Shown: positions 1 through 38,567 of the stretch, in pieces | How the letters are laid out: each line of letters starts with the position of its first letter | How positions within the stretch are numbered: the stretch's first letter is position 1 | IMG/VR virus record: IMGVR_UViG_2531839486_000019 | Span: 1-38,567 of that record | Reading direction: 5' to 3' (one strand) | Length of the DNA stretch: 38,567 nucleotides | From: a virus | Lineage: Duplodnaviria; Heunggongvirae; Uroviricota; Caudoviricetes | Translations under genes and position numbers: made by a program | The notes under the pieces: model-generated | The model's input: the letters and a program-made list of their open reading frames with translations, nothing else | Databases searched by the model: none | What the model was told of the DNA's origin: nothing

Positions 1-516
1 ATGAAATTTAAAAAATGTCTTCTGCCTGTGGCAATGTTAGCGTCATTCACTCTGGCAGGATGCCAGTCAAATGCTGACGATCATGCTGCCGATGTTTATC
101 AAACCGATCAACTGAATACCAAACAAGAAACTAAAACCGTTAATATTATTTCCATTCTTCCCGCAAAAGTTGCCGTAGACAACTCCCAAAATAAACGGAA
201 CGCACAAGCCTTCGGCGCGCTTATTGGCGCAGTCGCTGGCGGTGTTATCGGCCACAACGTCGGGTCTGGCAGCAATTCCGGAACGACGGCAGGGGCAGTT
301 GGCGGCGGAGCTGTAGGCGCGGCAGCGGGTTCTATGGTGAATGATAAAACCTTAGTGGAAGGTGTTTCTTTAACCTATAAGGAAGGCACCAAAGTGTATA
401 CCTCTACCCAGGTGGGTAAAGAGTGCCAGTTTACGACAGGTTTAGCCGTTGTTATTACCACGACGTATAACGAAACGCGTATTCAGCCAAATACCAAATG
501 TCCTGAAAAGAGCTAA
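1..516 (+). CDS. Gly/Ala-rich (glycine-zipper) lipoprotein, SlyB/YcfJ-like; probably host or prophage-flank gene
   Basis: ATG at 1; signal peptide with lipobox L-A-G-C; GAVAGGVIGH and GGGAVGAAAG glycine-zipper stretches; RBS not visible at window edge. Confidence 0.6.
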   Translation: MKFKKCLLPVAMLASFTLAGCQSNADDHAADVYQTDQLNTKQETKTVNIISILPAKVAVDNSQNKRNAQAFGALIGAVAGGVIGHNVGSGSNSGTTAGAVGGGAVGAAAGSMVNDKTLVEGVSLTYKEGTKVYTSTQVGKECQFTTGLAVVITTTYNETRIQPNTKCPEKS

Positions 517-531
517 TAATCAGGAGGAGTC

Positions 532-1071
532 ATGAAGAAAGTTTTTCTTTGCGCCATCTTAGCCTCCTTAAGCTATCCGGCTATCGCCTCATCATTGCAG
601 GATCAACTCTCTGCTGTCGCAGAAGCGGAACAGCAAGGTAAAAATGAAGAGCAAAGGCAGCATGACGAATGGGTCGCGGAGCGCAACAGGGAAATCCAGC
701 AAGAGAAGCAACGTCGCGCAAATGCCCAGGCCGCCGCTAACAAAAGAGCGGCAACGGCAGCGGCAAATAAGAAAGCTCGTCAGGATAAACTGGACGCCGA
801 AGCCTCTGCGGACAAAAAACGCGATCAAAGTTATGAAGATGAGCTACGCAGCTTAGAGATTCAGAAACAAAAACTGGCGCTGGCAAAAGAAGAAGCCCGC
901 GTTAAGCGAGAAAACGAATTTATCGATCAGGAACTGAAGCACAAAGCTGCGCAAACCGATGTGGTGCAATCTGAAGCTGACGCCAACAGAAATATGACTG
1001 AAGGCGGTCGCGATCTGATGAAAAGCGTGGGCAAAGCAGAAGAGAACAAATCGGACAGCTGGTTTAATTAA
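532..1071 (+). CDS. secreted Ala/Lys/Glu/Gln-rich coiled-coil protein, function unknown
   Basis: RBS caGGAGGagtc 5 nt before ATG; N-terminal signal peptide; low-complexity charged helical composition. Confidence 0.55.
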   Translation: MKKVFLCAILASLSYPAIASSLQDQLSAVAEAEQQGKNEEQRQHDEWVAERNREIQQEKQRRANAQAAANKRAATAAANKKARQDKLDAEASADKKRDQSYEDELRSLEIQKQKLALAKEEARVKRENEFIDQELKHKAAQTDVVQSEADANRNMTEGGRDLMKSVGKAEENKSDSWFN

Positions 1072-1110
1072 TCGATGTTAGTAACTTCAATCCTATAATT
1101 CTTGAAGATA

Positions 1111-1143
1111 AAAAACCCTCTGTAGTAACAGAGGGTTTTGTTC
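1111..1143. terminator. bidirectional rho-independent terminator after the flank genes
   Basis: A-run, stem aaccctctg (1114-1122) / cagagggtt (1129-1137), loop tagtaa, then T-run. Confidence 0.6.
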
Positions 1144-1265
1144 ATTCATAGTGCAGGGTCAAATCATTCCCACTCAATTATTTACGGCTTACATAACCAA
1201 TTGACTGATAACAACTTTCCGCAACCTTATTTTCACCGTACCGTTTTATATACCGTCACCGGAAA

Positions 1266-1754
1266 TCAGTGCCCCATTTTCAGGGAGTCGTACTGCCGCT
1301 CGCATGTCAGTCCTGCAGAACGATATCGCTCAGCCTCTTCTGCTGCTGCGATGTAAGCTCGGTTGCTTTCTTCAAGCATGTCGGCGAGCACACCGATGAC
1401 CTTGCTGGCTGGCGTGCCAGCGGGGAAAGATCCGGTATAGTGTTCGGCGAGTCGCTTGGTTTTGTCAAGTTCGGCGCGCAGGCCGTCAGCAGCGGTATTA
1501 GCATGCTCAGCATCAACACGCGCCACATCGATACGGGATTGTGCTTCACGTTCAATTTGTGTTTTCTCCTGATCACGTTGTGCCCTGGCCTTATCATCAG
1601 CCTGTTTCTGATCTGCCTGTGCCTGCGCATACCCCGCATCGTACTGGCGGCTGCCGTGTACATTCCAGGCAACCACACCTCCGATGACAAGAGCAGCAAG
1701 CATCAACACGATAAGCAACTTTTTCCAGTACGCTTTGACGAGTGCCCAGATCAT
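1266..1754 (-). CDS. Rz-like inner-membrane spanin (i-spanin)
   Basis: ATG at 1752-1754 overlaps endolysin stop (1751-1753); N-terminal TM (LLIVLMLAALVIGGVVAW) then charged coiled coil; the track ORF extends further 5' as an artefact. Confidence 0.65.
   Translation of the reverse strand: MIWALVKAYWKKLLIVLMLAALVIGGVVAWNVHGSRQYDAGYAQAQADQKQADDKARAQRDQEKTQIEREAQSRIDVARVDAEHANTAADGLRAELDKTKRLAEHYTGSFPAGTPASKVIGVLADMLEESNRAYIAAAEEAERYRSAGLTCERQYDSLKMGH
1307..1528 (-). CDS. Rz1-like outer-membrane lipoprotein spanin (o-spanin), nested in the +1 frame of Rz
   Basis: internal ATG at 1526-1528; lipobox LLTAC followed by Pro-rich segment (PNLTKPSDSPNTIPDLSP); nested within the i-spanin gene. Confidence 0.45.
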   Translation of the reverse strand: MWRVLMLSMLIPLLTACAPNLTKPSDSPNTIPDLSPLARQPARSSVCSPTCLKKATELTSQQQKRLSDIVLQD

Positions 1755-2377
1755 AAAAGCACCTTGCTGGCGGTAATGTACCGCGCGCGACGGTCGTCGA
1801 TACCGTTCTGCCCACCATTGATGATCTGCGTGACGCGCACCAGGTCGCCGGTGTACTTCATGCAGCCTTTGGTTGCAAAGAACCACGCCGCGCTACGGGC
1901 CGCGTATTCGTCCTGCGCCAGCAGTTCCGGTTGTTTGACCAGATCCACCTTCAGGCCGTTGCCGCAGTCCCGGTAGTTGTTCAGGCCGGTGATCTGGATA
2001 AGCCCGCGCCCGCGGTAAAACCAGCCGTCGGTCGGCCCGTTATTCCCCATGCGTTTGCTGTACACCAGGTTGGCGATCGCACGCTGGCGTTCCAGTGGCA
2101 GTGACGGCTCACCAGCACGACGGCCCAGCGCGTTGGCCTGTCCCTGAGTGAGACGCCCGGCGCGGACGAATCCTGCCAGCCCGGTAACGCTGTAGTTAAA
2201 GTTCTCCTGAAGCCGGGTAAAGCCGCCTGACTCATGCCCCGCCTGCGCGATAAACATCGCCTGGTGCAGCGGCTGCTCAATACCAAACTCTTTCATAGCC
2301 GCGGTGATATGCAGATACCAGCGCGTGGCCAGTACGTCACTGATACCAGCGGCACGCTGGAATTGTTTAATGTCCAT
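1751..2377 (-). CDS. endolysin, glycoside hydrolase family 19 (chitinase-like lysozyme)
   Basis: FIAQAGHESGGF and GRGLIQITG motifs typical of GH19 phage endolysins; sits between holin-like and spanin genes. Confidence 0.85.
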   Translation of the reverse strand: MDIKQFQRAAGISDVLATRWYLHITAAMKEFGIEQPLHQAMFIAQAGHESGGFTRLQENFNYSVTGLAGFVRAGRLTQGQANALGRRAGEPSLPLERQRAIANLVYSKRMGNNGPTDGWFYRGRGLIQITGLNNYRDCGNGLKVDLVKQPELLAQDEYAARSAAWFFATKGCMKYTGDLVRVTQIINGGQNGIDDRRARYITASKVLL

Positions 2378-2660
2378 GCTGGGACCTCGTTATCTTGAAA
2401 ATTTGTACCACGTTCCCTTTTGTCTTGATGAGCGCAGCCAGGAACACGGCTTTGATGATGACTTCTGACCAGTCGGCGCTGACGTAGTAACCGTAGAAGG
2501 TTCGGATAGGTACGCTGGCGGCCACGACGATAAGCAGGTATGCGAGCCATCCACCCCACCAGCGATGGCGTGACCCGTCACGGCGGAACAGAAGCACTCG
2601 GATTGCAATGCCGCCGCAGATAGCGGCATTAAGGATGAGAAGAAGCTCAGGACTGGTCAT
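2367..2660 (-). CDS. holin-like small membrane protein
   Basis: 97 aa, 2-3 hydrophobic helices; ATG at 2658-2660; stop overlaps endolysin start by 11 nt. Confidence 0.55.
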   Translation of the reverse strand: MTSPELLLILNAAICGGIAIRVLLFRRDGSRHRWWGGWLAYLLIVVAASVPIRTFYGYYVSADWSEVIIKAVFLAALIKTKGNVVQIFKITRSQHGH

Positions 2661-3060
2661 CGTCTTTTCTCCCCGGGATCAGGTCGCGTGGATTTCCAGA
2701 ACGGTGATACAGCCAGGTACCGATACCAACAGCCACGATTGAAGAAACAAACGCCCCTGCTGAGTACGCTACCCCTTTCTCAAACATATCTGTGGTGATA
2801 CCAGGAAAAGCGGATGCAAAGCCGATGAGAAGTGTTGCTGTCGGTTTGTAGAAGAGAACTCCGCATAGGTAGCTGAGGAACGCCAGCAGTAACCGACGTT
2901 TAATCGGATACTCTACTGCTGAGGTAACAAAAATTACCGCACCAGCAAGCGAACCTAACGCCACCTCGGGAGGGACACCGACGACAACTGAAGCCATCGC
3001 ACCCAGACTAAGCCCCTGATTGAGTGACTCCGTTGTCAGCACATGTGCCATAGTGACCAC
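2647..3060 (-). CDS. membrane protein of the lysis cassette (second holin or antiholin candidate)
   Basis: 137 aa with several TM segments; stop overlaps next gene start by 14 nt; alternative start at Met4. Confidence 0.5.
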   Translation of the reverse strand: MVTMAHVLTTESLNQGLSLGAMASVVVGVPPEVALGSLAGAVIFVTSAVEYPIKRRLLLAFLSYLCGVLFYKPTATLLIGFASAFPGITTDMFEKGVAYSAGAFVSSIVAVGIGTWLYHRSGNPRDLIPGRKDDDQS

Positions 3061-3148
3061 CGTTTAATGTGCATAAAGAACCCCCTTAGTTGGTGAGTTC
3101 ATCATACACAATAAACCATATCTGGATTAATAATCACCAGATTTATCC

Positions 3149-3177
3149 TAGTCAAATTACCTTTTGGGTGATATAGT
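3149..3177 (+). promoter_or_regulatory. candidate promoter of the acyltransferase gene with operator-like dyad in the spacer
   Basis: -35-like TAGTCA (3149-3154), 17-bp spacer containing TTACC-TTTTG-GGTGA (3157-3171), -10 TATAGT (3172-3177). Confidence 0.4.
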
Positions 3178-3204
3178 TAATTTCTATACCCCCAAACATT
3201 TACC

Positions 3205-4215
3205 ATGAACATGAAAACATTAAATGGATTAACTATTTTCAGGTTTGTAGCTGCGTTTTATGTATTTATATTTCACTGCAATATCAGATTCCCAGCAGAA
3301 ATTGGTGATTTTCTAAACAGAATTGTTAAGAATGGTGCAATTGGAATGACATTCTTTTTTGTTCTGTCTGGTTTTGTCATGGCATGGTCATCGCAAGGTG
3401 GGGTGAAGTCTGATTATTTTGCGCGTCGCTTAAGGAGAATTTACCCAGCGTATATTTTTATGGGATTGGTGAGTCTCCCATTTATTATTGATTTAAAGCC
3501 ACAGCAAATCGTTCCATCTTTATTAATGTTCATTACTGGAACTCAGGCATGGATACCTTCTTCATTTTCACTATGGAACTTCATTGGTTCGTGGTCGGTA
3601 TCGACTGAGCTATTTTTTTATGCAACGTTCCCTATCTTGTTCCCATTGATTAAGAAAAGACCAGGGGCCTTTCTTCTTTCATCATTGGCTGTAACTTCAC
3701 TGCTGGTTCCGTTCTCTATAATGCTTGGGAGCGGCTCACAGTTCCCTTTGTTCTATGTCAGCCCAATCCACCGGCTACCTGAGTTTATCATTGGCGTATG
3801 CGCTGGGGTTTACTTTACCAATGGGATAAGGTTATCGCGTCGCAATAGTGTTCTCCTTATTGCATTATCATTATTAACATTAACAGTAATATCAACAAGA
3901 ATGAATTCTGGGTTTATGACTATGAATTTATTCACAGTCCCAGCCACTGCCATACTCATTTTTTCTCTTGCATCTTTAAATGTGAGAGATGATGGATTAG
4001 CGGCGCTTCCCATATACTTTGGAAAAATTAGCTACTCTTTCTATTTGATGCAGATACCATTGATAATGTTTATCGAAAAATATCATTACCTGTTTAATGA
4101 TATGAATACGTTATCATGCTGGGTAGGCATGTTTATAGCTAACACAATAATGGCATGCATATCTTATCACTTCGTAGAAGAAGCCTTTATGAAAATGAAA
4201 TACCAATCCGCCTAA
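3205..4215 (+). CDS. acyltransferase family 3 membrane protein (OafA/Oac-like O-antigen acetyltransferase candidate); lysogenic-conversion cargo
   Basis: 336 aa multi-TM protein with N-terminal acyltransferase-3 signature (FRFVAAFYVFIFHC, FFVLSGFV); opposite strand to late genes; AT-rich; next to tailspike. Confidence 0.8.
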   Translation: MNMKTLNGLTIFRFVAAFYVFIFHCNIRFPAEIGDFLNRIVKNGAIGMTFFFVLSGFVMAWSSQGGVKSDYFARRLRRIYPAYIFMGLVSLPFIIDLKPQQIVPSLLMFITGTQAWIPSSFSLWNFIGSWSVSTELFFYATFPILFPLIKKRPGAFLLSSLAVTSLLVPFSIMLGSGSQFPLFYVSPIHRLPEFIIGVCAGVYFTNGIRLSRRNSVLLIALSLLTLTVISTRMNSGFMTMNLFTVPATAILIFSLASLNVRDDGLAALPIYFGKISYSFYLMQIPLIMFIEKYHYLFNDMNTLSCWVGMFIANTIMACISYHFVEEAFMKMKYQSA

Positions 4216-4247
4216 AGTTAACACCCCCTCAATCGAGGGGGGCAAGA

Positions 4248-6536
4248 CTACAGTACAGGGGAAAGTGATACTCTTAACCCGGATGTAGACGATAGGGTTA
4301 AAGAACCAACAGCTTTGATATTGAGAATATCTCCAGTTGTAACAAATTTAACCATGTCTACCGTCTGCCCTGCGGAAGCATTCTCCTCAGAAGCTCCATT
4401 AATGCCAAAAGTTAACGATCCCGAAGATACCCCTCTGGCAAACACAGAAATTCTTACCAGCGCTGGTGCATTGAACTGAATAGTACCTCCGGATAACGCA
4501 GCGTTTGCCGTCCCATTTAACGAAGAGAATGTCACTTCTGCTCCAGATGCGAATGATGTTCCGGTTGTTACGGTTGTCTGACCAAACCCGACCATTCGGT
4601 TTTTAAAACGGTAAGAATCAAGGCTGGTCAAGCTGATATTAGAAAGTCGCGTATTTGCTGATATGTCAAGATATCCTCCAGATTCATTTATCACTCTTGT
4701 GTTAGCCGCATCAGCCAAAATAGTAGATGGCCTCAAGTTTAGCCTTCCTCCTGAAAGAACATGAATGATCCCCTCTGATGTCGAGTCTTGTGTGACATGA
4801 AAAATAGCGCTGAGATTAACATCGATATTTGAATTTGATCCTACGCGTAATATACAAGCAGCTGAACTTTCGCAAGATACATCTCCATAAAACCAACTAT
4901 TGGTTGTCTGAAAACAAGAAGGAGTTGGGGAGGAAGCGGTGTGTTTTTTTATATTTTCAAAAGTCACGCGTTCCAGCTTGCCATTGCCAAAATACTCAAC
5001 CTGCATACCGCGAGTATAACCATTAAATGACAGACGAAACGATACTGAGTTACCACAGTCAAGAGTCGTCGAAAAATGGTCAGCCCAAAGCCCAAAAGAC
5101 AAGACAGGATCGGAGGTTTCAGCAGCCAAGCCTACATGCCTTCCAGCTAATTTACCAAGGAACGCAACGTTAAATCTAATCCCCCCATTAAACCCCCGGC
5201 TGTCGATCTCAATGTCAAAGTCTGCCATATGAGGGGCATAAATCGCCCAGTCAGATTTCATACTTGATTGCAACGTAAAACCTTTGGCTACAATCCCCCT
5301 TGCGAAGGGGGTTGCAGCATTCTGCCGCTTAATGATGACCCCAGCATCCACATCAAAGGGTACAAGGTCACCAACACCAGGATAGGCAAGAGGAGGAATG
5401 CCACTGGTAGTGTTATCAACTTTCACAAATCTGGGTGTAAAAGCTGCATCACTACCTATTGTCATTCCTTCAATGTGATTGTAGTAATCAAGTACGATCG
5501 GTTTTTTATGATAAATAACAGATGTAATGTAAACAATTGAATAACCAAACCTAGATCGGGTAACTGCCTGTGCTATAAAAGCGTCATTTTGCTCTGCAAA
5601 TGATTCATCAATAATTTTTACACCGAATTGCTGAAAATTGTATGTATCCTTCTTCATAAGCCATGCAAATTTTGTTTCGTCGATAACTACTGACCCAGCA
5701 TCCGTATAGTCCTGAAGAGGTGCACCTTCGCTAATAATGTAATCCGCGCCACCTCCGTCGTTTGGCGTATAGTAGCCCAGCGTTCTGCACACCTTCCCGA
5801 CGGCTGGTGCAGTTGAGATCATATCAGCTACGTTCTGAAAGACGTTATCCACTCCACCGATCAGCAAAGACCCATGTGTTGCAGCAAGCTGTATAAGAAC
5901 ATCAGAGGCCGAACCAGAAGGAGGCAGTACGACAAATGGATTACCCGAACTGTCGAAGGCAATCATTTTGTTTGCCCTGGTAGCCGCATCAGGTAGCTGA
6001 GATATAGGATCTGGGACTCGTAACGTGCGACTAAAATTGTTGTTCGCCAGCGTATCAACATAATTCTTGGTGGCCGCATCCTGCGGGTCGCGCGGATCTC
6101 GAAGATTACGGATGTAGTTGTTAAGGGCGTCGTACCAGTTCGCAATGCTGGACGGTTTACGCAGCGCCAGGCGAAACATACTGTAGGCCTGCTGGATCAG
6201 CATCGTCAGCTTATCGAAAGCGTCTTCATGTACCTCAGCGAAGAACTTGCCCTGATTACGCAAATCAGTTTCCTGCGTAACCGGGAGGTCTCGTGATATA
6301 GAAATCTGATAACCGTTAGCCAACGCCTTCGACAGAATTACATTACCGCCGTTGTACCCTCCCGCACCAGTTACTGTGTAATCAGTATCAAGAGCCAGCA
6401 CAGCGATATTTTCATCAAGGTCAACCACCTGAACAACCAGGTCGGATTTTTTGAAAATACGGAAGGTATACGGAAATGATGTCGTAGCGCCGTTACCGGT
6501 GTATTCGTTGTGGTCAACTTCGGTTGAGACCGTCAT
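4248..6536 (-). CDS. tailspike / tail fiber with T7 gp17-like N-terminal anchor domain and large C-terminal receptor-binding (probable depolymerase) domain
   Basis: ATG 6534-6536 with RBS GGAGA 8 nt upstream; N-terminal ~110 aa resemble podovirus tail-fiber N-domain; C-terminal two-thirds AT-rich. Confidence 0.85.
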   Translation of the reverse strand: MTVSTEVDHNEYTGNGATTSFPYTFRIFKKSDLVVQVVDLDENIAVLALDTDYTVTGAGGYNGGNVILSKALANGYQISISRDLPVTQETDLRNQGKFFAEVHEDAFDKLTMLIQQAYSMFRLALRKPSSIANWYDALNNYIRNLRDPRDPQDAATKNYVDTLANNNFSRTLRVPDPISQLPDAATRANKMIAFDSSGNPFVVLPPSGSASDVLIQLAATHGSLLIGGVDNVFQNVADMISTAPAVGKVCRTLGYYTPNDGGGADYIISEGAPLQDYTDAGSVVIDETKFAWLMKKDTYNFQQFGVKIIDESFAEQNDAFIAQAVTRSRFGYSIVYITSVIYHKKPIVLDYYNHIEGMTIGSDAAFTPRFVKVDNTTSGIPPLAYPGVGDLVPFDVDAGVIIKRQNAATPFARGIVAKGFTLQSSMKSDWAIYAPHMADFDIEIDSRGFNGGIRFNVAFLGKLAGRHVGLAAETSDPVLSFGLWADHFSTTLDCGNSVSFRLSFNGYTRGMQVEYFGNGKLERVTFENIKKHTASSPTPSCFQTTNSWFYGDVSCESSAACILRVGSNSNIDVNLSAIFHVTQDSTSEGIIHVLSGGRLNLRPSTILADAANTRVINESGGYLDISANTRLSNISLTSLDSYRFKNRMVGFGQTTVTTGTSFASGAEVTFSSLNGTANAALSGGTIQFNAPALVRISVFARGVSSGSLTFGINGASEENASAGQTVDMVKFVTTGDILNIKAVGSLTLSSTSGLRVSLSPVL

Positions 6537-6614
6537 GTTAAATCTCCAGATAGTCGCAGCACCCGTTGCGCCGCATATCTGGTTATTCTATTACCTGAAA
6601 AACCACATATGGAT

Positions 6615-6656
6615 AGACAACCCATAAATAAGAACAGATATTACCTTTCAGGTGAT
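6615..6656 (+). promoter_or_regulatory. candidate promoter plus operator-like dyad upstream of the 85-aa plus-strand gene
   Basis: -35-like TAGACA (6615-6620), 17-bp spacer, -10-like GATATT (6638-6643) overlapping dyad TTACC-TTTCA-GGTGA (6642-6656). Confidence 0.4.
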
Positions 6657-6731
6657 TCGCAAAACGTGCTGGATAGCAAACAAATTATTTGCTACTGTAT
6701 AAATATACAGTTATTGCATGGAGAAGATAAG

Positions 6732-6989
6732 ATGCAGCAGTATCACTATCCACTGGAAGACGGATTTACCGAAAGGATTCACACGCCGGGAGGCGTCAGA
6801 TCACTAGTGGAGGGATCGCACTTGATGAAATTACTCCGGGATCTCGATAAGGATGGATTTAATGTCGATGGCCCACTTGCCGAACTGACTGCACTGATTA
6901 ACTACGTCACCAGCTCACAGATGTCTATGCAGGATCTGCAAACACATCTCGACTATTGTGCCGAACAATTACGAAAACAAACTACATAA
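6732..6989 (+). CDS. hypothetical 85-aa protein (cargo gene on opposite strand to late genes)
   Basis: internal ATG at 6732 preceded by GGAGAAG; the longer track ORF from 6609 lacks an RBS; TAA at 6987-6989. Confidence 0.5.
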   Translation: MQQYHYPLEDGFTERIHTPGGVRSLVEGSHLMKLLRDLDKDGFNVDGPLAELTALINYVTSSQMSMQDLQTHLDYCAEQLRKQTT

Positions 6990-6990
6990 A

Positions 6991-7012
6991 GAAAAGGCCG
7001 CGAAAGCGGCCT
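6991..7012 (-). terminator. rho-independent terminator acting on the minus strand
   Basis: stem aggccgc / gcggcct with GAAA loop; on the minus strand it is followed by TTTTCTTT. Confidence 0.5.
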
Positions 7013-7020
7013 GTGACATG

Positions 7021-7317
7021 TCACGTTCCTTTTCTGAATGCTAGCCATTCGAAAAATGATGACATTCCACCGCAGACAATAGCAAAGATGATCCCACCAA
7101 AGAAGAGAAGGCCAGCCTGCCACCACTCCCACCGCCATACATCCACAGCGCCAACCATACCAACAATCGCTCCAACAAATGGAATATAGCTCACGATGAA
7201 AGCAATGGGGGCTGCAATTATCCAGTGCAATCCCCACCATGATTCAAGCCCAGCCATAATTGCTGCCAACTGAAAAAGACCAACGACGATATAAACAATG
7301 AATCCTATAGCTTGCAT
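7021..7317 (-). CDS. small membrane protein (3 predicted TM helices), function unknown
   Basis: ATG at 7315-7317 with RBS AGGTGA; the N-terminal extension of the track ORF is unsupported; hydrophobic, Trp-rich. Confidence 0.5.
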   Translation of the reverse strand: MQAIGFIVYIVVGLFQLAAIMAGLESWWGLHWIIAAPIAFIVSYIPFVGAIVGMVGAVDVWRWEWWQAGLLFFGGIIFAIVCGGMSSFFEWLAFRKGT

Positions 7318-7513
7318 GTAGTCACCTAATTTACCCAGTAAAAATAAGAGGCCTCCCCTCAATAAGGCTTGCAACAAGAACGACTCCCTGCACAACAAAG
7401 ATGAACCAGCAAATAGCTTGAGTCTGAGGGTTAAGAAAATATTTGTAGCGGTCAATAAATAACAATCCACCAGAAATTATCACACTCAAAATAATTAAAA
7501 ACACAACACTTCC

Positions 7514-9988
7514 TTATTGCGGAGTGACATCCTGTGGTCGCCACCAGTATGTCTGGTTAAACTCTTTCTTCGAACGTTGCTCCATTTTACGCAAATAACC
7601 TGGTGAAAAATACTCCTGCATCTGGTTAAAGATCATGTGATCGAGAGCCGCCTTTAAGTACCAGAGATTCGCACCTGGCATCAGACCTTTCCCCAGCTTA
7701 ACCAGATCACCACCAGTCTGCTCATTCTTCCCTTCCACAGCATTTAACGGTATGCCCTGAGCAATCTTCACTACGTCATCAACCAGACCAGCTACCGGGC
7801 CAAGCATCGACGCCAGCGCGCCGCTTCCGTACCTAGTGTGATCTGACAATAAAAAGTCACCGTAAAGGCCAAGACCACCACCTTTCAGTAGAGCACCAAG
7901 CCAAAATTTAGCAGCATCTTCTCCTGTCATCTCGCGAGGATTACGACCAGACGCAAGGTCGTTAAGTTGCTGCGACAAAGCGCCAAGAATGGTCGTACTG
8001 GCAATAAACGTCGCAATATATGCCGCACGCCCACCAGCCGACGGCATACCCATAGCGCGTGACCAGTGACGCATAACCACCGAGATAGGGAACGATTTAA
8101 ACAGGAAAACACTTCTCGTTAATTCACCTTTCCATGTTCCACGCTGAATACCAGAACCGGTTATCAGTTGCTCACGTGCACCCGGTGTAATAACAGCCAT
8201 ATCAACTTCTTCAGTTACGGCACCGAGCAGTTTACGCATTGCCTCAAATTTCACGCGTTCAGGCTCACCAAGATGTTTAACTGCTGAATCATGGATACGC
8301 ATAATGCTTTCCGGTGTCAGCATCGTATTATTGCCGTTCCCCCAGTCCTCCTGTTGCGCCAGCTTCCATACGCTCCAGTCTGTGTCAGTAATCCCTTTGC
8401 TTTTCAGGATACGAAAATCAGAATCATCGAGGCTACGAAGGTCTGGTGTCCGTGACACTACTTCTCCCAGGCTTCCCATCATGGTTACGCCATAGGCGCG
8501 CTTGTGCGCATCTGACCATGCTGTAAGCCCACTGGCACGCATTACCGCCGTTGCAGCCCAACGAGACACAGACGGCCCCATATTATCCATCGCCCAGCGG
8601 TTAACGCTGCCAAGTAGAGATTCCATCGCCAGACCAGCGCGGCGCGCCCGCGCAAGTTCTGTACGGTTCGTTGGGTCCATAGCTTCAAGCTGGTTGCGGA
8701 ATAACTGGTTCATTGGAAGGTTGGTAACCTTCGCAGACAGATACATGGTTCCAAGATCAGAGAACGATGACAGCAACGCGGATCCGAGTCTGCTGGCAAC
8801 CAGCCAGTTGCGGATATTGTCAGACCATCGCGCGATGTGCGGATTCGCTACAGGCTGTGTCTTTCCGGAAATAAAGTTGTACAGATTCTCTGTGTTGTTC
8901 GCCAGCCGCTCGACTTTACCGGTTTTACTCGGGTTAGCTGTTGCCGTTTCTGCCTTCACCTGATCAAGAAGAGAGCGGAAAACATGATCGGGGTTTGGGC
9001 CATATGTTTCCACCAGTGCAATATCTTTACTGATACCTTCAAGGTGACCGACCATGATTTCCCATAGAGAGCGATCGCCATAAAGTTGCTGATATTGCAG
9101 ATAGGAATCTGCATCTTTGAAATGTATCTGTCGTGATGCATTACCACGGTTAGCACGTGCGCCGGAAATTCGCATTCCGGTATCAGTAAGCTTATTCAGC
9201 CCACCAGTAGCGATCGTGTTATAAGCCTCTCCAAGAAATGCAGACAACTCGGCATCGTTCATCAGTTGTCCATCGGCTCGGGGATAATATTTGCGATCCA
9301 GCTTACCTATAACATCGCTAACCCATTTATCTTTTGATACCGCCCCAACCTTTTCCATAGAATGATGTTGAGGGATCCCCCAGTTTTCGAGATAGCCAAT
9401 GTCCCCACCAGCATCATTAAACCGGCGGCGCAGCAGCTCTGTAACTTCTCTCCACGCCTTAGCACCTTTTCTTGCTTTAGCATTGCCAGTATTTTGCCCC
9501 CGCATTTCATATACCAGGTCACGTACGCCCGCTTCATCTTCAAACAGACCAAAAAAGCGAGGATCAACTGCTTCGAATGCCTCCTGCAATTGACTCAATG
9601 CATAATCACGGGTGGCTTTTGTTCTGGATTCAACAGAGAGGAAATTCGATTTACCGTCTGCATTAAAAGCAATAGTACGGTTAAGAGCGCCAAGTTTCCC
9701 ATCAGCCCCTTGATAGCTATTGATAAATTTATCCAATCTCTGACGTGCGGCTATAGTGAGGGCCACACGACGTTTCTTTAATGCCGCTTCTCGCTGTAAT
9801 CCTTCAGATGCCAATTGTGCTGCACGATATAGCCGCTCTGATTCGGAAAGTTGTCTCCACGACATCGGGTCATCACGAGCAATGGAGCGCATATTTCGAT
9901 AAATGCGGTCTTCAATGTTCTGTATTTCTCGCGCCGTTAACGTGCGCTGCGCCGCCTGCTGGACCGCTTGTATACATTCCTGTCTCAT
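7514..9988 (-). CDS. internal virion (ejection/core) protein, T7 gp16-like by position and size
   Basis: 824-aa ORF at the end of the structural operon just before the tailspike; synteny with T7-like internal core proteins. Confidence 0.65.
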   Translation of the reverse strand: MRQECIQAVQQAAQRTLTAREIQNIEDRIYRNMRSIARDDPMSWRQLSESERLYRAAQLASEGLQREAALKKRRVALTIAARQRLDKFINSYQGADGKLGALNRTIAFNADGKSNFLSVESRTKATRDYALSQLQEAFEAVDPRFFGLFEDEAGVRDLVYEMRGQNTGNAKARKGAKAWREVTELLRRRFNDAGGDIGYLENWGIPQHHSMEKVGAVSKDKWVSDVIGKLDRKYYPRADGQLMNDAELSAFLGEAYNTIATGGLNKLTDTGMRISGARANRGNASRQIHFKDADSYLQYQQLYGDRSLWEIMVGHLEGISKDIALVETYGPNPDHVFRSLLDQVKAETATANPSKTGKVERLANNTENLYNFISGKTQPVANPHIARWSDNIRNWLVASRLGSALLSSFSDLGTMYLSAKVTNLPMNQLFRNQLEAMDPTNRTELARARRAGLAMESLLGSVNRWAMDNMGPSVSRWAATAVMRASGLTAWSDAHKRAYGVTMMGSLGEVVSRTPDLRSLDDSDFRILKSKGITDTDWSVWKLAQQEDWGNGNNTMLTPESIMRIHDSAVKHLGEPERVKFEAMRKLLGAVTEEVDMAVITPGAREQLITGSGIQRGTWKGELTRSVFLFKSFPISVVMRHWSRAMGMPSAGGRAAYIATFIASTTILGALSQQLNDLASGRNPREMTGEDAAKFWLGALLKGGGLGLYGDFLLSDHTRYGSGALASMLGPVAGLVDDVVKIAQGIPLNAVEGKNEQTGGDLVKLGKGLMPGANLWYLKAALDHMIFNQMQEYFSPGYLRKMEQRSKKEFNQTYWWRPQDVTPQ

Positions 9989-9993
9989 TTAAT

Positions 9994-11796
9994 TTAACCT
10001 CTCAAGAAACACGCCACAGCGACATCAAACAGGCTGGAATCCTGTATTGCCTGCTCACTTTCCCTGTTCGCTTCATCCAGTACTTCACGCGCGCTGCGCG
10101 ATTGTGGATTACCATCATCATCCAGCACGGTGATTATCATGTCAGGTGATTCAAGCAGCGAGTCTTCAGCTATGCGCAGATCAATATCTCCTGCCTGATC
10201 CGCCATCATTTTTTGTTCTGCCTGTTGCAATATTTTATCAGGCTCAAAAGGAGCTACTTCGTCTGGCGTCCTGACCTCTGCTGTTTTATAGAATGAAACA
10301 GCCTGAGCATTAAGTTCACTTTCAGCCTGCTGTCTCCGTGCCAGTTCTGCTCGAGCTTCAAAAAACTGACCGCCAGGCTCATGCGGTGCCAACGCGTTAC
10401 GGGAAAATTCCAGGCGTTCTTGTGCCTGCCGGATTCGTTGGTCAATATCGCGAAGTCTGACCTGTTTATCTGATCGAGCACGAGACAAAGATTTACCGCT
10501 ACCGGTTGGCTCTTCTGCAAGAATTTGTGCGCGCTGTTCAGTGAGATTTTCAATAATTCGTTGGCTATTAGCGATTTCAGACTGGTAAACCTGTCTATCG
10601 CCACGCGGCAAAAGCTGCGCGGCCTGTTCTTCAAGCAACCGATTTTCTATAGCGCGCGCCGTTACTCCATCATCTACAGATGACAGAGCCTCATTAACTG
10701 CCTGAGACAGCAGACTCTTGCGCCCAGGAATTTCACTGAAAGATGCAGACTCAACAATGCTGGCAACGTCTACAGGTCTCCCCTGGCTAACATCAGACAT
10801 AGCTTTTCGCAGAGCCTGAATGTGAGAATTGCGCGAAAGCACGTTGATCGGCACGCCGGGCGCAATATCAATTTCAGCATGATGAGCGGCATTCGCCGCC
10901 AGTGCAGCATCAACATCAACTGGTGAAAAATTTGGTGCGCTTGTAGACTCGCCGCGAGAGTTAATAAATCTGCCGACACCACCAAACGCCACTCCAAGAA
11001 CAGCATCAATAGCAATTGCCTGTCGATCCAACACATCATACTGGTTAGCCATTTCGCTATAGCCACCATCACGAAGCGTTTTTGCAGTAAGCCCACGCTG
11101 TGCCATACCGAACGCAATATTTGTACCTGCGGCATAGGCAATATCTGGCGTTGCACGTACTGCTGTTGCTGCGGCGCGTCGCACTGAACTTTCACCCGTC
11201 CGCGGAAGCTGGGCCGCCACACCTTCCGCCAGCGCACCACCAGCACGTAACCCGAGGCTCATAGGGATCAGTGTTCCGGCACCAGCAGTAATACCCTGCA
11301 CTAATCCTGCTTCCTGCGCCGTCCTAAAATCAACACCCTGTGCTGTCAGCCGTTCAAACTCAGAAAAACCCTGTAGCGAAGTTACCGCCGCTGCACCTCC
11401 GACCGGACCACCGAGCGTTGTACCGACAACAGCCTGCCCGCCCATATCGAACAACCCATAAAGAACCTGCCCGGCGGTTCCAGTTGTCGCCGCATCAGGC
11501 GTCAGCCGCTTAACCTGCTGCTCTGCTAGTTTTCTCTGCTCGGCAATGTATGAAACTGAAGTGTCATTGAGCGAGGTGTTTTCGTTAACAAACTGAGCAA
11601 TCGGGGATACGATTTTATCCATCCCTGCCCATAGCAACTGATCTGGCTTTGCCACCAGCCCGGAGTACAAACCAGACAATGCCGCTCCTACAGCATTGTC
11701 GAAAAAACCAACATCGCTGTTAAAGCCCGCTGGATTTGATGCTGCTTCGTCAAGCTGCTGATTCTGGTTTACTGGATTAAGGCCAAAGTAACTCAT
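9994..11796 (-). CDS. internal virion protein
   Basis: 600-aa ORF; its start overlaps the upstream gene stop (ATGA); Ala/Gly-rich segments. Confidence 0.6.
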   Translation of the reverse strand: MSYFGLNPVNQNQQLDEAASNPAGFNSDVGFFDNAVGAALSGLYSGLVAKPDQLLWAGMDKIVSPIAQFVNENTSLNDTSVSYIAEQRKLAEQQVKRLTPDAATTGTAGQVLYGLFDMGGQAVVGTTLGGPVGGAAAVTSLQGFSEFERLTAQGVDFRTAQEAGLVQGITAGAGTLIPMSLGLRAGGALAEGVAAQLPRTGESSVRRAAATAVRATPDIAYAAGTNIAFGMAQRGLTAKTLRDGGYSEMANQYDVLDRQAIAIDAVLGVAFGGVGRFINSRGESTSAPNFSPVDVDAALAANAAHHAEIDIAPGVPINVLSRNSHIQALRKAMSDVSQGRPVDVASIVESASFSEIPGRKSLLSQAVNEALSSVDDGVTARAIENRLLEEQAAQLLPRGDRQVYQSEIANSQRIIENLTEQRAQILAEEPTGSGKSLSRARSDKQVRLRDIDQRIRQAQERLEFSRNALAPHEPGGQFFEARAELARRQQAESELNAQAVSFYKTAEVRTPDEVAPFEPDKILQQAEQKMMADQAGDIDLRIAEDSLLESPDMIITVLDDDGNPQSRSAREVLDEANRESEQAIQDSSLFDVAVACFLRG

Positions 11797-14306
11797 TGCG
11801 GAATATCTCCGGAGAATCTCTGACGCTTCTGAGTCAGATCAAGAACAACGGGAGAACCATCATCTTTCAGCAGATAACCAGTACCAAGTTTCACCAGGTA
11901 CTGACTATCGCCGTAACTTTGCAAACCATACTGACCAGGCGGTGTTTTTATCCCTGTGCCAACAACTTGTTCATTCCAAACCTGATTAACCTGCTTATCG
12001 AATTGCTCTGCAGACATTCCCCACGGCAAAAGAACATTCCCCATTCCGTTATAGTCATGCACGCCACCTGTAGCTACGTTAACAGCCTGTTTCCAGATAT
12101 CATTGTCAATTTCGCCTGATACCACGCCTTTTTTCGCCATCACACCAGCGTAATAGTCCTTTGCGATCTCGTATGCCATTGATGCCCCCTGAGCATCACC
12201 AGCAAATGCATCCTTCACCATGTCAGAAAACTCAAGGCGAAGATCAGCATCTTTAGGCATCGGAATACCTTTCGCGTCATCAGTACCCTTACGAGCCGCC
12301 GCACCAGCAAGAATTGTCTGCGCTGCGGTTTCAGGAGACACGGAAACATCAGGATTAAACCAGTTTTTTTCTGCCAAAATACCACCAGGCTTATCCATCA
12401 GTATCCCGGCAACGGCAGCAGATGGAGCGTTGGCACTGATCTGCTGTAGTGCTGACATATACACCTGCCCACCACCAGTGCTCTGCCTGATGGTATCGAG
12501 ATATGCTGCCTGTTGGGAAACTGGAGCATCACGAAAGAAAACACCGATCTGATTGGCCTCGTCTTTGGAAAAGAACGTCAGTGGAGTGCCATATGACTTA
12601 GCAAGATCACTGACCTGAGCGGCACGCAAGGCAACGCTCTGTCCAAAGTTATCCTTATTGCTCATGTCGATAGGCTTTGCCTGTCCGGAGGCAAGAGAGA
12701 ACTGCACAGGATCCGACTGCCGCTGCTTTATCACCTGATTTGCAGCCGAAACAACGTTGTCATAAAGAGCTGCGCGTGCCGCATACCCCTCCCCTGTCTC
12801 ACCAGTATCCGGGCGTAATTGCTCAACATATGCTGTAATGCTGCTTGTCGGCATGTTGCGGAAAGAGCCTATATACTGTCCGGCGATTTGCGTATTTCTG
12901 AACTCGGTATATCGCAGGTTTCCTTCTCTTACTCCATAAGCTGCAATAAAATCAGCCTCACCAGGTGGGTTAGGAAATTCAACGCCACGCATATACGCAG
13001 CTGTCGCATCGCGAACCTGGCTGTCAATCATCGTTTTATATTCAGCCTGCTGCTGCCGACGCAGTTGATCCGCCTGTCGCATAAAACTTGCCTGCGCCTC
13101 AGGAGATGCCGCATCGAATGCTGCATTACCGGTATAGCGTTTGGTGTTGGTTGGAATTGTTGATAAACCAAGTGCTGCACTGACACCAGCAGTTAACTGC
13201 TGATCACTGTATGGCTGGCTACCGTTCTCATGATGGATAATGGCTGCACAAAGCGCCTTCAGGGTATCAGGATTAGATGCATCGAGAGGCTCATCAGCAG
13301 AAACGCCAAGTTGTTCGCACACTGCTTTGATATACGACATAGTGTCATTTTTATCAGTAGGCGGTGCCCAGCGATTAATTATCTCGCTGACGGTATCAAT
13401 ACCCTGCATCTGATACGACATCAGGTTTCGCCCTAATGCACGAATCCCGTGTTCAGGTGTTTCGAATTTAGCAAATCGACCATCATCACCGGTCTGGCCT
13501 ACCCACGGATTAGTTTTGCTGTATTCGAGATTTCCTGGGTTATTGTTGCGTATGCCACGGGCACGCTCGGAAGAGTCACTATCTGCTACAGCACGGCGAG
13601 CTCCAGCAGCAGTATCACTTAACTCGCCATTACTTTGGATGAATGCGGTCGCATTGTTTGCCGACCACTGGGACAATGCGGCATCAGCAACCTTCTCTTT
13701 AAACTCGACTTTCTTGGCCTGGATTTGCTCGTCGCTCCAGCCATGCGCAATGCCGTAATCCTCAATTTGCTGGAAAGTTTGCTTATTAGCCAATACGTAT
13801 GCGGCGTTGTCGCCATACAATGCTGCGGCATTTTTACCATTGTTCAGCAGCGTAGCCTGAAACTGGCCTTCTTCGTAGGCGTTTATTTGCCCTATCTCGT
13901 GCCGCCCGGCCTGCGTAGTGAACTGAATGCGCTGCTGCTGCGCCTGCTGCATAAAAGTATTACGAGCCTGTTCATCCGGCAGCGACATAGCCAGTTGTTC
14001 GACCTGAGCATCAAACTGCTGCGTATACTCATGGCCTTTTCCAATAGCATTTTTCCCTTTCAGGTTAAGCAACCCTGTTTCAGGGTTATTCAGCAGATCG
14101 CTGCTTATCTGACTGAGGTTAAGAGATGCCTCCTGAGCCAGAGCGATATTGGCACGCTGTTTTGCCTGACCAAAAACATCAATAGTCTCTGCCCCTGCCC
14201 GAACAAAAGCATCACCAATACCTGGCTGAGAAAACGTCTGCAAGCCTGCTGACTGAACTCCACGGCTCTCAACCTGACGTCCGGATACTGTTGGTACGAC
14301 TGGCAT
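11793..14306 (-). CDS. internal virion protein, gp15-like, with a possible muralytic domain
   Basis: start moved to ATG 14304-14306 (MPVVPT...) with RBS GGAGG 7 nt upstream, overlapping the upstream stop (TAATG); motif GIRNNNPGNL. Confidence 0.65.
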   Translation of the reverse strand: MPVVPTVSGRQVESRGVQSAGLQTFSQPGIGDAFVRAGAETIDVFGQAKQRANIALAQEASLNLSQISSDLLNNPETGLLNLKGKNAIGKGHEYTQQFDAQVEQLAMSLPDEQARNTFMQQAQQQRIQFTTQAGRHEIGQINAYEEGQFQATLLNNGKNAAALYGDNAAYVLANKQTFQQIEDYGIAHGWSDEQIQAKKVEFKEKVADAALSQWSANNATAFIQSNGELSDTAAGARRAVADSDSSERARGIRNNNPGNLEYSKTNPWVGQTGDDGRFAKFETPEHGIRALGRNLMSYQMQGIDTVSEIINRWAPPTDKNDTMSYIKAVCEQLGVSADEPLDASNPDTLKALCAAIIHHENGSQPYSDQQLTAGVSAALGLSTIPTNTKRYTGNAAFDAASPEAQASFMRQADQLRRQQQAEYKTMIDSQVRDATAAYMRGVEFPNPPGEADFIAAYGVREGNLRYTEFRNTQIAGQYIGSFRNMPTSSITAYVEQLRPDTGETGEGYAARAALYDNVVSAANQVIKQRQSDPVQFSLASGQAKPIDMSNKDNFGQSVALRAAQVSDLAKSYGTPLTFFSKDEANQIGVFFRDAPVSQQAAYLDTIRQSTGGGQVYMSALQQISANAPSAAVAGILMDKPGGILAEKNWFNPDVSVSPETAAQTILAGAAARKGTDDAKGIPMPKDADLRLEFSDMVKDAFAGDAQGASMAYEIAKDYYAGVMAKKGVVSGEIDNDIWKQAVNVATGGVHDYNGMGNVLLPWGMSAEQFDKQVNQVWNEQVVGTGIKTPPGQYGLQSYGDSQYLVKLGTGYLLKDDGSPVVLDLTQKRQRFSGDIPQ

Positions 14307-14851
14307 TATAATCCTCCGGGTAATCTGGTTCCTGCTGCTGCCCCGATTGGCGCAGGAGTGCTTTGAGTAAACGGACTCCACGTCCCACCAAACATCTGGT
14401 ACGCACCGTATGCCTTCAGAGGCGCAGTGAGCAATGTTGTTGCTGCTCCCACATTCCCCTGTTTACGGGCTGAACTGGCTTCTGCTTTATAGTTGGCAGC
14501 CTGAACCTGATAACCGTAAGCCTCGCGTTGCGCGTTATTCACCGTCGTCAGCGAATCAAGAGCGCCAAACTGGGCAGTGTCGCCAAATATATCCAGCGCG
14601 TTACCTGTAGATAAATCAGCGCCGGTAGCCCCCATTGTCGCCGCTTGTGTACCAAGCCGCTGTCGGGTCTCTCTGCGCCGTTGCTCAGCTTCAGCGTTAC
14701 CTCTGTTTATTGCATCATTTGCCTGAGCAGTGGCTATATCTGCGTTCGCTTCTGCAACCTTCGAGGCATACTTTCCCTGTTGGTACTGGGTGTATGCCTG
14801 AATGCCACTCATGGCGAGCATTGCGCCACCAGCAATAACCGGATCGCACAT
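14306..14851 (-). CDS. small internal virion protein, gp14-like by synteny
   Basis: 181 aa; start and stop both overlap neighbouring genes (translational coupling). Confidence 0.55.
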   Translation of the reverse strand: MCDPVIAGGAMLAMSGIQAYTQYQQGKYASKVAEANADIATAQANDAINRGNAEAEQRRRETRQRLGTQAATMGATGADLSTGNALDIFGDTAQFGALDSLTTVNNAQREAYGYQVQAANYKAEASSARKQGNVGAATTLLTAPLKAYGAYQMFGGTWSPFTQSTPAPIGAAAGTRLPGGL

Positions 14852-15315
14852 TATTTTCTCTCCATGTGAAATCTGTGGAAATTAAGACCAAGAGCACCAT
14901 AAGGCGCGGCTTCTTCAAGCCTGAATCCAAGCCAGTGCAGCCATGCTTTGGCAACATGGTTTCGCTCGTCGACATAGTTTTCCAGGCGCGGATAAACTGC
15001 CAGCATCTGCTGCAATACAGGGCGGCAGTGGCGAAGAAATGTCTTCTGATATTTTTCGATACGGCTGGTTCCGACCAGCCAGGGCGTACCATTGCCACCG
15101 ATCATTGACGCCGGAGATACGCCAAACATGGTTACCAGTTCTCCGTTCGCGAACCCTGACCAGGCCATAGTCGCAGTGCGAAGACCAACACGCAGCGCAT
15201 CTTCGATAGTCATCAGCGATACCGCATACAGTTCGTCAATATCAGCCTGACGAACATCCGGCAAAATCATCTGAAGATGCTCTTCGGTGGCGGGAATAAT
15301 TCGAACATCGATCAT
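14851..15315 (-). CDS. virion protein, gp13-like by synteny
   Basis: 154 aa; overlapping start/stop with both neighbours. Confidence 0.55.
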   Translation of the reverse strand: MIDVRIIPATEEHLQMILPDVRQADIDELYAVSLMTIEDALRVGLRTATMAWSGFANGELVTMFGVSPASMIGGNGTPWLVGTSRIEKYQKTFLRHCRPVLQQMLAVYPRLENYVDERNHVAKAWLHWLGFRLEEAAPYGALGLNFHRFHMERK

Positions 15316-17786
15316 CAGAATCCCCCAACAGTAAGGCGAGGAATAACGGCAAGAACAGACAGCGGCAACGGGTCAAGCTGACGGATTCTTACACGTCCGT
15401 TTTTGCCCCAATTACTGTCCAGTTTCACTTCTACTTTTCCGGTAGCGTCATCAACAGGATCATCGTAGAACTCGAATTCACGCTGTGGATATTCGTACCA
15501 TTTACCGCCTGGCGTAGTCGCCCAGATGCCGCGGCTGGCATTCACAACCAGAGTAACGGATGGGATCACCTGTTTTTTGTCCAGCAGCGTTTCCTGTCCG
15601 TTAATGTTGATATCCAGTGTTTCGAATTCAGCAGTTATTGGCAGGCCGATGTGCACTACAGCCCCCGGTGATTCCAGCGTAACGGCACCTCCGGAAACTA
15701 CTTTCTGTGGTTCCACGTTCGCATCAGAGAGGATGTTTACGGTCTGTCCTTCAAGATGAGACAGGCCTCCAAATGTCCGGCGCGCCATCTGCCAGTTCGT
15801 GGTGGCCACATTCCTGAGGAATGGCGGGACGTTCCTGTTAGCACGAACCACTACAGCGGTATTGCTGGTTACAGAAATAATGTCGCAACGTAATTCTTTT
15901 GACACCTCATCGCCAGTATCAGGATCAGTTCCGGTATAAGGGAACTGTAGTTGCGCGCCGACATCACTACTGGTGAAGTACGCACCACCAGAAACACTGA
16001 TTGTATATTCCGCGCGGTAATCCCATTCGCCAGAACCACCAGTGATGATCATCGTTCTGTCAGACGTATTTCTTCCATCATAGCTAAGGCCAGAATCAAC
16101 AAAGAAAGCATCTTCATCGCTGGTAAATAAACGGCTGGACAGTCGCTCGATGTATCTCACTGTTTGCCCGTTAACGGTTCGGTTAACGACGAAATACACC
16201 GCATCTTCATTGCCTTCGCTGATACTGCATGTGCTTTCATATTTTCCGGTACTGGATTGTGGTGCCCATGCAAAAACCTGCTGATCACGCAAATAGGTCA
16301 TCACCAGTAATTTACCGTCATCACGGATGCAGAAGGCGCTGGAGTAAGGGACTATTGAGAAGCACCAGTCAACAATGCTGTGCTTCTGAAAAAGATGATT
16401 GGCAAGGATAGTAAGGTCGTTCCCCTGATAGCCGTCAACATCGAATGAGTAGGCCAGATCACGGACAACACTGCCTTTCTCCTGGACGAACAGAGCAATA
16501 TTCGCCACGGCAATTGGTGGGACATTGCTCGAGCCATTTGATCCCTGAGAGCTGAATGCAAATGATGATGGGGTAAGCACTTTGTTCTGGTCGCCAGTGA
16601 TGACGTACTCACCTCCGGAAGTCAGCGCCACCAGCGAACCAACATCAATCAGGTGACGGATCTCATTAACCTGACGCCCGGCATAGGTGTAGATAATTCT
16701 GTCGTCATCCTGCGTAGGATTGCTTTTGCCAAAATCCTTATAATCCCCAGTACGGCTGGCCCAGATAGTCTGAGGGAACGCAGTCGATGCGGCGAAGTAA
16801 AGACGTTGTTGATAATAAACAACAGTGCCAGGATAACCATTAACACTGTTCCAGGCATATTTAGCCCATTTATAGCTGGCATTATCCTCGCCAACGACCT
16901 GCGAAGGGATATAGGAAATCACCTCGGCAGTTGCAGTAGTTCCATTTGCAGCAGAGATACGGGCAATGCCAAAACCACTGTGCAGATACTCCCACTCAAT
17001 GCCGGTATCATCATCACCGGATCCGCCCCAGCCATCCCATGATGTGCCTTCTGTATGCGAAGGGCGCAAAGTGCCTGTTTTGCCTGCTGTAACGGCGCGA
17101 TAGTAGTTACTGTCTGCACGGCGAATATCGCCAATCGACGTACTCTTACTGGTTTCCCATACCGGCACAGAATCCACTGCAGGCTGTTCCAGATAGAACA
17201 ATTTGCCTACCTGCTCCGCGCCAAAAATTGAGGCGCTTGCCGTTAACGTAATTGTCCCGGTGCTGGCGCTGGCATAAACCGTCACTGACTCGTCAATATT
17301 GATATCTTCAAATGGCCCGTTCTTCGTTACCACATCAACCAGTTGCCAGTTGTCATGCGCATAGCGGCGCAACTCTTTCGGCGGGTATGCCGGATGAACC
17401 AGCGTAAGCACGTCTGCGCTTTGCGTGAATTTAATTCGGAACAGATCGGCTTCAGTATATGGCGTGGCAATTTCATAAATAACATTGCTGCTGTTCAGCA
17501 CCAACGCACCATCTTTGATAACGCGCATGTACTGGTGTCCGAACTCCAGAGCATAAGTCTGAACCGTCGAGAACTGGAACGGGATCAGGCGGCATTTCCG
17601 ATTTGGGTATTTGGCGGCACCGACAAAACGCGTACCAGGTCGATTCTCAACGCCGCCATACTGCCGCACGATAAAGTTATCGCACTTGCGCAATGCCACC
17701 TGGTACTTCGCCATGTCGATACGACCGTACAACGACGGTCCAATCTCACCACCGGCAAAGCTGGGCTGGATCCAACTGATAGCCAT
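15315..17786 (-). CDS. tail tubular protein B-like (T7 gp12-like nozzle protein)
   Basis: 823-aa ORF directly after a ~200-aa ORF, matching the T7 gp11/gp12 arrangement; size and position. Confidence 0.65.
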   Translation of the reverse strand: MAISWIQPSFAGGEIGPSLYGRIDMAKYQVALRKCDNFIVRQYGGVENRPGTRFVGAAKYPNRKCRLIPFQFSTVQTYALEFGHQYMRVIKDGALVLNSSNVIYEIATPYTEADLFRIKFTQSADVLTLVHPAYPPKELRRYAHDNWQLVDVVTKNGPFEDINIDESVTVYASASTGTITLTASASIFGAEQVGKLFYLEQPAVDSVPVWETSKSTSIGDIRRADSNYYRAVTAGKTGTLRPSHTEGTSWDGWGGSGDDDTGIEWEYLHSGFGIARISAANGTTATAEVISYIPSQVVGEDNASYKWAKYAWNSVNGYPGTVVYYQQRLYFAASTAFPQTIWASRTGDYKDFGKSNPTQDDDRIIYTYAGRQVNEIRHLIDVGSLVALTSGGEYVITGDQNKVLTPSSFAFSSQGSNGSSNVPPIAVANIALFVQEKGSVVRDLAYSFDVDGYQGNDLTILANHLFQKHSIVDWCFSIVPYSSAFCIRDDGKLLVMTYLRDQQVFAWAPQSSTGKYESTCSISEGNEDAVYFVVNRTVNGQTVRYIERLSSRLFTSDEDAFFVDSGLSYDGRNTSDRTMIITGGSGEWDYRAEYTISVSGGAYFTSSDVGAQLQFPYTGTDPDTGDEVSKELRCDIISVTSNTAVVVRANRNVPPFLRNVATTNWQMARRTFGGLSHLEGQTVNILSDANVEPQKVVSGGAVTLESPGAVVHIGLPITAEFETLDININGQETLLDKKQVIPSVTLVVNASRGIWATTPGGKWYEYPQREFEFYDDPVDDATGKVEVKLDSNWGKNGRVRIRQLDPLPLSVLAVIPRLTVGGF

Positions 17787-18394
17787 CAGGACAACCTCGC
17801 AATGGTAAACTCGTCAACCGGTGGCTGTGGTTCCTGTGATTCATTCTGGCTATGCGAGCCAGCACTAAGAATCACGCGATTGTACATATTGAGGGCAAAC
17901 GTACCGAGGTCTGCATTCCCAGTCAGCGCCATGTTAATAGCTGCCGCAAGACGCCAGGCCAACGCCTCCATAAAAATGGCATCAAACATGTTCACATCTG
18001 AAACGCGAGAGACATACTTGAGCCATGCCTGCGGCTGGTCTGTGTAGATCAACTTTCCTGTTCCGTTGGTGTCTGCACCAACTTCGTACTGAACGCGCAT
18101 TGCTGCTGTTGGATTGCGTACACCAGGAAGCATAATTTCAGTAATGCGCAGACAATCTGACGGGTACTGGTACGCATATTCCCAGTCAGGCGGTGGATTG
18201 CTCGTATCTGCAAGCGCCACGCGTTTGGTAGCAAAGTTCCAGTCAAAATCAGAAAGAACAGCATCACGGCAGGCCTCAAAGTGCAGCGAACATTCACCCG
18301 CTTCCTTGCTGGCTTCCGTCAGGCTGTTAATACTGCGGCTGTTGCCAATATTGGACAGCGCACGATTACAGATCTCTACTACAGAGGCCATCAC
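17786..18394 (-). CDS. tail tubular protein A-like (T7 gp11-like adaptor)
   Basis: 202 aa, immediately upstream of and overlapping the gp12-like gene. Confidence 0.6.
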   Translation of the reverse strand: MMASVVEICNRALSNIGNSRSINSLTEASKEAGECSLHFEACRDAVLSDFDWNFATKRVALADTSNPPPDWEYAYQYPSDCLRITEIMLPGVRNPTAAMRVQYEVGADTNGTGKLIYTDQPQAWLKYVSRVSDVNMFDAIFMEALAWRLAAAINMALTGNADLGTFALNMYNRVILSAGSHSQNESQEPQPPVDEFTIARLS

Positions 18395-18714
18395 TCACCT
18401 CCGTTACCGTACAGAGTTTCAGCCGCTGATTTTTCTACATCCCTGGAAACAGGAGCGATCGCCATATCAGTGATCTGCAGATCGGCGCTGCGATTAACAC
18501 CATCGTCAGTTTCTCTGGCAGACAGGCCTCGAATAACAGCCTTTGCAGTTATCATCACTTCTGTTCCGACGCCCTGAGGTTGCGCCTTCAGCTTATTCAA
18601 TGTGTCGTTATTAAGAGTGATGCACAGCCCCCACGGGTATTCATCGCGAGTTCTGGTTTCTCCGCTATCATCCTGGTAGCTGTCAGTGCCGGTTTTGAGG
18701 TTTACGAGTTCCAT
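18391..18714 (-). CDS. small virion protein (head-tail joining or decoration candidate)
   Basis: ATG at 18712-18714 (MELVNL...) with RBS AGGAG; the track ORF starts two codons earlier at GTG. Confidence 0.5.
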   Translation of the reverse strand: MELVNLKTGTDSYQDDSGETRTRDEYPWGLCITLNNDTLNKLKAQPQGVGTEVMITAKAVIRGLSARETDDGVNRSADLQITDMAIAPVSRDVEKSAAETLYGNGGE

Positions 18715-18764
18715 ATACACTCCTGCAATAAAGGGGCCGAAGCCCCTTGTCGGATTCGCGAGGC

Positions 18765-19100
18765 TTACACGCCCAGTTCTTTACGCTTATCTGCGATCTT
18801 CTCGCGGAGCGTTTCGGCTTTAGCGTTATGGTGTGGCTTCTCGTTAAAGAGCAATTCGTACTCTTCACGGAGCTTATCCAGTTCACCATCATCTGACACA
18901 TCGTTGATGATTTTGGTGCTGGTTGCTGCCATAGACACCTTTCCTGCTACCTTTGCTTTTGCCTGTCTGGCTGCATCGTTAACAGGTTCCAGTGCGCTAC
19001 CAGGCTCACCTTCGTATTCGATTTCTGCCCCCTCCGGCCACAGAGTGTTATGGATATGAGAGAGGCGCAGAACGCGGTATCTTGGTTTCTCACCTGACAT
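18765..19100 (-). CDS. hypothetical virion-module protein
   Basis: ATG at 19098-19100 (MSGEKP...) with RBS GGTGA 6 nt upstream; the track start is GTG. Confidence 0.5.
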   Translation of the reverse strand: MSGEKPRYRVLRLSHIHNTLWPEGAEIEYEGEPGSALEPVNDAARQAKAKVAGKVSMAATSTKIINDVSDDGELDKLREEYELLFNEKPHHNAKAETLREKIADKRKELGV

Positions 19101-19110
19101 CGATATCACC

Positions 19111-19548
19111 TTAACCAGTTACTTTTGAGCGGATCGGATACGGCGTATTGGCATCAACATCAAGACTGATACCCGCAGTGAATTCGCCAGCCGTTAGTGG
19201 GCCAGTTGCGACGGAGTAGTTAACGCGCAGATATCGCTGAACACCGGCAGGCACCTTTGCAGAAACAACTCGTTTACCTGCTGTCAGGGCGGTCTTTGCC
19301 AGTGCGCCACTATCATAAATAGTGGTCCATGAGCTGTTATTCTCACTCGTCTGCAACTGGATGTTTACAGTTGCATCACCGCTTGCCGCGGCGGCTGTGT
19401 TAACCAGCGCCCAAAACTCAAGCGGGTAACCCACGCCGATATCACGACGTTTTCCGTCAATTGGACCGAGATCGATTACGTCAGTAGAAGCCGCGGTATT
19501 CGTAACCGCCTGAGCTTCGGAGAACATCAACAGTTTGTCGGTGATCAT
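19111..19548 (-). CDS. hypothetical structural protein (capsid decoration candidate)
   Basis: ATG 19546-19548 with RBS GGAGA; lies directly after the major capsid gene. Confidence 0.5.
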   Translation of the reverse strand: MITDKLLMFSEAQAVTNTAASTDVIDLGPIDGKRRDIGVGYPLEFWALVNTAAAASGDATVNIQLQTSENNSSWTTIYDSGALAKTALTAGKRVVSAKVPAGVQRYLRVNYSVATGPLTAGEFTAGISLDVDANTPYPIRSKVTG

Positions 19549-19599
19549 CTTCTTTCTCCATTAGTGGGTCTGTTACGACCCACAGGTTAATAACAGGCG

Positions 19600-20592
19600 T
19601 TACACCACGCGGGCTTCTGTTTCCAGAAGCGCATCAGTTTCACGGATTGGTACACCACGGAATGAAGTCCACCACTCGCCTTCTGTCTCTTTTACGCTGA
19701 TCGCCAGAGATGTTTTCTCCAGAGATTGCAGATCAAGAGCCTGGCCTACAGTGCGGTTCATGTAGAACACCGGGCGACCCATGCCACGATTTGGAATGCG
19801 ATGCAGTGCTTTAACCATCAACTTCGCAATATTTGCGGCAGAGGAAGGTTCTGAAAGATTGCTGACATCGATGTTTGCAATGCGAACAACATAACGCCAG
19901 TCACGCAGAGCAAGTCCGTTGTCCCATTTGTAATGGGTACGGTAGCCTTCGTACTTGCCGCCATTCGCATCTTCCAGTGTCACCTGGCCTTTATCTTCCA
20001 TCTGGATGCCAGCCTTCTGCCCTTTCGGGAAGATGCCATGCACGGTGTTTTCGCCCCACACCACTAACCAGATTGAGGTGTTATCTGTACCCGTGCCACC
20101 AGCATCAATGATGTTCTGAGCATTACCCGCAGACAGGCTGGAATAGCGGGAGGACAGTCCCATAAACTGCTGAGGGTTAACGCTGGAATCACCATAAAAC
20201 AGCGTCTGCGCCATCTGCTGATTCATCGCTTCAATAAATGCGCGGTCTTCAGACAGGCGGAATTCGGCGGTATTGCCGTTCAGATCAGCCAGTGACTTAT
20301 CGACTTCAGCATAGGTTTCCAGCATGCCAACGGAATCTGTTACCTGCACTGTGGTTGATTTGCTTGGCTGTACGCCATAGTTCAGCAAACGCCAGGTAGC
20401 TGAAGGTAAACCAGAACGAATGGTGGTTCGGTGTCCGGTAGGAAGGTTCCCTTCGACAAAAGGCATATCCTGAAGGATCGGGTTAGTTTGACCGAGAAGC
20501 TCGATAATCTTATCGACTTTCCCGTTTGGATCGACGCGCTTACCCCAGTCAGCCAGCGTTAGCGCAGTTAAGCCTTTAACAGCCATTGTCAT
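19600..20592 (-). CDS. major capsid protein (T7 gp10-like)
   Basis: 330 aa after the scaffold gene; RBS GAGAGG favours the start at Met3 (20584-20586). Confidence 0.8.
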   Translation of the reverse strand: MTMAVKGLTALTLADWGKRVDPNGKVDKIIELLGQTNPILQDMPFVEGNLPTGHRTTIRSGLPSATWRLLNYGVQPSKSTTVQVTDSVGMLETYAEVDKSLADLNGNTAEFRLSEDRAFIEAMNQQMAQTLFYGDSSVNPQQFMGLSSRYSSLSAGNAQNIIDAGGTGTDNTSIWLVVWGENTVHGIFPKGQKAGIQMEDKGQVTLEDANGGKYEGYRTHYKWDNGLALRDWRYVVRIANIDVSNLSEPSSAANIAKLMVKALHRIPNRGMGRPVFYMNRTVGQALDLQSLEKTSLAISVKETEGEWWTSFRGVPIRETDALLETEARVV

Positions 20593-20600
20593 TTCCTCTC

Positions 20601-21302
20601 TTATTTGCCATAGAGCACTTCGGCCGCACTACGCTGGCCTTCATTACCACCGGTGACCATGCCATCTTCAGACATCGCCTTTCCGATTTTCACGAACGTT
20701 TTGACCAGATCAGGGTGATTACCCAGCCCGGTGGTGTTCAGATATTCTTTGAGTTCAGGTGTCCCGAACTGGTCAAGCGCACGCTGTGCGGCGCTAAGGT
20801 TAGAAATCAACTTGTCGCCACCGATTTCTTTGTCAGCTTTTACATCAGCAGCCCACTGCTCGGTTGTTTTCTGCCAGGCTTCTGCCTGGCGCTGCTGCAC
20901 ACCTGCCAGAATCTTCGGATAAGCATCAACCAGCTTTTGCGCTTGCTCGTTGGTCAGGTTAAGTTCTCGCGCCACCGGCTCGAATTCCTTCAACGCTTCT
21001 GTATCCAGCTCTACGCCTTCGGCAGCCTGAAACTCGTACTTCTCAGGCGCACCCTCTGGTTTATCGCCGTCCTTTTTTTCATCCTGTTTATCGTTTTCAG
21101 GCTTTTTGTCATCAGCAGGTTTATCGCCATCAGCAACAGGTTGTGGCTTATCACCTTCCGGTTGTGATGGATCACCAACTGGAGCAGGGTTATCACCTGC
21201 AGGCGCTGACGGTTCTGACGCAGCCGGAGCTGCTCCACCATCGACTGGTTGCTCATTGCAAAGACGGCGATACAGCAAACGCTCAAATAAATTCATGATC
21301 AC
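20601..21302 (-). CDS. scaffolding protein
   Basis: acidic, Pro/Asp/Lys-rich N-terminal region then helical C-terminus; between portal and capsid genes. Confidence 0.7.
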   Translation of the reverse strand: MIMNLFERLLYRRLCNEQPVDGGAAPAASEPSAPAGDNPAPVGDPSQPEGDKPQPVADGDKPADDKKPENDKQDEKKDGDKPEGAPEKYEFQAAEGVELDTEALKEFEPVARELNLTNEQAQKLVDAYPKILAGVQQRQAEAWQKTTEQWAADVKADKEIGGDKLISNLSAAQRALDQFGTPELKEYLNTTGLGNHPDLVKTFVKIGKAMSEDGMVTGGNEGQRSAAEVLYGK

Positions 21303-21595
21303 TCCTGTTCACTGGCCTCTTTGGCCATCTTCAAATACTGTTCAGGGCAATGCGCCATAACGCGCTGAAACAGTTCCAGCGCCAGATTGCGTTGCCCCTC
21401 ATTAAATGCCATTGCCATAGCGTCCATCGGTGATATAGCGGAAAACACACGGCCTTTCTCCAGCACCGACCAGACAACGCGACGCCCCTGTTCACTGCTC
21501 ATGACAAAGCGAATGTCATCAATTTCACGCTGCGCCATGTCACGTTGCTTACGGGCGTTTTCTTCTTTCAGTTGATCGTCTTCGTAATCTGTCAT
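21299..21595 (-). CDS. hypothetical 98-aa protein between portal and scaffold genes
   Basis: ATG overlaps portal stop and its own stop overlaps the scaffold start. Confidence 0.5.
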   Translation of the reverse strand: MTDYEDDQLKEENARKQRDMAQREIDDIRFVMSSEQGRRVVWSVLEKGRVFSAISPMDAMAMAFNEGQRNLALELFQRVMAHCPEQYLKMAKEASEQE

Positions 21596-23271
21596 TGTGA
21601 TTGCCCACCCTGACCACTAACTGCATTCGCCATAGCTGACAAAACACTCGGATCCGAAGTTTTAGCTTCGCTTAGCGTCTTGGCACCCTGTGCCGCCGCC
21701 ATCCCCATCGCCATCATTTGTTGCTGCTGTTGTTGCTGTGCCCGTTGCTGGCGAGCCTGCTCAACCTGTTCCTGCGGAACAATGACGGTTGGAGACACTC
21801 CGGACATATCAGCGAATGCATCGATCGCCTGATCAACGTTGAGTTTGTCGAGAGCTTCTGGTTTCGCTTGCGCAAGTTGACCAATGAAGTTGACCGTAGA
21901 CGCCAGACTGGACAGGCCGATAGACTTCTGCGCCTGAGCCATGACGGAAATGTATTCGACCTTCAGGGGCATACCTTCCATCGCGTCAGGCGGTGGCGGC
22001 AGCATGTTTTTACGCACCATCATCGAGAAAGCGCGGTCAATGAGAGGATTAAGACATTCGTCGTTCAGACGCTCCAGAACCGGACCCAACATCAGAAGTT
22101 TTTCTTCTTTCATTTCGATCACCGCTTCAACAGGCATCGAGCGGGTATTGATGTTCTGCAACATCATGAACAGATCGACAAAGTAGGCGCTGTTAATGAT
22201 TTGACGAGTGTCCTGAATGTCTGCTACCAGATCTGCTGTACTGGGGTTAACCAGATAAGCAGGCCTGAAACCATCCTGACCAGTAATCTGATCGATATAC
22301 GTGATGTCGCCAGGAAGAAGGGAGGCGCGCTGATTCTTGAGGGAAGTCGGAGCAACCATCGGCGGATTGGTGGCTTTATCAATCAACTGCGACTTGCGCT
22401 TCTGGAGAAGCTGCAATGCCTTAACAGGTCCAAGCGCCAGCATACCCGGGCATGATGATCCATAAACATCTTCGCCGTTAACTTCCCAGCGCGGAGCCAT
22501 AATTGGAAACTCATCGAATCCGGACTCACGCAACAACTTGTCGTTATCGCCACCAACCTCGTAATAAACCGATTTGAATGGCTTGTTCTTGCTATCCAGC
22601 TTCGATGTATCGCGGTCAATGTTCGGGTAAACCGAATGCATCACTTCAATCCACTTCTCGTAGGTGCCGCTTTCCCACATGCTTTTTACGGATTCGCTGA
22701 CGTTATTTAGTCCGAATTCCTGAACAAGCTGACGAACAGTCATAGAGAACTTGCGAAAACAGGTGTCCACACTGCCACGAGGTGAGTTAGCCAGGTAGTA
22801 ACTTCCTATCGGGAATGGCATTGTACGAATGATGTCCTCGTCATCCTCCAGCACCGCCATTGCACCGGTGCTGTATGTGCCGAGGCTTCCGTATAACTGC
22901 GGCAGCGACTGATAGAGATTCGACTTATTGAACATATCGTTCATGCGGTTCTGCACTGCCTCAAGCCACAACTTAACAGGGCCATAATCCATCATTTCAG
23001 GATCTGGCGTAGCCAGGCGAAACCACGGACGCGCGGGGCTTGTGATGCCTGACATCATGCCGCTGGCGAGAGTGCGCGCCGCCATAGTCCCGGTCGAATC
23101 AATAATGCGTGTATTGCGTCGATCGTTACGGTTGACCTCAGAAGTCAGAAAGCGGGAACCACGCGGGTTGATGTAATCACTCAACTCGCGCCAGTGCGGC
23201 TCGAACGACTGACGCTCGCTTTCAAGTTGTGCGAACTGTTTGTTCAATCGCTCTTTAGTTGTTTCCGCCAT
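21592..23271 (-). CDS. portal (head-to-tail connector) protein, podovirus type
   Basis: 559 aa; ATG 23269-23271 with RBS GGAG 8 nt upstream; poly-Gln/Ala C-terminal tail; sits after the terminase genes. Confidence 0.85.
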   Translation of the reverse strand: MAETTKERLNKQFAQLESERQSFEPHWRELSDYINPRGSRFLTSEVNRNDRRNTRIIDSTGTMAARTLASGMMSGITSPARPWFRLATPDPEMMDYGPVKLWLEAVQNRMNDMFNKSNLYQSLPQLYGSLGTYSTGAMAVLEDDEDIIRTMPFPIGSYYLANSPRGSVDTCFRKFSMTVRQLVQEFGLNNVSESVKSMWESGTYEKWIEVMHSVYPNIDRDTSKLDSKNKPFKSVYYEVGGDNDKLLRESGFDEFPIMAPRWEVNGEDVYGSSCPGMLALGPVKALQLLQKRKSQLIDKATNPPMVAPTSLKNQRASLLPGDITYIDQITGQDGFRPAYLVNPSTADLVADIQDTRQIINSAYFVDLFMMLQNINTRSMPVEAVIEMKEEKLLMLGPVLERLNDECLNPLIDRAFSMMVRKNMLPPPPDAMEGMPLKVEYISVMAQAQKSIGLSSLASTVNFIGQLAQAKPEALDKLNVDQAIDAFADMSGVSPTVIVPQEQVEQARQQRAQQQQQQQMMAMGMAAAQGAKTLSEAKTSDPSVLSAMANAVSGQGGQSQ

Positions 23272-23285
23272 TTCAATGACTCCGG

Positions 23286-23492
23286 TTACTGACCAAGCAG
23301 CGTTTTACCGCTGGTATTAGCGGTTGATGTGTCGCCCTGAGAACCGGTAAGCAGCGTAGAACTACGACCAGCAGCAGCGCGACGGCGACGAGTTTCTTCG
23401 TCGCGGGCATCAACAACGGCGGCATCCTGCTCCTGTGGTGCTGCCTGAACTTCTGGTGTTGCAGGCACTGACGGTGAGCTACCCATGCACAT
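23286..23492 (-). CDS. hypothetical small acidic low-complexity protein upstream of portal
   Basis: ATG 23490-23492 with GGAG 8 nt upstream; low-complexity sequence, so weakly supported. Confidence 0.3.
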   Translation of the reverse strand: MCMGSSPSVPATPEVQAAPQEQDAAVVDARDEETRRRRAAAGRSSTLLTGSQGDTSTANTSGKTLLGQ

Positions 23493-23560
23493 ATCAATGA
23501 CTCCGTACGCAATTAAATTATTACCAATTTAACCACATATGATTTATTTATCGTAGATAG

Positions 23561-23597
23561 TTGACATTTAACGCACAAATTATTACCTTTCAGGTAA
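23561..23597 (+). promoter_or_regulatory. candidate plus-strand promoter with operator-like dyad driving the tRNA operon
   Basis: perfect -35 TTGACA (23561-23566); dyad TTACC-TTTCA-GGTAA (23583-23597) over the -10 region; exact -10 hexamer ambiguous. Confidence 0.4.
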
Positions 23598-23919
23598 GCA
23601 AAGGGTTCATTCCGGTTATTAACCTGACTGGCTTGTCGTTAAATTGAACAGGTGGAGTGAGCTTTTATTTTGAGCAGTACGGCGTATGGCACATGCGCCG
23701 ATAGCGGTCTGGATACGTTTAAGGGGCACCCTCCCTTGCTCGGGCAAACGAACCAGGTAGCCGGAATGTGCAAGTCGAGCGGTTTTATTCCGCGCACGGG
23801 GATTCACCATCCCGGCGATTCGGTGTGACACCTCGGAAGAGACGAGGGTACAACGATGAGAGCATTTATGGAGCCGCGACAAAGTGTGGCGCCTTAACAG
23901 GCTAAGTGCTCTCAGCGTT

Positions 23920-23996
23920 GTGGCATTAGCTCAGTTGGACAGAGCAACCGCCTTCTAAGCGGTTGGTCGCAGGTTCGAATCCTGCATGCCACGCCA
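23920..23996 (+). tRNA. tRNA-Arg (anticodon UCU), phage-encoded
   Basis: 77-nt cloverleaf: acceptor GTGGCAT/ATGCCAC, D-stem GCTC/GAGC, anticodon stem ACCGC/GCGGT with loop CTTCTAA, T-arm GCAGG-TTCGAAT-CCTGC, discriminator G, encoded CCA. Confidence 0.85.
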
Positions 23997-24039
23997 GAAT
24001 CACGCCTAAGGACCGTGATGCCAGAAGTTCCAGGTGCTT

Positions 24040-24081
24040 GGCGGTGATGGTTTCCCTTGAAGGACTATCACCGCCCTTTTT
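24040..24081 (+). terminator. rho-independent terminator downstream of the tRNA
   Basis: stem ggcggtgat (24040-24048) / atcaccgcc (24067-24075) followed by CTTTTT. Confidence 0.5.
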
Positions 24082-24159
24082 ACAGCAGGACGCCATTGCG
24101 ATGACTTCATGCTGTAAACCCGTACAGCCACGGAAGGCATAACTCATTGCTTCCAGTTC

Positions 24160-24183
24160 GCCCGGTTCGCCGGGCATTTTTTT
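24160..24183 (+). terminator. second terminator-like hairpin ending 12 nt before the 123-aa gene start (attenuator candidate)
   Basis: stem gcccgg / ccgggc with ttcg loop, then A + TTTTTTT (24177-24183); RBS AAGGTGAGA follows directly. Confidence 0.45.
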
Positions 24184-24194
24184 AAGGTGAGATT

Positions 24195-24566
24195 ATGAAC
24201 GACCAGCAAATCGAAAAAGAAATCGTTGAGAAAGGAAAAACGGCACCGCGCGTTACGCCAGACCATATCGAAGGCATTATTGCTCAGGAGGCATATTTCA
24301 CAGCAGAAGATGGTGCCTTTGGCAAAGCCATAAAAGCGAAACATACTGGCGGAGAGGTAAACTACCAGCCGCACGAATCACTTTCTCTGCTGACGTTCTG
24401 CGTCCTGGTACTGCGCAACGGCTTCACCGTCACCGGAGAGAGTGCCTGTGCAAGTCCGGAAAATTTTGATGCAGAAATTGGTCGGAAGATTGCCCGGCAG
24501 AATGCTGTAAACAAAATCTGGATGCTCGAAGGTTACTTGCTGAAGCAGAAGCTAAGCGAGCAATAA
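24195..24566 (+). CDS. hypothetical 123-aa protein (cargo gene co-oriented with the tRNA)
   Basis: ATG 24195 with RBS AAGGTGAG 5 nt upstream; TAA at 24564-24566; terminator downstream. Confidence 0.6.
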   Translation: MNDQQIEKEIVEKGKTAPRVTPDHIEGIIAQEAYFTAEDGAFGKAIKAKHTGGEVNYQPHESLSLLTFCVLVLRNGFTVTGESACASPENFDAEIGRKIARQNAVNKIWMLEGYLLKQKLSEQ

Positions 24567-24586
24567 CACCGTGACATGTCACAAAC

Positions 24587-24614
24587 AGCCAGCCGATGAG
24601 CTGGCTTTGTTTTA
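24587..24614 (+). terminator. rho-independent terminator of the plus-strand cargo gene
   Basis: stem agccagc / gctggct, loop cgatga, then TTGTTTTA. Confidence 0.6.
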
Positions 24615-24656
24615 TCCTCATCAGAGGATATCAACGACATTATCCCCACCAGCGGA

Positions 24657-26132
24657 TTAAGCATACGGGTCATAATCTGTGATGGCCTTGCCTTGCTGGT
24701 TCTGCTGCCCAGGAATTCGCAGACGCTTCGACACAGGGAAAGCAAACGTCAGCAGTAGCGCATCGCCTTTACCCGGCGAACGCCCAAGTCGCTCTTTGAT
24801 ATCTTCCTTCGGTTCGATAACGATTTTACCGTCCACTCGAACTTTATACTCTGCCGCCGACAGGTCGTCCGCTGTTTCCTGGTCATCCAGCATCCCGCCG
24901 AGCCTCAGCCATGTCTTACATGAGTTGAACATCTCCCCACGCTTGTTAAGCATCTGCGGGTCAGTGGACGCACCGCCGAACGGAACAAGTTGCCATGTAC
25001 GTCCCCAGCCATCACCGATTGACTTCAGACCAGTTCCGTAACCGAAGTCGATGAACACTGCGTCAGCCTGGTACTGGTCTTCAAAGTCAGCGATACGCTT
25101 CGCCATTATCAGATCGTCAGTGGTCTTGTTGCCAGTCCATAGCACCTTACTATGCAACCCCTGCCGCAGGTATATCACCGCGTCATCAACGCCTGAATAT
25201 GCCGGGTCAACACCGATTATCACCGGAGCATGTGCCACCTGCGCAGCGGTTACCACCCGTTTCATTGCCTCATCAGTAAGACCGGTAGGGATAAACTGCA
25301 ATTCAGATGCATCAGGGAATATGCCGCGCACACGGATTTTAACGAAGTCGCTGTCTTCCCCGTAGTCATCAACCCATTTCTGCAACTGCTGTTTGTTAGT
25401 ACCTTCCACCGTCCGGCTGTCTATCTGCGCACACTTCCAGCGGTGCTTGTATTTGCGGAAGCATTCACGGAATCGCCCGGTATTACGCGTCGGGTTTCCG
25501 AACGCCACCCAAATAATCTCAGTGTCTTCGTCCGTAAGCGCACCCTCAGCAACTTCCCACACCAGATCCGCAATGTTCGACGCTTCATCAAACACCACGA
25601 TGATGCGTTTGCGCTCGTTGTGTAGTCCCGCGAACGCCTCAGTGTTGTGCTCAGACCAGGGGATTGCGTCAGCTCGCCACCGCTTGTCGTGCCCAGGATC
25701 ATTGCTGTACATCGCGGTAGCGGTACAGGTAAACCAGTCTTTCGTGATAGCAAGGTTCGACCACTTGATAATTTCCGGCCAGGTCTTCGTTCGTAGCTGG
25801 TTGTCGGTGTTGGCGGTCACCACGACCTTACAATCCTCGCAAGTGGACATGCCCCAGTTGATCAGCATTGAGATGAATGCGGATTTACCAATACCGTGAC
25901 CAGAAGCGCGTGCCAGCATAAGCGGCTGATAACGCGTCTCTGGATTCTGCAGGTGATCACGTATCTCTCGGAACGCATCGGCCTGCCACTGACGTGGGCC
26001 GGTAGCATGTGCCAGTTCAGTCCCCTCTTCCCCCCACGGGAACGCATAGAGGGCATAGCCAAGCGGATCGTGAGTGAACCCTGCAATATCCTCGATTAAC
26101 TGCTCTTCAGGAGATAACGCTGTATCTGTCAC
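24657..26132 (-). CDS. terminase large subunit
   Basis: 491 aa with N-terminal ATPase (Walker A-like GHGIGKS) and C-terminal nuclease-like region; GTG start overlaps small-subunit stop (GTGA). Confidence 0.9.
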   Translation of the reverse strand: MTDTALSPEEQLIEDIAGFTHDPLGYALYAFPWGEEGTELAHATGPRQWQADAFREIRDHLQNPETRYQPLMLARASGHGIGKSAFISMLINWGMSTCEDCKVVVTANTDNQLRTKTWPEIIKWSNLAITKDWFTCTATAMYSNDPGHDKRWRADAIPWSEHNTEAFAGLHNERKRIIVVFDEASNIADLVWEVAEGALTDEDTEIIWVAFGNPTRNTGRFRECFRKYKHRWKCAQIDSRTVEGTNKQQLQKWVDDYGEDSDFVKIRVRGIFPDASELQFIPTGLTDEAMKRVVTAAQVAHAPVIIGVDPAYSGVDDAVIYLRQGLHSKVLWTGNKTTDDLIMAKRIADFEDQYQADAVFIDFGYGTGLKSIGDGWGRTWQLVPFGGASTDPQMLNKRGEMFNSCKTWLRLGGMLDDQETADDLSAAEYKVRVDGKIVIEPKEDIKERLGRSPGKGDALLLTFAFPVSKRLRIPGQQNQQGKAITDYDPYA

Positions 26133-26725
26133 TGATTACCATCCTGACGTTCTTTGAGTCGCTTCCTGGCTGCTGCTATGCGATCAGCAATTGTCACATT
26201 CACATTAACATCCAGACGTTCTTTGAACGCGTTGACATCAACATGCTTACCAATCAGCTCAAGGTTCTTCACCTTGTCCGGCCATTTGATTTTTTTGAGG
26301 ATTGTCTCTATCGAATCCTCGTTCATGTTCATGATGGTCGATGACAGATCAAAGCCGCTAAGCGTAGTGCGCCAGATTTTCGGCCACTCGCGGATTGGTT
26401 TAAGGCTCCCATCGTCGTTGAGGATGTCGATCACGTCCATCTGGTCGATCTCCACCAGGCGCATGAGAACGTAATCAGCACTGACGCGCATTCGTTTGTT
26501 GCGTTCCTCCATCAGCTCGGCAATCCGTTTCTGAATGCGTTCATCTCGCATCATGACACTGGCTTTAACTGCCGCTGTATTTGGGGAGAATCCTGCGTTA
26601 ATCGCTGCCTGAGTCTGGTTTTCAGGCGTTTTGATGTATGACTGGCAATAAGCCTCCTGCATTGCTGTTAGTGGCTTAAATTGCGTTGATTTGCGTTTAT
26701 AGGTTTTAGTTTCAGCAGGCATCAT
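26129..26725 (-). CDS. terminase small subunit
   Basis: start moved to ATG 26723-26725 (MMPAETK...); the upstream 26 track codons translate a tandem DNA repeat and are unlikely coding. Confidence 0.7.
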   Translation of the reverse strand: MMPAETKTYKRKSTQFKPLTAMQEAYCQSYIKTPENQTQAAINAGFSPNTAAVKASVMMRDERIQKRIAELMEERNKRMRVSADYVLMRLVEIDQMDVIDILNDDGSLKPIREWPKIWRTTLSGFDLSSTIMNMNEDSIETILKKIKWPDKVKNLELIGKHVDVNAFKERLDVNVNVTIADRIAAARKRLKERQDGNQ

Positions 26726-26732
26726 AACCACC

Positions 26733-26764
26733 GTGGTAATAGTTACCGTTGTGGTAATAGTACC
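26733..26764. repeat. tandem direct repeat GTGGTAATAG(T)TACC x2 immediately upstream of the terminase small gene
   Basis: copies at 26733-26747 and 26751-26764; each is itself a GGTAA...TTACC dyad. Confidence 0.6.
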
Positions 26765-26768
26765 ATGC

Positions 26769-26794
26769 AAAATAAAGCCGCCATAGTTGGCGGC
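26769..26794 (-). terminator. hairpin plus T-run (minus strand) just upstream of the terminase operon
   Basis: stem gccgcca / tggcggc with tagt loop; on the minus strand it is followed by TTTATTTT. Confidence 0.45.
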
Positions 26795-26843
26795 AGTATT
26801 CAAAACACATCAAATTCATCATGCATAATCTACTCGTGACATG

Positions 26844-27185
26844 TCACACTATTAATTTCGTTTCATGCCAGCCTTTAGTCACCCAGCATTGCGAGTCACC
26901 ATTACACGGGCATGAATTAACTGGAACTCTCTCGCCGCACTTACCGCAACGTTTTCTGCTGATCGATTTTATACGCCCGCGCACGCGTGCATCATCCTGG
27001 CGGATCAGTAACGCTATATACTCACCAAATTCGTAAGGCGCACGCCCGGGGCGACGCGTGGCACAGTTACGCTCCAGCATTTCAATTTCCTGAGCATCAA
27101 GCACAATCTCCAGCTTACGCACACCAGATGCAGCTTGTCTGGCTCTCTGAGCGGCTTTGCGCTCTGCTGCTGATTTAGCCATCAA
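26844..27185 (-). CDS. Cys-rich zinc-finger protein; candidate late-gene regulator (position of lambda Q)
   Basis: 113 aa; basic N-terminus and C-terminal cluster CGKCGERVPVNSCPCNGDSQC; last early gene before the terminases. Confidence 0.5.
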   Translation of the reverse strand: MMAKSAAERKAAQRARQAASGVRKLEIVLDAQEIEMLERNCATRRPGRAPYEFGEYIALLIRQDDARVRGRIKSISRKRCGKCGERVPVNSCPCNGDSQCWVTKGWHETKLIV

Positions 27186-27456
27186 TATTCACCTTTATCG
27201 CGTACACCTTTACCGGTTTATCGCCGAAGTGCAGATGTGTGATTGTCTTGATTTCATACCCGTCATACGGAACATCAATTCTGCGGCTGGAATCGTCGCG
27301 CTTCGGGGATCCCTTTGTGATAATCAGGCGGTCATACTCCCGGAACATAATTCGCTTATTCCAGTAGTCATTACACAGGCGATACTCTTCCGTTTTCTCT
27401 CCGCGAATCATGGCATCGAAGTATTCACCTTTGACAGCAAGTTGCAGGTTAGCCAT
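27175..27456 (-). CDS. hypothetical protein, possible ASCH/PUA-like fold
   Basis: ATG 27454-27456 (MANLQLAVKGEYFDAMIRGEKTEEYR...); overlaps upstream stop. Confidence 0.45.
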   Translation of the reverse strand: MANLQLAVKGEYFDAMIRGEKTEEYRLCNDYWNKRIMFREYDRLIITKGSPKRDDSSRRIDVPYDGYEIKTITHLHFGDKPVKVYAIKVNIDG

Positions 27457-27716
27457 TACCGCACCTCCAGTCTCCATACCGCCTGACCAATCCGGCTGGC
27501 ATAGGTATCTTTGGATACTGCTCCGTCTTTAGCCAGCTCCATAAGAATTTTGCGCAAATCTGCCGAACGCCATTCTTCATCAGGAAATTCCTTCTCCATT
27601 GCCAACCGCAGATTCCAGGTTGCTATCGTGAATGGATATTCCCCGCCGAGAGCTTTCTCTTGCAGGGCAGCACGGGAACGCATCACCTGCAAAACCTTCT
27701 CTTTTACATCCATCAT
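27456..27716 (-). CDS. hypothetical protein
   Basis: 86-aa ORF in the nin-like region; overlapping start/stop with neighbours. Confidence 0.45.
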   Translation of the reverse strand: MMDVKEKVLQVMRSRAALQEKALGGEYPFTIATWNLRLAMEKEFPDEEWRSADLRKILMELAKDGAVSKDTYASRIGQAVWRLEVR

Positions 27717-28114
27717 TTTGCCTCCTGCGGCGGTTCTGGTAGCGGCATCCAGTTAGTTACATTGCGGCTATGTGTTTCGAAAAATTCATCACCATTGCGG
27801 ACAATATCGAAAAACTCACCGTCTCGATGTTGCGCATATAGAACGAATACGCCATCACATAAAATAATTACGTGCTGACCATCATCTGGCATTCTCTCAC
27901 TACAGCTTATCCAACCATCCGGAGTTACCGGAGAGTTGCCCGACAGCTCGTTCAACTTGTAAGTTTGGCTTACAGGTTCGGCTTCCAGCGATGCCAGCGC
28001 AATCCGTGCCAGTTCTTCCGCTTCTTCTGCTGGCAGTACAACGTTGCTACCAGGTCCGTATGTTTCGCGCCACTGCTTGATTGTCAGCAGTCGCTCTTTG
28101 GTAATAGTGGTCAT
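27713..28114 (-). CDS. DUF551-like phage protein
   Basis: C-terminal WISCSERMP...HVIILCDG...TNWMPLPEPP pattern typical of DUF551. Confidence 0.65.
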   Translation of the reverse strand: MTTITKERLLTIKQWRETYGPGSNVVLPAEEAEELARIALASLEAEPVSQTYKLNELSGNSPVTPDGWISCSERMPDDGQHVIILCDGVFVLYAQHRDGEFFDIVRNGDEFFETHSRNVTNWMPLPEPPQEAK

Positions 28115-28116
28115 AG

Positions 28117-28308
28117 CTATTTCACCTTAATCTCAACATTTCGCAGCTTTAGCTCTACTGGCAGGTCTGACTTTCCTGTTAACGCTAATGCGAGATTTTC
28201 TGGAGTAATGAGAGCAGTTATTGTTTTCCCCATCGCCAGACGAATAATCAGTCGTATCTCGCGATCGTCACATGCTCCTGGTCGAACAATTGATATTTGT
28301 CCGTTCAT
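28117..28308 (-). CDS. hypothetical small protein
   Basis: ATG 28306-28308 with RBS AGGAGA 5 nt upstream; the longer track ORF overlaps the Ea22-like gene by 120 nt. Confidence 0.45.
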   Translation of the reverse strand: MNGQISIVRPGACDDREIRLIIRLAMGKTITALITPENLALALTGKSDLPVELKLRNVEIKVK

Positions 28309-28309
28309 C

Positions 28310-29131
28310 TCACTCTCCTTTGATGCGAATGCCAGCGGCGCGGATAGATTTCCATTGTTCCCACATTCGGTTGAAGTCTGTGCCTGATAAGGTTGCGTTA
28401 CGGTATCCGGTTTCGGTGCGCAATCCTTCAAGTGTCGATTTGGAAATACAAATTGAATGCATTACCCATGATTCAAACAAGTCACGCTCCCGAGCTTCGC
28501 AACTTTGTTTACTCATCTCTTCGATGCATTGTTTAGCTTCTAAATCAGCAATTCTGTCAACCACGGCATCAACGGCATCAGAAAAGTCGAACCAGTTACT
28601 CCACTCCGGCCTATCACCGGTTGCTGCAAAGTACATATCAGCTAAAGCAGACTCAGCATGGTCACGCTCGTTAATGAGTTGCTCTTCGCTTTTCTCCAGT
28701 TCAGCAATACGCTTACTTCCATCCGAGATAACACCTTCGTAATACTCGCGCTGCTCGTTGAGTTTTGATTTTGTCTCCTCAAGCTCAACACGCAGCTTCC
28801 CTACCGTTAGCGCAATATCCTCGTTCTCCTGGTCGCGGCGTTTGATGTATTGCTGGTTTCTTTCCCGTTCATCCAGCAGCGCCAGCACGGTAGCCGGATT
28901 GGCTGCGGCGATGAATTCAGCATTGGCCTGCTGTTCCATTTGGAAATCTTCATCGAAACCGCTTTCTGGATGCGCTCCTTCAATTCTGCAAATGGGAATA
29001 TATCCAGCAGCCTCGCGATGAATTAGTGCATCATCACCATCAAATCGGCCCTCTCCATATTCGAGCGACCACACACCACACGTTGCTTTTTCTGCCTTGG
29101 CACGCAGTGCCTGATAGTCAATCTTGCTCAT
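28310..29131 (-). CDS. Ead/Ea22-like protein
   Basis: N-terminus MSKIDYQALRAKAEKATCGVW and coiled-coil middle typical of lambdoid Ea22-like proteins. Confidence 0.7.
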   Translation of the reverse strand: MSKIDYQALRAKAEKATCGVWSLEYGEGRFDGDDALIHREAAGYIPICRIEGAHPESGFDEDFQMEQQANAEFIAAANPATVLALLDERERNQQYIKRRDQENEDIALTVGKLRVELEETKSKLNEQREYYEGVISDGSKRIAELEKSEEQLINERDHAESALADMYFAATGDRPEWSNWFDFSDAVDAVVDRIADLEAKQCIEEMSKQSCEARERDLFESWVMHSICISKSTLEGLRTETGYRNATLSGTDFNRMWEQWKSIRAAGIRIKGE

Positions 29132-29132
29132 G

Positions 29133-29432
29133 TCACATCACCCTGAATCCGTTGCATTTACGTAAAAAATCGCAGATATAGCCCTTCATTTTGTCGTGCC
29201 AATCTCGATCATTCCCATTGCACCAACCATCAGGTGGAGTCCAGTTTTCTATCAGAGCAGCCATTTTCTTTGCTTTCGCCGGAGTAGCTGTTGCGGTATC
29301 GCAGTAATGACGAGTGTCGATCAACGTATCCATACCATCGATATCAAGTACGCAAAACCATGTGTGATTCGGCATTTCAACAGATGGTATTTGTTGCCCA
29401 CGTCGACGTTTATCAATAAGACATACAGTCAC
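29133..29432 (-). CDS. hypothetical protein
   Basis: 99-aa ORF; overlaps upstream stop (ATGA). Confidence 0.45.
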   Translation of the reverse strand: MTVCLIDKRRRGQQIPSVEMPNHTWFCVLDIDGMDTLIDTRHYCDTATATPAKAKKMAALIENWTPPDGWCNGNDRDWHDKMKGYICDFLRKCNGFRVM

Positions 29433-30007
29433 TGGTTGCCTCCTTTGCGAAGCTGTTCAGCAATACTTACGCATATCTCTGCGCCTCTAATCAGCCCCGG
29501 AACGTTCTTGTTTGGCCCAACTTCACCATCAACAAAATCAATCATCGCGTTACGAGCCATATCCACGCCCTGCGCCCGTACTTCAGCCAGGAAAGCGTCG
29601 GTGGCTGGGGTGTCTGATTGCAGAGACTTTGCGCGATAGTCATTCCACCCCCTTGCATACATGGGATTAACTTGCACTCCATCTTTTACGCAATATGCCT
29701 GCCCTCCACGGTTGATAACCTTGATTTCGTCCATAGCGCCAGACTTCAGCCCCGCATTCTCCGCCGCCAGCGCCGAAAACTTCTCGTGTGCCAACTTAAC
29801 AGCCGCATCAGCCTGCTTAATTGACTCAATCGCTTTCTGCTGGTCTTCGGCCAGCTCATTAGCACGCACCAGTTGCACTTCCAGTTGCGTTGCCAAATCG
29901 CTGATCAGATTTGCCACACTGCGCATATCAACGGCACCACATTCTGCTTTCAGTTCCGAAGCCATCTCATGCCCGGCGGAAACTAACCCTTTGATATTAC
30001 TTTCCAT
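29429..30007 (-). CDS. hypothetical protein
   Basis: 192-aa ORF in the nin-like region. Confidence 0.5.
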   Translation of the reverse strand: MESNIKGLVSAGHEMASELKAECGAVDMRSVANLISDLATQLEVQLVRANELAEDQQKAIESIKQADAAVKLAHEKFSALAAENAGLKSGAMDEIKVINRGGQAYCVKDGVQVNPMYARGWNDYRAKSLQSDTPATDAFLAEVRAQGVDMARNAMIDFVDGEVGPNKNVPGLIRGAEICVSIAEQLRKGGNQ

Positions 30008-30068
30008 CTTTACCCTCGCTTATCCACATAACTTATTGATTACATTGATAACTAAAAAGATCGTCGAT

Positions 30069-30416
30069 TCAGAACTCTTCGATGTTCCAGCCGCCACCTG
30101 CTTTCTTTGGTTTAACCGTTACCCCGATGATTCGGAACGGATACTGATCTGCGGCTACTTTGGTTTTCACCCTGGCGTCGTCGGTCCAGAATCCCCCTTT
30201 CACTTCGTGCAGTTCCATCTCTCCGGTGGCGAGCATCACAGCGAAATCGGGCGTATAGAACGTGTTGTCAGCTAACCGCAGCTTGATACCCTCGAATCGA
30301 TACCAGGCGATTTCCCCTGCACGTTTACGCAGCTCAAGGTGCTGGCAATACGCAGATTCTGTTTTGTTCATCTGATCTGTTTTGAGTCGACCAAGAGCCT
30401 GTATCTGTTTTCTCAT
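30069..30416 (-). CDS. putative PD-(D/E)xK-type nuclease (small resolvase-like protein)
   Basis: YTPDF ... ELHEVKG motif spacing consistent with PD-(D/E)xK; ATG 30414-30416 with GAGGT SD lying inside dyad 30420-30434. Confidence 0.5.
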   Translation of the reverse strand: MRKQIQALGRLKTDQMNKTESAYCQHLELRKRAGEIAWYRFEGIKLRLADNTFYTPDFAVMLATGEMELHEVKGGFWTDDARVKTKVAADQYPFRIIGVTVKPKKAGGGWNIEEF

Positions 30417-30419
30417 GAT

Positions 30420-30496
30420 TTACCTCTGAGGTAATTAAAAACCACATAAGACACGAAATCAATAGATTTTAGAATATTTTATTACCTAACAGGTAA
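30420..30496 (+). promoter_or_regulatory. regulatory module between the P-like gene and nin genes: two operator-like dyads flanking AACCACATA
   Basis: TTACC-TCTGA-GGTAA (30420-30434); AACCACATA (30440-30448); TTACC-TAACA-GGTAA (30482-30496). Confidence 0.45.
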
Positions 30497-30533
30497 TTGT
30501 CGAGGCGTAAAAAAATGCGCTATCGCGCTGGTA

Positions 30534-31334
30534 TTACTTGATAAATCCTGCCGCCTTTCCTCGCCTGTATTCCTCCATCAGCCACTGCGCCGGTGTTATT
30601 CCACCAAGGGTGGCGGCGTTAGGCATGCACCCGAAACTTCGCCCTGGTGGATGGTAAACGTCTCTCCCTGTGTCCGGAGGTGTACTCATGGGTTCTGGCT
30701 TTGCCTGTATGCTGATCACCGGATCGGGTATCTGCTGTCCGGAAGCCACCTTTTTCGCCCAATCATCGAGCAGCCTGCGCGCGTGTTTCTCAACCTCAAT
30801 CTCGCTAAGCTGGCGCTGATACATTGCACGGCGGGTATCACATACGACCCAGTACATAACCGGATGTCGCCACGGGAATCTTTCGGGACCACCAGGATAT
30901 AAACTTTTTTCCTTGCTGTACCGGTTAAACTCCGCCATCACATCGTCAATGGTGACGCCAAGAACCATCTTGCTGTCTTTACACCACTTGATGAATTGCC
31001 CAGGCGACGGCCAGAACGGAGATTCACTGGCGCGGGCGTGGCGCATACCAGCAGAAACCTGTTCACGGGTTCGGATCCCCCCTTCGGCAAACGCAGCAAT
31101 CCACTGCTGTTTTGCAGCAACTTCCTGCTCTGGCGTCTTCAGGTTGGTTACCACTGCCGCCGGAAACAGTTGTTTCAGCTGTTTGAAAAGGGCATCAACA
31201 AGCCTCTCTGCTGACATGTTCACCACGTTATCATTGTTGGTGTACTGATGCTCATAACCTGACATGCGAGAAAGGGCTTCTCCGTCACGGTTTTGTATCG
31301 CGGTAAAAACGTTGTTCACAAGAAATCCTCCCAT
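30534..31334 (-). CDS. replication protein P-like (lambda P family helicase loader)
   Basis: QQWIAAFAEGGIRTREQVSAGMRHARASESPFWPSPGQFIKWCKD closely matches remembered lambda P region RQWVLAFRENGITTMEQVNAGMRVARRQNRPFLPSPGQFVAWCRE. Confidence 0.8.
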   Translation of the reverse strand: MGGFLVNNVFTAIQNRDGEALSRMSGYEHQYTNNDNVVNMSAERLVDALFKQLKQLFPAAVVTNLKTPEQEVAAKQQWIAAFAEGGIRTREQVSAGMRHARASESPFWPSPGQFIKWCKDSKMVLGVTIDDVMAEFNRYSKEKSLYPGGPERFPWRHPVMYWVVCDTRRAMYQRQLSEIEVEKHARRLLDDWAKKVASGQQIPDPVISIQAKPEPMSTPPDTGRDVYHPPGRSFGCMPNAATLGGITPAQWLMEEYRRGKAAGFIK

Positions 31335-32131
31335 GCTTCAGGGCTGTTCCAGTGCGGAACGTTGTTATCAGGTAATGTTGATTGCTTCTGTCTGCTAATC
31401 TGCAGCCTCCTTGCCAGCTTCTGCTCCCACTGTGCCTGATGGTATGCCTTACCCTCAGCCATCCAGTAAATTCTGAACTCTGCAAGTTCCTGTGCCGTTG
31501 GCAGACTGTCCAGGTAGATCCCCTGCAATGAGCTTTTCCGAAGAAAGTCATCTGATGGCTGCCATTGTTCATGCATGACAAATTTGCCTAATTGCCCTGG
31601 CCCACCAGGAGGAACAAAGTTATTCATCACGGCGTTGTTTGCGCCGGGGTCATGAGGCACAGAATCCCCGCTTTTTGTCCTGCTCTCCCTCTCTTGGTTA
31701 AATGACTGGTTATATGACTGGTTCTGGATCCCGTTTTTGGGATCATTCAACATCCCGTTTTTGGGATCATTCAACATCCCGTTTTTGGGTATATTCCCGT
31801 TTTCGGGTATATTCCCGTTTTCTGGTTCATTGCCCCCCTCCCGGTTGCCTTTAATGTTCCCGTTTTTGGTTATATTAAGAGAGAAAACCCGCACTCTTTT
31901 TGTCGCTCCCTTTCTATCTCCGGTATCTGAAATAAGCCCCATTTTCATGAGCGATATAAGCCCGGCCTGCACGGTTTTTTTATTCAGGCAAGTGTCTTTA
32001 ACGAGTCGTTCTATGCTGGGGTAGCAGAGGTTATATTCATCGGCTCTGTCAGCCATCGAGAGCAGTATGAGCTTTAATGATGAGCTGCCTGGATCTGTCT
32101 CCCAGGCCCAATCTGTTGCATGTCTGCTCAT
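31316..32131 (-). CDS. replication initiator (lambda O-like) with origin iterons inside the gene
   Basis: N-terminal HTH-like domain, central peptide repeats (NGNIPENGNIPKNGMLNDPKNGMLNDP) encoded by DNA iterons, followed by the P-like gene. Confidence 0.7.
   Translation of the reverse strand: MSRHATDWAWETDPGSSSLKLILLSMADRADEYNLCYPSIERLVKDTCLNKKTVQAGLISLMKMGLISDTGDRKGATKRVRVFSLNITKNGNIKGNREGGNEPENGNIPENGNIPKNGMLNDPKNGMLNDPKNGIQNQSYNQSFNQERESRTKSGDSVPHDPGANNAVMNNFVPPGGPGQLGKFVMHEQWQPSDDFLRKSSLQGIYLDSLPTAQELAEFRIYWMAEGKAYHQAQWEQKLARRLQISRQKQSTLPDNNVPHWNSPEAWEDFL
31703..31890. repeat. putative origin of replication: iteron array plus AT-rich tract
   Basis: ATGACTGGTT x2 (31703-31724); GGATCATTCAACATCCCGTTTTTG x2 (31741-31788) with partial copy at 31727-31740; GGTATATTCCCGTTTTC x2 (31789-31825); CCCGTTTT core six times; AT-rich 31871-31890. 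Confidence 0.65.
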
Positions 32132-32146
32132 GATTAATCTCCGCTA

Positions 32147-32347
32147 TCAGCTTGAATGTTGTGGGGGGGAATTAATCATGATCTGCTTAATCTCTGCCCT
32201 GATGCGACGGTTTGATTCCATGGTGCACTCAACACAGTGTCCGTTGTAAACCCAGCGTTCACTGTCATGTCCGTGCTTACATGGTTTTCCGGTGTAGTAG
32301 CGTTTAAGTCCGCGCTTTGCGGCATCAATACGTGTAATGATTTCCAT
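32147..32347 (-). CDS. small zinc-ribbon protein (position of lambda cII; function unknown)
   Basis: ATG 32345-32347 (MEIITRIDAAKRGLKRYYTGKPCKHGHDSERWVYNGHCVEC); my reading of the displayed bases at 32402-32410 does not reproduce the first three residues of the track ORF, so the longer start is not used. Confidence 0.4.
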   Translation of the reverse strand: MEIITRIDAAKRGLKRYYTGKPCKHGHDSERWVYNGHCVECTMESNRRIRAEIKQIMINSPPQHSS

Positions 32348-32426
32348 GGTAAGCCCTGTTATTAGTATTGGGATTACGGTTATTTTGTGCTGACACAAAA
32401 AAAAGATCAACCAAATTTGGTTTTTT

Positions 32427-32441
32427 ATTACCTTTGAGGTG
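32427..32441. promoter_or_regulatory. operator-like dyad between the Cro-like gene and the next early gene
   Basis: TTACC-TTTGA-GGTGA; preceded by perfect palindrome AACCAAATTTGGTT. Confidence 0.4.
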
Positions 32442-32497
32442 AGAATAGATATGAAAAGACCGCCGGATGACGGTCTACAGAGGGTTGTGGCTGGATA

Positions 32498-32728
32498 TCA
32501 TGAGTAGAAGAAGTATGCCAGTTCTGCTTTTGAGCGCAGCCATTGTCTTGTTTTACAGGCTTTAAAAAGCCCATTCATCAATACCTTACCTGGCATTTTG
32601 CGCTTACCTGTTAAGTGAGTCTGGATATAGTGACTCGTCGTTCCGGCTTCCTGTGCGAAGGCTTCACGCTCATCCGGAGTAAGTGCAAGCCAGTGCTTTT
32701 TGAAATCGAAATGTCCGTTATCGCTCAT
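32498..32728 (-). CDS. Cro-like HTH regulator (YdaS/Cro family)
   Basis: 76 aa, ATG 32726-32728; HTH-like segment DEREAFAQEAGTTSHYIQTHLTGKR; divergent from the CI-like gene. Confidence 0.6.
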   Translation of the reverse strand: MSDNGHFDFKKHWLALTPDEREAFAQEAGTTSHYIQTHLTGKRKMPGKVLMNGLFKACKTRQWLRSKAELAYFFYS

Positions 32729-32773
32729 AGCTATTGCCTGATATTTATTTCAGATAATAAATATTCACCCATA

Positions 32774-32827
32774 AGGTAACAAAAATCAAGGATAGTTACC
32801 TATGGGGTGCATTTACCTGTTGGGTAA
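32774..32827. promoter_or_regulatory. right operator-like region between the divergent Cro-like and CI-like genes
   Basis: inverted repeat AGGTAAC-N14-GTTACCT (32774-32801) and dyad TTACC-TGTTG-GGTAA (32813-32827). Confidence 0.45.
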
Positions 32828-32882
32828 TATTGCTTTAAATTGAATCATCTACTGATTCATATATGAGGCGATTTTCCAGAAA

Positions 32883-33467
32883 ATGAAAAGTATCCAGGAC
32901 GTCCGCAGGCAAAATCTCAACGACTTGATCGACCGTGAATTCAATGGTGTTCAGACGCGGATGGCAGAAAAACTTGGAACTCAGGCAAATCTGGTAAACC
33001 GCTGGGCTCTTGGCAAGAAGGTTATCGGCGACCAGGTTGCGCGAAAAATTGAAGCTGCCGCCAATAAACCCCGTAACTGGCTTGATATCGATCGCTCGCT
33101 TTCTCAGGAAGGTTTTCAGCCTGTCGGCCCAAGCGACATTGGTCAGCTGGCGGCTCACAACCTGGAACGCTGGATGAGCGAAAGCCGCGACCTTTCAACA
33201 CAGGGAAAACTTCACCGCGCATCCGGCGTCGCCCAGGTGACAATCAGCCGCCTGTTAAACAATGAGGTCAGCGTTTCCATTTCCACCCTGGAGAATGTTG
33301 CATCTGCATTCGGGCGTCACGGATATGAACTACTGATTCACCCGCACGACCCTGCAACTATCAACTATGACCGCTCGCGCTACGCATTATTACCTGAAAC
33401 CGAGAAAGCAAAGATCGAAAGTTACATTGAATTTGTCATCAACCAGAACGAAAAAAACAAACAATAA
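32883..33467 (+). CDS. CI-like repressor candidate with HTH domain(s) and no recognisable LexA/S24 cleavage domain
   Basis: XRE-type HTH (GVQTRMAEKLGTQANLVNRWALGKK) and a second HTH-like stretch; no Ala-Gly/Ser-Lys peptidase motifs seen; divergent from Cro-like gene. Confidence 0.55.
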   Translation: MKSIQDVRRQNLNDLIDREFNGVQTRMAEKLGTQANLVNRWALGKKVIGDQVARKIEAAANKPRNWLDIDRSLSQEGFQPVGPSDIGQLAAHNLERWMSESRDLSTQGKLHRASGVAQVTISRLLNNEVSVSISTLENVASAFGRHGYELLIHPHDPATINYDRSRYALLPETEKAKIESYIEFVINQNEKNKQ

Positions 33468-33488
33468 AATCATATTTTTCAGTAAGTA

Positions 33489-33512
33489 AGCCGCCAAATG
33501 GCGGCTTTTTTT
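33489..33512 (+). terminator. rho-independent terminator after the CI-like gene
   Basis: stem agccgcc / ggcggct with aaat loop, then TTTTTT. Confidence 0.65.
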
Positions 33513-33525
33513 ATTGTCTTTTTAA

Positions 33526-33602
33526 TTACCTTACAGGTAATTTTTTTAACTCATATCTATTGACATCAAACCAAATACGCATAATTATTACCTCAACGGT
33601 AA
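33526..33602 (+). promoter_or_regulatory. pL-like early-left promoter with two operator-like dyads
   Basis: dyad TTACC-TTACA-GGTAA (33526-33540); -35 TTGACA (33560-33565); 17-bp spacer; -10 AATTAT (33583-33588) overlapped by dyad TTACC-TCAAC-GGTAA (33588-33602). Confidence 0.5.
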
Positions 33603-33621
33603 CAAGCCGAGGTAACAAGTT

Positions 33622-33774
33622 ATGCAGTGGAAAATCATCAACGGTTGGTACTGCGTTACTGCATGCGGATTCATGAGCTGGAAGTTCCGCACCTTACAGG
33701 AAGGCATTAAGTGGGCTTTCGTCAGCAAAGAAGCTCGCGATGTGGCCAACGATAACGAGATATGGGAGGGCTGA
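33622..33774 (+). CDS. hypothetical 50-aa protein, first gene of the early-left operon (not in ORF track)
   Basis: ATG 33622 with GAGGT 8 nt upstream; TGA 33772-33774; reads MQWKIINGWYCVTACGFMSWKFRTLQEGIKWAFVSKEARDVANDNEIWEG. Confidence 0.3.
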   Translation: MQWKIINGWYCVTACGFMSWKFRTLQEGIKWAFVSKEARDVANDNEIWEG

Positions 33775-33776
33775 TA

Positions 33777-34076
33777 ATGAACGTTAATCAGCAGAAAAAT
33801 CTTCAAAAAATCATGCTGGCATTCGACAAGGACTACCGCCTGTCAGAACAGCTATATGACCGACAAGTTGAACTGATTGAGAGCATCCGACTTCATCAAC
33901 TGTCCTCAACTTTCGACGTTGTAACAGGCAAAGGCGTTCGTCAGGAAGTACTGGAGGCTGCTAAAGACAGCCCTGAGTTCGAAGAACTGATGGATGCCTA
34001 TCGGCGAGAGGCAATGGCAATTATCGCCCGCTGGGATCTGGCGGATCAGATTGATGGACAGAGGGACGCGGCATGA
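33777..34076 (+). CDS. hypothetical protein
   Basis: ATG 33777 with RBS GGGAGGG; the earlier track start lacks an RBS. Confidence 0.5.
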   Translation: MNVNQQKNLQKIMLAFDKDYRLSEQLYDRQVELIESIRLHQLSSTFDVVTGKGVRQEVLEAAKDSPEFEELMDAYRREAMAIIARWDLADQIDGQRDAA

Positions 34077-34894
34077 AACCGGGAATTTATTTCGACATCA
34101 GCAACGAAGACTACCACGCCGGTGACGGAGTGAGTAAGTCGCAACTAGACATGGTTGCCAAGAATCCGGCGCTTCTTAAATGGGTTCAGGCAGCACCAGA
34201 AGACGAAGAGAAAAAGTCTGCACTGGATATGGGAACCGCATTGCACTGTCTGCTTCTGGAGCCTGGAGAGTTCGACAAACGCTTCATTGTTTCACCGAAA
34301 TTCGATCGTCGGACGAAACAAGGTAAAGCTGACGAAGAGGCATTTCTTCGTGATGTGGCGGATATGGGGATTACGGTACTTGATGCCGAGCAGTGGCGGA
34401 AACTGGAGCTGATGCGTGATAGCGCAATGGCTCACCCGGCGGCACGCTGGATGCTGGAAGCACCTGGTTACTGCGAAGCATCAATGTACTGGAACGATGA
34501 AGATACTGGTGAGTTGTGCCGAATTCGTCCAGACAAATGGCTGAACGAGCACAACGTGATCGTCGACGTGAAAAAGGTTGCAGATATGGACCGTTTTGCA
34601 CGCCACATCGAGGAATTCCGCTACCACGTGCAGGACGCAATGTACCGCGAAGGCGCAATGAGGGTTACTGGTCAGCCGCATGGTTTTTTCTTTCTTGCCG
34701 TGAGCGAAAGCATTGATTGTGGTCGATATCCGGTACGCGTGTTCGAGCTGGATGCGACGGATGTCGATGCCGGGCACGCTCTGTTCCGCCGGGATCTGAA
34801 TACCTATCACGAATGCCGCATCAACGATGAGTGGGGCGGAGTGGAAATTATTAAACGCCCTGACTGGGCACGTAAACAGGATATGTACGTATGA
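34073..34894 (+). CDS. putative exonuclease (RecE/YqaJ-like PD-(D/E)xK recombination exonuclease)
   Basis: N-terminal IYFDISNEDYHAGDGVSKSQL pattern typical of phage recombination exonucleases; paired with a downstream RecT-like gene. Confidence 0.65.
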   Translation: MKPGIYFDISNEDYHAGDGVSKSQLDMVAKNPALLKWVQAAPEDEEKKSALDMGTALHCLLLEPGEFDKRFIVSPKFDRRTKQGKADEEAFLRDVADMGITVLDAEQWRKLELMRDSAMAHPAARWMLEAPGYCEASMYWNDEDTGELCRIRPDKWLNEHNVIVDVKKVADMDRFARHIEEFRYHVQDAMYREGAMRVTGQPHGFFFLAVSESIDCGRYPVRVFELDATDVDAGHALFRRDLNTYHECRINDEWGGVEIIKRPDWARKQDMYV

Positions 34895-35772
34895 GCAACG
34901 ACATCGCAATCACATCGCAGCCCGGCGCCACTGTAGGAACCGCCGCTGCAATCTTCAGCCCGGAGGGCATGAATCAACTGGTGCGCTTCGCTGATCTGAT
35001 GGCACAGAGCAAAGCCACCGTTCCGGCACACCTGGCTGGCAAGCCGGCAGACTGCCTGGCCGTGACCATGCAGGCGGCACAGTGGGGAATGAACCCTTTC
35101 GCCGTGGCGCAGAAAACGCATGTGGTAAACGGAACGTTAGGCTACGAAGCACAGTTGGTAAACGCGGTCGTATCCTCTTCCAGCCTGCTAGCGACACGCC
35201 TGAATTATCGCTGGAGCGGTGACTGGTCGAATGTTAACGGCAAAACAGATAAATCACCGAATCTGACGGTAACTGTGTCAGCAGTTCTTAAAGGAGAAGC
35301 AGAACCCCGTGAGCTTACCATCAGTATGGCGCAAGCCGGAGTGCGTAACTCTCCATTGTGGGAACAGGATCCGCGCCAGCAGCTTGCCTATCTTTGCACG
35401 AAACGATGGGCTCGCCTGCACGCTCCTGATGTACTTCTCGGTGTTTACACCCCTGACGAATTACAGGAAACGGCACCGCGCGTTGAGCGAGACATTACTC
35501 CGCAAACAACTACGGCTGCGGGAATGAATAGTCTGATCAACGCTAAAACAGTGAAAAAGCCTGATGAGCAAACGCGTAAAGCGGATAGCCGTGATCCAGA
35601 AGAAATGCTGATGGCCTTTACCAGCGCAGCGATGAATTACAGCACTGTCTCCGAACTGGATAAGGCTTACAAATACATTGCACAAAAACTTTCAGATGAT
35701 GACGAACTGCTGGCAAAAGCCACCGACGTTTACAGCGTTCGTCGGGAAGAATTAAACGAAACATCTATGTAA
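34891..35772 (+). CDS. RecT-like single-strand annealing recombinase
   Basis: 293 aa; core region (AQWGMNPFAVAQKTHVVNGTLGYEAQLVNAVV) resembles the RecT/Red-beta family; overlaps exonuclease stop. Confidence 0.65.
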   Translation: MSNDIAITSQPGATVGTAAAIFSPEGMNQLVRFADLMAQSKATVPAHLAGKPADCLAVTMQAAQWGMNPFAVAQKTHVVNGTLGYEAQLVNAVVSSSSLLATRLNYRWSGDWSNVNGKTDKSPNLTVTVSAVLKGEAEPRELTISMAQAGVRNSPLWEQDPRQQLAYLCTKRWARLHAPDVLLGVYTPDELQETAPRVERDITPQTTTAAGMNSLINAKTVKKPDEQTRKADSRDPEEMLMAFTSAAMNYSTVSELDKAYKYIAQKLSDDDELLAKATDVYSVRREELNETSM

Positions 35773-35821
35773 CCACCACCGCGGCGCCACGCGCGCCGCA
35801 CTGCAACCAAGAGAGGTATTT

Positions 35822-36070
35822 ATGAAAGGTGCATTAGGTAAGAAGGAACTCCTGGCGGTGGTGCCACTGTCATGGAGCACTATCGACCGTATGGAGCGCG
35901 CAGGGGAATTTCCTAAACGCTGGTATATCACCGATAAACGCTGCGCATGGAACCGTGACGAAGTTGAGCGTTGGCTTGATGAACGTCAAGCAGCAAGCCC
36001 GGCAGAGTTCCAGGGTAAAAAACCTCCTGTTCAGCAACGTGTATATCGTCCCGTGAGCAACGCTGCATGA
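35822..36070 (+). CDS. AlpA/excisionase-like winged-helix DNA-binding protein
   Basis: LLAVVPLSWSTIDRMERAGEFPKRWYITDKRCAWNRDEVERWLDE matches the AlpA/Xis-type HTH pattern. Confidence 0.6.
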   Translation: MKGALGKKELLAVVPLSWSTIDRMERAGEFPKRWYITDKRCAWNRDEVERWLDERQAASPAEFQGKKPPVQQRVYRPVSNAA

Positions 36071-36179
36071 GTGCGCTGCTAAGGCACTGGAGCAAATGGT
36101 CAGGATGGTACTTATTCCTGGCCTCTGTTTCAGCATGGCTTTATCTGCTGGCATTAATTTTCAGAGAGGGTTGGATTAA

Positions 36180-36479
36180 GTGAGAAAGTTAAGCCGACTT
36201 GAAAAATATCACATGAATAAGGTTTCAATGCGCAGCCCTTCAAAGGTTGTTGCCGTTACTCCTGCGGCGATAGAGATCGAAAAACGCGCGATTGAAAGAG
36301 AGAAAAAAGGGCAGTTCCGCATTGCCGCCCACCTTTGGCTTCAGTGTATGGATGTTGCTTCTGGTGATGTTGAGCGTGCAAGGATCGCGGTTCGCAGGGA
36401 CCAATGTATCACAAAAGGTAACGGCCTTCGCCGTGGCGACTATAGCGGCATAGGATGTTGTGGGGTGGTTTATGAATAA
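36180..36479 (+). CDS. hypothetical protein (small regulator-like)
   Basis: GTG start at 36180 with RBS GAGAGGG; alternative ATG starts at 36213 and 36228. Confidence 0.4.
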   Translation: MRKLSRLEKYHMNKVSMRSPSKVVAVTPAAIEIEKRAIEREKKGQFRIAAHLWLQCMDVASGDVERARIAVRRDQCITKGNGLRRGDYSGIGCCGVVYE

Positions 36480-37122
36480 GAAATACACACTAATCTATGC
36501 AGATCCACCCTGGGTATACCGGGACAAAGCCGCAGATGGTAATCGCGGTGCAGGTTTTAAATATCCGGTTATGAGTGTGCTGGATATCTGCCGCCTTCCT
36601 GTGTGGGACTTGGCCGATAAAAACTGTCTGTTGGCCATGTGGTGGGTGCCAACACAACCACTCGAAGCACTAAAAGTTGTTGAAGCCTGGGGATTCCGTC
36701 TGATGACCATGAAGGGCTTCACGTGGATAAAATGTGGTAGTCGACAACCAGATAAACTGGTTATGGGTATGGGACACATGACTCGCGCCAATAGTGAAGA
36801 TTGCCTGTTTGCGGTAAAGGGAAAACTACCTACGCGCATTAATGCAGGGATCGTTCAGTCATTTACCGCACCGCGGCTTGAGCATTCAAGAAAACCAGAT
36901 GTCGTTCGTGAAAAACTTGTGCAATTGTTAGGCGATGTTTCTCGCATTGAACTGTTCGCCCGCCAGTCGTCTCATGGCTTCGATGTTTGGGGGAATCAGT
37001 GCGAAGACCCGGCAGTGCAACTACACCCTGGATACGCGTTGGATATTGGCGGATTAACAAATGCATTCAGCAATGCTCCGCTGTCACCAACAGACAACCA
37101 GGGGCGGGAGCGTGCAGCATGA
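36472..37122 (+). CDS. MT-A70 family DNA N6-adenine methyltransferase (orphan)
   Basis: catalytic DPPW motif (LIYADPPWVY) near N-terminus; ATG 36472 with RBS GGGGTGG; no adjacent restriction gene. Confidence 0.8.
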   Translation: MNKKYTLIYADPPWVYRDKAADGNRGAGFKYPVMSVLDICRLPVWDLADKNCLLAMWWVPTQPLEALKVVEAWGFRLMTMKGFTWIKCGSRQPDKLVMGMGHMTRANSEDCLFAVKGKLPTRINAGIVQSFTAPRLEHSRKPDVVREKLVQLLGDVSRIELFARQSSHGFDVWGNQCEDPAVQLHPGYALDIGGLTNAFSNAPLSPTDNQGRERAA

Positions 37123-37313
37123 ACAGGGCATCACCAGCAGATTTAAGGAAATGCCTTGAAACTGCAAACATGCTTGCACACAGCGGGATCAGGTTTGTTC
37201 CAATTCCCGCTGTCACTGATGCTGAATTTGCAACACTGTCAGCAATATTCGCAGATAAAATTGAATCACTGGCAGCAGAAGCCGAGATGGAAGAAAATCA
37301 GCAGAATAATTAA
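37119..37313 (+). CDS. hypothetical 64-aa protein adjacent to the integrase
   Basis: ATG 37119-37121 overlaps methylase stop (ATGA); the longer track ORF 36987 overlaps the methylase. Confidence 0.45.
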   Translation: MNRASPADLRKCLETANMLAHSGIRFVPIPAVTDAEFATLSAIFADKIESLAAEAEMEENQQNN

Positions 37314-37316
37314 ACG

Positions 37317-38567
37317 TTATTCCCCCGCCATCCATTTCTCAAACTTCGACGGGGAGAACGGAATCAGATCCGTATGCTCCCCGTCAATCCAGGAATCAAT
37401 CATATCGGCCCACTGCTGCAACATCCAGGCGCGCTGTCTGGCGTATTCCGCTTTGTTATATACGGCGCGCACACCTTTCTGCTCATGTGCCAGAGCCTTT
37501 TCAATCCAGTCTGAAGGATAACCAGCCTCATGCAATAACGTACTGGCTGTACGGCGCATATCGTGTACGGTGAAGTCCTGAATATGCTCACCATTTTCAT
37601 TTATTATTTTCACCGTTCTGTCGATCAGAGAGTTCAGCGCGGCATTAGATAATGGCTTCCGGAAGTTGTAACGACCAGGAACCAGATATTCACTTCCACC
37701 AGCGCACATCTGCAGCCCGACCAATATATCCTGTGCCTGTTTAGGCAGGTAAATAACGTGCGCCCGGCTTCCCTTCATGCGGTCTGAAGGAATTGTCCAT
37801 GTCCATTTTTTAAAATCTATTTCATCCCACGTTGCGTTGGTGAATTCGCCTTTACGAACCATAGTGATAAGCACCAGCTTTAAAGCCATTTTCATAGTGC
37901 CCATAGCACCAATGGCATCCAGCGTGCGGAAGAACAGGCCAATTTCTTCTGGTGTCAGTGTTCGCTCTCTTGGTTTAAATATGGCGATAGACGAAGGTTT
38001 AATGTCAGCCGCAGGATTAAACAAACCATGACCACGGTCATTGGCGTGACGGTATACGCTGCTGATGATCTCCCTTGCCTGTACTGCTGTTGCCCGACCA
38101 CCGCGTTCGACAATCCGGTCACACAAATCACGAACCATCGATGTGGTAATTTCAGTCATCATTTTGTTGCCAAGAACCGGAAGTATGTCACGGTCGATCA
38201 CCGCCTGCTTCATTGCGCGGGTACTGTCAGCCAGGATGACGTGTTTCATATAACTGTCGGTATGTACCGTAAACGTCTCGGCACCACGAATCTTTTTGAT
38301 ACCGTCACGTTTAGCCGCAGCCGGTGACTGGCCTGCTTTAAGCAGCTTCTTTGCAGCAATCAGTTCTTCTCGCGCTTCTGCCAGGCTGATACCGTCACGC
38401 CCATACTGCCCGATTACCAGTGTTTCGCGGCGACCGTTGATACGGTAGTCATAGCGAAACGAGACCGTACCTGACGTAAGCACAGCTACATACAGCCCGT
38501 CACGATCGGAAACTTTGTACAGTTTGTCCTGTGGCTTGAGGTTCTTTAATTTTGTATCGGTAAGCAC
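37317..38567 (-). CDS. int: tyrosine site-specific integrase (P4-like); 5' end at or just beyond the window edge
   Basis: 416 aa; N-terminus LTDTKLKNLKPQDKLYKVSDRDGLYV typical of integrase arm-binding domain; C-terminal catalytic region with HDMRRT and conserved Tyr; first codon GTG at window edge. Confidence 0.85.
   Translation of the reverse strand: MLTDTKLKNLKPQDKLYKVSDRDGLYVAVLTSGTVSFRYDYRINGRRETLVIGQYGRDGISLAEAREELIAAKKLLKAGQSPAAAKRDGIKKIRGAETFTVHTDSYMKHVILADSTRAMKQAVIDRDILPVLGNKMMTEITTSMVRDLCDRIVERGGRATAVQAREIISSVYRHANDRGHGLFNPAADIKPSSIAIFKPRERTLTPEEIGLFFRTLDAIGAMGTMKMALKLVLITMVRKGEFTNATWDEIDFKKWTWTIPSDRMKGSRAHVIYLPKQAQDILVGLQMCAGGSEYLVPGRYNFRKPLSNAALNSLIDRTVKIINENGEHIQDFTVHDMRRTASTLLHEAGYPSDWIEKALAHEQKGVRAVYNKAEYARQRAWMLQQWADMIDSWIDGEHTDLIPFSPSKFEKWMAGE

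What the first reader, a model, noticed from the sequence alone, without database searches (positions are those of the whole stretch)
23513..23597. Three paralogous promoter modules share AACCACATA plus a downstream dyad
Module A (6592-6656), module B (23513-23597) and module C (30420-30496) all read, on the plus strand: a TTACC half-site or full dyad, then AACCACATA (6602-6610, 23531-23539, 30440-30448), then a 31-43 bp stretch holding a -35-like hexamer (TAGACA in A, TTGACA in B), then a full dyad. A and B drive plus-strand cargo genes. C sits inside the minus-strand early operon with no plus-strand gene after it. This looks like a portable regulatory cassette spread by recombination.
Basis: seen in the sequence. 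Interest (0 to 1): 0.6.

Follow-up and report, generated by a model that had tools for sequence, protein, structure and literature searches.

The report
Repressor-controlled promoter modules in a prophage
The three look-alike stretches are real: they are standard promoter and operator units through which one known repressor shuts off most operons of an epsilon15/phiV10-type prophage. The shared 9-mer is part of a conserved 14-bp element whose binding partner is still unknown.

Summary
AACCACATA occurs three times (6601, 23531, 30440), each exactly 5 bp from a TTACC/GGTAA half-site and 31-43 bp before a dyad.

The window is an epsilon15/phiV10-like (Uetakevirus) prophage. The dyad TTACC-N5-GGTAA is the known operator of the SPC32H-type repressor Rep. 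The window encodes Rep, its antirepressor Ant and a LexA box.

Surveys of relatives that did not depend on the motif gave these results:
- **Module A** is the tailspike promoter on the minus strand (TCCATA-17-TAGAAT). A -10 hexamer is present in 94 of 94 distinct relatives.
- **Module B** holds two back-to-back promoters. The plus-strand one (TTGACA-17-TACCTT) is well conserved and faces tRNA-Arg(UCU) and a gp66-like gene. A minus-strand one faces gp3/portal.
- **Module C** is a minus-strand paralog of the early promoter at 33526-33602. Two operators 62 bp apart bracket TTGAnn-17-(-10). This holds in 176 of 178 distinct modules.

The 9-mer is part of a 14-bp near-palindrome, ANYCNTATRYGSWT, found in the core of these promoters. 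Its function is not shown. My best guess is that it is an operator for a second regulator, the Cro-like protein.

These are fixed, syntenic family features, not a mobile cassette. Interest is moderate to low.

The parts
6641..6655 (.). Rep operator of module A (TTACCtttcaGGTGA, 1 mismatch). It lies between the ant promoter and the tailspike promoter.
   Evidence: The homologous site is annotated 'repressor' in epsilon15 at 19895-19911. The dyad starts 65 bp upstream of the -10 in 84 of 94 relatives.
6585..6613 (-). Tailspike promoter: -35 TCCATA (6613-6608), a 17-bp spacer TGTGGTTTTTCAGGTAA that contains the Rep half-site (6595-6591), and -10 TAGAAT (6590-6585). It serves the tailspike gene 4248-6536.
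   Evidence: a -10 of form TA[GAC]AAT in 94 of 94 distinct upstream regions, T[CT]CATA 17 bp upstream in 82 of 94, and GGTAA before the -10 in 81 of 94. The start site has not been measured.
6601..6614 (-). The 14-bp element ATCCATATGTGGTT.
   Evidence: Exact match to the consensus ANYCNTATRYGSWT, which was derived from other phages.
6695..6710 (.). LexA box CTGTATAAATATACAG in front of ant (6732-6989, plus strand).
   Evidence: Read from the sequence. Ant matches the SPC32H Ant chain 5d50_E at E=1.3e-47.
23583..23597 (.). Rep operator of module B (TTACCtttcaGGTAA).
   Evidence: The homologous epsilon15 site is at 2931-2947.
23561..23589 (+). Plus-strand promoter of module B: -35 TTGACA (23561-23566), 17-bp spacer, -10 TACCTT (23584-23589) inside the operator.
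   Evidence: TTGAC in 112 of 113 distinct relatives at fixed spacing, and the base giving T at -7 in 113 of 113. The -10 is weak (3 of 6), and the start site has not been measured.
23515..23543 (-). Probable minus-strand promoter for gp3-like/portal: -35 ATCATA (23543-23538), spacer TGTGGTTAAATTGGTAA containing the Rep half-site (23525-23521), and -10 TAATTT (23520-23515).
   Evidence: Same register as the tailspike promoter. The block TATRTGGTTAAATTGGTAATAATTTAA is at least 90% conserved in 113 relatives. This is inferred.
23531..23544 (-). The 14-bp element AATCATATGTGGTT.
   Evidence: Exact consensus match.
23920..23996 (+). tRNA-Arg (anticodon TCT), the first plus-strand gene after module B. 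It is followed by a gp66-like gene at 24195-24566.
   Evidence: ARAGORN; Rfam tRNA, 73 bits; PF13876.
30482..30496 (.). Distal Rep operator of module C.
   Evidence: The homologous epsilon15 site is at 35906-35922.
30420..30434 (.). Proximal Rep operator of module C. It overlaps the -10 and start region and the ribosome-binding site of gene 30069-30416.
30434..30462 (-). Minus-strand promoter of module C: -35 TTGATT (30462-30457), 17-bp spacer TCGTGTCTTATGTGGTT, and -10 TTTAAT (30439-30434).
   Evidence: It aligns in register with the early promoter at 33526-33602, with 23 of 47 positions identical between the operators against 12 of 47 for the other strand. TTGA is at this position in 176 of 178 distinct 62-bp operator pairs.
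30440..30453 (-). The 14-bp element TGTCTTATGTGGTT (1 deviation). It occupies spacer positions 4-17.
33526..33602 (+). Early promoter module, paralog of C: operator 33526-33540, -35 TTGACA 33560-33565, 14-bp element AACCAAATACGCAT 33569-33582, -10 AATTAT 33583-33588, operator 33588-33602.
3114..3171 (-). A fourth region of the same kind, upstream of the lysis genes: operator 3157-3171 and 14-bp element ATCCAGATATGGTT (3114-3127). The same operator lies in the spacer of the plus-strand oac promoter (TAGTCA 3149-3154 and TATAGT 3172-3177).
   Evidence: Epsilon15 has the exact TATGTGGTT at the homologous place.
32409..32442 (.). A fifth region: perfect palindrome AACCAAATTTGGTT (32409-32422), 5 bp, then operator 32428-32442. 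It lies downstream of the cro-like gene.
   Evidence: The spacing is conserved in epsilon15, Tyrion and the Klebsiella phage.
32883..33467 (+). rep, the repressor that binds the dyads.
   Evidence: Matches the SPC32H Rep chain 5d50_A at E=4e-42. It is 42% identical to epsilon15 gp38.
32498..32728 (-). Cro-like small helix-turn-helix protein, the candidate binder of the 14-bp element.
   Evidence: PHROG 35. It is 76% identical to epsilon15 gp39. The model has pLDDT 81.6 and its best fold matches are YdaS/434-type DNA-binding domains, but all at E>1.

Best explanation
The window is an epsilon15/phiV10-type prophage that runs on one repressor and many operons. Nearly every transcription unit starts with its own sigma-70-type promoter carrying operators (TTACC-N5-GGTAA) for the SPC32H-type tetrameric repressor Rep.

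**The three modules**
- **Module C** and the early promoter at 33526-33602 are paralogs of one standard unit. Two operators sit 62 bp apart. A -35 TTGAnn lies 19 bp after the distal operator, followed by a 17-bp spacer and a -10 that abuts the proximal operator. C fires on the minus strand, after a terminator-like hairpin, into the RuvC-like gene and the genes behind it.
- **Module A** is the tailspike promoter on the minus strand (TCCATA-17-TAGAAT). It has a Rep half-site just before the -10 and a full operator 65 bp upstream. The same intergenic region holds the LexA-controlled ant gene on the other strand.
- **Module B** is a back-to-back promoter pair. The plus-strand promoter TTGACA-17-TACCTT lies under the full operator and faces tRNA-Arg and a gp66-like gene. 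The minus-strand promoter, built like A, restarts transcription into gp3/portal.

**The 9-mer.** AACCACATA is not a plus-strand upstream element. It is nine bases of a 14-bp near-palindrome (ANYCNTATRYGSWT, core C-N-TAT-R-Y-G) that lies inside the core of these promoters. In the C and early-promoter types it occupies spacer positions 4-17. In A and B it covers the -35 and the first part of the spacer.

**Shown:** the elements exist, their register is fixed, and they are conserved.

**Inferred:**
- A Rep tetramer bridges the two sites of each module and blocks RNA polymerase.
- The 14-bp element is the operator of a second dimeric regulator, most likely the Cro-like protein (about 0.35 for that step).
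For: **Identity of the system**
- Megablast to phiV10, PAS61, phiv142-3 and epsilon15.
- Rep matches 5d50_A at E=4e-42. Ant matches 5d50_E at E=1.3e-47.
- The epsilon15 record annotates 'repressor' sites at the three homologous places.
- Rep binds palindromic sites as a tetramer (PMC9638917).

**Standard unit**
- A motif-independent scan for two dyads 62 bp apart gave 178 distinct modules. Of these, 176 have TTGA at inter-operator positions 20-23, in one orientation only.
- C on the minus strand matches the early promoter at 23 of 47 ungapped positions. Only 154 of 20000 shuffles do as well. C on the plus strand matches at 12 of 47.

**Module A.** In 94 distinct tailspike upstream regions found through a coding pattern:
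- the -10 TA[GAC]AAT is present in 94 of 94
- T[CT]CATA lies 17 bp upstream in 82 of 94

**Module B**
- In 113 distinct gp3 upstream regions, TTGAC is present in 112 of 113 and the T at -7 in 113 of 113.
- tRNA-Arg lies downstream.

**The 14-bp element**
- Among 52 distinct spacers: C7 in 50 of 52, T11 in 50 of 52, G14 in 48 of 52 and T17 in 50 of 52.
- It is present in about 16 of 20 divergent representatives.
- The only exact matches in the window are in A and B, against 0.2 expected. With at most 1 deviation it also hits the lysis-gene region, C and the early promoter.

**Cro-like candidate**
- It is 76% identical between the E. coli and Salmonella phages.
- Its fold matches resemble YdaS/434-type DNA-binding domains, though all at E>1.
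- From my own knowledge, phage 434 operators have the same 4+6+4 bp geometry.
Against: - No transcription start site and no protein-DNA contact was measured here. All promoters are inferred from consensus and conservation.
- Several -10 hexamers are weak: TACCTT in B (plus strand), and TTTAAT in C, which lacks the A at -11.
- The 14-bp element sits at -26..-13 in the C and early-promoter types but at -36..-23 in A and B. No single promoter-based role fits both positions.
- Its two arms are rarely both good (6 of 52 spacers), which is unusual for a dimer site.
- It is absent from the Salmonella and Klebsiella early promoters and from the promoter of the cro-like gene itself.
- A repressor that sits on late promoters is not what Cro does in lambda.
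- The fold matches of the Cro-like model are not significant (E>1).
- I could not read the two key papers (Kropinski 2007; Kim and Ryu 2013), so part of this may already be published.
Confidence: 0.62

Rival explanations
1. All three modules are plus-strand promoters. AACCACATA is an upstream element, followed by a -35 and an operator over the start site. They form a portable cassette that recombination has placed in front of different cargo genes.
For: - B fits this model, and its downstream genes differ between phages.
- Plus-strand consensus matches exist in A (TAGACA-17-GATATT) and C (AAGACA-16-TAGAAT).
- C-type modules sit between different flanking genes.
Against: - The distance from the 9-mer to the plus-strand -35 is 4, 21 and -1 nt, so there is no common register.
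- The TAGACA position in A is variable (2 of 91). The minus-strand promoter there is conserved in 94 of 94.
- The plus-strand TAGAAT in C is present in only 45 of 104 distinct C-type modules and is replaced by GCGCAT in the Salmonella and Klebsiella types.
- C aligns with the early promoter only on the minus strand.
- The gene after A is ant, which has its own LexA box.
- The modules are syntenic in all relatives.
Confidence: 0.08
2. The 14-bp element is a weak auxiliary binding site for Rep itself. Its core (ACC-N6-GGT) resembles the operator core (ACC-N5-GGT). Each promoter would then be covered by three Rep contacts, comparable to OR1-OR3 in lambda.
For: - The cores are similar.
- The element always lies 5 bp from a Rep half-site.
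- Its centre is 19.5 bp from the proximal operator and 42.5 bp from the distal one, so roughly on the same face of the helix.
- It occurs at the Rep-controlled lytic promoters, which is where an immunity repressor should act.
Against: - The spacing differs by one base pair, and the arms match the operator poorly (GTGGTT against ATTACC, 1 of 6).
- In A and B the arm next to the half-site is in direct rather than inverted orientation.
- One tetramer with two DNA-binding pairs is reported to suffice for repression (PMC9638917).
- Rep is only 42% identical between phages that share the element.
Confidence: 0.18
3. The 14-bp element has no binding partner. It is inherited promoter sequence shared because the modules descend from one ancestral promoter. 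It is kept because it overlaps the -35 in A and B, or because its flexible TATA/CA/TG steps help the DNA bend between the operators.
For: - C and the early promoter are clear paralogs.
- A and B share one register.
- In the most divergent tailspike promoters the left arm, which is the -35, is kept while GGTT decays.
- The two arms are seldom both intact.
Against: - C7, T11, G14 and T17 are 92-96% conserved across spacer families that differ at most other positions. Normal sigma-70 spacers are not sequence-constrained there.
- The element also keeps its place where it overlaps no -35 (C type, the lysis-gene region, the region after cro).
- Its centre is not midway between the two operators.
Confidence: 0.2
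4. The element acts in RNA. UAUGUGGUU plus the operator hairpin would form a nut-like boxA/boxB signal in the leaders of minus-strand transcripts, for an antiterminator that reads through the many internal terminators.
For: - In C the 9-mer is followed after 5 nt by a 15-nt hairpin with a 5-bp stem and 5-nt loop.
- The genome has many internal terminators.
- The gp49-like protein has an Arg/Ala-rich N-terminus.
Against: - A and B have no hairpin after the 9-mer.
- If the conserved promoters are right, the 9-mer lies upstream of the start site and is not transcribed.
- It bears no resemblance to the boxA consensus (from my own knowledge).
- In Tyrion module C and in the early promoter the element is inverted.
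Confidence: 0.03

Closest known systems
Rep/Ant/LexA lytic switch of Salmonella phage SPC32H, and the repressor sites annotated in phage epsilon15
   Same: - The window has homologs of Rep (E=4e-42) and Ant (E=1.3e-47), and a LexA box before ant.
- The operator ATTACC-N5-GGTAAT is the same.
- The epsilon15 record marks repressor sites at the places homologous to A, B and C.
- Rep binds palindromic sites as a tetramer (PMC9638917), which fits operators that come in pairs.
   Different: - As far as I could check, nothing describes the fixed 62-bp promoter unit, the strand of each promoter, or the 14-bp element.
- The primary papers were not available to me.
Lambda and 434 OR/OL regions (CI and Cro on shared operators)
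   Same: - A repressor and a small Cro-like protein are encoded divergently.
- Operators overlap the -35 and -10.
- Binding between sites is cooperative.
- The 14-bp element has the 4+6+4 geometry of phage 434 operators (from my own knowledge).
   Different: - Here each promoter has two identical operators 62 bp (or about 50 bp) apart, not three adjacent ones.
- Such units are spread over the whole genome, including the late genes.
- If the Cro-like protein binds the 14-bp element, it uses a different site from the repressor, unlike lambda and 434.
Phage P1 C1 repressor with operators dispersed over the genome
   Same: One repressor controls many separate operons through operators at many promoters (from my own knowledge).
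   Different: - P1 operators are asymmetric 17-bp sites and are mostly single.
- Here they are palindromes, paired at fixed spacing, and bound by a tetramer.
Morons: self-contained promoter-gene-terminator insertions in phage late operons
   Same: - The plus-strand unit after B consists of a promoter, tRNA-Arg, a gp66-like gene and a terminator. It lies antiparallel inside the late operon.
- Its gene content varies between relatives.
   Different: - Its promoter is overlapped by the Rep operator, so it should be off in the lysogen. Classical morons are expressed from the prophage.
- The promoter/operator part is a fixed family feature. Only the genes behind it vary.

Membership tests
SPC32H/epsilon15-type Rep operator | 17-bp palindrome ATTACC-N5-GGTAAT | tested here: met
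   13 sites with at most 1 mismatch against 0.56 expected. The same sequence is annotated as repressor sites in epsilon15.
SPC32H/epsilon15-type Rep operator | The cognate repressor is encoded in the same element, together with Ant and a LexA box | tested here: met
   Rep matches 5d50_A at E=4e-42. Ant matches 5d50_E at E=1.3e-47. The LexA box CTGT-N8-ACAG is at 6695-6710.
SPC32H/epsilon15-type Rep operator | Rep physically binds these sites and represses transcription | not testable with these tools
   This needs a gel-shift, footprint or reporter assay.
Sigma-70 promoter | -35 and -10 hexamers with 16-18 bp spacing, conserved in relatives | tested here: met
   - A: 94 of 94 and 82 of 94.
- C and early-promoter type: 176 of 178.
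- B, plus strand: 112 of 113 and 113 of 113.
- The -10 hexamers of B (plus strand) and C are weak.
Sigma-70 promoter | A mapped transcription start site | not testable with these tools
   No transcript data were available.
   - The positions are syntenic in all relatives.
- But the genes behind B (plus strand), and on both sides of C, differ between relatives.
   The gaps are 4, 21 and -1 nt.
Lambda-type nut site (boxA + boxB) | A boxA-like sequence followed by a hairpin in the transcribed leader of each unit | tested here: not met
   A hairpin is present only in C. Under the conserved promoters the 9-mer lies upstream of the start site.
IHF, DnaA or CRP binding site | A match to WATCAANNNNTTR, TTATNCACA or TGTGA-N6-TCACA in one register across the modules | tested here: not met
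   Checked by eye. The best matches (7 of 9 for IHF in A, 8 of 9 for DnaA in B) do not hold in the other modules. The consensus sequences are from my own knowledge.
Operator of the Cro-like protein (my proposal for the 14-bp element) | Dyad symmetry, position inside core promoters, and conservation matching a conserved DNA-binding protein | tested here: inconclusive
   - The core C-N-TAT-R-Y-G is symmetric and 92-96% conserved.
- The Cro-like protein is 76% identical between phages.
- But the two arms are rarely both intact, and no binding was tested.

The most novel reading that the evidence does not exclude
Every Rep-controlled lytic promoter of this phage family carries, inside its core, a second conserved 14-bp dyad (ANYCNTATRYGSWT) that is the operator of a different regulator: the Cro-like protein, or possibly the gp49-like protein. 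The whole genome would then be wired through one standard promoter unit with two inputs, the immunity repressor at the flanks and a second factor in the middle. The same factor could act differently on early-type promoters (site at -26..-13) and late-type promoters (site at -36..-23).
Probability: 0.3. Interest if true: 0.55.

Novelty: new member of a known kind. Interest (0 to 1): 0.35.

Why it matters
- It corrects the map of this prophage type. It shows which strand each repressor-controlled promoter serves. It shows that the late operon restarts after each antiparallel insert (tRNA/gp66-like, ant, oac). It also shows that a plus-strand tRNA-Arg lies where phiV10 annotates a minus-strand ORF.
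- phiV10-type phages are being engineered as E. coli O157 reporter phages, so knowing the real promoters and operators is of practical use.
- The fixed unit of two operators 62 bp apart gives a concrete DNA substrate for the tetrameric SPC32H-type repressor.
- The conserved 14-bp element is a testable lead to a second layer of control.

Tried and rejected
**Host-factor and other known sites for the 9-mer**
- IHF, DnaA box, CRP, sigma-54 and extended -10 readings were rejected, because no register holds across the modules.
- Integrase arm sites in epsilon15 are GTGACGGTAT and are unrelated.

**The 9-mer as half of a Rep dyad.** The would-be partner half matches the operator at 1 of 6 positions, so this was rejected.

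**A 14-bp-like sequence in the rep leader** (32854-32867). It is not conserved in epsilon15, SPC32N, Tyrion or the Klebsiella phage, so it was dropped.

**Similarity between the Cro-like protein and the Rep N-terminal domain.** It is only 27% over 41 residues, which is not informative.

**Structure and sequence searches**
- The gp49-like protein gave a model with pLDDT 46, which is unusable.
- It has no Pfam, NCBIfam or PDB sequence match.
- The Cro-like protein has no PDB sequence match.

**Collection scans**
- A genome-contig scan with the gp3-like protein found nothing.
- A viral-contig scan with the same protein returned only copies 99-100% identical. I therefore replaced it with coding-pattern scans.

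**Literature**
- Kropinski 2007 and Kim and Ryu 2013 are not held.
- A full-text search for the motifs found nothing relevant.

**A single promoter role for the 14-bp element.** I could not find one that fits both promoter classes, nor a consistent -10 for the lysis-gene promoter (TATTGT or TATGAT).
Full report
**1. What the window is**

Megablast places the window among epsilon15/phiV10-like podoviruses (Uetakevirus): PAS61, phiv142-3, phiV10 and, more distantly, epsilon15. Gene order is that of epsilon15 in reverse orientation.
- The long structural, replication and lysis operons are on the minus strand.
- The integrase is at the right end, and the lysis cassette is near the left end.
- The ORF at 32883-33467 (+) is a homolog of the SPC32H repressor Rep (5d50_A, E=4e-42).
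- The ORF at 6732-6989 (+) is a homolog of its antirepressor Ant (5d50_E, E=1.3e-47). It is preceded by a LexA box at 6695-6710.
- From my own knowledge of the SPC32H papers, Rep is inactivated by Ant and ant is held off by LexA. I could not open those papers.
- A secondary source confirms that Rep binds palindromic sites as a tetramer, with each DNA-binding pair drawn from different dimers (PMC9638917).

**2. The observation**

- AACCACATA occurs three times, at 6601, 23531 and 30440.
- TTACC-N5-GGTAA with at most 1 mismatch occurs 13 times against 0.56 expected.
- Each 9-mer lies exactly 5 nt after a half-site: TTACC 6591-6595, TTACC 23521-23525, and the GGTAA arm of dyad 30420-30434.
- Each 9-mer lies 31, 43 or 33 nt before a dyad (6641, 23583, 30482).
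- The fixed-offset triple was reached in 0 of 300 Markov simulations.
- Merely sharing a 9-mer among AT-rich operator neighbourhoods is not rare (61 of 1000 shuffles).

**3. The dyad is a known operator**

The epsilon15 GenBank record annotates 'repressor' binding sites at 2931, 19895 and 35906. These are the positions homologous to B, A and C. It also marks sites in the immunity region and before terS. The same dyad recurs at the same syntenic places in SPC32N, Tyrion and Klebsiella ST512-KPC3phi13.3.

**4. The standard promoter unit, and module C**

I scanned IMG/VR for two perfect dyads exactly 62 bp apart. This pattern says nothing about what lies between them.
- Of 178 distinct modules, 176 carry TTGA at inter-operator positions 20-23, in one orientation only.
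- That TTGA is followed by a 17-bp spacer and an AT-rich hexamer that abuts the proximal operator.
- The modules fall into two families. One is the early promoter type (72 modules; window 33526-33602, plus strand, TTGACA-17-AATTAT). The other is the C type (104 modules).

The window's C on the minus strand aligns without gaps to the early promoter. Between the operators 23 of 47 positions are identical, including ATCTATTGA at the same place, and 154 of 20000 shuffles do as well. C on the plus strand gives 12 of 47.

C is therefore a minus-strand promoter (TTGATT 30462-30457, TTTAAT 30439-30434). It lies behind a small GC hairpin and a T7 run, and it leads into gene 30069-30416. This explains why no plus-strand gene follows it.

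C-type modules are flanked by different genes in different phages, both upstream and downstream. The plus-strand consensus match in C (AAGACA-16-TAGAAT) is present in only 45 of 104 distinct C-type modules.

**5. Module A**

I collected 94 distinct regions upstream of tailspike genes through a degenerate pattern for the conserved N-terminal codons.
- All 94 have TA[GAC]AAT 30-75 nt before the ATG. T-12, A-11, A-9, A-8 and T-7 are at 100%.
- 82 of 94 have T[CT]CATA exactly 17 bp upstream.
- 81 of 94 have GGTAA directly before the -10.
- The full dyad starts 65 bp upstream of the -10 in 84 of 94.

This is a minus-strand promoter for the tailspike gene. That gene needs its own promoter because ant and a terminator lie between it and the preceding late genes.

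The 9-mer is the last two bases of the -35 plus the first seven of the spacer. At that position relatives have TATGTGGTT (39), TATATGGTT (18), TATAAGGTT (7) and others. The exact identity of the three copies in this window is therefore lineage-specific.

**6. Module B**

I collected 113 distinct regions upstream of gp3-like genes in the same way.
- TTGAC on the plus strand is present in 112 of 113 at a fixed distance from the dyad.
- The fourth base of the dyad's central five on the sense strand is A in 113 of 113. This gives an invariant T at -7 of a plus-strand hexamer TACCYT placed 17 bp after TTGACA. No such constraint is seen in other operators.

Downstream lie a tRNA-Arg(TCT) at 23920-23996 and a gp66-like gene at 24195-24566, followed by a terminator. 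In relatives this slot holds tRNA-Arg plus other ORFs, or three unrelated ORFs.

On the minus strand the block TATRTGGTTAAATTGGTAATAATTTAA is at least 90% conserved. It has the same register as the tailspike promoter: ATCATA, then 17 bp containing TGTGGTT-N5-GGTAA, then TAATTT. I read B as two back-to-back promoters, each overlapped by one Rep site. The pseudo-site lies 62 bp from the full dyad, the same distance as in the standard unit.

**7. What the 9-mer is**

The 52 distinct spacers of the 62-bp modules give the consensus A4 N Y6 C7 N T9 A10 T11 R12 Y13 G14 S15 W16 T17.
- C7, T11, G14 and T17 are at 92-96%.
- The core is symmetric.
- The pattern holds in about 16 of 20 representatives that differ from each other at more than 6 positions.

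In C the 9-mer is positions 9-17 of this element. Some early promoters in relatives carry AACCACATA itself at positions 4-12, in the opposite orientation. Tyrion's module C has the element inverted relative to the window.

Scanning the window with this consensus gives exact matches only in A (ATCCATATGTGGTT) and B (AATCATATGTGGTT), against 0.2 expected. With one deviation it also finds the lysis-gene region (3114-3127), C and the early promoter, plus two probable chance hits. With two deviations it finds the perfect palindrome AACCAAATTTGGTT at 32409-32422, 5 bp from dyad 32428.

The shared motif is thus a 14-bp near-palindrome in the core of most Rep-controlled promoters that serve lytic genes. 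It is absent from:
- the promoters of cro, rep and oac
- the LexA-controlled ant promoter
- the plus-strand promoter of B

**8. How it most likely works**

Shown: the elements exist, their spacing is fixed, and they are conserved.

Inferred:
- A Rep tetramer occupies both sites of each unit and blocks RNA polymerase, so one repressor silences each operon separately.
- When LexA is cleaved, Ant is made and removes Rep, and all units fire.

For the 14-bp element I commit, at about 0.35, to an operator for a second dimeric regulator, most likely the Cro-like protein at 32498-32728.
- That protein is 76% identical between the E. coli and Salmonella phages, whereas Rep is 42% identical.
- Its model (pLDDT 81.6) resembles YdaS/434-type DNA-binding domains, but not significantly.
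- The 4+6+4 geometry is that of phage 434 operators (from my own knowledge).

Points against this reading:
- The element sits 10 bp further upstream in A and B than in C.
- Its two arms are seldom both intact.
- It is missing from the Salmonella and Klebsiella early promoters.

The rivals are an auxiliary Rep site, inherited sequence with no partner, and an RNA signal.

**9. Verdict**

It is partly wrong on the strand of A and C, on calling ant cargo, and on mobility. The operators and the switch are already known for this family. The fixed promoter unit and the 14-bp element may be undescribed, but I could not check the primary papers.

Noticed in passing
7013-7024, 24571-24582, 26836-26847: The perfect 12-bp palindrome GTGACATGTCAC occurs three times against 0.14 expected. 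Each copy lies beside a terminator hairpin at the 3' end of a minus-strand transcription unit: after the gp18-like gene, after terL, and overlapping the stop codon of the gp49-like gene. Epsilon15 and SPC32N have it at the same three places. At 26836 it overlaps the -35 of a promoter-like site (GTGACA-18-CATGAT) that is followed about 20 nt later by a terminator, an arrangement reminiscent of lambda PR'-tR'.
   Followed up: partly
23920-23996 (+): A tRNA-Arg (anticodon TCT) lies where phiV10 annotates a minus-strand ORF (p04; window 23926-24177). That ORF is probably spurious. SPC32N and a Klebsiella relative also carry a tRNA-Arg in this slot.
   Followed up: yes
3149-3177 (+): The promoter-like site before the O-acetyltransferase gene oac (TAGTCA-17-TATAGT) has the Rep dyad 3157-3171 exactly in its spacer. 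A lysogenic-conversion gene would then be under the immunity repressor, which is unexpected for a gene that should be expressed in the lysogen.
   Followed up: no
32409-32507 (+): The palindrome AACCAAATTTGGTT, 5 bp, a dyad, and then the ATG of an 18-codon ORF lie on the plus strand. They point antisense through the cro-like gene toward rep. The geometry recalls lambda P_RE, but there is no -35. The spacing is conserved in epsilon15, Tyrion and the Klebsiella phage.
   Followed up: partly
6671-6710 (+): The likely ant promoter is TGGATA-17-TACTGT, with the LexA box over the -10 and start site. CTGGATAG is conserved upstream of the operator in most relatives.
   Followed up: partly
26719-26803 (-): Two tandem Rep dyads (26725 and 26743) lie between a terminator (26777-26794) and the probable true start of terS (ATG 26722 or 26719). 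They fall inside the longer TTG-started ORF that phiV10 annotates. Epsilon15 annotates the shorter gene, with the operator upstream of it.
   Followed up: partly
26844-27185 (-): The gp49-like 'transcriptional regulator' is the last gene before the late operon. It has an Arg/Ala-rich N-terminus, a possible ribbon-helix-helix strand (RKLEIVLD) and a C-terminal Cys cluster. It is 79% identical to epsilon15 gp49 and matches no known family. The structure model was too poor to use (pLDDT 46).
   Followed up: partly
1-1071 (+): Beyond the lysis cassette, at the left end of the window, lie a glycine-zipper/TraT-like ORF (1-516, possibly cut by the window edge) and a DUF5384 ORF (532-1071). They are probably cargo next to the attachment site.
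   Followed up: no
23511-23530: In module B the Rep half-site GGTAAT is flanked by inverted repeats (TTAAATT GGTAAT AATTTAA on the minus strand). The repeats are invariant in 113 relatives. This is an extra constraint not seen in module A.
   Followed up: no

Follow-up and report, generated by a model that had tools for sequence, protein, structure and literature searches.

Comparative sequence evidence for a pseudoknotted RNA at the head of a phiV10/epsilon15-like prophage RNA operon, a candidate readthrough leader shared by unrelated temperate phages

The window (the whole stretch of DNA analyzed here, 38,567 nucleotides) is a phiV10/epsilon15-like (Uetakevirus) prophage, and sequence comparison identifies in it a real plus-strand RNA, which we call the core RNA, with five helices and a pseudoknot. 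The core RNA shows strong conservation and has covariation support, but carries no annotation as an RNA. It lies in a block (23561-24606) that reads as an RNA operon conserved across the phiV10/epsilon15-like (Uetakevirus) phages, with repressor control probable, in the order operator-overlapped promoter, core RNA, a long hairpin (hairpin H), tRNA-Arg(UCU), a terminator (T1), a hairpin region ending in a second terminator (T2), a Shine-Dalgarno (SD)-ATG cargo slot, and a third terminator (T3). We tentatively propose that the core is a cis-acting leader RNA that would let RNA polymerase read through the terminators downstream of it, a reading that we hold to be plausible but short of probable. 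The features of the block and its flanks are as follows.

21592-23271, minus strand: portal gene (Pfam match, E = 1.6e-187), flank
23286-23492, minus strand: 68-aa gene, flank
23561-23589, plus strand: candidate sigma-70 promoter, with -35 TTGACA (23561-23566), a 17-nt spacer, and -10 TACCTT (23584-23589)
23583-23597, no strand: operator dyad TTACC-N5-GGTAA, sequence TTACCTTTCAGGTAA, overlapping the -10 and the likely transcription start
23598-23678, plus strand: variable 5' leader containing GTCGTTAAAT...GGAGTGAGCTTTT, from the upstream-region alignment
23679-23849, plus strand: core structured RNA, ~170 to 175 nt, from covariation and a covariance model
23680-23700, plus strand: core helix P1
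23708-23757, plus strand: core helix P2, with a variable tip
23756-23774, plus strand: invariant 19-mer of the core, GGUAGCCGGAAUGUGCAAG
23779-23793, plus strand: core helix P3
23799-23802 pairing with 23810-23813, plus strand: core helix P4
23805-23808 (CACC) pairing with 23822-23825 (GGUG), plus strand: core pseudoknot
23831-23835 pairing with 23843-23847, plus strand: core helix P5, loop GAAGAGA
23851-23919, plus strand: hairpin H, CAACGAUGAGAGCAUU...AGUGCUCUCAGCGUUG, long-stemmed and with a variable insert, ending at the first tRNA base
23920-23996, plus strand: tRNA-Arg, anticodon UCU (ARAGORN; Rfam RF00005)
24040-24081 (24040-24075 in the terminator scan), plus strand: terminator T1, a 14-bp stem GGCGGUGAUGG...CUAUCACCGCC followed by CUUUUU
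24085-24183, plus strand: conserved inter-terminator stretch with two hairpins, ending in T2 (terminator scan)
24160-24175, with U7 at 24177-24183, plus strand: terminator T2, GCCCGG-UUCG-CCGGGC + U7 (terminator scan)
24184-24191, plus strand: conserved SD AAGGTGAG, followed by the ATG at 24195 of a 123-aa cargo open reading frame (ORF) that runs to 24566
24587-24606, no strand: terminator T3, from the plus-strand terminator scan, between the convergent cargo gene and terL
24657-26132, minus strand: terL, flank

An earlier note on this DNA had described a tRNA, a TTGACA promoter, a dyad, terminators, and a 123-aa gene here, and we found all of these elements at the coordinates it gave; the plus-strand unit also opposes the flanking minus-strand packaging and head genes, with terL on one side and the 68-aa gene and portal gene on the other. 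The block is not a one-off insertion: it is kept in phiV10, SPN1S/SPN9TCW, Tyrion, ZX5, and many prophages. As a tRNA and cargo block it is already known, being genus-wide and annotated in public records.

The candidate promoter agrees with the consensus hexamers at 9 of 12 positions and scored under threshold in a consensus promoter scanner; its -35 hexamer and spacing are kept in 15 Uetakevirus relatives in the upstream-region alignment. Both the TTGACA promoter and the dyad expected before the tRNA are present; the -10 is weak and is overlapped by the dyad. Perfect copies of TTACC-N5-GGTAA number seven in the window (about 0.04 expected by chance); a dyad cluster at 32765-32827 lies upstream of a helix-turn-helix (HTH) repressor gene (32883-33467), with a pair just downstream of the gene at 33526 and 33588. 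The dyad at this promoter is conserved in Uetakevirus relatives, and the epsilon15 record carries an annotated "repressor" site at the homologous place. By these criteria the dyad is the operator of the prophage, and the unit is therefore probably repressed in the lysogen and switched on early after induction; it is probably not a moron expressed in the lysogen. Transcription would start near the operator, a position that we infer. Between the operator and the core, GTCGTTAAAT...GGAGTGAGCTTTT resembles the 3' half of an H-type hairpin, which relatives have in full, to judge by the H-type hairpins of locus L010. A second promoter considered in this leader (TTGAAC-16-TATTTT, 23644-23671) is not conserved in relatives and was dropped.

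The core fold was tested for covariation with 43 core sequences of less than 90% identity, using slid alignments and 500 shuffles as controls. Paired cells make up 95.5% of the fold, compared with 28 to 52% in the slid controls, and changes on both sides occur in 13 of the 27 pairs; none of the 500 shuffles scored as high. The pseudoknot covaries as well (CG in 39 sequences, AU in 4), and near-invariant U-G pairs fix the plus strand as the RNA strand. A long-range GCACAU/AUGUGC pairing over P1, suggested by RNAalifold, was not adopted as the main fold: P1 covaries, with AU in 23 sequences and GC in 20, whereas the strands of the alternative are near-invariant and offer no covariation evidence. 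A pairing of the P2 tip with the T1 loop was also set aside: the two share a common YCCUU motif and, in the L003 type, an identical 13-mer, yet they do not covary across lineages.

These same data bear on whether the conserved stretch is instead a small protein gene or a DNA site (operator, pac, or recombination) rather than an RNA, which we consider highly improbable. Short ORFs do overlap it (23670-23828, plus strand, 52 aa; 23619-23882, minus strand, 87 aa), and hypothetical ORFs are annotated over the core in some records (mEp390_036 and an ORF in Tyrion). However, the helices stay paired through two-sided changes, the U-G pairs are strand specific, the variable hairpins differ in length by non-multiples of three, and no ORF is conserved across classes. 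The short ORFs over the leader were judged spurious.

A covariance model of the core finds a single copy in the window (145.6 bits). With Rfam gathering thresholds, the tRNA alone was matched in the whole window; at E values up to 10, a search of the block and of the cdtI and SopranoGao leaders returned the tRNA and chance matches only, and the core had no match. In the literature, searched for the invariant sequence, for put-like elements, and for work on the P1 ban operon and the carrier phages, we found no description of the core RNA. The ~360-nt stretch between promoter and tRNA is not merely an empty leader; it holds a conserved structured RNA that other phages carry without the tRNA.

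The core is matched in 1,843 of 5,426 complete E. coli genomes, about one-third, and heads early operons in several unrelated temperate phages. In Uetakevirus it starts from ~35 nt (e.g., locus L003) to ~250 nt past the operator promoter. In lambdoid carriers, which include Stx2a and Stx2c converting phages, it lies at about +42 to +46 from the operator-bearing PL, right after cI, and is followed by T1 and the early-left genes. In P1 it is part of the ban operon, under C1 control, and lies ~90 nt before ban, after the terminator of a dicF-like region and with no terminator between core and ban. In Klebsiella phage SopranoGao it comes first in an array of tRNA-like RNAs that are spaced by hairpins and driven by a promoter, and one phage (L023) has tandem copies. 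Among 64 loci there was no copy on the PR side, lambdoid carriers having the PL copy only. The core is restricted to phages of Enterobacterales. A scan of genome contigs with a gapped 16-base pattern proved too loose, with 6 of 120 loci real, all of them in Enterobacteriaceae.

Among 125 core loci, a tRNA-Arg lies just downstream in 34 and a tRNA-Ile2(CAU) just upstream in 20. In the remaining 71, no tRNA is called within 1.5 kb; the core and the tRNA are independent. This count weighs against the simplest account of the block, an ordinary phage tRNA plus a moron in which the ~360 nt upstream would be a passive pre-tRNA leader hitchhiking with the tRNA. The tRNA and its match to codon usage are genuine, and public records annotate the block in just this way. 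We nonetheless find this account very unlikely, given that 71 of 125 core loci are without a called tRNA within 1.5 kb, that the core occurs in unrelated phage types, that copies below 90% identity show compensatory covariation and invariant segments, and that the cargo lacks the independent promoter that defines a moron.

The tRNA call itself is firm. As the earlier note had predicted, ARAGORN calls tRNA-Arg (anticodon tct, position 35) at 23920-23996 on the plus strand, and it is the sole tRNA in the whole window. The RF00005 match covers the full-length model with a score of 73.3 bits (gathering score, 29), and the 3' CCA is encoded in the gene, which ends in ...GCCACGCCA. RefSeq E. coli genomes and phage records, including those of close relatives, list the gene as tRNA-Arg. 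An ORF annotated antisense to the tRNA, phiV10p04, was judged spurious. We compared codon usage between 42 window ORFs and 41 host coding sequences of E. coli VR50 (Fisher test). AGA occurs 6.66 times per 1,000 codons in the prophage and 0.97 times in the host (p = 3e-15; ~7-fold enrichment), and AGG 3.94 and 0.28 times, respectively (p = 3e-12; ~14-fold); together the two account for 18% of Arg codons in prophage ORFs versus 2% in host genes, and they are concentrated in the tail/injection, tailspike, replication, and AT-rich cargo genes. The proposed rationale, supply of a tRNA for rare Arg codons that are enriched in the prophage, holds, and a decoding role of tRNA-Arg(UCU) would fit this heavy AGA/AGG use. 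Other phage tRNA-Arg(UCU) genes, in Stx phages and other Uetakevirus, have the same anticodon and the same rationale, AGA and AGG being rare in E. coli. The tRNA is ordinary by this comparison; what differs here is the structured leader RNA and hairpin H upstream and the operator control.

Hairpin H has 17 closing pairs in the window (-33.9 kcal/mol). Its closing stem is found in most relatives, with compensatory variants and inserts of ~25 to 140 nt, and in relatives it is always succeeded by an RNA that begins GUGG; it is likely a processing or spacer hairpin. There are relatives in which a tRNA-like RNA takes the place of the tRNA. The terminator expected after the tRNA is present as T1 (24040-24075, 14-bp stem). 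A motif search recovered T1 homologues of the type GGCGGU...ACCGCC-CUUUU, their upper stems covarying, in at least 29 of 44 nonredundant relatives, which include Uetakevirus and lambdoid phages of two different immunity types. The U-tract is short (4 to 5 U) in most copies, which suggests partial termination. Crude terminator finders gave noisy output and failed to detect T1, owing to its large loop and short U-tract. The second terminator, T2, was absent from the earlier note; its stem shows a compensatory change (GCCCAC/GUGGGC) in epsilon15-type relatives. A RyhB-like Rfam match of the inter-terminator stretch was sub-threshold (E = 2.3) and driven by the terminator, and was discarded.

The 123-aa ORF encodes a PF13876 (Phage_gp49_66; Gp49/Sf6 gp66) protein (E = 8.6e-35; 119.5 bits against a cut-off of 27), with the match spanning all positions (1 to 82 of 82) of the profile. 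The product falls in PHROG 322 (unknown function) and is named "Gp49 family protein" in RefSeq; the gene is common separately to Stx2a phages and mEpX1. The cargo start codon lies 14 nt behind T2, and the 11 nt between the T2 U-tract and this codon hold the SD; at least five unrelated cargo ORFs occupy the same T2-SD-ATG junction in relatives with no promoter of their own. A promoter scan found none between T1 and T2. Judged by these junctions, the Gp49 gene is an exchangeable cargo gene, joined to a conserved terminator-SD-ATG sequence on its upstream side. The gene and its terminator, T3, were correctly described before, but the gene does not stand alone: it has no promoter of its own and fills an exchange slot behind T2. 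It resembles a moron as a variable accessory gene between packaging and head genes, oriented against them and ended by a terminator; unlike a moron, it follows T2 by 14 nt without a promoter and depends on the upstream operator-controlled RNA operon.

Under the cis-acting leader reading, derepression would lead to immediate transcription of a unit that is off in the lysogen. The transcribed core would fold and act on its own RNA polymerase, directly or with host Nus-type factors, and the modified polymerase would resist termination, intrinsic and/or Rho-dependent, so that transcription could continue through the untranslated RNA section into the genes that follow T1 and T2. The RNAs would be released by RNase P, cutting at the tRNA 5' end, and perhaps also by RNase III within hairpin H, and the cargo would be expressible solely by polymerases that pass both T1 and T2. 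In favor of readthrough, the core comes first after the operator promoter, the terminators lie between it and the genes, and no protein antiterminator was found. No N-family Pfam match occurs in the PL-proximal (first downstream) ORFs of lambdoid carriers, a negative that leaves room for a very divergent N, and no N- or Q-type Pfam domain occurs in neighboring genes or in the early genes of the window. The N-less lambdoid phage HK022 provides a precedent for RNA-only antitermination.

Other observations speak against readthrough. T1 moves with the core as one module and may be just the 3' end of a discrete noncoding RNA gene. Long-stem terminators such as T1 are reported to be resistant to processive antitermination (PMC10325885). 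The lambdoid carriers have a PL copy alone, unlike HK022 with putL and putR, and the P1 core has no terminator before ban. Few strong intrinsic terminators were seen beyond T1 in the early-left operons scanned, with a crude and noisy finder. The -10 is weak and the transcription start is itself inferred. Likely processing signals (the tRNA and hairpin H) flank the core, and an excised, stable RNA fits them equally well.

Such an RNA is the basis of the principal rival explanation, in which the core would be excised as a stable, trans-acting RNA, made early and binding a conserved host protein or RNA; we think this possible but doubtful. The RNA would be cut by RNase P and within hairpin H and ended by T1, with downstream genes living on leaky readthrough, and it might serve in host takeover, anti-defense, or translational control via its CU-rich loops. 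Several findings agree with it: the core has tRNA-Ile2 beside it in P1 and hairpin H with a tRNA or tRNA-like RNA elsewhere, T1 is conserved with it across phage types (mostly with tracts of 4 to 5 U), and its invariant 19-nt stretch and its restriction to Enterobacterales phages fit a conserved host target. The tandem copies in L023 and the Tad2-like anti-defense domains among neighboring cargo of core carriers point the same way, as does L064, where the core is retained though the cargo gene is a nonfunctional remnant of 8 codons, an arrangement that also speaks against readthrough. The P1 c4 and P4 CI RNAs, which RNase P cuts from early leaders, are a precedent. However, a trans-acting RNA has no need of the 5'-most place that the core takes in Uetakevirus, two lambdoid immunity types, and SopranoGao, and the expression of genes 14 nt behind the strong T2 is left unexplained.

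The terminators downstream of the core would also suit a riboswitch-like or factor-binding sensor through which a metabolite, ion, tRNA, or protein would control readthrough of T1 and T2, tuning early accessory-gene expression to the state of the host. The build of the core is aptamer-like, with a multi-helix junction, a pseudoknot, invariant junction nucleotides, and variable peripheral hairpins. We regard a sensor as improbable: the distance and sequence between core and terminator vary freely, to the point that a whole tRNA or a ~115-nt RNA can intervene, and there is therefore no overlapping expression platform; P1 lacks a terminator after the core; and no Rfam riboswitch family matches.

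Returning to the cis-acting leader, its closest known counterparts are the put RNAs of HK022, which mediate RNA-only antitermination in an N-less lambdoid phage and are ~70 nt long, with two stem-loops in a V shape with a short triplex (PMC9378689). Like put, the core of lambdoid carriers is a structured nascent RNA just past PL, with terminators and early genes downstream and no phage protein apparent. It differs in having ~170 nt, five helices, and an H-type pseudoknot, so that it does not match put in size or architecture, and in occurring also outside lambdoid phages; antitermination by the core is proposed by analogy. The core model had no match in HK022 stretches 19000-29000 and 27500-32500, where the PL and PR regions should lie, and HK022 did not appear among the 60 of 92 records listed in a BLAST search with the leader.

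There are also likenesses to nut sites and rrn boxA leaders. The core lies where nutL would be, after PL and before the early-left genes; the 5-bp hairpin P5, whose loop (GAAGAGA) is rich in purines, is reminiscent of boxB; UGCUCU-like strings recall boxA; and, as in rrn leaders, the core lies ahead of a run of untranslated RNA (tRNA, tRNA-like) spaced by long stems. Yet the P5 loop has 7 nt and is not a GNRA-like pentaloop, the boxA-like (CGCUCUUA-like) strings sit in the paired arm of hairpin H rather than being single-stranded, Pfam detects no N homologue, and neither nut sites nor rrn leaders have a counterpart of the large, conserved, pseudoknotted fold. In its proposed mechanism the core would be functionally like HK022 put or an rrn boxA leader; structurally it is unrelated to either.

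The c4 RNA of P1/P7 and the CI RNA of P4 (Rfam C4) are likewise small structured RNAs in repressor-controlled early leaders of temperate phages, and are released by tRNA-type processing. P1, the source of a c4 RNA, itself carries the core. The core is twice the size of C4, however, and neither the window leader nor the cdtI leader matched Rfam C4 at E values up to 10. Because its sequence is conserved across different immunity types, the core probably does not regulate phage-specific targets by an antisense mechanism.

The phages that carry the core in their early regulatory region include ones of medical relevance: Stx2 converting phages, P1-like plasmid prophages, and O-antigen-converting Uetakevirus. 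If it modifies RNA polymerase, it would explain how early-left genes are expressed in N-less lambdoid phages and would give a second natural model of RNA-mediated antitermination beside HK022 put. More broadly, and with somewhat less confidence, we suggest that the core could represent a second RNA-only processive antiterminator class (or an anti-Rho leader), structurally unrelated to the first, that drives the early operons of its carriers. Such a class would serve N-less lambdoid (Stx2a/Stx2c), P1-like, and Uetakevirus phages and a Klebsiella podophage, would drive operons that carry tRNAs, tRNA-like RNAs, and anti-defense or accessory cargo, and would be present in about one-third of complete E. 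coli genomes, overlooked because of its location in "empty" intergenic DNA. If the core acts in trans, it would instead be a widespread early phage effector with a host target. Either way, T2-SD-ATG forms a conserved "landing pad" for the exchange of accessory and anti-defense genes, useful for finding cargo genes and annotating prophages. At the far end of this slot, the hairpin homologous to T3 carries in phiV10 the annotation of a rho-independent terminator, assigned to the other strand.

The earlier note had described a plus-strand tRNA-Arg(UCU) operon with a TTGACA promoter, a dyad, terminators, and a 123-amino-acid gene, lying antisense between the terminase and portal genes. All of these elements were recovered at the expected positions, and the flanking minus-strand gene calls confirm the placement of the block. 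The tRNA, the only one called in the window by ARAGORN, scores 73.3 bits against the Rfam tRNA model (gathering score, 29). The features are as follows.

21592-23271, minus strand: portal gene
23286-23492, minus strand: 68-amino-acid gene
23561-23566, plus strand: promoter −35 element TTGACA, then, beyond 17 nt, the weak −10 element TACCTT
23583-23597: dyad TTACCTTTCAGGTAA
23851-23919, plus strand: hairpin H, conserved closing stem CAAC.GAGAGCAUU with AGUGCUCUC..GUUG
23920-23996, plus strand: tRNA-Arg, anticodon tct (ARAGORN)
24040-24075: T1, terminator-like hairpin with a 14-bp stem
24160-24175: T2, terminator-like hairpin with seven T directly 3′
24195-24566: 123-amino-acid open reading frame (ORF) (Pfam PF13876, N4 Gp49/Sf6 gp66 family, E = 8.6e-35; the family assigns no function)
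24587-24606: T3, terminator-like hairpin
24657-26132 and 26129-26803, minus strand: terminase subunit genes

On sequence comparison, the tRNA block is an already known, genus-wide Uetakevirus feature, since the same arrangement between terL and the gp3/portal genes, on the opposite strand, recurs in Salmonella phages SPN1S and SPN9TCW, Enterobacter phage Tyrion, and many IMG/VR prophages. Identity of the block is 95.5% to its phiV10 counterpart and 99.4% to E. coli chromosomal prophages, for which RefSeq annotates a tRNA-Arg and a "Gp49 family protein." The phiV10 record carries no tRNA annotation; its hypothetical 83-amino-acid protein phiV10p04 (3477-3728 of the phiV10 locus, equivalent to window 23926-24177, minus strand), antisense to tRNA-Arg and T1, is almost certainly a spurious ORF.

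The proposal that the tRNA supplies rare Arg codons had named AGA/AGG enrichment as its test, and this enrichment is present. AGA and AGG occur at 6.66 and 3.94 per 1,000 codons in 42 window ORFs (jointly 18% of Arg codons), versus 0.97 and 0.28 (jointly 2%) in 41 host coding sequences adjoining the equivalent prophage of E. coli VR50, a small sample from a related strain (Fisher p = 3e-15 and 3e-12). Most of these codons fall in genes for tail and injection functions, the tailspike, and replication, and in an AT-rich ORF (3205-4215; GC, 0.375); capsid, portal, terminase, and Gp49 genes have almost none.

The tRNA interpretation is sound, yet ordinary and already annotated; the companion reading of the unit as a lysogen-expressed insert probably does not hold, as a prophage operator sits over the promoter −10 element. 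The interest of the block lies instead in a unit under the prophage operator, two terminators with a conserved landing pad for cargo behind them, and a pseudoknotted RNA family. The operator sequence, TTACC-N5-GGTAA, occurs without mismatch seven times in 38.6 kb (at 23583, 26743, 30420, 30482, 32813, 33526, and 33588), versus approximately 0.04 copies expected by chance. Because the copy at 23583 overlaps the −10 element, because 15 relatives share the promoter and the dyad, and because epsilon15 has a site annotated "repressor" at the homologous position, we infer that the block is repressed in the lysogen and yields an early transcript once derepressed. Sites at 32765, 32796, and 32813 (perfect or near-perfect; span, 32765-32827) lie just upstream of the HTH repressor gene (32883-33467), in an interval which, by comparison with the VR50 prophage, separates the repressor from a small cro-like gene; two further sites (33526-33602) lie just downstream of the repressor gene, ahead of the recombination genes. 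Such an arrangement is typical of OR and OL, to which these putative clusters would correspond. Operator pairs also lie just upstream of the likely true terS start (26725-26757, perfect or near-perfect) and in the early-right operon between a lambda-P-like gene and a DUF1064 gene (30420-30496), which suggests that several promoters may be under direct repressor control, P1-style. The location of the terS pair also suggests that the predicted 224-amino-acid terS ORF is too long N-terminally.

The interval from promoter to tRNA is more than an empty leader. A BLAST search with it (23530-23922) returned DNA of approximately 80% identity, largely without annotation, from unrelated phages. These include lambdoid phages (cdtI, mEp460, mEp390, Ayreon, and Stx2c and Stx2a converting phages) as well as P1, P7, D6, SJ46, Klebsiella phage SopranoGao, and a phage isolated on Stenotrophomonas; the leader DNA matches 1,843 of 5,426 complete E. 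coli genomes. An invariant 19-mer, GGTAGCCGGAATGTGCAAG, was found by exact search of IMG/VR in at least 119 loci, which collapse to 44 sequences below 90% identity. The alignment of this conserved stretch (the core), built with MAFFT and fitted to no structure, supports four helices and an H-type pseudoknot; P3, a further variable hairpin, was recognized by eye. Positions in the helices pair in 95.5% of cells, versus 28 to 52% with partners slid by 1 to 3 columns, changes occur on both sides in 13 of 27 pairs, and the covariation score was reached by 0 of 500 shuffles. The pseudoknot CACC/GGUG itself covaries (CG in 39 sequences, AU in 4), and near-invariant U-G pairs show the RNA to be encoded on the plus strand, like the tRNA.

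A covariance model from this alignment scores 145.6 bits at 23679-23854 and found no second copy within the window and no match in the two HK022 stretches searched (19000-29000 and 27500-32500), which should cover the PL and PR regions. In epsilon15 it matches a truncated 5′ half only, and this phage also lacks the tRNA and T1. At its locus (2778-2881), P1 and part of P2 are joined directly to post-T1 window sequence; a single deletion apparently removed the remaining core, hairpin H, the tRNA, and T1, concealing the element in the type phage of the group. Rfam gave no match to the core at E values up to 10, and we found no description of it in the literature. The core is apparently an undescribed, widespread pseudoknotted RNA family placed at the head of early operons across several lineages of temperate phages.

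The core is not a pre-tRNA leader, because no tRNA was called within 1.5 kb of it in 71 of 125 loci; tRNA-Arg(tct) lies approximately 165 to 230 nt downstream of the 19-mer in 34, and tRNA-Ile2(cat) ends just upstream of the core in 20. These 71 loci and the compensatory covariation together contradict readings of the stretch as a passive leader, a coding sequence, or a DNA site. In lambdoid phages, the core directly follows a cI-type repressor gene. In cdtI, the cI stop codon is followed by a terminator, the promoter TTGACA-16-CATAAT with a palindromic operator, approximately 46 nt, and the core, beyond which come hairpin H, an RNA of approximately 115 nt, T1, and a first ORF approximately 600 nt from the start. 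This plan is repeated in a second immunity type (locus L010), mEp390, Stx2a_1447, and the Stenotrophomonas-isolated phage. No N-family protein was detected downstream of the core in lambdoid carriers, and no PR-side copy was found in the 64 loci examined. One lambdoid prophage (L023) carries two tandem same-strand copies approximately 800 nt apart (3993-4153 and 4800-4958, minus strand of the locus). In P1, the core begins 14 nt past trnI, within the C1-controlled ban operon and approximately 90 nt before ban, and no terminator follows it. In SopranoGao, a promoter and the core come first, followed at the end of the genome by an array of tRNA-like RNAs with hairpins as spacers.

Behind the tRNA, the module at 23450-24183 and the Gp49 gene have separate sets of relatives. 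Related loci share an identical T2-UUUUUUU-AAGGTGAG-N3-6-ATG junction followed by unrelated ORFs (Gp49, a 142-amino-acid family, a 138-amino-acid membrane protein, a Tad2-like protein [PF11195], and others), and one relative (L064) retains merely an 8-codon cargo remnant. Since unrelated ORFs share this junction, the cargo lacks an independent promoter. Homologues of T1 span Uetakevirus phages and lambdoid phages (two immunity types of the latter) and are present in at least 29 of 44 representatives, with the form GGCGGU...ACCGCC-CUUUU, covarying upper stems, and a short U-tract; T2, with a GC stem, UUCG loop, and U7, looks like a strong terminator. Because the cargo is promoterless and lies behind both, its expression presumably needs terminator readthrough.

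We propose that the block is transcribed early under repressor control, that the transcript would be processed at the tRNA and at hairpin H, and that the core would be a cis-acting leader RNA making its transcribing polymerase termination-resistant, such that T1 and T2 are read through for the cargo. We tentatively favor this role because the core is promoter-proximal and 5′-most in four of five contexts, precedes terminators (not in P1) and co-oriented genes without their own promoters, holds the nutL/putL position in lambdoid phages without detectable N, and is accompanied by no detectable protein antiterminator. HK022 put provides a precedent for an RNA-based antitermination leader (PMC9378689), but the core differed from the put family in every structural membership test. 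Set against these points is the main rival, an excised, stable RNA acting in trans, which also fits and which we rate as only somewhat less probable; it would account for the processing signals flanking the core, the conserved terminator that the core brings with it, the retention of the core in L064 despite deletion of the cargo gene, and the terminator-less P1 copy. Long-stem terminators like T1 are also reported to resist processive antitermination (PMC10325885). Free variation in core-terminator spacing and sequence makes a riboswitch-like sensor less likely.

With two hairpins and a canonical terminator at its end, the conserved interval of approximately 100 nt between T1 and T2 (24085-24183) resembles the 3′ portion of an Hfq-type small RNA; its sole Rfam resemblance was sub-threshold, to RyhB (E = 2.3). 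epsilon15 retains this stretch, and its T2 stem there carries a compensatory change. Among the genes that come next after the core (the cargo at +439 to +735 in L089 and L100; the first ORF in L039, L062, L098, and L107), Tad2-like (Thoeris anti-defense 2, PF11195) domains turn up in a Uetakevirus cargo gene and in a P1-like plasmid prophage, two settings that are not related, which hints that core-led early operons are anti-defense hubs.

Hairpin H shows compensatory stem variants, carries inserts of approximately 25 to 140 nt, and always abuts a GUGG... RNA at its end; this RNA is tRNA-Arg in some phages and a tRNA-like "X" RNA (GUGGUGAAU...CCACCACAAC) in others. In relatives without tRNA-Arg, this slot holds an RNA of approximately 95 to 150 nt that starts with GUGGUGAAU or GUGGUAAU and ends with CCACCACAAC; the X RNA termini give an acceptor-stem-like closing helix. 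X RNAs occur in L064 (+176 to +272 from the 19-mer), L099, L005 (2743-2860), and SopranoGao (2692-2790 and 2925-3050 of its locus). Recognized as tRNA by neither ARAGORN (default settings) nor Rfam, they may constitute another family of tRNA-like RNAs, the second not described before. Certain inserts of hairpin H (L003 and L009; also L095 and L099) include T-arm-like segments, GGUUCGAUUCC or GGUUCAAUUCC, which raises the possibility that the spacer hairpins originated from tRNA fragments or contain them.

The SopranoGao array (2400-3220 of its locus), near the genome end after the lysis cassette, has three hairpin-H-spaced units behind the core, the last a marginal tRNA (Rfam, 29.7 bits; gathering score, 29); this entire stretch is a non-coding RNA array headed by the core. 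A pyrimidine motif, YCCUU, lies at the P2 tip (P2, 23708-23757) and in the T1 loop (24040-24075) in the window and its relatives, and SPN9TCW-type phages carry an identical 13-mer, UUCCCUUGAUGCU, at both sites. The motif recalls the anti-Shine-Dalgarno sequence (3′ part), and GGAA in the invariant core segment is complementary to it.

Follow-up and report, generated by a model that had tools for sequence, protein, structure and literature searches.

The DNA analyzed here, called the window below, is a stretch of 38,567 nucleotides from an epsilon15/phiV10-like temperate podophage. Its minus-strand late genes are interrupted by a plus-strand cassette, which lies between the portal gene with its small neighbor on one side and the gene for the large terminase on the other. 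Within the cassette, the order is promoter, a leader of about 320 nt, tRNA-Arg, a hairpin, two intrinsic terminators, a gene of the gp49 family, and a third terminator. The 721 bases around the leader are 98-99.6% identical (BLAST) to those of phiV10, TL-2011b, and their relatives. The features of the region are as follows.

21592-23271, minus strand: portal gene, a late gene
23286-23492, minus strand: small late gene
23561-23597, plus strand: sigma-70-type early promoter, with -35 TTGACA (23561-23566), a 17-nt spacer, and -10 TACCTT (23584-23589)
23583-23597: repressor operator TTACCTTTCAGGTAA, a perfect copy of TTACCT-N3-AGGTAA overlapping the -10/+1 region
23920-23996, plus strand: tRNA-Arg with anticodon UCU (ARAGORN; 73.3 bits with the Rfam tRNA model)
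24040-24085, plus strand: intrinsic terminator T1, GGCGGUGAUGG...CUAUCACCGCC followed by CUUUUUACAG, with a dG of -22 kcal/mol
24040-24075, plus strand: hairpin of T1, followed by CUUUUUAC
24160-24185, plus strand: canonical terminator T2 (hairpin 24160-24175), GCCCGGUUCGCCGGGC plus AUUUUUUU
24195-24566, plus strand: cargo gene of the N4 Gp49 / Sf6 gene 66 family (PF13876, E = 8.6e-35)
24587-24606, plus strand: third terminator, 3' of the cargo gene
24657-26132, minus strand: large terminase gene, a late gene

The cassette promoter, which is absent from the list of the consensus scanner, was identified by reading the sequence, and its transcript probably starts near 23596-23598. The pattern TTACCT-N3-AGGTAA occurs at 14 sites in the 38,567-nt window, against 0.84 expected. 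These sites cluster in the immunity region, around the HTH repressor gene (32883-33467), and a repressor site was marked by the annotators of epsilon15 at the homologous place. Further, the architecture of the cassette promoter matches that of the main early promoter (33561-33602), which lies 3' of the repressor gene and its terminator. The perfect operator over the promoter, the clustered sites, and the epsilon15 annotation therefore point to a cassette that is switched on by derepression.

The U-tract of T2 ends 4 nt 5' of the Shine-Dalgarno sequence of the gp49-family gene, and the interval from T2 to the ATG at 24195 is too short to contain a promoter. From its layout, the cargo gene appears to be reachable only by transcription that reads through both T1 and T2. 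The cargo itself varies among relatives, being DUF2829 in one homologous locus (L004; loci are numbered where they must be told apart) and other genes in L059 and L081.

The preliminary description took 23598-23919 to be a non-coding leader between promoter and tRNA, and the coding test, conservation, and covariation presented below all bear this out. The conservation that it proposed to look for among related phages is found, and extends well outside them. Positions 23679-23923 recur at approximately 83% identity (BLAST) in unrelated lambdoid phages and prophages, including mEp460, cdtI, Stx2a_1447, Stx2c phages, and O55:H7 CB9615. The first ~165 nt of the same segment recur at approximately 81% in P1, P7, D6, SJ46, and P1-like plasmids. 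What is kept in the epsilon15-like relatives, in lambdoid and Stx phages, and in P1 is a core of about 175 nt, whose elements are listed here.

23677-23851, plus strand: conserved core RNA (~175 nt), five helices and two pseudoknots
23680-23684 with 23696-23700, plus strand: helix P1, a hairpin
23689-23694 (loop GCACAU) with 23766-23771 (AUGUGC), 70 nt downstream, plus strand: PK1, a candidate pairing
23704-23712 with 23753-23761, plus strand: P2, long, with a variable tip
23779-23782 with 23790-23793, plus strand: P3, variable
23799-23802 with 23810-23813, plus strand: P4, covarying
23805-23808 (loop CACC) with 23822-23825 (GGUG), plus strand: PK2, covarying
23831-23835 with 23843-23847, plus strand: P5, with the conserved loop GAAGAGA

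When 48 sequences are aligned to the covariance model built for the core (R1), 96.5% of the cells hold standard pairs, and compensatory changes on both sides are seen in 14 of the 31 pairs. None of 500 column shuffles attains any of five covariation measures, and sliding the partners by one to three columns cuts pairing to 28-45%. A MAFFT alignment of 26 representatives, made blind to structure, gives a covariation picture that is alike. The second pseudoknot has exchanged C:G for A:U in at least two lineages, one being the mEp460 type and the other a Kosakonia locus (L134) set against its near-identical sisters (L144, L138). The sequence of PK1 is invariant throughout the 48-sequence sample. 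The hairpin noticed near 23800 in the preliminary description is real; GGGA (23799-23802) and UCCC (23810-23813) form P4, which is among the best covarying helices. The P5 hairpin, with its purine-rich loop GAAGAGA, has a superficial likeness to boxB.

Of the alignment columns, 33 do not vary at all and another 43 are conserved to 90% or more, giving ~76 highly conserved positions that lie mostly in loops and junctions. The strand is plus, because G:U pairs occur in helices P1, P2, and P4. Folding energies agree: the whole leader has z = -3.04 on the plus strand, with none of 100 shuffles as stable, and core plus the adjoining stem P6 has z = -2.92 on the plus strand versus -1.73 on the minus. 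R1 scores 145.5 bits in the window (E about 1e-46) and ranges from 110 to 164 bits over all 48 matches, which come from 47 sources. The core is a conserved, doubly pseudoknotted non-coding RNA on the plus strand.

No reading frame stays open on either strand across the 26 representatives, every frame having stops in some homologues, and the relative reading phase between homologues flips one to six times, usually three or more, within the 175-nt core. The 13-codon open reading frame that had been noticed on the plus strand does exist, with its start at 23856, not at 23855. A leader peptide at 23856-23897 is rejected, its AUG and length being unconserved in homologues and its position being inside the covarying stem P6. 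The two minus-strand frames (23619-23882 and 23926-24177) had been suspected to be spurious, and so they prove; neither has a Pfam match, and the frames over the core are not conserved. The PHROG matched by 23926-24177 on the minus strand is a family of frames called antisense to tRNA-Arg. A minus-strand protein gene over 23619-23882 is rejected on the frame-breaking indels between homologues, the compensatory pairs, and the missing Pfam match. The suggestion of a degraded second tRNA fails as well. Both ARAGORN and the Rfam tRNA model are empty in 23598-23919, and in place of a cloverleaf there is a double pseudoknot of five helices.

These data leave next to no credence for views in which there is nothing unusual about the region, be it a plain leader of a tRNA, a tRNA in decay, or a genuine protein gene on the minus strand at 23619-23882. 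Hypothetical proteins have, of course, been annotated over it (mEp460_037, Tyrion gp54), and there is a weak PHROG match (E = 5e-4). Such views must nevertheless face 175 nt kept at 70-83% identity in unrelated phages that have no tRNA, compensatory pairs, frame-breaking indels with no consistently open frame, and a lack of any tRNA-model or Pfam match. The other suggestion of the preliminary description, a structured non-coding leader or a small RNA co-transcribed with the tRNA, is supported by conservation, covariation, and the coding test together.

At its gathering threshold, Rfam 15 finds only the tRNA in the whole window. It gives nothing in 23598-23919 even at E <= 10, and only chance-level matches at E <= 10 on the lambdoid copy. 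The preliminary description had looked to Rfam for a family match. None is obtained, and the structured-RNA reading stands all the same, because the conserved structure has been demonstrated directly. A search of the full-text literature found no description of the core RNA. Thus, that the core is a new structured RNA family, with neither a match in Rfam 15 nor a literature description found, is well supported. In existing annotations, the core stretch is left blank or assigned to hypothetical proteins, as with mEp460_037 and Tyrion gp54.

Three groups of temperate enterobacterial phages, unrelated to one another, carry the family: the epsilon15/phiV10-like, the lambdoid with the Stx phages, and P1/P7. 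Its carriers include P1 and P7, Stx2a and Stx2c converting phages, cdtI, phiV10, and SPN1S. Each phage genome examined (with filters off) holds one copy, and the K-12 prophage e14 holds none. At least 119 IMG/VR contigs match the invariant 19-mer GGTAGCCGGAATGTGCAAG. A scan of one genome per species, using an anchor pattern that differs from this 19-mer, gave 29 loci, of which 23 are true (122-163 bits) and six are chance matches in other phyla. All 23 come from Enterobacterales except for one misbinned MAG contig. The taxa represented are Escherichia, Citrobacter, Klebsiella, Enterobacter, Kosakonia, Phytobacter, Kluyvera, Pseudescherichia, Superficieibacter, Pseudocitrobacter, and Ca. Erwinia dacicola. 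Among 5426 complete E. coli genomes, 1083 match a 721-nt query that surrounds the core and takes in the tRNA gene as well, and 502 hold the whole phiV10-type stretch.

A tRNA-Arg lies downstream of the core at 27 loci and a tRNA-Ile upstream at 17, while about 80 of 124 have no tRNA within 1.5-2 kb. Most copies, then, lack a nearby tRNA, and identity of 70-83% is kept in unrelated phages without one. The module is therefore wider than the preliminary description supposed; it is a mobile RNA shared with lambdoid and Stx phages and P1, and not a local tRNA leader.

Around the core stand further structured units, three of which are as follows in the window.

23598-23668, plus strand: P0, a 5' hairpin unit (minimum free energy hairpin), a degenerate copy of a repeated P6-like unit
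23851-23920, plus strand: P6, a long stem with a variable tip, CAACG-AU-GAGAGCA ... UGCUCUC-AG-CGUUG (minimum free energy and covariation)
23999-24019, plus strand: P8, the hairpin AUCACG-CCUAAGGAC-CGUGAU, 3' of the tRNA or tRNA-like slot

In relatives, the P6-like unit reads ACAAC-NN-AAAGCGCAC...GUCGUUAAAU...GUGCGCUUCC-NN-GUGUG. It stands 5' of the core in epsilon15-like phages, degenerate in the window copy, and 3' of the core in L011, L039, and L073. In an alignment of epsilon15-like leaders, P0 of Tyrion shows a compensatory change, GCGCAC/GUGCGC having become GCGCGC/GCGCGC. P6 varies in the same manner, with GAGAGCA/UGCUCUC, AAGAGCA/UGCUCUU, AAGAGCG/CGCUCUU, GAGCGCA/UGCGCUC, and CAAUC/GAUUG all represented. 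P8 is kept and covaries in epsilon15-like and lambdoid copies (AUCGCG/CGCGAU in L022, AUCACG/CGUGGU in L013).

The last pair of P6 includes position +1 of the tRNA, so a cut by RNase P at 23919/23920 would free the leader RNA. Copies without a tRNA (mEp460, Tyrion, and others) carry in its slot a tRNA-like domain with a four-way junction, closed by GUUGUGGUG...CACCACAAC, and the junction GCGUU|GUGG is conserved. Further on, the T1 element GGCGGU..ACCGCC-CUUUUUACA is conserved in L001, L004, L007, L022, L081, L088, and L094; by its sequence, T1 appears homologous between the epsilon15-like and lambdoid contexts. An ops/RfaH element was considered here and set aside. The GGCGGUA of T1 resembles the first 7 nt of ops, and the remainder is mismatched. 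In epsilon15 itself, a deletion takes most of the core together with the 5' arm of T1; the phage retains T2 and an intact cargo gene.

From such features one might imagine a ribozyme, self-cleaving or processing, that sets the RNA ends of polycistronic early transcripts beside tRNAs. The size, the pseudoknots, and the invariant block are compatible with a catalytic core, and the phage context and tRNA adjacency would fit it. This is nonetheless quite improbable, given that there is no similarity to Rfam ribozymes, that no conserved context of a cleavage site is recognized, and that most copies do not lie beside tRNAs. The position between portal and terminase genes in the window also suggested a packaging RNA of the phi29 pRNA type. 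That idea is set aside, the lambdoid and P1 copies being far from packaging genes.

The lambdoid and Stx loci place the core in a more familiar setting. In 63 of 134 non-redundant loci, a CI-type frame with HTH and peptidase S24 ends no more than 650 nt upstream on the same strand (these fall in two large clusters of 40 and 23, from each of which a single representative was examined with Pfam). One more locus, L131, brings the number to 64; within the same distance and on the same strand, it has a repressor-like frame with HTH only. Two loci, L001 and L011, were read base by base, and L013 and L024 for the promoter only. The order in the first two is the CI gene, its terminator, operator-like repeats with a promoter, 10-50 nt, and then the core.

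In mEp460, cI and an intrinsic terminator are followed by two operator repeats over a promoter, ~37 nt, the core, P6, and the tRNA-like domain, and then, downstream, by T1, a second long hairpin, and the early-left genes. Here, the operator repeat is TTGC-N7-GCAA, a motif found also at OR, and it overlaps the promoter TTGCAT-17-TATCTT. The motif is confined to OR and OL, with no occurrence beyond T1, and pL is therefore the sole repressor-controlled leftward promoter in mEp460. Its annotation has a Q gene and no N gene. In the lambdoid loci that were read, the core occupies the site that nutL has in lambda and putL in HK022.

Outside P1, strong terminators follow the core within 300-500 nt, and the genes on their far side lack promoters. 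Canonical terminators at +300 to +500 from the start of the core number 74 in the 134 loci, against about eight expected (background 0.17 per 600 nt). Inverted morons are inserted 3' of the core, and none lies between promoter and core in the loci read. No second copy of the core, analogous to putR, was found after pR. When the window is compared with 55 kb of P1 and with the early half of mEp460, no protein is common to all three; over these partial P1 and mEp460 sequences, the RNA alone is shared. As judged from these promoters and repressor sites, the core appears always to lie in a transcription unit that is switched on when the prophage repressor is lost.

The P1 copy departs from this pattern. 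In the ban operon, which C1 controls, it has its place after trnI, 13 nt downstream of the tRNA-Ile, within an unannotated gap of 286 bp before ban. Pban is 2.3 kb away, and the one strong terminator identified in the operon, which is dicF-like, is upstream of the core. The copy consists of the core alone, with neither P6 nor T1, and no terminator lies 3' of it, the core running directly into ban. A promoter-proximal antiterminator role therefore misfits P1. By inspection, the Shine-Dalgarno sequence (AGGAGUGA) of a 14-codon upstream frame coupled to ban is complementary to the loop and 3' arm of P4 (UCAC-CA-UCCU).

This last complementarity would suit a sensor that resembles a riboswitch, in which the core binds a metabolite, an ion, a tRNA, or a host protein and sets the level of early-gene transcription or translation. 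The compact two-pseudoknot fold, with its 33 invariant and 43 near-invariant columns in loops and junctions and its covarying stems, is like that of an aptamer, and the core is always found in a 5' leader or an intergenic operon position. Against this, an expression platform overlapping the core is lacking, the nearest terminator being 190-250 nt further on, past P6 and the tRNA; the downstream functions (helicase, recombination genes, gp49, tRNA) are unrelated and suggest no common ligand logic; and no Rfam riboswitch matches. A sensor of this kind is accordingly regarded as unlikely.

The strongest rival is instead a stable, trans-acting small RNA. Here, a unit of P0, core, and P6 would be released by tRNA-processing enzymes and would serve early in the lytic cycle as a decoy, sponge, or inhibitor of a host protein or RNA. 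This is judged to be somewhat doubtful, yet ahead of the other alternatives. The release it proposes, for which the expectation is similarly restrained, would be by RNase P at 23919/23920 in the window and by 3' processing of tRNA-Ile in P1, with T1 as the plain terminator of an RNA/tRNA gene. Much of the architecture is congenial to it. The core abuts tRNAs in two of its three contexts (the 27 tRNA-Arg and 17 tRNA-Ile loci), the tRNA-like four-way junction fills the slot in tRNA-less copies with its GCGUU|GUGG junction conserved, a terminator follows at most loci, and the bare core of P1 implies a function that needs no nearby terminator. The c4 RNA of P1 and the stable RNAs of the T4 tRNA cluster provide precedents. 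What such an RNA does not explain is that the core is always on the same strand as, and 5' of, genes without their own promoter, that in P1 no terminator follows and the core continues into ban, and that tRNAs are missing from the surrounding 1.5-2 kb at about 80 of 124 loci. Further, no complementary target or partner has been identified for it.

The preferred reading, advanced tentatively, is that the leader RNA acts in cis to make RNA polymerase resistant to termination, as an analogue, and not a homologue, of HK022 put. A put-like role in cis is favored because an operator-controlled promoter, a structured RNA, strong terminators, and genes without promoters occur together with no N-like reading frame. 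It is favored also because the three phage types have no phage protein in common, as far as the partial P1 and mEp460 DNA extends. Should it be correct, the core might represent another class of processive antiterminator made of RNA alone, one that evolved independently of put and is much larger, a possibility that is far from assured. As a variant, the core might be a new class of riboswitch or ribozyme placed at the lysis-lysogeny switch.

The steps envisioned for antitermination are these. After derepression, RNA polymerase would start at the operator-controlled promoter (~23597) and transcribe P0, core, and P6 in turn. Once folded, the core would act in cis upon the transcribing polymerase, either unaided or together with a host factor, and confer resistance to termination. 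A fraction of the polymerases would then pass T1 (24040) and T2 (24160), allowing promoter-less cargo to be expressed. In the window, that cargo would be the gp49-family gene; in P1 it would be ban-dbn, and in lambdoid and Stx phages the early-left operon as a whole. RNase P, cutting at the base of P6, would release the tRNA-Arg between P6 and T1 from the common transcript.

Circumstantial support for antitermination comes from the pattern of moron insertion and from the joint deletion in epsilon15 of the core and the 5' arm of T1. Several observations count against it. Each genome has a single copy of the core, versus putL plus putR in HK022. A terminator ~45 nt past the tRNA is also expected of a plain tRNA or small-RNA gene. 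An antiterminator that is constitutive and precedes two terminators needs some added rationale, for example insulation against read-through or dependence on initiation at its own promoter. Last, epsilon15 without the core keeps T2 and an intact cargo gene.

If antitermination is the true function, then the early-left operon of N-less phages, and the cargo of rare-codon tRNA cassettes, would depend on a nascent RNA that reprograms the RNA polymerase of E. coli. It would become possible to test how N-less lambdoid phages, including Shiga-toxin phages, express the early-left operon, what the 286-bp gap before ban does in P1, and how morons that bear tRNAs are wired into prophage derepression. Even with another mechanism, a well-supported new family of structured RNA would have been added to phages that are classical and medically relevant.

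How the core stands with respect to known regulatory RNAs may now be considered. It resembles riboswitch aptamers in its pseudoknotted compact fold, its invariant loops and junctions, its covarying stems, and its leader position. It differs from them in lacking an overlapping expression platform, a common downstream function, and an Rfam match.

A second comparison is with phage RNAs that are tied to tRNA processing. The c4 RNA of P1 and P7 is a substrate of RNase P, and the stable RNAs of T4, species 1 and 2, come from its tRNA cluster. The core is similarly co-transcribed with, and abuts, phage tRNAs in the epsilon15-like phages and P1, and in the window a cut by RNase P would set its 3' end. 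Unlike these, it has no match to the Rfam c4 family and no evident antisense target, and most of its copies have no tRNA as a neighbor.

The EAR (eps-associated RNA) of Bacillus, from the 2010 work of Irnov and Winkler, is reportedly a large structured RNA that acts in cis to promote read-through of distal terminators. The likeness is to a large, structured, cis-acting RNA inside an operon. EAR, however, belongs to another phylum and to a chromosomal exopolysaccharide operon, and the Rfam scan shows no match to the core in sequence or structure.

With the nut sites of lambda, which work with N, the core shares the position of nutL and a grammar of promoter, RNA site, terminator, and genes. The conserved core is far larger than a nut site, however. 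Within two mismatches, boxA (CGCUCUUA / UGCUCUUUAACAA) is absent from 24 of the 26 representatives and does not occur in the window. The lineage of L085 and L030 has a perfect boxA, UGCUCUUUAACAA, adjoining the core; it also borders on the terminator of an inverted moron, of which it may be a part. With boxA in only two of 26 representatives, a lambda-type or Nus-boxA nut site is rejected as the general identity of the core. A mechanism of the Nus/boxA type is not indicated, because boxA is missing from nearly all copies. As to a cognate protein like N, the leader has no conserved reading frame and mEp460 has no annotated N. The boxB-boxA-boxC antiterminator of rrn may be grouped with the nut sites, and differs from the core in that the latter is mostly without boxA.

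The nearest comparison is with the put RNA of HK022 (putL and putR), a protein-independent processive antiterminator that binds the zinc-binding domain of the beta' subunit of RNA polymerase and suppresses pausing and termination. To our knowledge, it is the only RNA-only antiterminator in phages, and it has been a key tool in the study of how a nascent RNA controls RNA polymerase. Homology with it is rejected; the sequences of putL and putR are unlike the core, and R1 has no match in HK022 between 22 and 32 kb. Two stems and a triplex make up the put RNA, which is ~70 nt long (PMC9378689). The core, in contrast, has ~175 nt, five helices, and two pseudoknots, it is present in one copy where put has two, and it is found also in phages that are not lambdoid (P1 and the epsilon15-like). 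What the two have in common is their place and their circumstances. In the lambdoid loci read, the core, like put, is in a leader just 3' of a repressor-controlled pL in a phage that lacks N, with terminators further on, and the sole candidate for an effector is the structured nascent RNA.

Copies of the leader that lack the tRNA do not leave its place empty. Here, a domain of ~130 nt sits exactly in the slot that tRNA-Arg fills in the window (the equivalent of 23920-23996), as in phage mEp460:

mEp460 locus 2739-2873: domain in the tRNA slot

The fold of this domain is a four-way junction. Its closing strands in mEp460 are GUUGUGGUG...CACCACAAC, a "D-like" hairpin has the form GCGCA-GGCUGA-UGCGC, and a "T-like" hairpin adjoins the 3' strand. 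The tRNA models did not recognize the domain.

The minus strand of the tRNA region carries an open reading frame (23926-24177) that matches PHROG 4647 with E = 2.8e-54. This "protein family" consists of reading frames called antisense to tRNA-Arg and to T1, the intrinsic terminator that follows it. Almost certainly, the family is an artefact of annotation that has spread through phage records.

T1 and helix P2 of the core share a short element. Family-wide, their apical loops keep the motif UCCYUUG; in the Salmonella phages, the two loops have a 13-mer in common, UUCCCUUGAUGCU, found at these loci:

epsilon15 locus 1858-1880
SPNIS2 locus 480-515 and 660-690
SPN1S locus

This repeat contains the junctions of two rearrangements, one in SPNIS2 and the other a deletion in epsilon15, which removes the 3' part of the core, the tRNA and the 5' arm of T1.

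The leader is also a hotspot for the insertion of inverted morons, small membrane-protein-like genes that lie on the opposite strand and bring their own terminators. Examples are:

L024: core copies at 0 and ~+800 (oriented), the second, slightly degenerate, after the insert
L085 and L030: inverted moron downstream of P5

A perfect rrn-type boxA lies 3' of the core in only the lineage of the last two loci (L085 +197, UGCUCUUUAACAA; L030 +189). Because it adjoins the terminator of the inverted moron, this boxA may have come with the insert, rather than being part of the RNA module.

Two further copies of the core were noted. One (L154 1156-1313), with a full score of 158.9 bits for this enterobacterial phage RNA, lies on a contig of 1.75 kb that was assigned to a Bacillota MAG; the contig is probably misbinned or a contaminant. 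The second (L165 501-654, Klebsiella phage Kp4865-1) has AACAACC in place of the otherwise invariant GGUAGCC, a P2 rebuilt with the compensatory pairs CUGAGAG/CUCUCAG, and an additional P5-like hairpin between core and P6. Such a divergent core would be useful for defining the essential parts of the RNA.

In phage P1, a small reading frame separates the core from the helicase gene ban:

P1 70932-70979 (L127 3729-3776): 14-codon reading frame (MPIISDIQHAWVEC) with a good Shine-Dalgarno sequence

Its stop codon and the start codon of ban share bases in UAAUG, an arrangement that suggests translational coupling of the two. In the core, the loop and 3' arm of P4 are, by inspection, complementary to the Shine-Dalgarno sequence of this small reading frame (AGGAGUGA).

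The operator mark of the window phage is the palindrome TTACCT-N3-AGGTAA, present at 14 sites between 3157 and 33602 against 0.84 expected. Among these are:

30420 and 30482: pair outside the immunity region
6641 and 3157: single sites outside the immunity region
32428, 32813, 33526 and 33588: further sites

Those outside the immunity region may mark additional promoters under repressor control. Beyond the repressor gene, at 33489-33602, come a terminator and next an operator-flanked promoter (TTGACA 33561), which shares its architecture with the promoter of the leader (23598-23919, plus strand); the RNA core is absent from this arrangement, which is the window phage's counterpart of cI-timm-OL/pL.

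What the first reader, a model, noticed from the sequence alone, without database searches (positions are those of the whole stretch)
24160..24197. Terminator-like hairpin 12 nt upstream of the 123-aa gene start
A GC stem (gcccgg/ccgggc) followed by seven T residues ends at 24183, and the RBS AAGGTGAGA plus ATG 24195 follow directly. A full intrinsic terminator this close to a start codon suggests either conditional read-through (attenuation) from the tRNA promoter or a separate promoter I could not identify. It is the second of two tandem terminators after the tRNA.
Basis: seen in the sequence. Interest (0 to 1): 0.4.

Follow-up and report, generated by a model that had tools for sequence, protein, structure and literature searches.

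The report
Conserved terminator gating anti-defence gene slot
The hairpin is a real, evolutionarily conserved transcription terminator in a phiV10/epsilon15-like prophage; together with the ribosome-binding site and start codon that follow it, it forms a fixed docking point at which related phages swap small, mostly anti-defence genes, but it shows no sign of being a switchable attenuator.

Summary
GCCCGG-UUCG-CCGGGC (24160-24175, -12.7 kcal/mol), then A+U7 (to 24183), SD AAGGUGAG and ATG 24195 are as described. Only 3 sites of this quality occur in the window, against 0 in 40 shuffles.

The window is a phiV10/epsilon15-like (Uetakevirus) prophage. The hairpin (T2) is the second of two terminators in a + strand island lying antisense between terL and the portal operon. 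The island runs: repressor-operated promoter (TTGACA 23561, operator 23583-97), a 320-nt structured leader, tRNA-Arg(UCU), T1, an invariant 44-nt hairpin block, T2, SD-ATG, cargo, T3.

Across about 130 related loci from E. coli, Salmonella, Klebsiella and Enterobacter phages, T2 keeps its stem (two compensatory pair changes) and its U7. In 99 of 129 loci the SD and ATG follow directly, but at least 9 unrelated ORF families start at that ATG. They include Acb4 (the 123-aa gene here, PF13876, anti-CBASS) and Tad2 (anti-Thoeris). In 28 loci a repressor-operated promoter with its own cargo follows T2 instead.

No antiterminator structure, leader peptide or intervening promoter exists. T2 is best read as an intra-operon terminator and insulator. 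Promoterless cargo is expressed by read-through, either passive or factor-assisted. This is an ordinary element in an interesting anti-defence gene slot.

The parts
23561..23589 (+). Promoter P(+) of the island: -35 TTGACA (23561-66), 17-nt spacer, -10 TACCTT (23584-89)
   Evidence: Read in the sequence. Conserved in divergent relatives. Present with its operator in 112 of 116 loci. The strict tool scan did not report it because the -10 matches only 3 of 6 positions. Function is inferred.
23583..23597 (.). Operator palindrome TTACCTTTCAGGTAA overlapping the -10 of P(+)
   Evidence: The motif TTACC-N5-GGTAA has 13 sites with at most 1 mismatch in the window, against 0.56 expected. Three of them lie between the divergent cro-like and cI-like genes. 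The homologous site is annotated as 'repressor' in the epsilon15 record.
23598..23919 (+). Conserved, strongly structured leader between P(+) and the tRNA
   Evidence: MFE -121.3 kcal/mol, z = -3.5, 0 of 100 shuffles fold as well. Conserved blocks across genera. No Rfam match.
23920..23996 (+). tRNA-Arg (anticodon TCT)
   Evidence: ARAGORN. Rfam tRNA 73 bits. Present in 80 of 116 related loci. Absent from epsilon15 through a deletion between repeats.
24040..24081 (+). T1: first terminator, a 14-bp stem followed by CUUUUU
   Evidence: -24.2 kcal/mol for 24030-24090. The stem covaries at 4 pairs with changes on both sides.
24077..24120 (+). Invariant 44-nt block TTTTTACAGCAGGACGCCATTGCGATGACTTCATGCTGTAAACC, forming hairpin P1 (UUUACA 24079-84 pairs with UGUAAA 24113-18). 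Function unknown.
   Evidence: Most conserved stretch of the locus in BLAST-derived relatives. 12 invariant pairs and 1 covarying pair. Also present in lambdoid Klebsiella phages.
24132..24154 (+). P2: variable small hairpin between the block and T2
   Evidence: Folds. Differs between E. coli, Salmonella and Klebsiella types. Deleted in L165 without loss of T2. Not in the RNAalifold consensus.
24160..24183 (+). T2 (the finding): stem GCCCGG/CCGGGC, loop UUCG, then A and U7. A unidirectional intrinsic terminator.
   Evidence: 100% paired in 49 non-redundant sequences, with two compensatory pairs (GC to AU and GC to CG in 14 of 49). No U-tract on the - strand. The orthologous hairpin is annotated as a rho-independent terminator in epsilon15.
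24184..24197 (+). Conserved linker: SD AAGGUGAG, 3-nt spacer and ATG. This is the docking point for swapped ORFs.
   Evidence: 99 of 129 loci have an SD-ATG linker directly after the U-run. At least 9 unrelated ORF families start at that ATG.
24195..24566 (+). Cargo: 123-aa Acb4-family (PF13876, 'Gp49/gene 66') protein, a predicted anti-CBASS cyclic-nucleotide sponge
   Evidence: Pfam PF13876 E = 8.6e-35. PDB 9E4W Acb4 E = 0.006. PF13876 is equated with the Acb4 family in bioRxiv 10.1101/2024.12.30.630793 and 10.1101/2025.07.12.664507.
24587..24606 (.). T3: hairpin shared by the convergent cargo gene (+) and terL (-). U-rich tails on both strands, weaker on the - strand.
   Evidence: Annotated as a - strand rho-independent terminator in phiV10.

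Best explanation
T2 is a genuine, selectively maintained, unidirectional Rho-independent terminator. It is the last element of a conserved + strand accessory transcription unit that lies antisense between terL and the portal operon of a phiV10/epsilon15-like prophage. The unit starts at a promoter whose -10 is covered by the prophage repressor's operator, so it should be silent in the lysogen and fire on infection or induction. It then runs through a structured leader, tRNA-Arg(UCU), terminator T1, an invariant hairpin block and T2. T2, its U-run, a strong SD and the ATG form a fixed socket. Related phages carry unrelated small ORFs at exactly that ATG, chiefly anti-defence sponges (Acb4 here, Tad2 elsewhere). 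These ORFs have no promoter of their own. They are therefore made only from the fraction of P(+) transcripts that read through T1 and T2. T2 thus does two jobs. It ends the abundant tRNA/leader RNA, and it acts as a fixed valve and insulator that sets a lower transcript level for the cargo. The U-rich tract plus the SD probably make the read-through mRNA well translated. Where the cargo brings its own repressor-operated promoter, T2 simply insulates it from upstream transcription. Shown here: the anatomy, the conservation, the covariation, the cargo swapping, and the absence of an alternative structure or nearby promoter. Inferred: actual termination, its efficiency, promoter activity, repressor control and translation enhancement.
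For: Terminator anatomy and rarity.

Conservation with compensatory changes: 73-84% identical relatives from four host genera keep the stem, and GG/CC becomes AC/GU in Salmonella types.

U-run length has a mode of 7 and a range of 5-10.

The sequence diverges exactly after the U-run or after the ATG. 99 of 129 loci have SD-ATG with at least 9 unrelated ORF families, and 28 of 129 have an operator-bearing sigma70-like promoter plus other cargo.

The hairpin does not travel with the gene.

The upstream promoter and operator are conserved in 112 of 116 loci, with or without the tRNA. Operator identity rests.

In epsilon15 the tRNA and half of T1 are deleted, so T2 is the only terminator between P(+) and its Acb4-like gene, and it is annotated as a terminator there.

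No competing structure was found. T2 has no terminator function on the - strand. T2 strength is the same in both cargo classes.
Against: No transcript data exist for any of these phages, so termination and read-through are inferred.

Two good terminators in front of a sponge protein, which should be needed in quantity and early, sit awkwardly with purely passive leak. That favours the factor-assisted rival.

The P(+) -10 (TACCTT) is weak and the tool's own promoter scan did not call it.

The two stem alleles look like one ancestral double change spread by recombination (for example L172, L200, L231). The covariation is therefore only one or two independent events.

The related loci were collected by a pattern in the neighbouring block, which biases the sample toward intact modules.

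The extreme conservation of the 44-nt block is not explained by this model.
Confidence: 0.55

Rival explanations
1. T2, like the other terminators that punctuate this phage's operons, is overridden by a phage-encoded processive antitermination mechanism (N-, Q- or put-like). Cargo expression would then be switched on fully only once that factor or RNA element has modified RNA polymerase. T2 would be a temporal gate and not a fixed valve.
For: Terminators sit inside or in front of operons throughout the window. One follows the cro-like gene (32476-32457, - strand). One lies directly upstream of TerS (26794-26777, - strand), preceded by a promoter-like site (26847-26818) and by a phrog_536 'transcriptional regulator' gene; this layout resembles lambda Q-PR'-tR'. 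One follows terL (T3). Sponge proteins are expected to be needed in amounts that two tandem terminators would hardly allow (inference). The long conserved, structured leader and the invariant block could carry a cis-acting site.
Against: No protein in the window matches a known antiterminator family. No motif of at least 10 nt is shared among the leaders of the operator-controlled promoters, and only one weak boxA-like string was seen. The invariant block lies downstream of T1, so it could not rescue T1 read-through.
Confidence: 0.25
2. The primary role of T2 is to form the 3' end (stem plus U-tail, a typical Hfq-binding module) of a conserved non-coding RNA made of the invariant block, P2 and T2. 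This RNA would be either processed from the tRNA/leader transcript or separately transcribed. The gene start behind it is secondary.
For: The 44-nt block is more conserved than any flanking sequence, folds as a hairpin and has one covarying pair. The whole T1-block-P2-T2 module also occurs in a lambdoid Klebsiella phage in front of a different gene. The architecture of two or three stem-loops ending in a terminator is sRNA-like, and there are weak sub-threshold Rfam sRNA hits at 24107-24183.
Against: No promoter was found between T1 and the block (manual inspection). The Rfam hits are far below threshold (18 bits against a gathering score of 55). P2 is variable and can be deleted (L165). A decayed copy in KO-TP1 suggests the module is dispensable outside its normal context. 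This model does not explain the conserved SD-ATG linker.
Confidence: 0.1
3. T2 is a classical cis-acting attenuator, that is, a conditional terminator controlled by an alternative antiterminator fold, a leader peptide or a ligand or protein sensor in the 85-nt spacer.
For: A terminator lies in the 5' leader of a gene that has no promoter of its own. A 13-codon ORF (24101-24142) ends 18 nt before the stem.
Against: T2 pair probabilities are 0.96-1.0 in six transcript contexts and the best competitor reaches 0.024. When the 3' arm is withheld, the 5' arm finds only a weak, non-conserved partner. The small ORF lacks an SD, and its length and frame vary between relatives. The apparent pairing of the P2 loop with the SD is no better than shuffled controls (median p 0.54). 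The element is the same in front of at least 9 unrelated ORF families and in front of promoter-bearing cargoes.
Confidence: 0.04

Closest known systems
The rho-independent terminator stem-loop annotated in Salmonella phage epsilon15 (AY150271.2, 2559-2582) directly upstream of its PhiV10p03-like gene
   Same: This is the orthologous element. It has the same position, the same U-run, the same SD-ATG linker (AAGGTGAAAATCATG) and an Acb4-family gene behind it.
   Different: The stem allele is GCCCAC/GUGGGC. The epsilon15 locus has lost the tRNA and the 5' half of T1. The annotation is a prediction only, and the record does not discuss how the downstream gene is expressed.
Internal (intercistronic) partial terminators that set expression ratios within an operon, such as the E. 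coli rplL-rpoB attenuator, and tRNA-protein co-transcription units such as thrU-tyrU-glyT-thrT-tufB (from my own knowledge)
   Same: An intrinsic terminator lies between an abundantly needed upstream RNA or gene and a downstream gene that has no promoter of its own. Downstream expression depends on read-through.
   Different: Here there are two terminators in tandem. The downstream ORF is a swappable accessory gene, and the unit is under a phage repressor operator. No read-through measurement exists.
Phage morons (HK97/HK022 concept: an extra gene flanked by its own promoter and terminator, inserted between conserved genes; from my own knowledge)
   Same: A variable extra gene sits between conserved neighbours (terL and the portal operon). 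It is transcribed independently of, and here opposite to, the flanking operon and ends at its own terminator T3. The 28 promoter-type cargoes fit the definition fully.
   Different: The cargo in this window and in 99 of 129 relatives has no promoter of its own. It uses a shared upstream promoter and a fixed SD-ATG behind a terminator.
Lambda-type terminators read through by N or Q antitermination (tR1, tR'; from my own knowledge)
   Same: A strong intrinsic terminator is placed between a repressor-controlled early promoter and downstream genes. The rest of this phage shows a similar punctuated layout.
   Different: No N/Q homologue, nut or qut site was found.
Phage anti-defence gene loci and hotspots carrying nucleotide-sponge genes (Acb4, Tad2; bioRxiv 10.1101/2024.12.30.630793 and 10.1101/2025.07.12.664507)
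   Same: The slot carries Acb4-family and Tad2-family genes in different phages at the same position.
   Different: Those papers define the proteins, not this locus. The regulatory architecture described here (operator-promoter, tRNA, double terminator, fixed SD-ATG) is not described there.

Membership tests
Rho-independent (intrinsic) terminator | GC-rich stem-loop of about 5-14 bp with a short loop | tested here: met
   6 GC pairs, UUCG loop, -12.7 kcal/mol.
Rho-independent (intrinsic) terminator | U-tract immediately 3' of the stem | tested here: met
   A plus U7 at 24176-24183. The mode is 7 U in about 130 relatives.
Rho-independent (intrinsic) terminator | Stem maintained by selection (compensatory changes) | tested here: met
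   100% of cells are paired. Two pairs change on both sides in 14 of 49 sequences. This probably reflects only one or two independent events.
Rho-independent (intrinsic) terminator | RNA 3' ends and termination at the U-tract in vivo or in vitro | not testable with these tools
   No transcript data were found in the literature.
Cis-acting transcription attenuator (terminator/antiterminator switch) | Terminator located in the leader of the regulated gene | tested here: met
   The terminator ends 11 nt before the ATG and no intervening promoter exists.
Cis-acting transcription attenuator (terminator/antiterminator switch) | Mutually exclusive alternative (antiterminator) structure | tested here: not met
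   T2 pair probability is at least 0.96 and the best competitor reaches 0.024. None appears in the consensus fold.
Cis-acting transcription attenuator (terminator/antiterminator switch) | Sensor: conserved leader peptide, known riboswitch or protein-binding RNA | tested here: not met
   The small ORF has no SD and a variable frame and length. There is no Rfam family. A protein-binding role for the invariant block cannot be excluded.
Phage moron | Extra gene present or absent, or replaced, between conserved neighbours in related phages | tested here: met
Phage moron | Own promoter immediately upstream of the gene | tested here: not met
   Not met for the gene in this window: only 11 nt separate the U-run from the ATG. 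It is met in the 28 promoter-type relatives.
Phage moron | Own terminator downstream | tested here: met
   T3 at 24587-24606.
Acb4 anti-CBASS sponge family (for the 123-aa cargo) | Sequence membership in PF13876 | tested here: met
   E = 8.6e-35, 119.5 bits against a cut-off of 27. PDB 9E4W E = 0.006 over the core.
Acb4 anti-CBASS sponge family (for the 123-aa cargo) | Binding of cyclic oligonucleotides and inhibition of CBASS | not testable with these tools
   Shown for SPO1 Acb4 and selected homologues in bioRxiv 10.1101/2024.12.30.630793, not for this protein.
Hfq-type small RNA ending at T2 | Own promoter or defined processing site giving a discrete short RNA | tested here: inconclusive
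   No sigma70-like promoter lies between T1 and the block (manual inspection). Processing cannot be assessed.
Hfq-type small RNA ending at T2 | Match to a described sRNA family | tested here: not met
   The best match is RyhB at 18.1 bits against a gathering score of 55, E = 1.1.
Processive antitermination system (N/nut, Q/qut, put) | Recognisable antiterminator protein or cis RNA/DNA site | tested here: not met
   An unrecognised type cannot be excluded.

The most novel reading that the evidence does not exclude
The invariant 44-nt block, P2 and T2 together form a previously undescribed phage regulatory RNA module. It could be a cis-acting element that controls terminator read-through, or a trans-acting small RNA. 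It has been kept almost unchanged across phages of four enterobacterial genera. It moves between Uetakeviruses and lambdoid phages together with promoterless anti-defence cassettes. In that reading the terminator-SD-ATG junction is the functional docking site of a cassette-exchange system.
Probability: 0.12. Interest if true: 0.65.

Novelty: new member of a known kind. Interest (0 to 1): 0.38.

Why it matters
The hairpin itself is an ordinary terminator, and its orthologue is already annotated in epsilon15. The value lies in the context it exposes. That context is a precisely bounded slot found in about 9% of complete E. coli genomes (504 of 5,426) and in related Salmonella, Klebsiella and Enterobacter phages. 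In this slot, promoterless small genes are exchanged behind a fixed terminator-SD-ATG junction and a repressor-controlled promoter. Two of the resident families are proven anti-defence sponges (Acb4, Tad2). The other residents are therefore concrete, testable candidates for new anti-defence proteins: phrog_4846 (about 200 aa), phrog_18493 (143 aa, Cys-rich), phrog_27507 (107 aa), two singletons, and a TM plus coiled-coil protein carried with its own promoter. The locus is also a compact natural test case for how much read-through two tandem terminators allow in a phage early unit, and whether this phage group uses antitermination.

Tried and rejected
(1) Anti-SD idea. The MFE of 24076-24200 paired the P2 loop CAUAACUCAUU with the SD and AUG, and all three backbone types seemed to have such complementarity. 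Duplex energies were no better than shuffled P2 sequences (window p = 0.24, median p = 0.54). Rejected.

(2) Antiterminator alternative to T2: none found.

(3) Leader peptide MTSCCKPVQPRKA (24101-24142): no SD, and its frame and length are not conserved.

(4) A sigma70, sigmaE or sigma54 promoter inside 24040-24195 on either strand: nothing convincing by tool or by eye. TAAGGT as a -10 would need GCCCGG as its -35.

(5) A shared nut-like motif among the leaders of operator-controlled promoters: none.

(6) Rfam, at gathering-like and permissive thresholds: only the tRNA.

(7) The genome-contig scan with a 16-mer was a mistake. The pattern was too short for 596 Gb, nearly all hits were chance, and only L120 was real. 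A first viral-contig scan failed because I miscounted a spacer, and the corrected scan worked.

(8) Literature. The epsilon15 genome paper was not retrievable. The ZX5 paper has no data on this locus. The neaT paper concerns another moron position. A Uetakevirus transcriptome search returned nothing relevant.

(9) PADLOC and Pfam on the uncharacterised cargoes gave no meaningful hits.

Full report
OBSERVATION. It reads gcccgg-ttcg-ccgggc (24160-24175), A, seven T (24177-24183), AAGGTGAG, a 3-nt spacer and ATG at 24195. The terminator scan lists it with 6 GC pairs and a 4-nt loop. Alone it folds at -12.7 kcal/mol, with 85% of the ensemble in that structure. The loose tool pattern is not enriched locally (5 found against 3.7 expected). 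Under stringent criteria, however, only three sites exist in the whole window on both strands, and none in 40 dinucleotide shuffles. A tRNA-Arg(TCT) gene lies at 23920-23996. It is followed by a 14-bp hairpin plus CUUUUU (T1, 24040-24081). The finding is therefore the second of two tandem terminators.

CONTEXT. The window is a phiV10/epsilon15-like (Uetakevirus) prophage integrated next to guaA. The packaging and head genes run on the - strand: TerS 26129-26803, TerL 24657-26132, a small gp3-like gene 23286-23492 and portal 21592-23271. Between TerL and gp3 lies a 1.1-kb island on the + strand. It holds about 430 nt of non-coding DNA, the tRNA, T1, an 85-nt spacer, T2 and the 123-aa gene. It ends at a hairpin (T3, 24587-24606) shared with the convergent terL. 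The trailer with T2 is present in 504 of 5,426 complete E. coli genomes.

COMPARATIVE ANATOMY OF T2. I used relatives found by BLAST (73-99% identity; E. coli, Salmonella, Klebsiella and Enterobacter phages) and 119 IMG/VR contigs found with a pattern in the neighbouring conserved block. In all of these, T2 is nearly invariant. Of 134 loci with enough sequence, 130 keep a fully paired stem, two have one mismatch, one lost the 5' arm by deletion between GTTCG repeats (L247) and one lacks T2 (L192). There are two stem alleles: GCCCGG/CCGGGC and, in Salmonella-type sequences, GCCCAC/GUGGGC. That is two adjacent pairs changed on both sides. In a non-redundant alignment of 49 sequences the helix is 100% paired, with 14 sequences carrying the double change. 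Recombinants carry the Salmonella-type stem on an E. coli-type backbone (L172, L200, L231). The covariation therefore represents few independent events. The U-run has a mode of 7 and a range of 5-10. On the - strand the hairpin is followed by GAACUGG, so it cannot terminate the late, - strand transcription.

THE JUNCTION IS A DOCKING POINT. Alignments diverge exactly after the U-run or after the ATG. In 99 of 129 loci the U-run is followed by an SD (mostly AAGGTGA) and an ATG 11-16 nt later. The ORFs that begin at that ATG fall into at least nine unrelated families:
- PF13876, as in the window (52 loci).
- A roughly 200-aa family, phrog_4846 (20 loci).
- A Tad2-like PF11195 family (7 loci).
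- A 143-aa Cys-rich family, phrog_18493 (5 loci).
- phrog_27507 (2 loci), three singletons, and an 8-codon stub where the gene has been deleted (7 loci).

In 28 loci the U-run is instead followed at once by a sigma70-like promoter carrying the palindrome described below, for example ATGACC-N17-TATAAT with ATTACCTTAAAGGTA. Behind it lies an unrelated cargo, mostly a TM plus coiled-coil protein with no Pfam match. T2 has the same predicted strength in both classes: U-run 6.97 against 7.25, and hairpin -11.2 against -11.4 kcal/mol. The same PF13876 gene in a Stx2a phage (98% identical over the ORF) has no hairpin, T-run or AAGGTGAG upstream. T2, the U-run, the SD and the ATG therefore belong to the locus, and the ORF is a replaceable insert.

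WHERE TRANSCRIPTION COMES FROM. No promoter fits in the 11 nt between the U-run and the ATG, and none was found between T1 and T2 (manual inspection). About 630 nt upstream of the ATG there is a perfect -35 TTGACA (23561-66), a 17-nt spacer and TACCTT (23584-89). This -10 is overlapped by the perfect palindrome TTACCTTTCAGGTAA (23583-97). The arrangement is conserved across genera. It is present in 112 of 116 loci with at least 1 kb of upstream sequence, whether or not they carry the tRNA (80 of 116 do).

The palindrome TTACC-N5-GGTAA occurs 13 times in the window with at most one mismatch, against 0.56 expected. Three copies lie between the divergent cro-like (32498-32728, -) and cI-like HTH (32883-33467, +) genes, which is the classical place for repressor operators. 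The epsilon15 record labels the homologous site 'repressor'. I therefore infer that the island is a repressor-controlled unit, silent in the lysogen and active early after infection or induction. In epsilon15 a deletion between two GTTCCCTTGATGCT repeats removed the tRNA and the 5' half of T1. P(+) is then followed by the leader, the block, T2 and its PF13876 gene, and the authors annotated T2 there as a rho-independent terminator.

IS IT A SWITCH? Four observations argue against a cis-acting attenuator.
- In six transcript contexts (from 24076, 23997, 23920 or 23600 to the U-run or the stem end) the T2 pairs have probabilities of 0.96-1.0, and the best competing pair reaches 0.024. With the 3' arm withheld, the 5' arm finds only a weak partner.
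- The consensus fold of 49 sequences contains T1, the block hairpin and T2 and nothing that conflicts with T2.
- The 13-codon ORF in the spacer has no SD and differs in frame and length between relatives.
- The attractive pairing between the P2 loop and the SD and AUG is not better than shuffled controls.

A trans-acting mechanism cannot be excluded. Terminators punctuate the - strand operons: after the cro-like gene, immediately upstream of TerS behind a promoter-like site and a phrog_536 regulator gene, and after terL. That layout recalls lambdoid antitermination. However, no known antiterminator family or shared nut-like motif was found.

WHAT THE CARGO IS. The 123-aa protein belongs to PF13876 (E = 8.6e-35). 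Two recent preprints equate this family with Acb4, a tetrameric sponge for CBASS cyclic oligonucleotides. It also matches the solved SPO1 Acb4 structure 9E4W in its core (E = 0.006). Another resident family is Tad2, the anti-Thoeris sponge. The slot is therefore used for anti-defence genes, which fits an early, repressor-controlled promoter.

MECHANISM (best estimate). T2 ends the abundant tRNA/leader RNA and lets only a fraction of polymerases continue into the promoterless cargo. The U-rich tract and strong SD directly behind the stem should make that mRNA efficiently translated. For promoter-bearing cargoes T2 acts as an insulator. Shown: the anatomy, the conservation, the swapping, and the absence of cis alternatives. 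Inferred: termination, read-through level, promoter activity and repressor control. The main rival is that read-through is factor-assisted (probability about 0.25). An RNA-gene reading of block-P2-T2 (about 0.1) stays open mainly because the invariant 44-nt block is unexplained. The block also occurs with the whole T1-P2-T2 module in a lambdoid Klebsiella phage, in front of another gene on the strand opposite to the nin operon. A decayed copy occurs in KO-TP1.

COMPARISON AND VERDICT. The element meets all sequence-level criteria of an intrinsic terminator and fails the structural criteria of a cis attenuator. It resembles internal operon terminators (rplL-rpoB, tRNA-tufB type units) and the boundary terminators of phage morons. 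The gene in this window is not a full moron, because it lacks its own promoter. The hairpin is a new member of a known kind, and its orthologue is already annotated. The modest interest comes from the locus it delimits. That locus is a widespread, sharply bounded anti-defence cargo slot with a defined regulatory architecture and several uncharacterised residents.

Noticed in passing
window 24077-24120: A 44-nt block (TTTTTACAGCAGGACGCCATTGCGATGACTTCATGCTGTAAACC) is the most conserved stretch of the whole locus across phages of four host genera, more so than T1, P2 or the coding genes. It forms a hairpin with 12 invariant pairs and 1 covarying pair. No promoter, Rfam family or peptide explains it.
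   Followed up: partly
window 3157, 3815, 6641, 23583, 26725, 26743, 30420, 30482, 32428, 32765, ~32792, 32813, 33526, 33588: A dispersed regulon of the palindrome TTACC-N5-GGTAA: 13 sites against 0.56 expected. Sites often come in pairs 48-62 bp apart, three of them in the cI/cro intergenic region. Several overlap a -10 element, or their right half (AGGTGA/AGGTAA) doubles as the SD of the next gene.
   Followed up: partly
window 26777-26847 (- strand): A promoter-like site (GTGACA-18-CATGAT) sits at the end of a phrog_536 'transcriptional regulator' gene (26844-27185). About 25 nt later comes a good terminator (GCCGCCAACTATGGCGGC plus UUUAUUUU), then two operators and the TerS start. The layout resembles lambda Q-PR'-tR' and suggests late-gene control by antitermination.
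   Followed up: no
window 23598-23919: The 322-nt leader between the promoter and the tRNA is conserved across genera and folds far better than shuffles (z = -3.5). It includes a long stem (GAGAGCAUU/AGUGCUCUC) that brackets a variable insert just before the tRNA. No Rfam match.
   Followed up: partly
L010 (epsilon15) ~1452-1500 compared with L013 (SPN1S): Epsilon15 lacks the tRNA and the 5' half of T1 because of a deletion between two GTTCCCTTGATGCT repeats, one in the leader and one in the T1 loop.
   Followed up: yes
loci L120, L014, L191, L196, L197 and others (cargo directly after T2): Uncharacterised protein families occupy the same SD-ATG socket as Acb4 and Tad2: phrog_4846 (about 200 aa, 20 loci), phrog_18493 (143 aa, Cys-rich, 5 loci), phrog_27507 (107 aa) and two singletons. 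By their position they are candidate anti-defence proteins.
   Followed up: partly
L257 (Klebsiella phage ST11-VIM1phi8.2) 2470-2700; L259 (KO-TP1) 2470-2680: The T1-block-P2-T2 module also occurs in lambdoid phages, in the nin region on the strand opposite to the flanking operon and in front of other cargo. In L257 the T2 stem is remodelled to GCUC-GUCC-GAGC plus U7. In KO-TP1 the module is decayed.
   Followed up: partly
L177 (T2 loop) and L194 (T1 interior): Hairpin interiors are inverted in single loci. The T2 loop TTCG became CGAA, and the T1 loop with its inner stem is reverse-complemented. This is consistent with template switching or inversion at palindromes.
   Followed up: no
L001 3427-3678 (PhiV10p04), L004 1927-1995: Annotation errors in public records. 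phiV10, TL-2011b, ZX5 and EC.W1-9 annotate an 83-aa ORF antisense to the tRNA, T1 and T2 region, which is very likely spurious. phiv142-3 annotates the tRNA-Arg on the wrong strand.
   Followed up: no
window 31738-31781 (+ strand): Two identical 20-nt hairpin units (TGGGATCATTCAACATCCCG plus TTTTTGGG) sit in tandem, 24 nt apart, inside the replication-gene region. They may be origin iterons.
   Followed up: no
L004 and six IMG/VR loci, directly after T2: Where the Acb4-family gene has been lost, an 8-codon stub (MKYEFDGF) remains at the conserved SD-ATG and runs into T3. This shows that deletion respects the socket boundaries.
   Followed up: yes

What the first reader, a model, noticed from the sequence alone, without database searches (positions are those of the whole stretch)
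26733..27185. Zinc-finger gene, hairpin terminator and tandem repeats directly upstream of the terminase genes
The last early-region gene encodes a small basic protein with a C-terminal Cys cluster. Then, in the minus direction, come the palindrome (26836-26847), a hairpin with a T-run (26769-26794) and two tandem GTGGTAATAG(T)TACC repeats (26733-26764), then the terminase small-subunit start. This resembles a lambda Q / late promoter / terminator arrangement but could instead be activator-dependent, and the repeats could be part of a packaging site.
Basis: inference. Interest (0 to 1): 0.5.

Follow-up and report, generated by a model that had tools for sequence, protein, structure and literature searches.

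The report
Operon junction upstream of phage terminase
This is the boundary between two repressor-controlled operons of an epsilon15/phiV10-type prophage: the "tandem repeats" are prophage-repressor operators over the terminase promoter, which is ordinary, and the small zinc protein is a DNA binder of unknown role whose gene carries a conserved palindrome across distant phages.

Summary
The window is a Uetakevirus (epsilon15/phiV10-like) prophage.

- **The repeats.** The "tandem repeats" are two adjacent copies of a 15-bp inverted repeat, TTACC-N5-GGTAA. It occurs 13 times in the window against 0.56 expected. Copies flank the SPC32H-type repressor gene and overlap promoters. At terS they overlap a conserved extended -10 (TGnTAYTAT) and the ribosome-binding site. 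GenBank already annotates the epsilon15 equivalent as a repressor site. They are operators, not a packaging site.
- **The hairpin.** It is a real intrinsic terminator that ends the preceding operon.
- **The protein.** The 112-aa protein is not Q-like or Ogr-like. It has a ribbon-helix-helix fold plus a Cys4 zinc module (phrog_536; epsilon15 gp49, N15 gp46).
- **The palindrome.** GTGACATGTCAC embeds the gene's stop codon and occurs exactly three times (0.01 expected), each time beside a terminator. GTGAC-NN-GTCAC accompanies the gene family in N15-like, Pectobacterium and Vibrio phages. It is probably the protein's binding site; its function is unresolved.

A lambda Q / late-promoter reading is not supported. 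The spacer between palindrome and terminator is the remnant of a gene. N15, Kpn74 and ZF40 also carry an annotated Q-like gene.

The parts
26844..27182 (-). Gene for a 112-aa basic protein with an N-terminal ribbon-helix-helix fold and a C-terminal Cys4 zinc module (phrog_536; homologue of epsilon15 gp49, phiV10 gp55, N15 gp46). Its start overlaps the stop of the upstream ASCH-like gene by 8 nt.
26836..26847 (.). PAL-A: perfect 12-bp palindrome GTGACATGTCAC with the gene's TGA stop codon embedded. Probable binding site of the 112-aa protein.
   Evidence: Exact copies 3 against 0.01 expected. Found at the same position in epsilon15, PAT1, a Klebsiella prophage and ZF40. Found as GTGAC-NN-GTCAC in N15-like, Kpn74 and Vibrio phages.
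26795..26835 (-). 41-nt spacer. It is the degenerate remnant of a 70-aa gene that sits here in related prophages, not a conserved promoter.
   Evidence: L048 and 36 other loci have PAL, then an SD, then a 70-aa ORF whose 3' end (GATGAATTTGATGGACTTTGAATACTGCC) matches the window spacer. The spacer is 24 nt and unrelated in epsilon15.
26769..26794 (-). Intrinsic terminator (7-bp stem with 6 G-C pairs, 4-nt loop, then TTTATTTT). It ends the operon that starts at the promoter at 30503-30476.
   Evidence: Terminator scan. MFE fold. Conserved in epsilon15 and PAT1, and annotated as a terminator in the epsilon15 and phiV10 records.
26757..26765 (-). Candidate extended -10 promoter of the terS-terL operon: TGgTACTAT.
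   Evidence: TG-n-TA(C/T)TAT is invariant in the window, PAT1, the Klebsiella prophage and four IMG/VR variants, while n varies G/A/T. No -35 element was identified. Inference only; no transcript data.
26743..26757 (.). Operator O1: TTACCACAACGGTAA, a perfect match to the dispersed motif. It abuts the -10 and covers the predicted transcription start.
   Evidence: The equivalent epsilon15 site (12..27) is annotated 'protein_bind: repressor'.
26725..26739 (.). Operator O2: TTACCACGGTGGTTA (1 mismatch), 18 bp from O1. It overlaps the terS Shine-Dalgarno (GGTGG) and abuts the ATG.
   Evidence: Epsilon15 has TTACTTCGGTGGTAA at the same place.
26129..26725 (-). Terminase small subunit gene (start ATG 26725 or 26722). 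terL follows at 24657-26132.
   Evidence: Pfam Terminase_2 E 1e-29. phrog_51. The epsilon15 start aligns with the second ATG.
24571..24582 (.). PAL-B: second exact copy of the palindrome, 4 nt from the bidirectional terminator hairpin at 24587-24606. It lies between the end of terL and a convergent plus-strand gene.
   Evidence: A syntenic copy is in epsilon15 at 2142-2153.
7013..7024 (.). PAL-C: third exact copy. It embeds the TGA stop of the last gene of the head/tail operon (7021-7470) and abuts the terminator at 6995-7012. On the other side lies the convergent LexA-controlled ant gene.
   Evidence: A syntenic copy is in epsilon15 at 19517-19528.
32883..33467 (+). Prophage repressor (SPC32H Rep type), the protein most likely to bind the TTACC-N5-GGTAA operators. 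Operators flank it at 32765, 32813, 33526 and 33588.
   Evidence: PDB 5d50_A E 4e-42. 42% identical to the epsilon15 repressor, with the stretch NLVNRW identical in the alignment. Operator positions.
30476..30503 (-). Promoter TCGACA-16-TAAAAT with an operator filling the spacer, just after a terminator. It starts the operon that ends with the 112-aa gene.
   Evidence: One of the two best-scoring promoter-like sites (10/12) in the right half of the window. Operator at 30482-30496.

Best explanation
The region is the junction between two repressor-controlled transcription units of an epsilon15/phiV10-type temperate podophage.

1. The 112-aa gene is the last gene of an early/middle operon driven by the operator-bearing promoter at 30503-30476. 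It encodes a dimeric-type DNA binder: a ribbon-helix-helix fold plus a Cys4 zinc module.
2. Its stop codon lies inside a 12-bp palindrome, GTGACATGTCAC. This is most likely the protein's own binding site. It recurs at two other operon ends, each beside an intrinsic terminator.
3. The hairpin and T-run terminate that operon.
4. Directly after the terminator, terS-terL has its own extended -10 promoter (TGgTACTAT). Two adjacent 15-bp operators, TTACC-N5-GGTAA, cover its start site and the terS ribosome-binding site.
5. The SPC32H-type Rep repressor binds this motif at about a dozen promoters across the genome. The packaging operon is therefore switched off directly in the lysogen. It is released when the LexA-controlled antirepressor Ant inactivates Rep.

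Shown here: the sequence features, their copy numbers, their conservation, the folds and the homologies.

Inferred: which protein binds which motif, the promoter, and the role of the palindrome. My best guess for that role is a boundary element. The bound protein would modulate RNA polymerase passage (insulation or read-through) at operon ends.
For: Repeats as operators:
- The motif occurs 13 times against 0.56 expected in the window, and 15 times against 0.66 in epsilon15 at syntenic places.
- Sites lie on both sides of the repressor gene and overlap core promoter elements. At 30503-30476 the operator fills the spacer of TCGACA-16-TAAAAT. At 33560-33588 one operator begins at the last base of the scanned -10 hexamer of TTGACA-17-AATTAT, and another lies just upstream. 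The rightward promoter has one in its spacer.
- Across relatives the half-sites are invariant while the N5 spacer varies.
- The epsilon15 record annotates the equivalent sites as repressor sites.
- The window encodes a Rep homologue (5d50_A, E 4e-42) and an Ant homologue (5d50_E, E 1e-47) with a LexA box upstream.

Promoter: TGnTAYTAT is invariant in seven sequences from three lineages.

Terminator: plus the GenBank annotation.

Palindrome linked to the gene:
- Exact copies 3 against 0.01 expected; in N15, 3 against 0.05.
- It lies at or next to the gene's 3' end in 49 of 54 distinct downstream contexts, and further downstream in 2 more.
- It is present in ZF40, Kpn74 and three Vibrio-type lineages. 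In two protein clusters it lies inside the coding 3' end, read as Val-Thr-Gly-His.
- The central dinucleotide differs between lineages but is identical among copies within a genome.
Against: - No binding, transcript or genetic data exist for any step.
- Assigning TTACC-N5-GGTAA to Rep and the palindrome to the 112-aa protein rests on position and co-occurrence. The reverse assignment, or binding by Cro or a host factor, is not excluded.
- Two homologue-bearing loci, Yersinia Firavirus and Aeromonas 85AhydR10PP, show no GTGAC-NN-GTCAC near the gene.
- The palindrome's position relative to terminators is inconsistent. It is upstream of the hairpin at A and C, downstream at B, and 24 to 240 nt away at A in relatives. 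No single transcriptional mechanism fits all copies.
- In N15 the other two copies lie in a promoter-like spacer and inside repA, not at terminators.
- The extended -10 promoter has no -35 and could be weak or need activation.
Confidence: 0.6

Rival explanations
1. Site-specific antitermination, the closest surviving form of the first reader's idea. The 112-aa protein accumulates as the last product of the early/middle operon and binds the palindromes beside terminators A, B and C. It then lets RNA polymerase from the strong upstream promoter read through into terS-terL, the head/tail operon and beyond. This would give delayed high-level late expression on top of weak operator-controlled promoters.
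For: - The gene is the last one before the first late gene in Uetakeviruses. In two Vibrio-type phages the order is gene, palindrome, 190-250 nt, strong terminator, holin.
- All three palindromes in the window and in epsilon15 lie within 41 nt of strong terminators at successive operon junctions.
- No Q- or N-like protein was found among the early genes scanned against PHROGs or Pfam.
- The late promoters look weak by eye compared with the early ones.
- The helix-plus-zinc part has weak sequence similarity to the RNA-polymerase-binding TraR/DksA zinc finger, E about 0.06.
Against: - PAL-B lies downstream of its hairpin in the late direction.
- The distance from PAL-A to the terminator varies from 24 to 240 nt, and a gene intervenes in many relatives.
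- In N15, Kpn74 and ZF40 the homologue coexists with an annotated Q-like gene. In N15 the annotated late promoter-terminator has no palindrome.
- Fold searches did not recover TraR or DksA.
- I know of no precedent for a DNA-tethered RHH antiterminator.
Confidence: 0.15
2. Late-acting repressor or roadblock. The protein binds the palindromes and blocks RNA polymerase. It would reinforce terminators at operon ends, for example stopping SOS-induced ant transcription from running antisense into the late operon. In N15 it would shut off the antirepressor operon, repA and gene 47.
For: - RHH proteins are mostly repressors (established knowledge of the Arc/MetJ/CopG superfamily).
- In N15 one palindrome sits in the spacer of a promoter-like TGTGCA-17-TAAAAT upstream of the antirepressor operon, by my own reading of the sequence. 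Another lies inside repA.
- PAL-B and PAL-C lie in convergent intergenic regions next to bidirectional terminators, one beside ant.
- In N15-like phages and in 37 E. coli prophages the palindrome sits 2-4 nt before the SD of the next gene.
Against: - A single 12-bp site for one dimer is a weak roadblock.
- A roadblock is redundant next to strong terminators.
- It does not explain why the site is tied to the 3' end of the protein's own gene in so many lineages.
Confidence: 0.2
3. The repeats, the palindrome or both are part of the packaging recognition (pac) site bound by the small terminase.
For: - They lie directly upstream of terS.
- PAL-A and PAL-B flank terS-terL.
- In Vibrio phage K233 a palindrome copy lies 20 nt upstream of terS.
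- The phiV10 and epsilon15 records are linearised here.
Against: - The repeat motif occurs 13 times across the genome, including the immunity region, and overlaps promoters.
- The palindrome occurs three times, travels with the 112-aa gene rather than with terS, and is present in cos phage N15 far from its terminase genes.
- The record ends coincide with a gene stop or a terminator end. I take that as an annotator's choice rather than mapped DNA ends.
Confidence: 0.04
4. Classical late activator of the Ogr/Delta or P1 Lpa type. The zinc protein would bind upstream of late promoters and recruit RNA polymerase.
For: - A small zinc-containing protein encoded just before the late genes.
- In a Yersinia P2-like phage the homologue follows replication gene A, where (from memory) phage 186 has its late activator gene B.
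- The candidate late promoter lacks a -35.
Against: - No Ogr_Delta similarity, and a different Cys spacing.
- The palindromes lie 85, about 975 and about 360 bp from the next downstream operator-associated promoter, so there is no fixed activator geometry.
- No palindrome at the lysis promoter or at the N15 late promoter.
Confidence: 0.08

Closest known systems
SPC32H-type Rep/Ant immunity system of epsilon15-like Salmonella podophages (PDB 5D50), with the dispersed 'repressor' sites annotated in the epsilon15 genome record AY150271
   Same: The window encodes Rep (E 4e-42) and Ant (E 1e-47) homologues, with a LexA box before ant. The same 15-bp inverted repeat sits at syntenic places in epsilon15, including just upstream of terS. 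Sites often come in pairs. This fits the tetramer binding to palindromic sites described for SPC32H Rep in PMC9638917, which cites Kim et al. 2016.
   Different: Binding of Rep to TTACC-N5-GGTAA was not tested here, and I could not read the primary papers (not held). The window Rep is only 42% identical to the epsilon15 repressor.
Lambda Q / pR' / tR' late-gene antitermination module
   Same: A regulator gene is the last gene before the late genes. It is followed by a cis element attached to the gene and by an intrinsic terminator. The gene and its site travel together as a cassette, as Q and qut do.
   Different: No homology to any Q family, and a different fold (RHH). No conserved promoter between the gene and the terminator. 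terS has its own operator-controlled promoter after the terminator. The cis element recurs at other operon ends. Homologues coexist with annotated Q-like genes in N15, Kpn74 and ZF40.
Ribbon-helix-helix phage and plasmid regulators (P22 Arc and Mnt, CopG, ParG, TacA/ParD antitoxins)
   Same: Predicted beta-alpha-alpha fold with an N-terminal basic arm, a short palindromic candidate site, small size and a basic pI.
   Different: A C-terminal Cys4 zinc module (CxxC-x8-CxC-x5-C). The candidate site lies at the 3' end of the gene, with the stop codon embedded, not in its own promoter. Extra copies lie at operon ends.
Dispersed operator systems (P1 C1 operators; mycobacteriophage L5 gp71 'stoperators')
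   Same: One repressor motif is scattered across the whole genome at many transcription units, so late operons are repressed directly rather than through a cascade.
   Different: The sites here are symmetric and mostly overlap promoter cores. L5 stoperators are asymmetric, orientation-dependent and act on elongation. This comparison rests on my own knowledge, not on tool results.
DksA/TraR C4 zinc-finger RNA-polymerase secondary-channel factors
   Same: A weak profile match (E 0.055-0.083) of the long helix plus CxxCG..lP…C segment to TraR and YbiI.
   Different: The second CxxC pair is absent. The fold searches listed no TraR or DksA chain. There is an N-terminal RHH domain in place of the coiled-coil tip.

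Membership tests
Lambda-type Q antiterminator module | Protein homologous to a Q family | tested here: not met
   No Q family in Pfam, PHROGs or NCBIfam for the protein or for 54 diverse relatives. The fold is RHH.
Lambda-type Q antiterminator module | Constitutive sigma-70 promoter with a Q-binding element and a pause signal between the Q gene and the terminator | tested here: not met
   Only one 9/12 match (GTGACA-18-CATGAT); the 2-kb scan found 1 promoter-like site against 2.7 expected. The spacer is the remnant of a 70-aa gene and is unrelated in epsilon15.
Lambda-type Q antiterminator module | Intrinsic terminator between the regulator gene and the late genes | tested here: met
   Hairpin with 6 G-C pairs plus a T-run at 26794-26769.
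Lambda-type Q antiterminator module | Late genes depend on read-through and have no promoter of their own | tested here: inconclusive
   A conserved extended -10 with two operators lies after the terminator. Its activity is unmeasured.
Ogr/Delta zinc-finger late activators | Ogr_Delta domain with CX2C-X22-CX4C | tested here: not met
   No Pfam hit. The Cys pattern is CX2C-X8-CXC-X5-C.
Ogr/Delta zinc-finger late activators | Binding site at a fixed position upstream of each late promoter | tested here: not met
   The palindromes lie 85, about 975 and about 360 bp from the next operator-associated promoter, and none is at the lysis promoter.
Ribbon-helix-helix (Arc/MetJ/CopG) DNA-binding superfamily | Beta-strand, helix, helix fold | tested here: met
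Ribbon-helix-helix (Arc/MetJ/CopG) DNA-binding superfamily | Dimer that binds a short palindromic or tandem DNA site | not testable with these tools
   The candidate site GTGAC-NN-GTCAC co-occurs with the gene in at least seven lineages. There are no binding data.
DksA/TraR C4 zinc-finger family | CxxC-x17-CxxC zinc finger following a long helix that enters the RNA polymerase secondary channel | tested here: inconclusive
   Profile match to TraR and YbiI at E 0.055-0.083. The second CxxC is absent. No TraR or DksA chain appeared in the fold searches.
SPC32H/epsilon15-type Rep-Ant immunity with dispersed operators | Rep repressor homologue | tested here: met
   5d50_A E 4e-42 over the full length.
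SPC32H/epsilon15-type Rep-Ant immunity with dispersed operators | LexA-controlled Ant antirepressor | tested here: met
   5d50_E E 1.3e-47. LexA box TACTGTATAAATATACAGTT at 6693-6712, upstream of the SD and ATG at 6732.
SPC32H/epsilon15-type Rep-Ant immunity with dispersed operators | Palindromic operator repeated at the divergent promoters flanking the repressor gene and elsewhere | tested here: met
   13 sites against 0.56 expected, at 32765, 32813, 33526, 33588 and at other promoters. The sites are syntenic in epsilon15.
SPC32H/epsilon15-type Rep-Ant immunity with dispersed operators | Rep physically binds the motif | not testable with these tools
   Only the GenBank annotation 'protein_bind: repressor' in AY150271.2. 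The primary papers are not held.
pac site of headful-packaging phages | A unique site in or near terS that directs the first cut | tested here: not met
   Both motifs have multiple copies dispersed across the genome. DNA ends are not testable here.

The most novel reading that the evidence does not exclude
The RHH-zinc protein and its 3'-embedded palindrome form a previously undescribed, widely distributed phage cassette, seen in epsilon15-like, N15-like, Pectobacterium and Vibrio phages. It would control RNA polymerase passage at specific operon boundaries from a DNA-bound position. In Uetakeviruses it would be a site-specific antiterminator that replaces Q, switching on late operons by suppressing the terminator next to each palindrome.
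Probability: 0.15. Interest if true: 0.75.

Novelty: new variant of a known kind. Interest (0 to 1): 0.4.

Why it matters
**What is ordinary.** Repressor operators over the terminase promoter, and a terminator ending the upstream operon, are routine. The epsilon15 and phiV10 GenBank records already predict them. They do show that this phage group represses its packaging, head/tail, tailspike and lysis operons directly. There are about a dozen Rep operators and no lambda-style cascade. That bears on how induction timing is achieved without a recognisable Q or N.

**What is new.** A small family (about 180 clusters at 50% identity) of RHH-zinc proteins carries a GTGAC-NN-GTCAC palindrome at the end of its own gene. 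The pairing holds in phages as different as epsilon15, N15 and marine Vibrio phages. Each genome has two or three exact copies.

**What it would give.** If the pair proves to be a boundary, termination or read-through control device, it would be a new regulatory part for temperate phages and for phage engineering; phiV10 is, to my knowledge, used as an O157 reporter phage. It would also assign a function to N15 gp46 and epsilon15 gp49.

Tried and rejected
- **N15 centromere sites.** I checked whether the palindrome is the N15 SopB centromere site. It is not. The N15 IR1-4 sites are GTGCGACC-NN-GGTCGCAC at 33483, 35934, 41128 and 45565, distinct from the three palindromes.
- **CRP-like site.** TGTGA-N6-TCACA is rejected by eye: the spacing here is 4, not 6.
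- **Palindrome as the -35 or spacer of a late promoter.** Hand-found -10-like hexamers follow PAL-A in several phages, but their spacing is inconsistent. They are absent at PAL-C and on the plus side of PAL-B. In many relatives an SD and a gene follow the palindrome directly.
- **First AF2 run.** With 34 close homologues it failed (pLDDT 55). The diverse 54-sequence alignment was needed.
- **The search for related loci.** The diverse alignment had no searchable block. The close alignment returned only relatives 96-100% identical, so it gave no covariation power.
- **Literature.** I found no study of epsilon15 gp49, N15 gp46 or this family. The epsilon15 genome paper and the SPC32H Rep paper are not held.
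- The AFDB50 fold library was unavailable. The PADLOC scan failed on a coordinate error and I did not repeat it.
Full report
**What the window is.** Megablast of 26400-27600 gives 98% identity to E. coli podophages vB_EcoP_PAS61, O157 typing phages 9 and 10, and phiV10. The window is therefore an epsilon15/phiV10-type Uetakevirus genome or prophage. On the minus strand the gene order runs as follows:
- a cro-like gene, replication genes and several small genes;
- the 112-aa gene at 26844-27182;
- terS (Pfam Terminase_2, E 1e-29) and terL;
- a plus-strand insert with a gp49/66-like gene and tRNA-Arg;
- the portal, head and tail genes, tailspike and lysis genes.

**Checking the observation.**
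- The gene product is 112 aa from ATG 27182, with pI 9.8 and Cys at 40, 79, 82, 91, 93 and 99.
- The perfect palindrome GTGACATGTCAC at 26836-26847 overlaps the TGA stop.
- The hairpin GCCGCCAACTATGGCGGC plus TTTATTTT lies at 26794-26769.
- Two GTGGTAATAGT repeats lie 18 bp apart at 26733-26761.
- The terS start is ATG 26725 or 26722. The TTG start at 26803 used in the phiV10 record runs through the terminator and is unlikely.

**The tandem repeats are repressor operators.**
- In epsilon15, PAT1 and a Klebsiella prophage, the sequence upstream of terS keeps an inverted repeat, TTACC-N5-GGTAA.
- In the window this motif occurs 13 times with at most one mismatch, against 0.56 expected. In epsilon15 it occurs 15 times against 0.66, at syntenic places.
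- Window sites lie at 32765 and 32813, between the cro-like gene and the repressor gene, and at 33526 and 33588 on the other side of the repressor gene. Further sites lie at 30420 and 30482, 26725 and 26743 (the "repeats"), 23583, 6641 and 3157, all in intergenic regions ahead of operons.
- The two best promoter-like matches in the right half of the window both carry operators. TCGACA-16-TAAAAT at 30503-30476 has an operator filling its spacer. At TTGACA-17-AATTAT (33560-33588) one operator begins at the last base of the -10 hexamer.
- The epsilon15 GenBank record already marks these sites, including 12..27 just before terS, as "protein_bind: repressor".
- The window repressor is a full-length homologue of SPC32H Rep (5d50_A, E 4e-42). 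It is 42% identical to the epsilon15 repressor, with the stretch NLVNRW identical in the alignment.
- The plus-strand gene at 6732-6989 is the Ant antirepressor (5d50_E, E 1.3e-47) and has a LexA box upstream.
- SPC32H Rep is reported to bind palindromic sites as a tetramer (PMC9638917, citing Kim et al. 2016). That fits the paired sites seen here.

**A promoter for terS after the terminator.** I aligned seven sequences from three lineages. TG-n-TA(C/T)TAT is invariant while n varies, and the operator half-sites are invariant while the N5 spacers vary.
- This is the pattern expected of an extended -10 promoter at 26765-26757.
- O1 covers the predicted start site, and O2 covers the Shine-Dalgarno GGTGG.
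- The same layout, terminator then operator-bearing promoter, is found at 30534-30476.

The genome looks like a set of Rep-controlled operons separated by terminators. There is no transcript evidence for this; the promoter is an inference.

**The protein.**
- It belongs to phrog_536, labelled "transcriptional regulator" (E 1.6e-54), and has no Pfam family.
- There are 726 close homologues in Enterobacteriaceae but only 181 clusters at 50% identity in 1.8 billion proteins.
- C79 and C82 are invariant and C99 nearly invariant across the diverse alignment. C91 and C93 are invariant among close relatives. R8 and R13 in an N-terminal basic helix are nearly invariant.
- AF2 with the diverse alignment gives pLDDT 93.
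- A profile search gives weak matches of the long helix plus zinc segment to TraR and YbiI (E about 0.06). The fold searches do not confirm this.
- It is not related to Q or Ogr.

**The palindrome is a second dispersed motif tied to this gene.**
- The exact 12-mer occurs three times in the window, at 7013, 24571 and 26836, against 0.01 expected. It occurs three times at syntenic positions in epsilon15.
- Each window copy is next to a strong intrinsic terminator. The distances are 41 nt upstream of 26794-26777, 4 nt from 24587-24606, and abutting 7012-6995.
- In two copies a TGA stop codon is embedded in the same register.
- Across phages the motif follows the gene:

| Phage or group | Motif and position |
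|---|---|
| ZF40 | GTGACATGTCAC, 2 nt after the stop |
| N15, about 49 N15-like contigs, Kpn74 | GTGACTGGTCAC with the stop embedded |
| Vibrio phage 10N.237 | GTGACAGGTCAC at the stop |
| Two other Vibrio-type phages | +137 and +225 nt after the stop |
| Two protein clusters (P0153, P0180) | inside the coding 3' end, read as VTGH |

- N15 has three copies against 0.05 expected. They differ from the SopB centromere repeats.
- What follows the palindrome varies completely. It can be a terminator and terS, a 70-aa gene, a LexA-controlled umuD-like gene, or N15 gene 47.
- The central dinucleotide differs between lineages but is the same among copies within a genome.

The simplest reading is that the palindrome is the protein's cognate site. 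Two homologue-bearing loci, Yersinia and one Aeromonas phage, lack it nearby.

**What the palindrome-protein pair does is unresolved.**

*A lambda-Q-like module is unlikely.*
- The spacer between PAL-A and the terminator is a gene remnant.
- Its length varies from 24 to 240 nt.
- There is no above-chance promoter in it.
- N15, Kpn74 and ZF40 have annotated Q-like genes as well.

*A fixed-geometry activator is unlikely.* The distances to the next promoters are 85, about 975 and about 360 bp.

*What remains.* Local control of RNA polymerase passage at operon ends, either read-through or insulation, fits the terminator association in Uetakeviruses. It also fits the order gene, palindrome, terminator, holin in the Vibrio-type phages. 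It does not fit the N15 copies. One of those lies in a promoter-like spacer upstream of the antirepressor operon, and one lies inside repA. Nor does it fit PAL-B, which lies downstream of its hairpin. I rate a roadblock or repressor role at about 0.2 and antitermination at about 0.15.

**Verdict.**
- The terminator and the operators are ordinary and were already predicted in the epsilon15 and phiV10 records.
- The packaging-site idea is not supported.
- The conserved pairing of an RHH-zinc gene with a palindrome is a real regularity. I found no description of it in the literature I could search. Its function is unknown, and this is what gives the finding moderate interest.

Noticed in passing
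window 6693-6989 (+): A LexA box (TACTGTATAAATATACAGTT, 6693-6712) precedes an 85-aa gene (ATG 6732). The gene is a close homologue of the SPC32H antirepressor Ant (5d50_E, E 1.3e-47). The longer ORF from 6609 is probably a false start. A Rep-type operator (6641-6655) lies about 40 bp upstream of the LexA box.
   Followed up: yes
window 31738-31781 (+), within the replication initiator gene 31316-32131 (-): Two identical 20-nt units (TGGGATCATTCAACATCCCG) lie 24 bp apart. They match a repeated peptide (NGMLNDPKNG, next to NGNIPENGNIPKNG) in the O-like replication protein. They look like origin iterons inside the initiator gene, as in lambda O.
   Followed up: no
loci L048, L030, L027 and 34 others (IMG/VR E. 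coli prophages), between the palindrome and the terminator: A 70-aa gene (MPKIRYDLEDMRDN…) with its SD 2 nt after the palindrome sits where the window has only a 41-nt remnant. This junction is a hot spot for gene gain and loss.
   Followed up: partly
L006 2790-3190 (Klebsiella phage ST11-OXA245phi3.2): At the same junction there is a umuD-like gene with a perfect LexA box (TACTGTTTAAATATACAGTA) and a TTGACT-17-TACTGT promoter. It lies between the palindrome and the operator and terS.
   Followed up: no
L011 (N15) 28550-28561 and 33237-33248: Two further copies of the N15-type palindrome. One lies in the spacer of a promoter-like TGTGCA-17-TAAAAT, about 115 nt upstream of the terminator that precedes the antirepressor operon (genes 32-30). 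The other lies inside repA. Neither is a SopB centromere site.
   Followed up: partly
window 26129-26803 (-); phiV10 record NC_007804.2 41..715: The RefSeq phiV10 terS CDS uses a TTG start that runs through the terminator hairpin and both operators. The ATG at window 26725/26722, which aligns with the start annotated in epsilon15, is much more likely. Separately, the phiV10 record is linearised inside the palindrome, right after the gp55 stop codon.
   Followed up: partly
window 23530-23560 and 6590-6620 (-), also 30440-30450: A further short conserved element, (C/T)(A/T)TATGTGGTT(T/A)3-5, followed by a half operator (GGTAAT). It occurs downstream of the operators ahead of the portal operon, the tailspike gene and the RusA-like gene. 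It may be part of these promoters or leaders.
   Followed up: no
window 32147-32410 (-): A small protein after the cro-like gene (phrog_1081, unknown function) with a CxxH…CxxC motif (KPCKHGH…HCVEC). This is a second putative zinc-binding early protein. An operator (32428-32442) and a terminator (32476-32457) lie just upstream.
   Followed up: no
window 3149-3177 (+) and about 3100-3157 (-): One operator (3157-3171) sits between divergent promoters. One is an extended -10 (TGATATAGT) for the plus-strand O-antigen acetyltransferase gene (3205-4215). The other is TTGACT-17-TATTAA for the minus-strand lysis operon. One Rep site may control a lysogenic-conversion gene and the lysis genes in opposite ways.
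   Followed up: no
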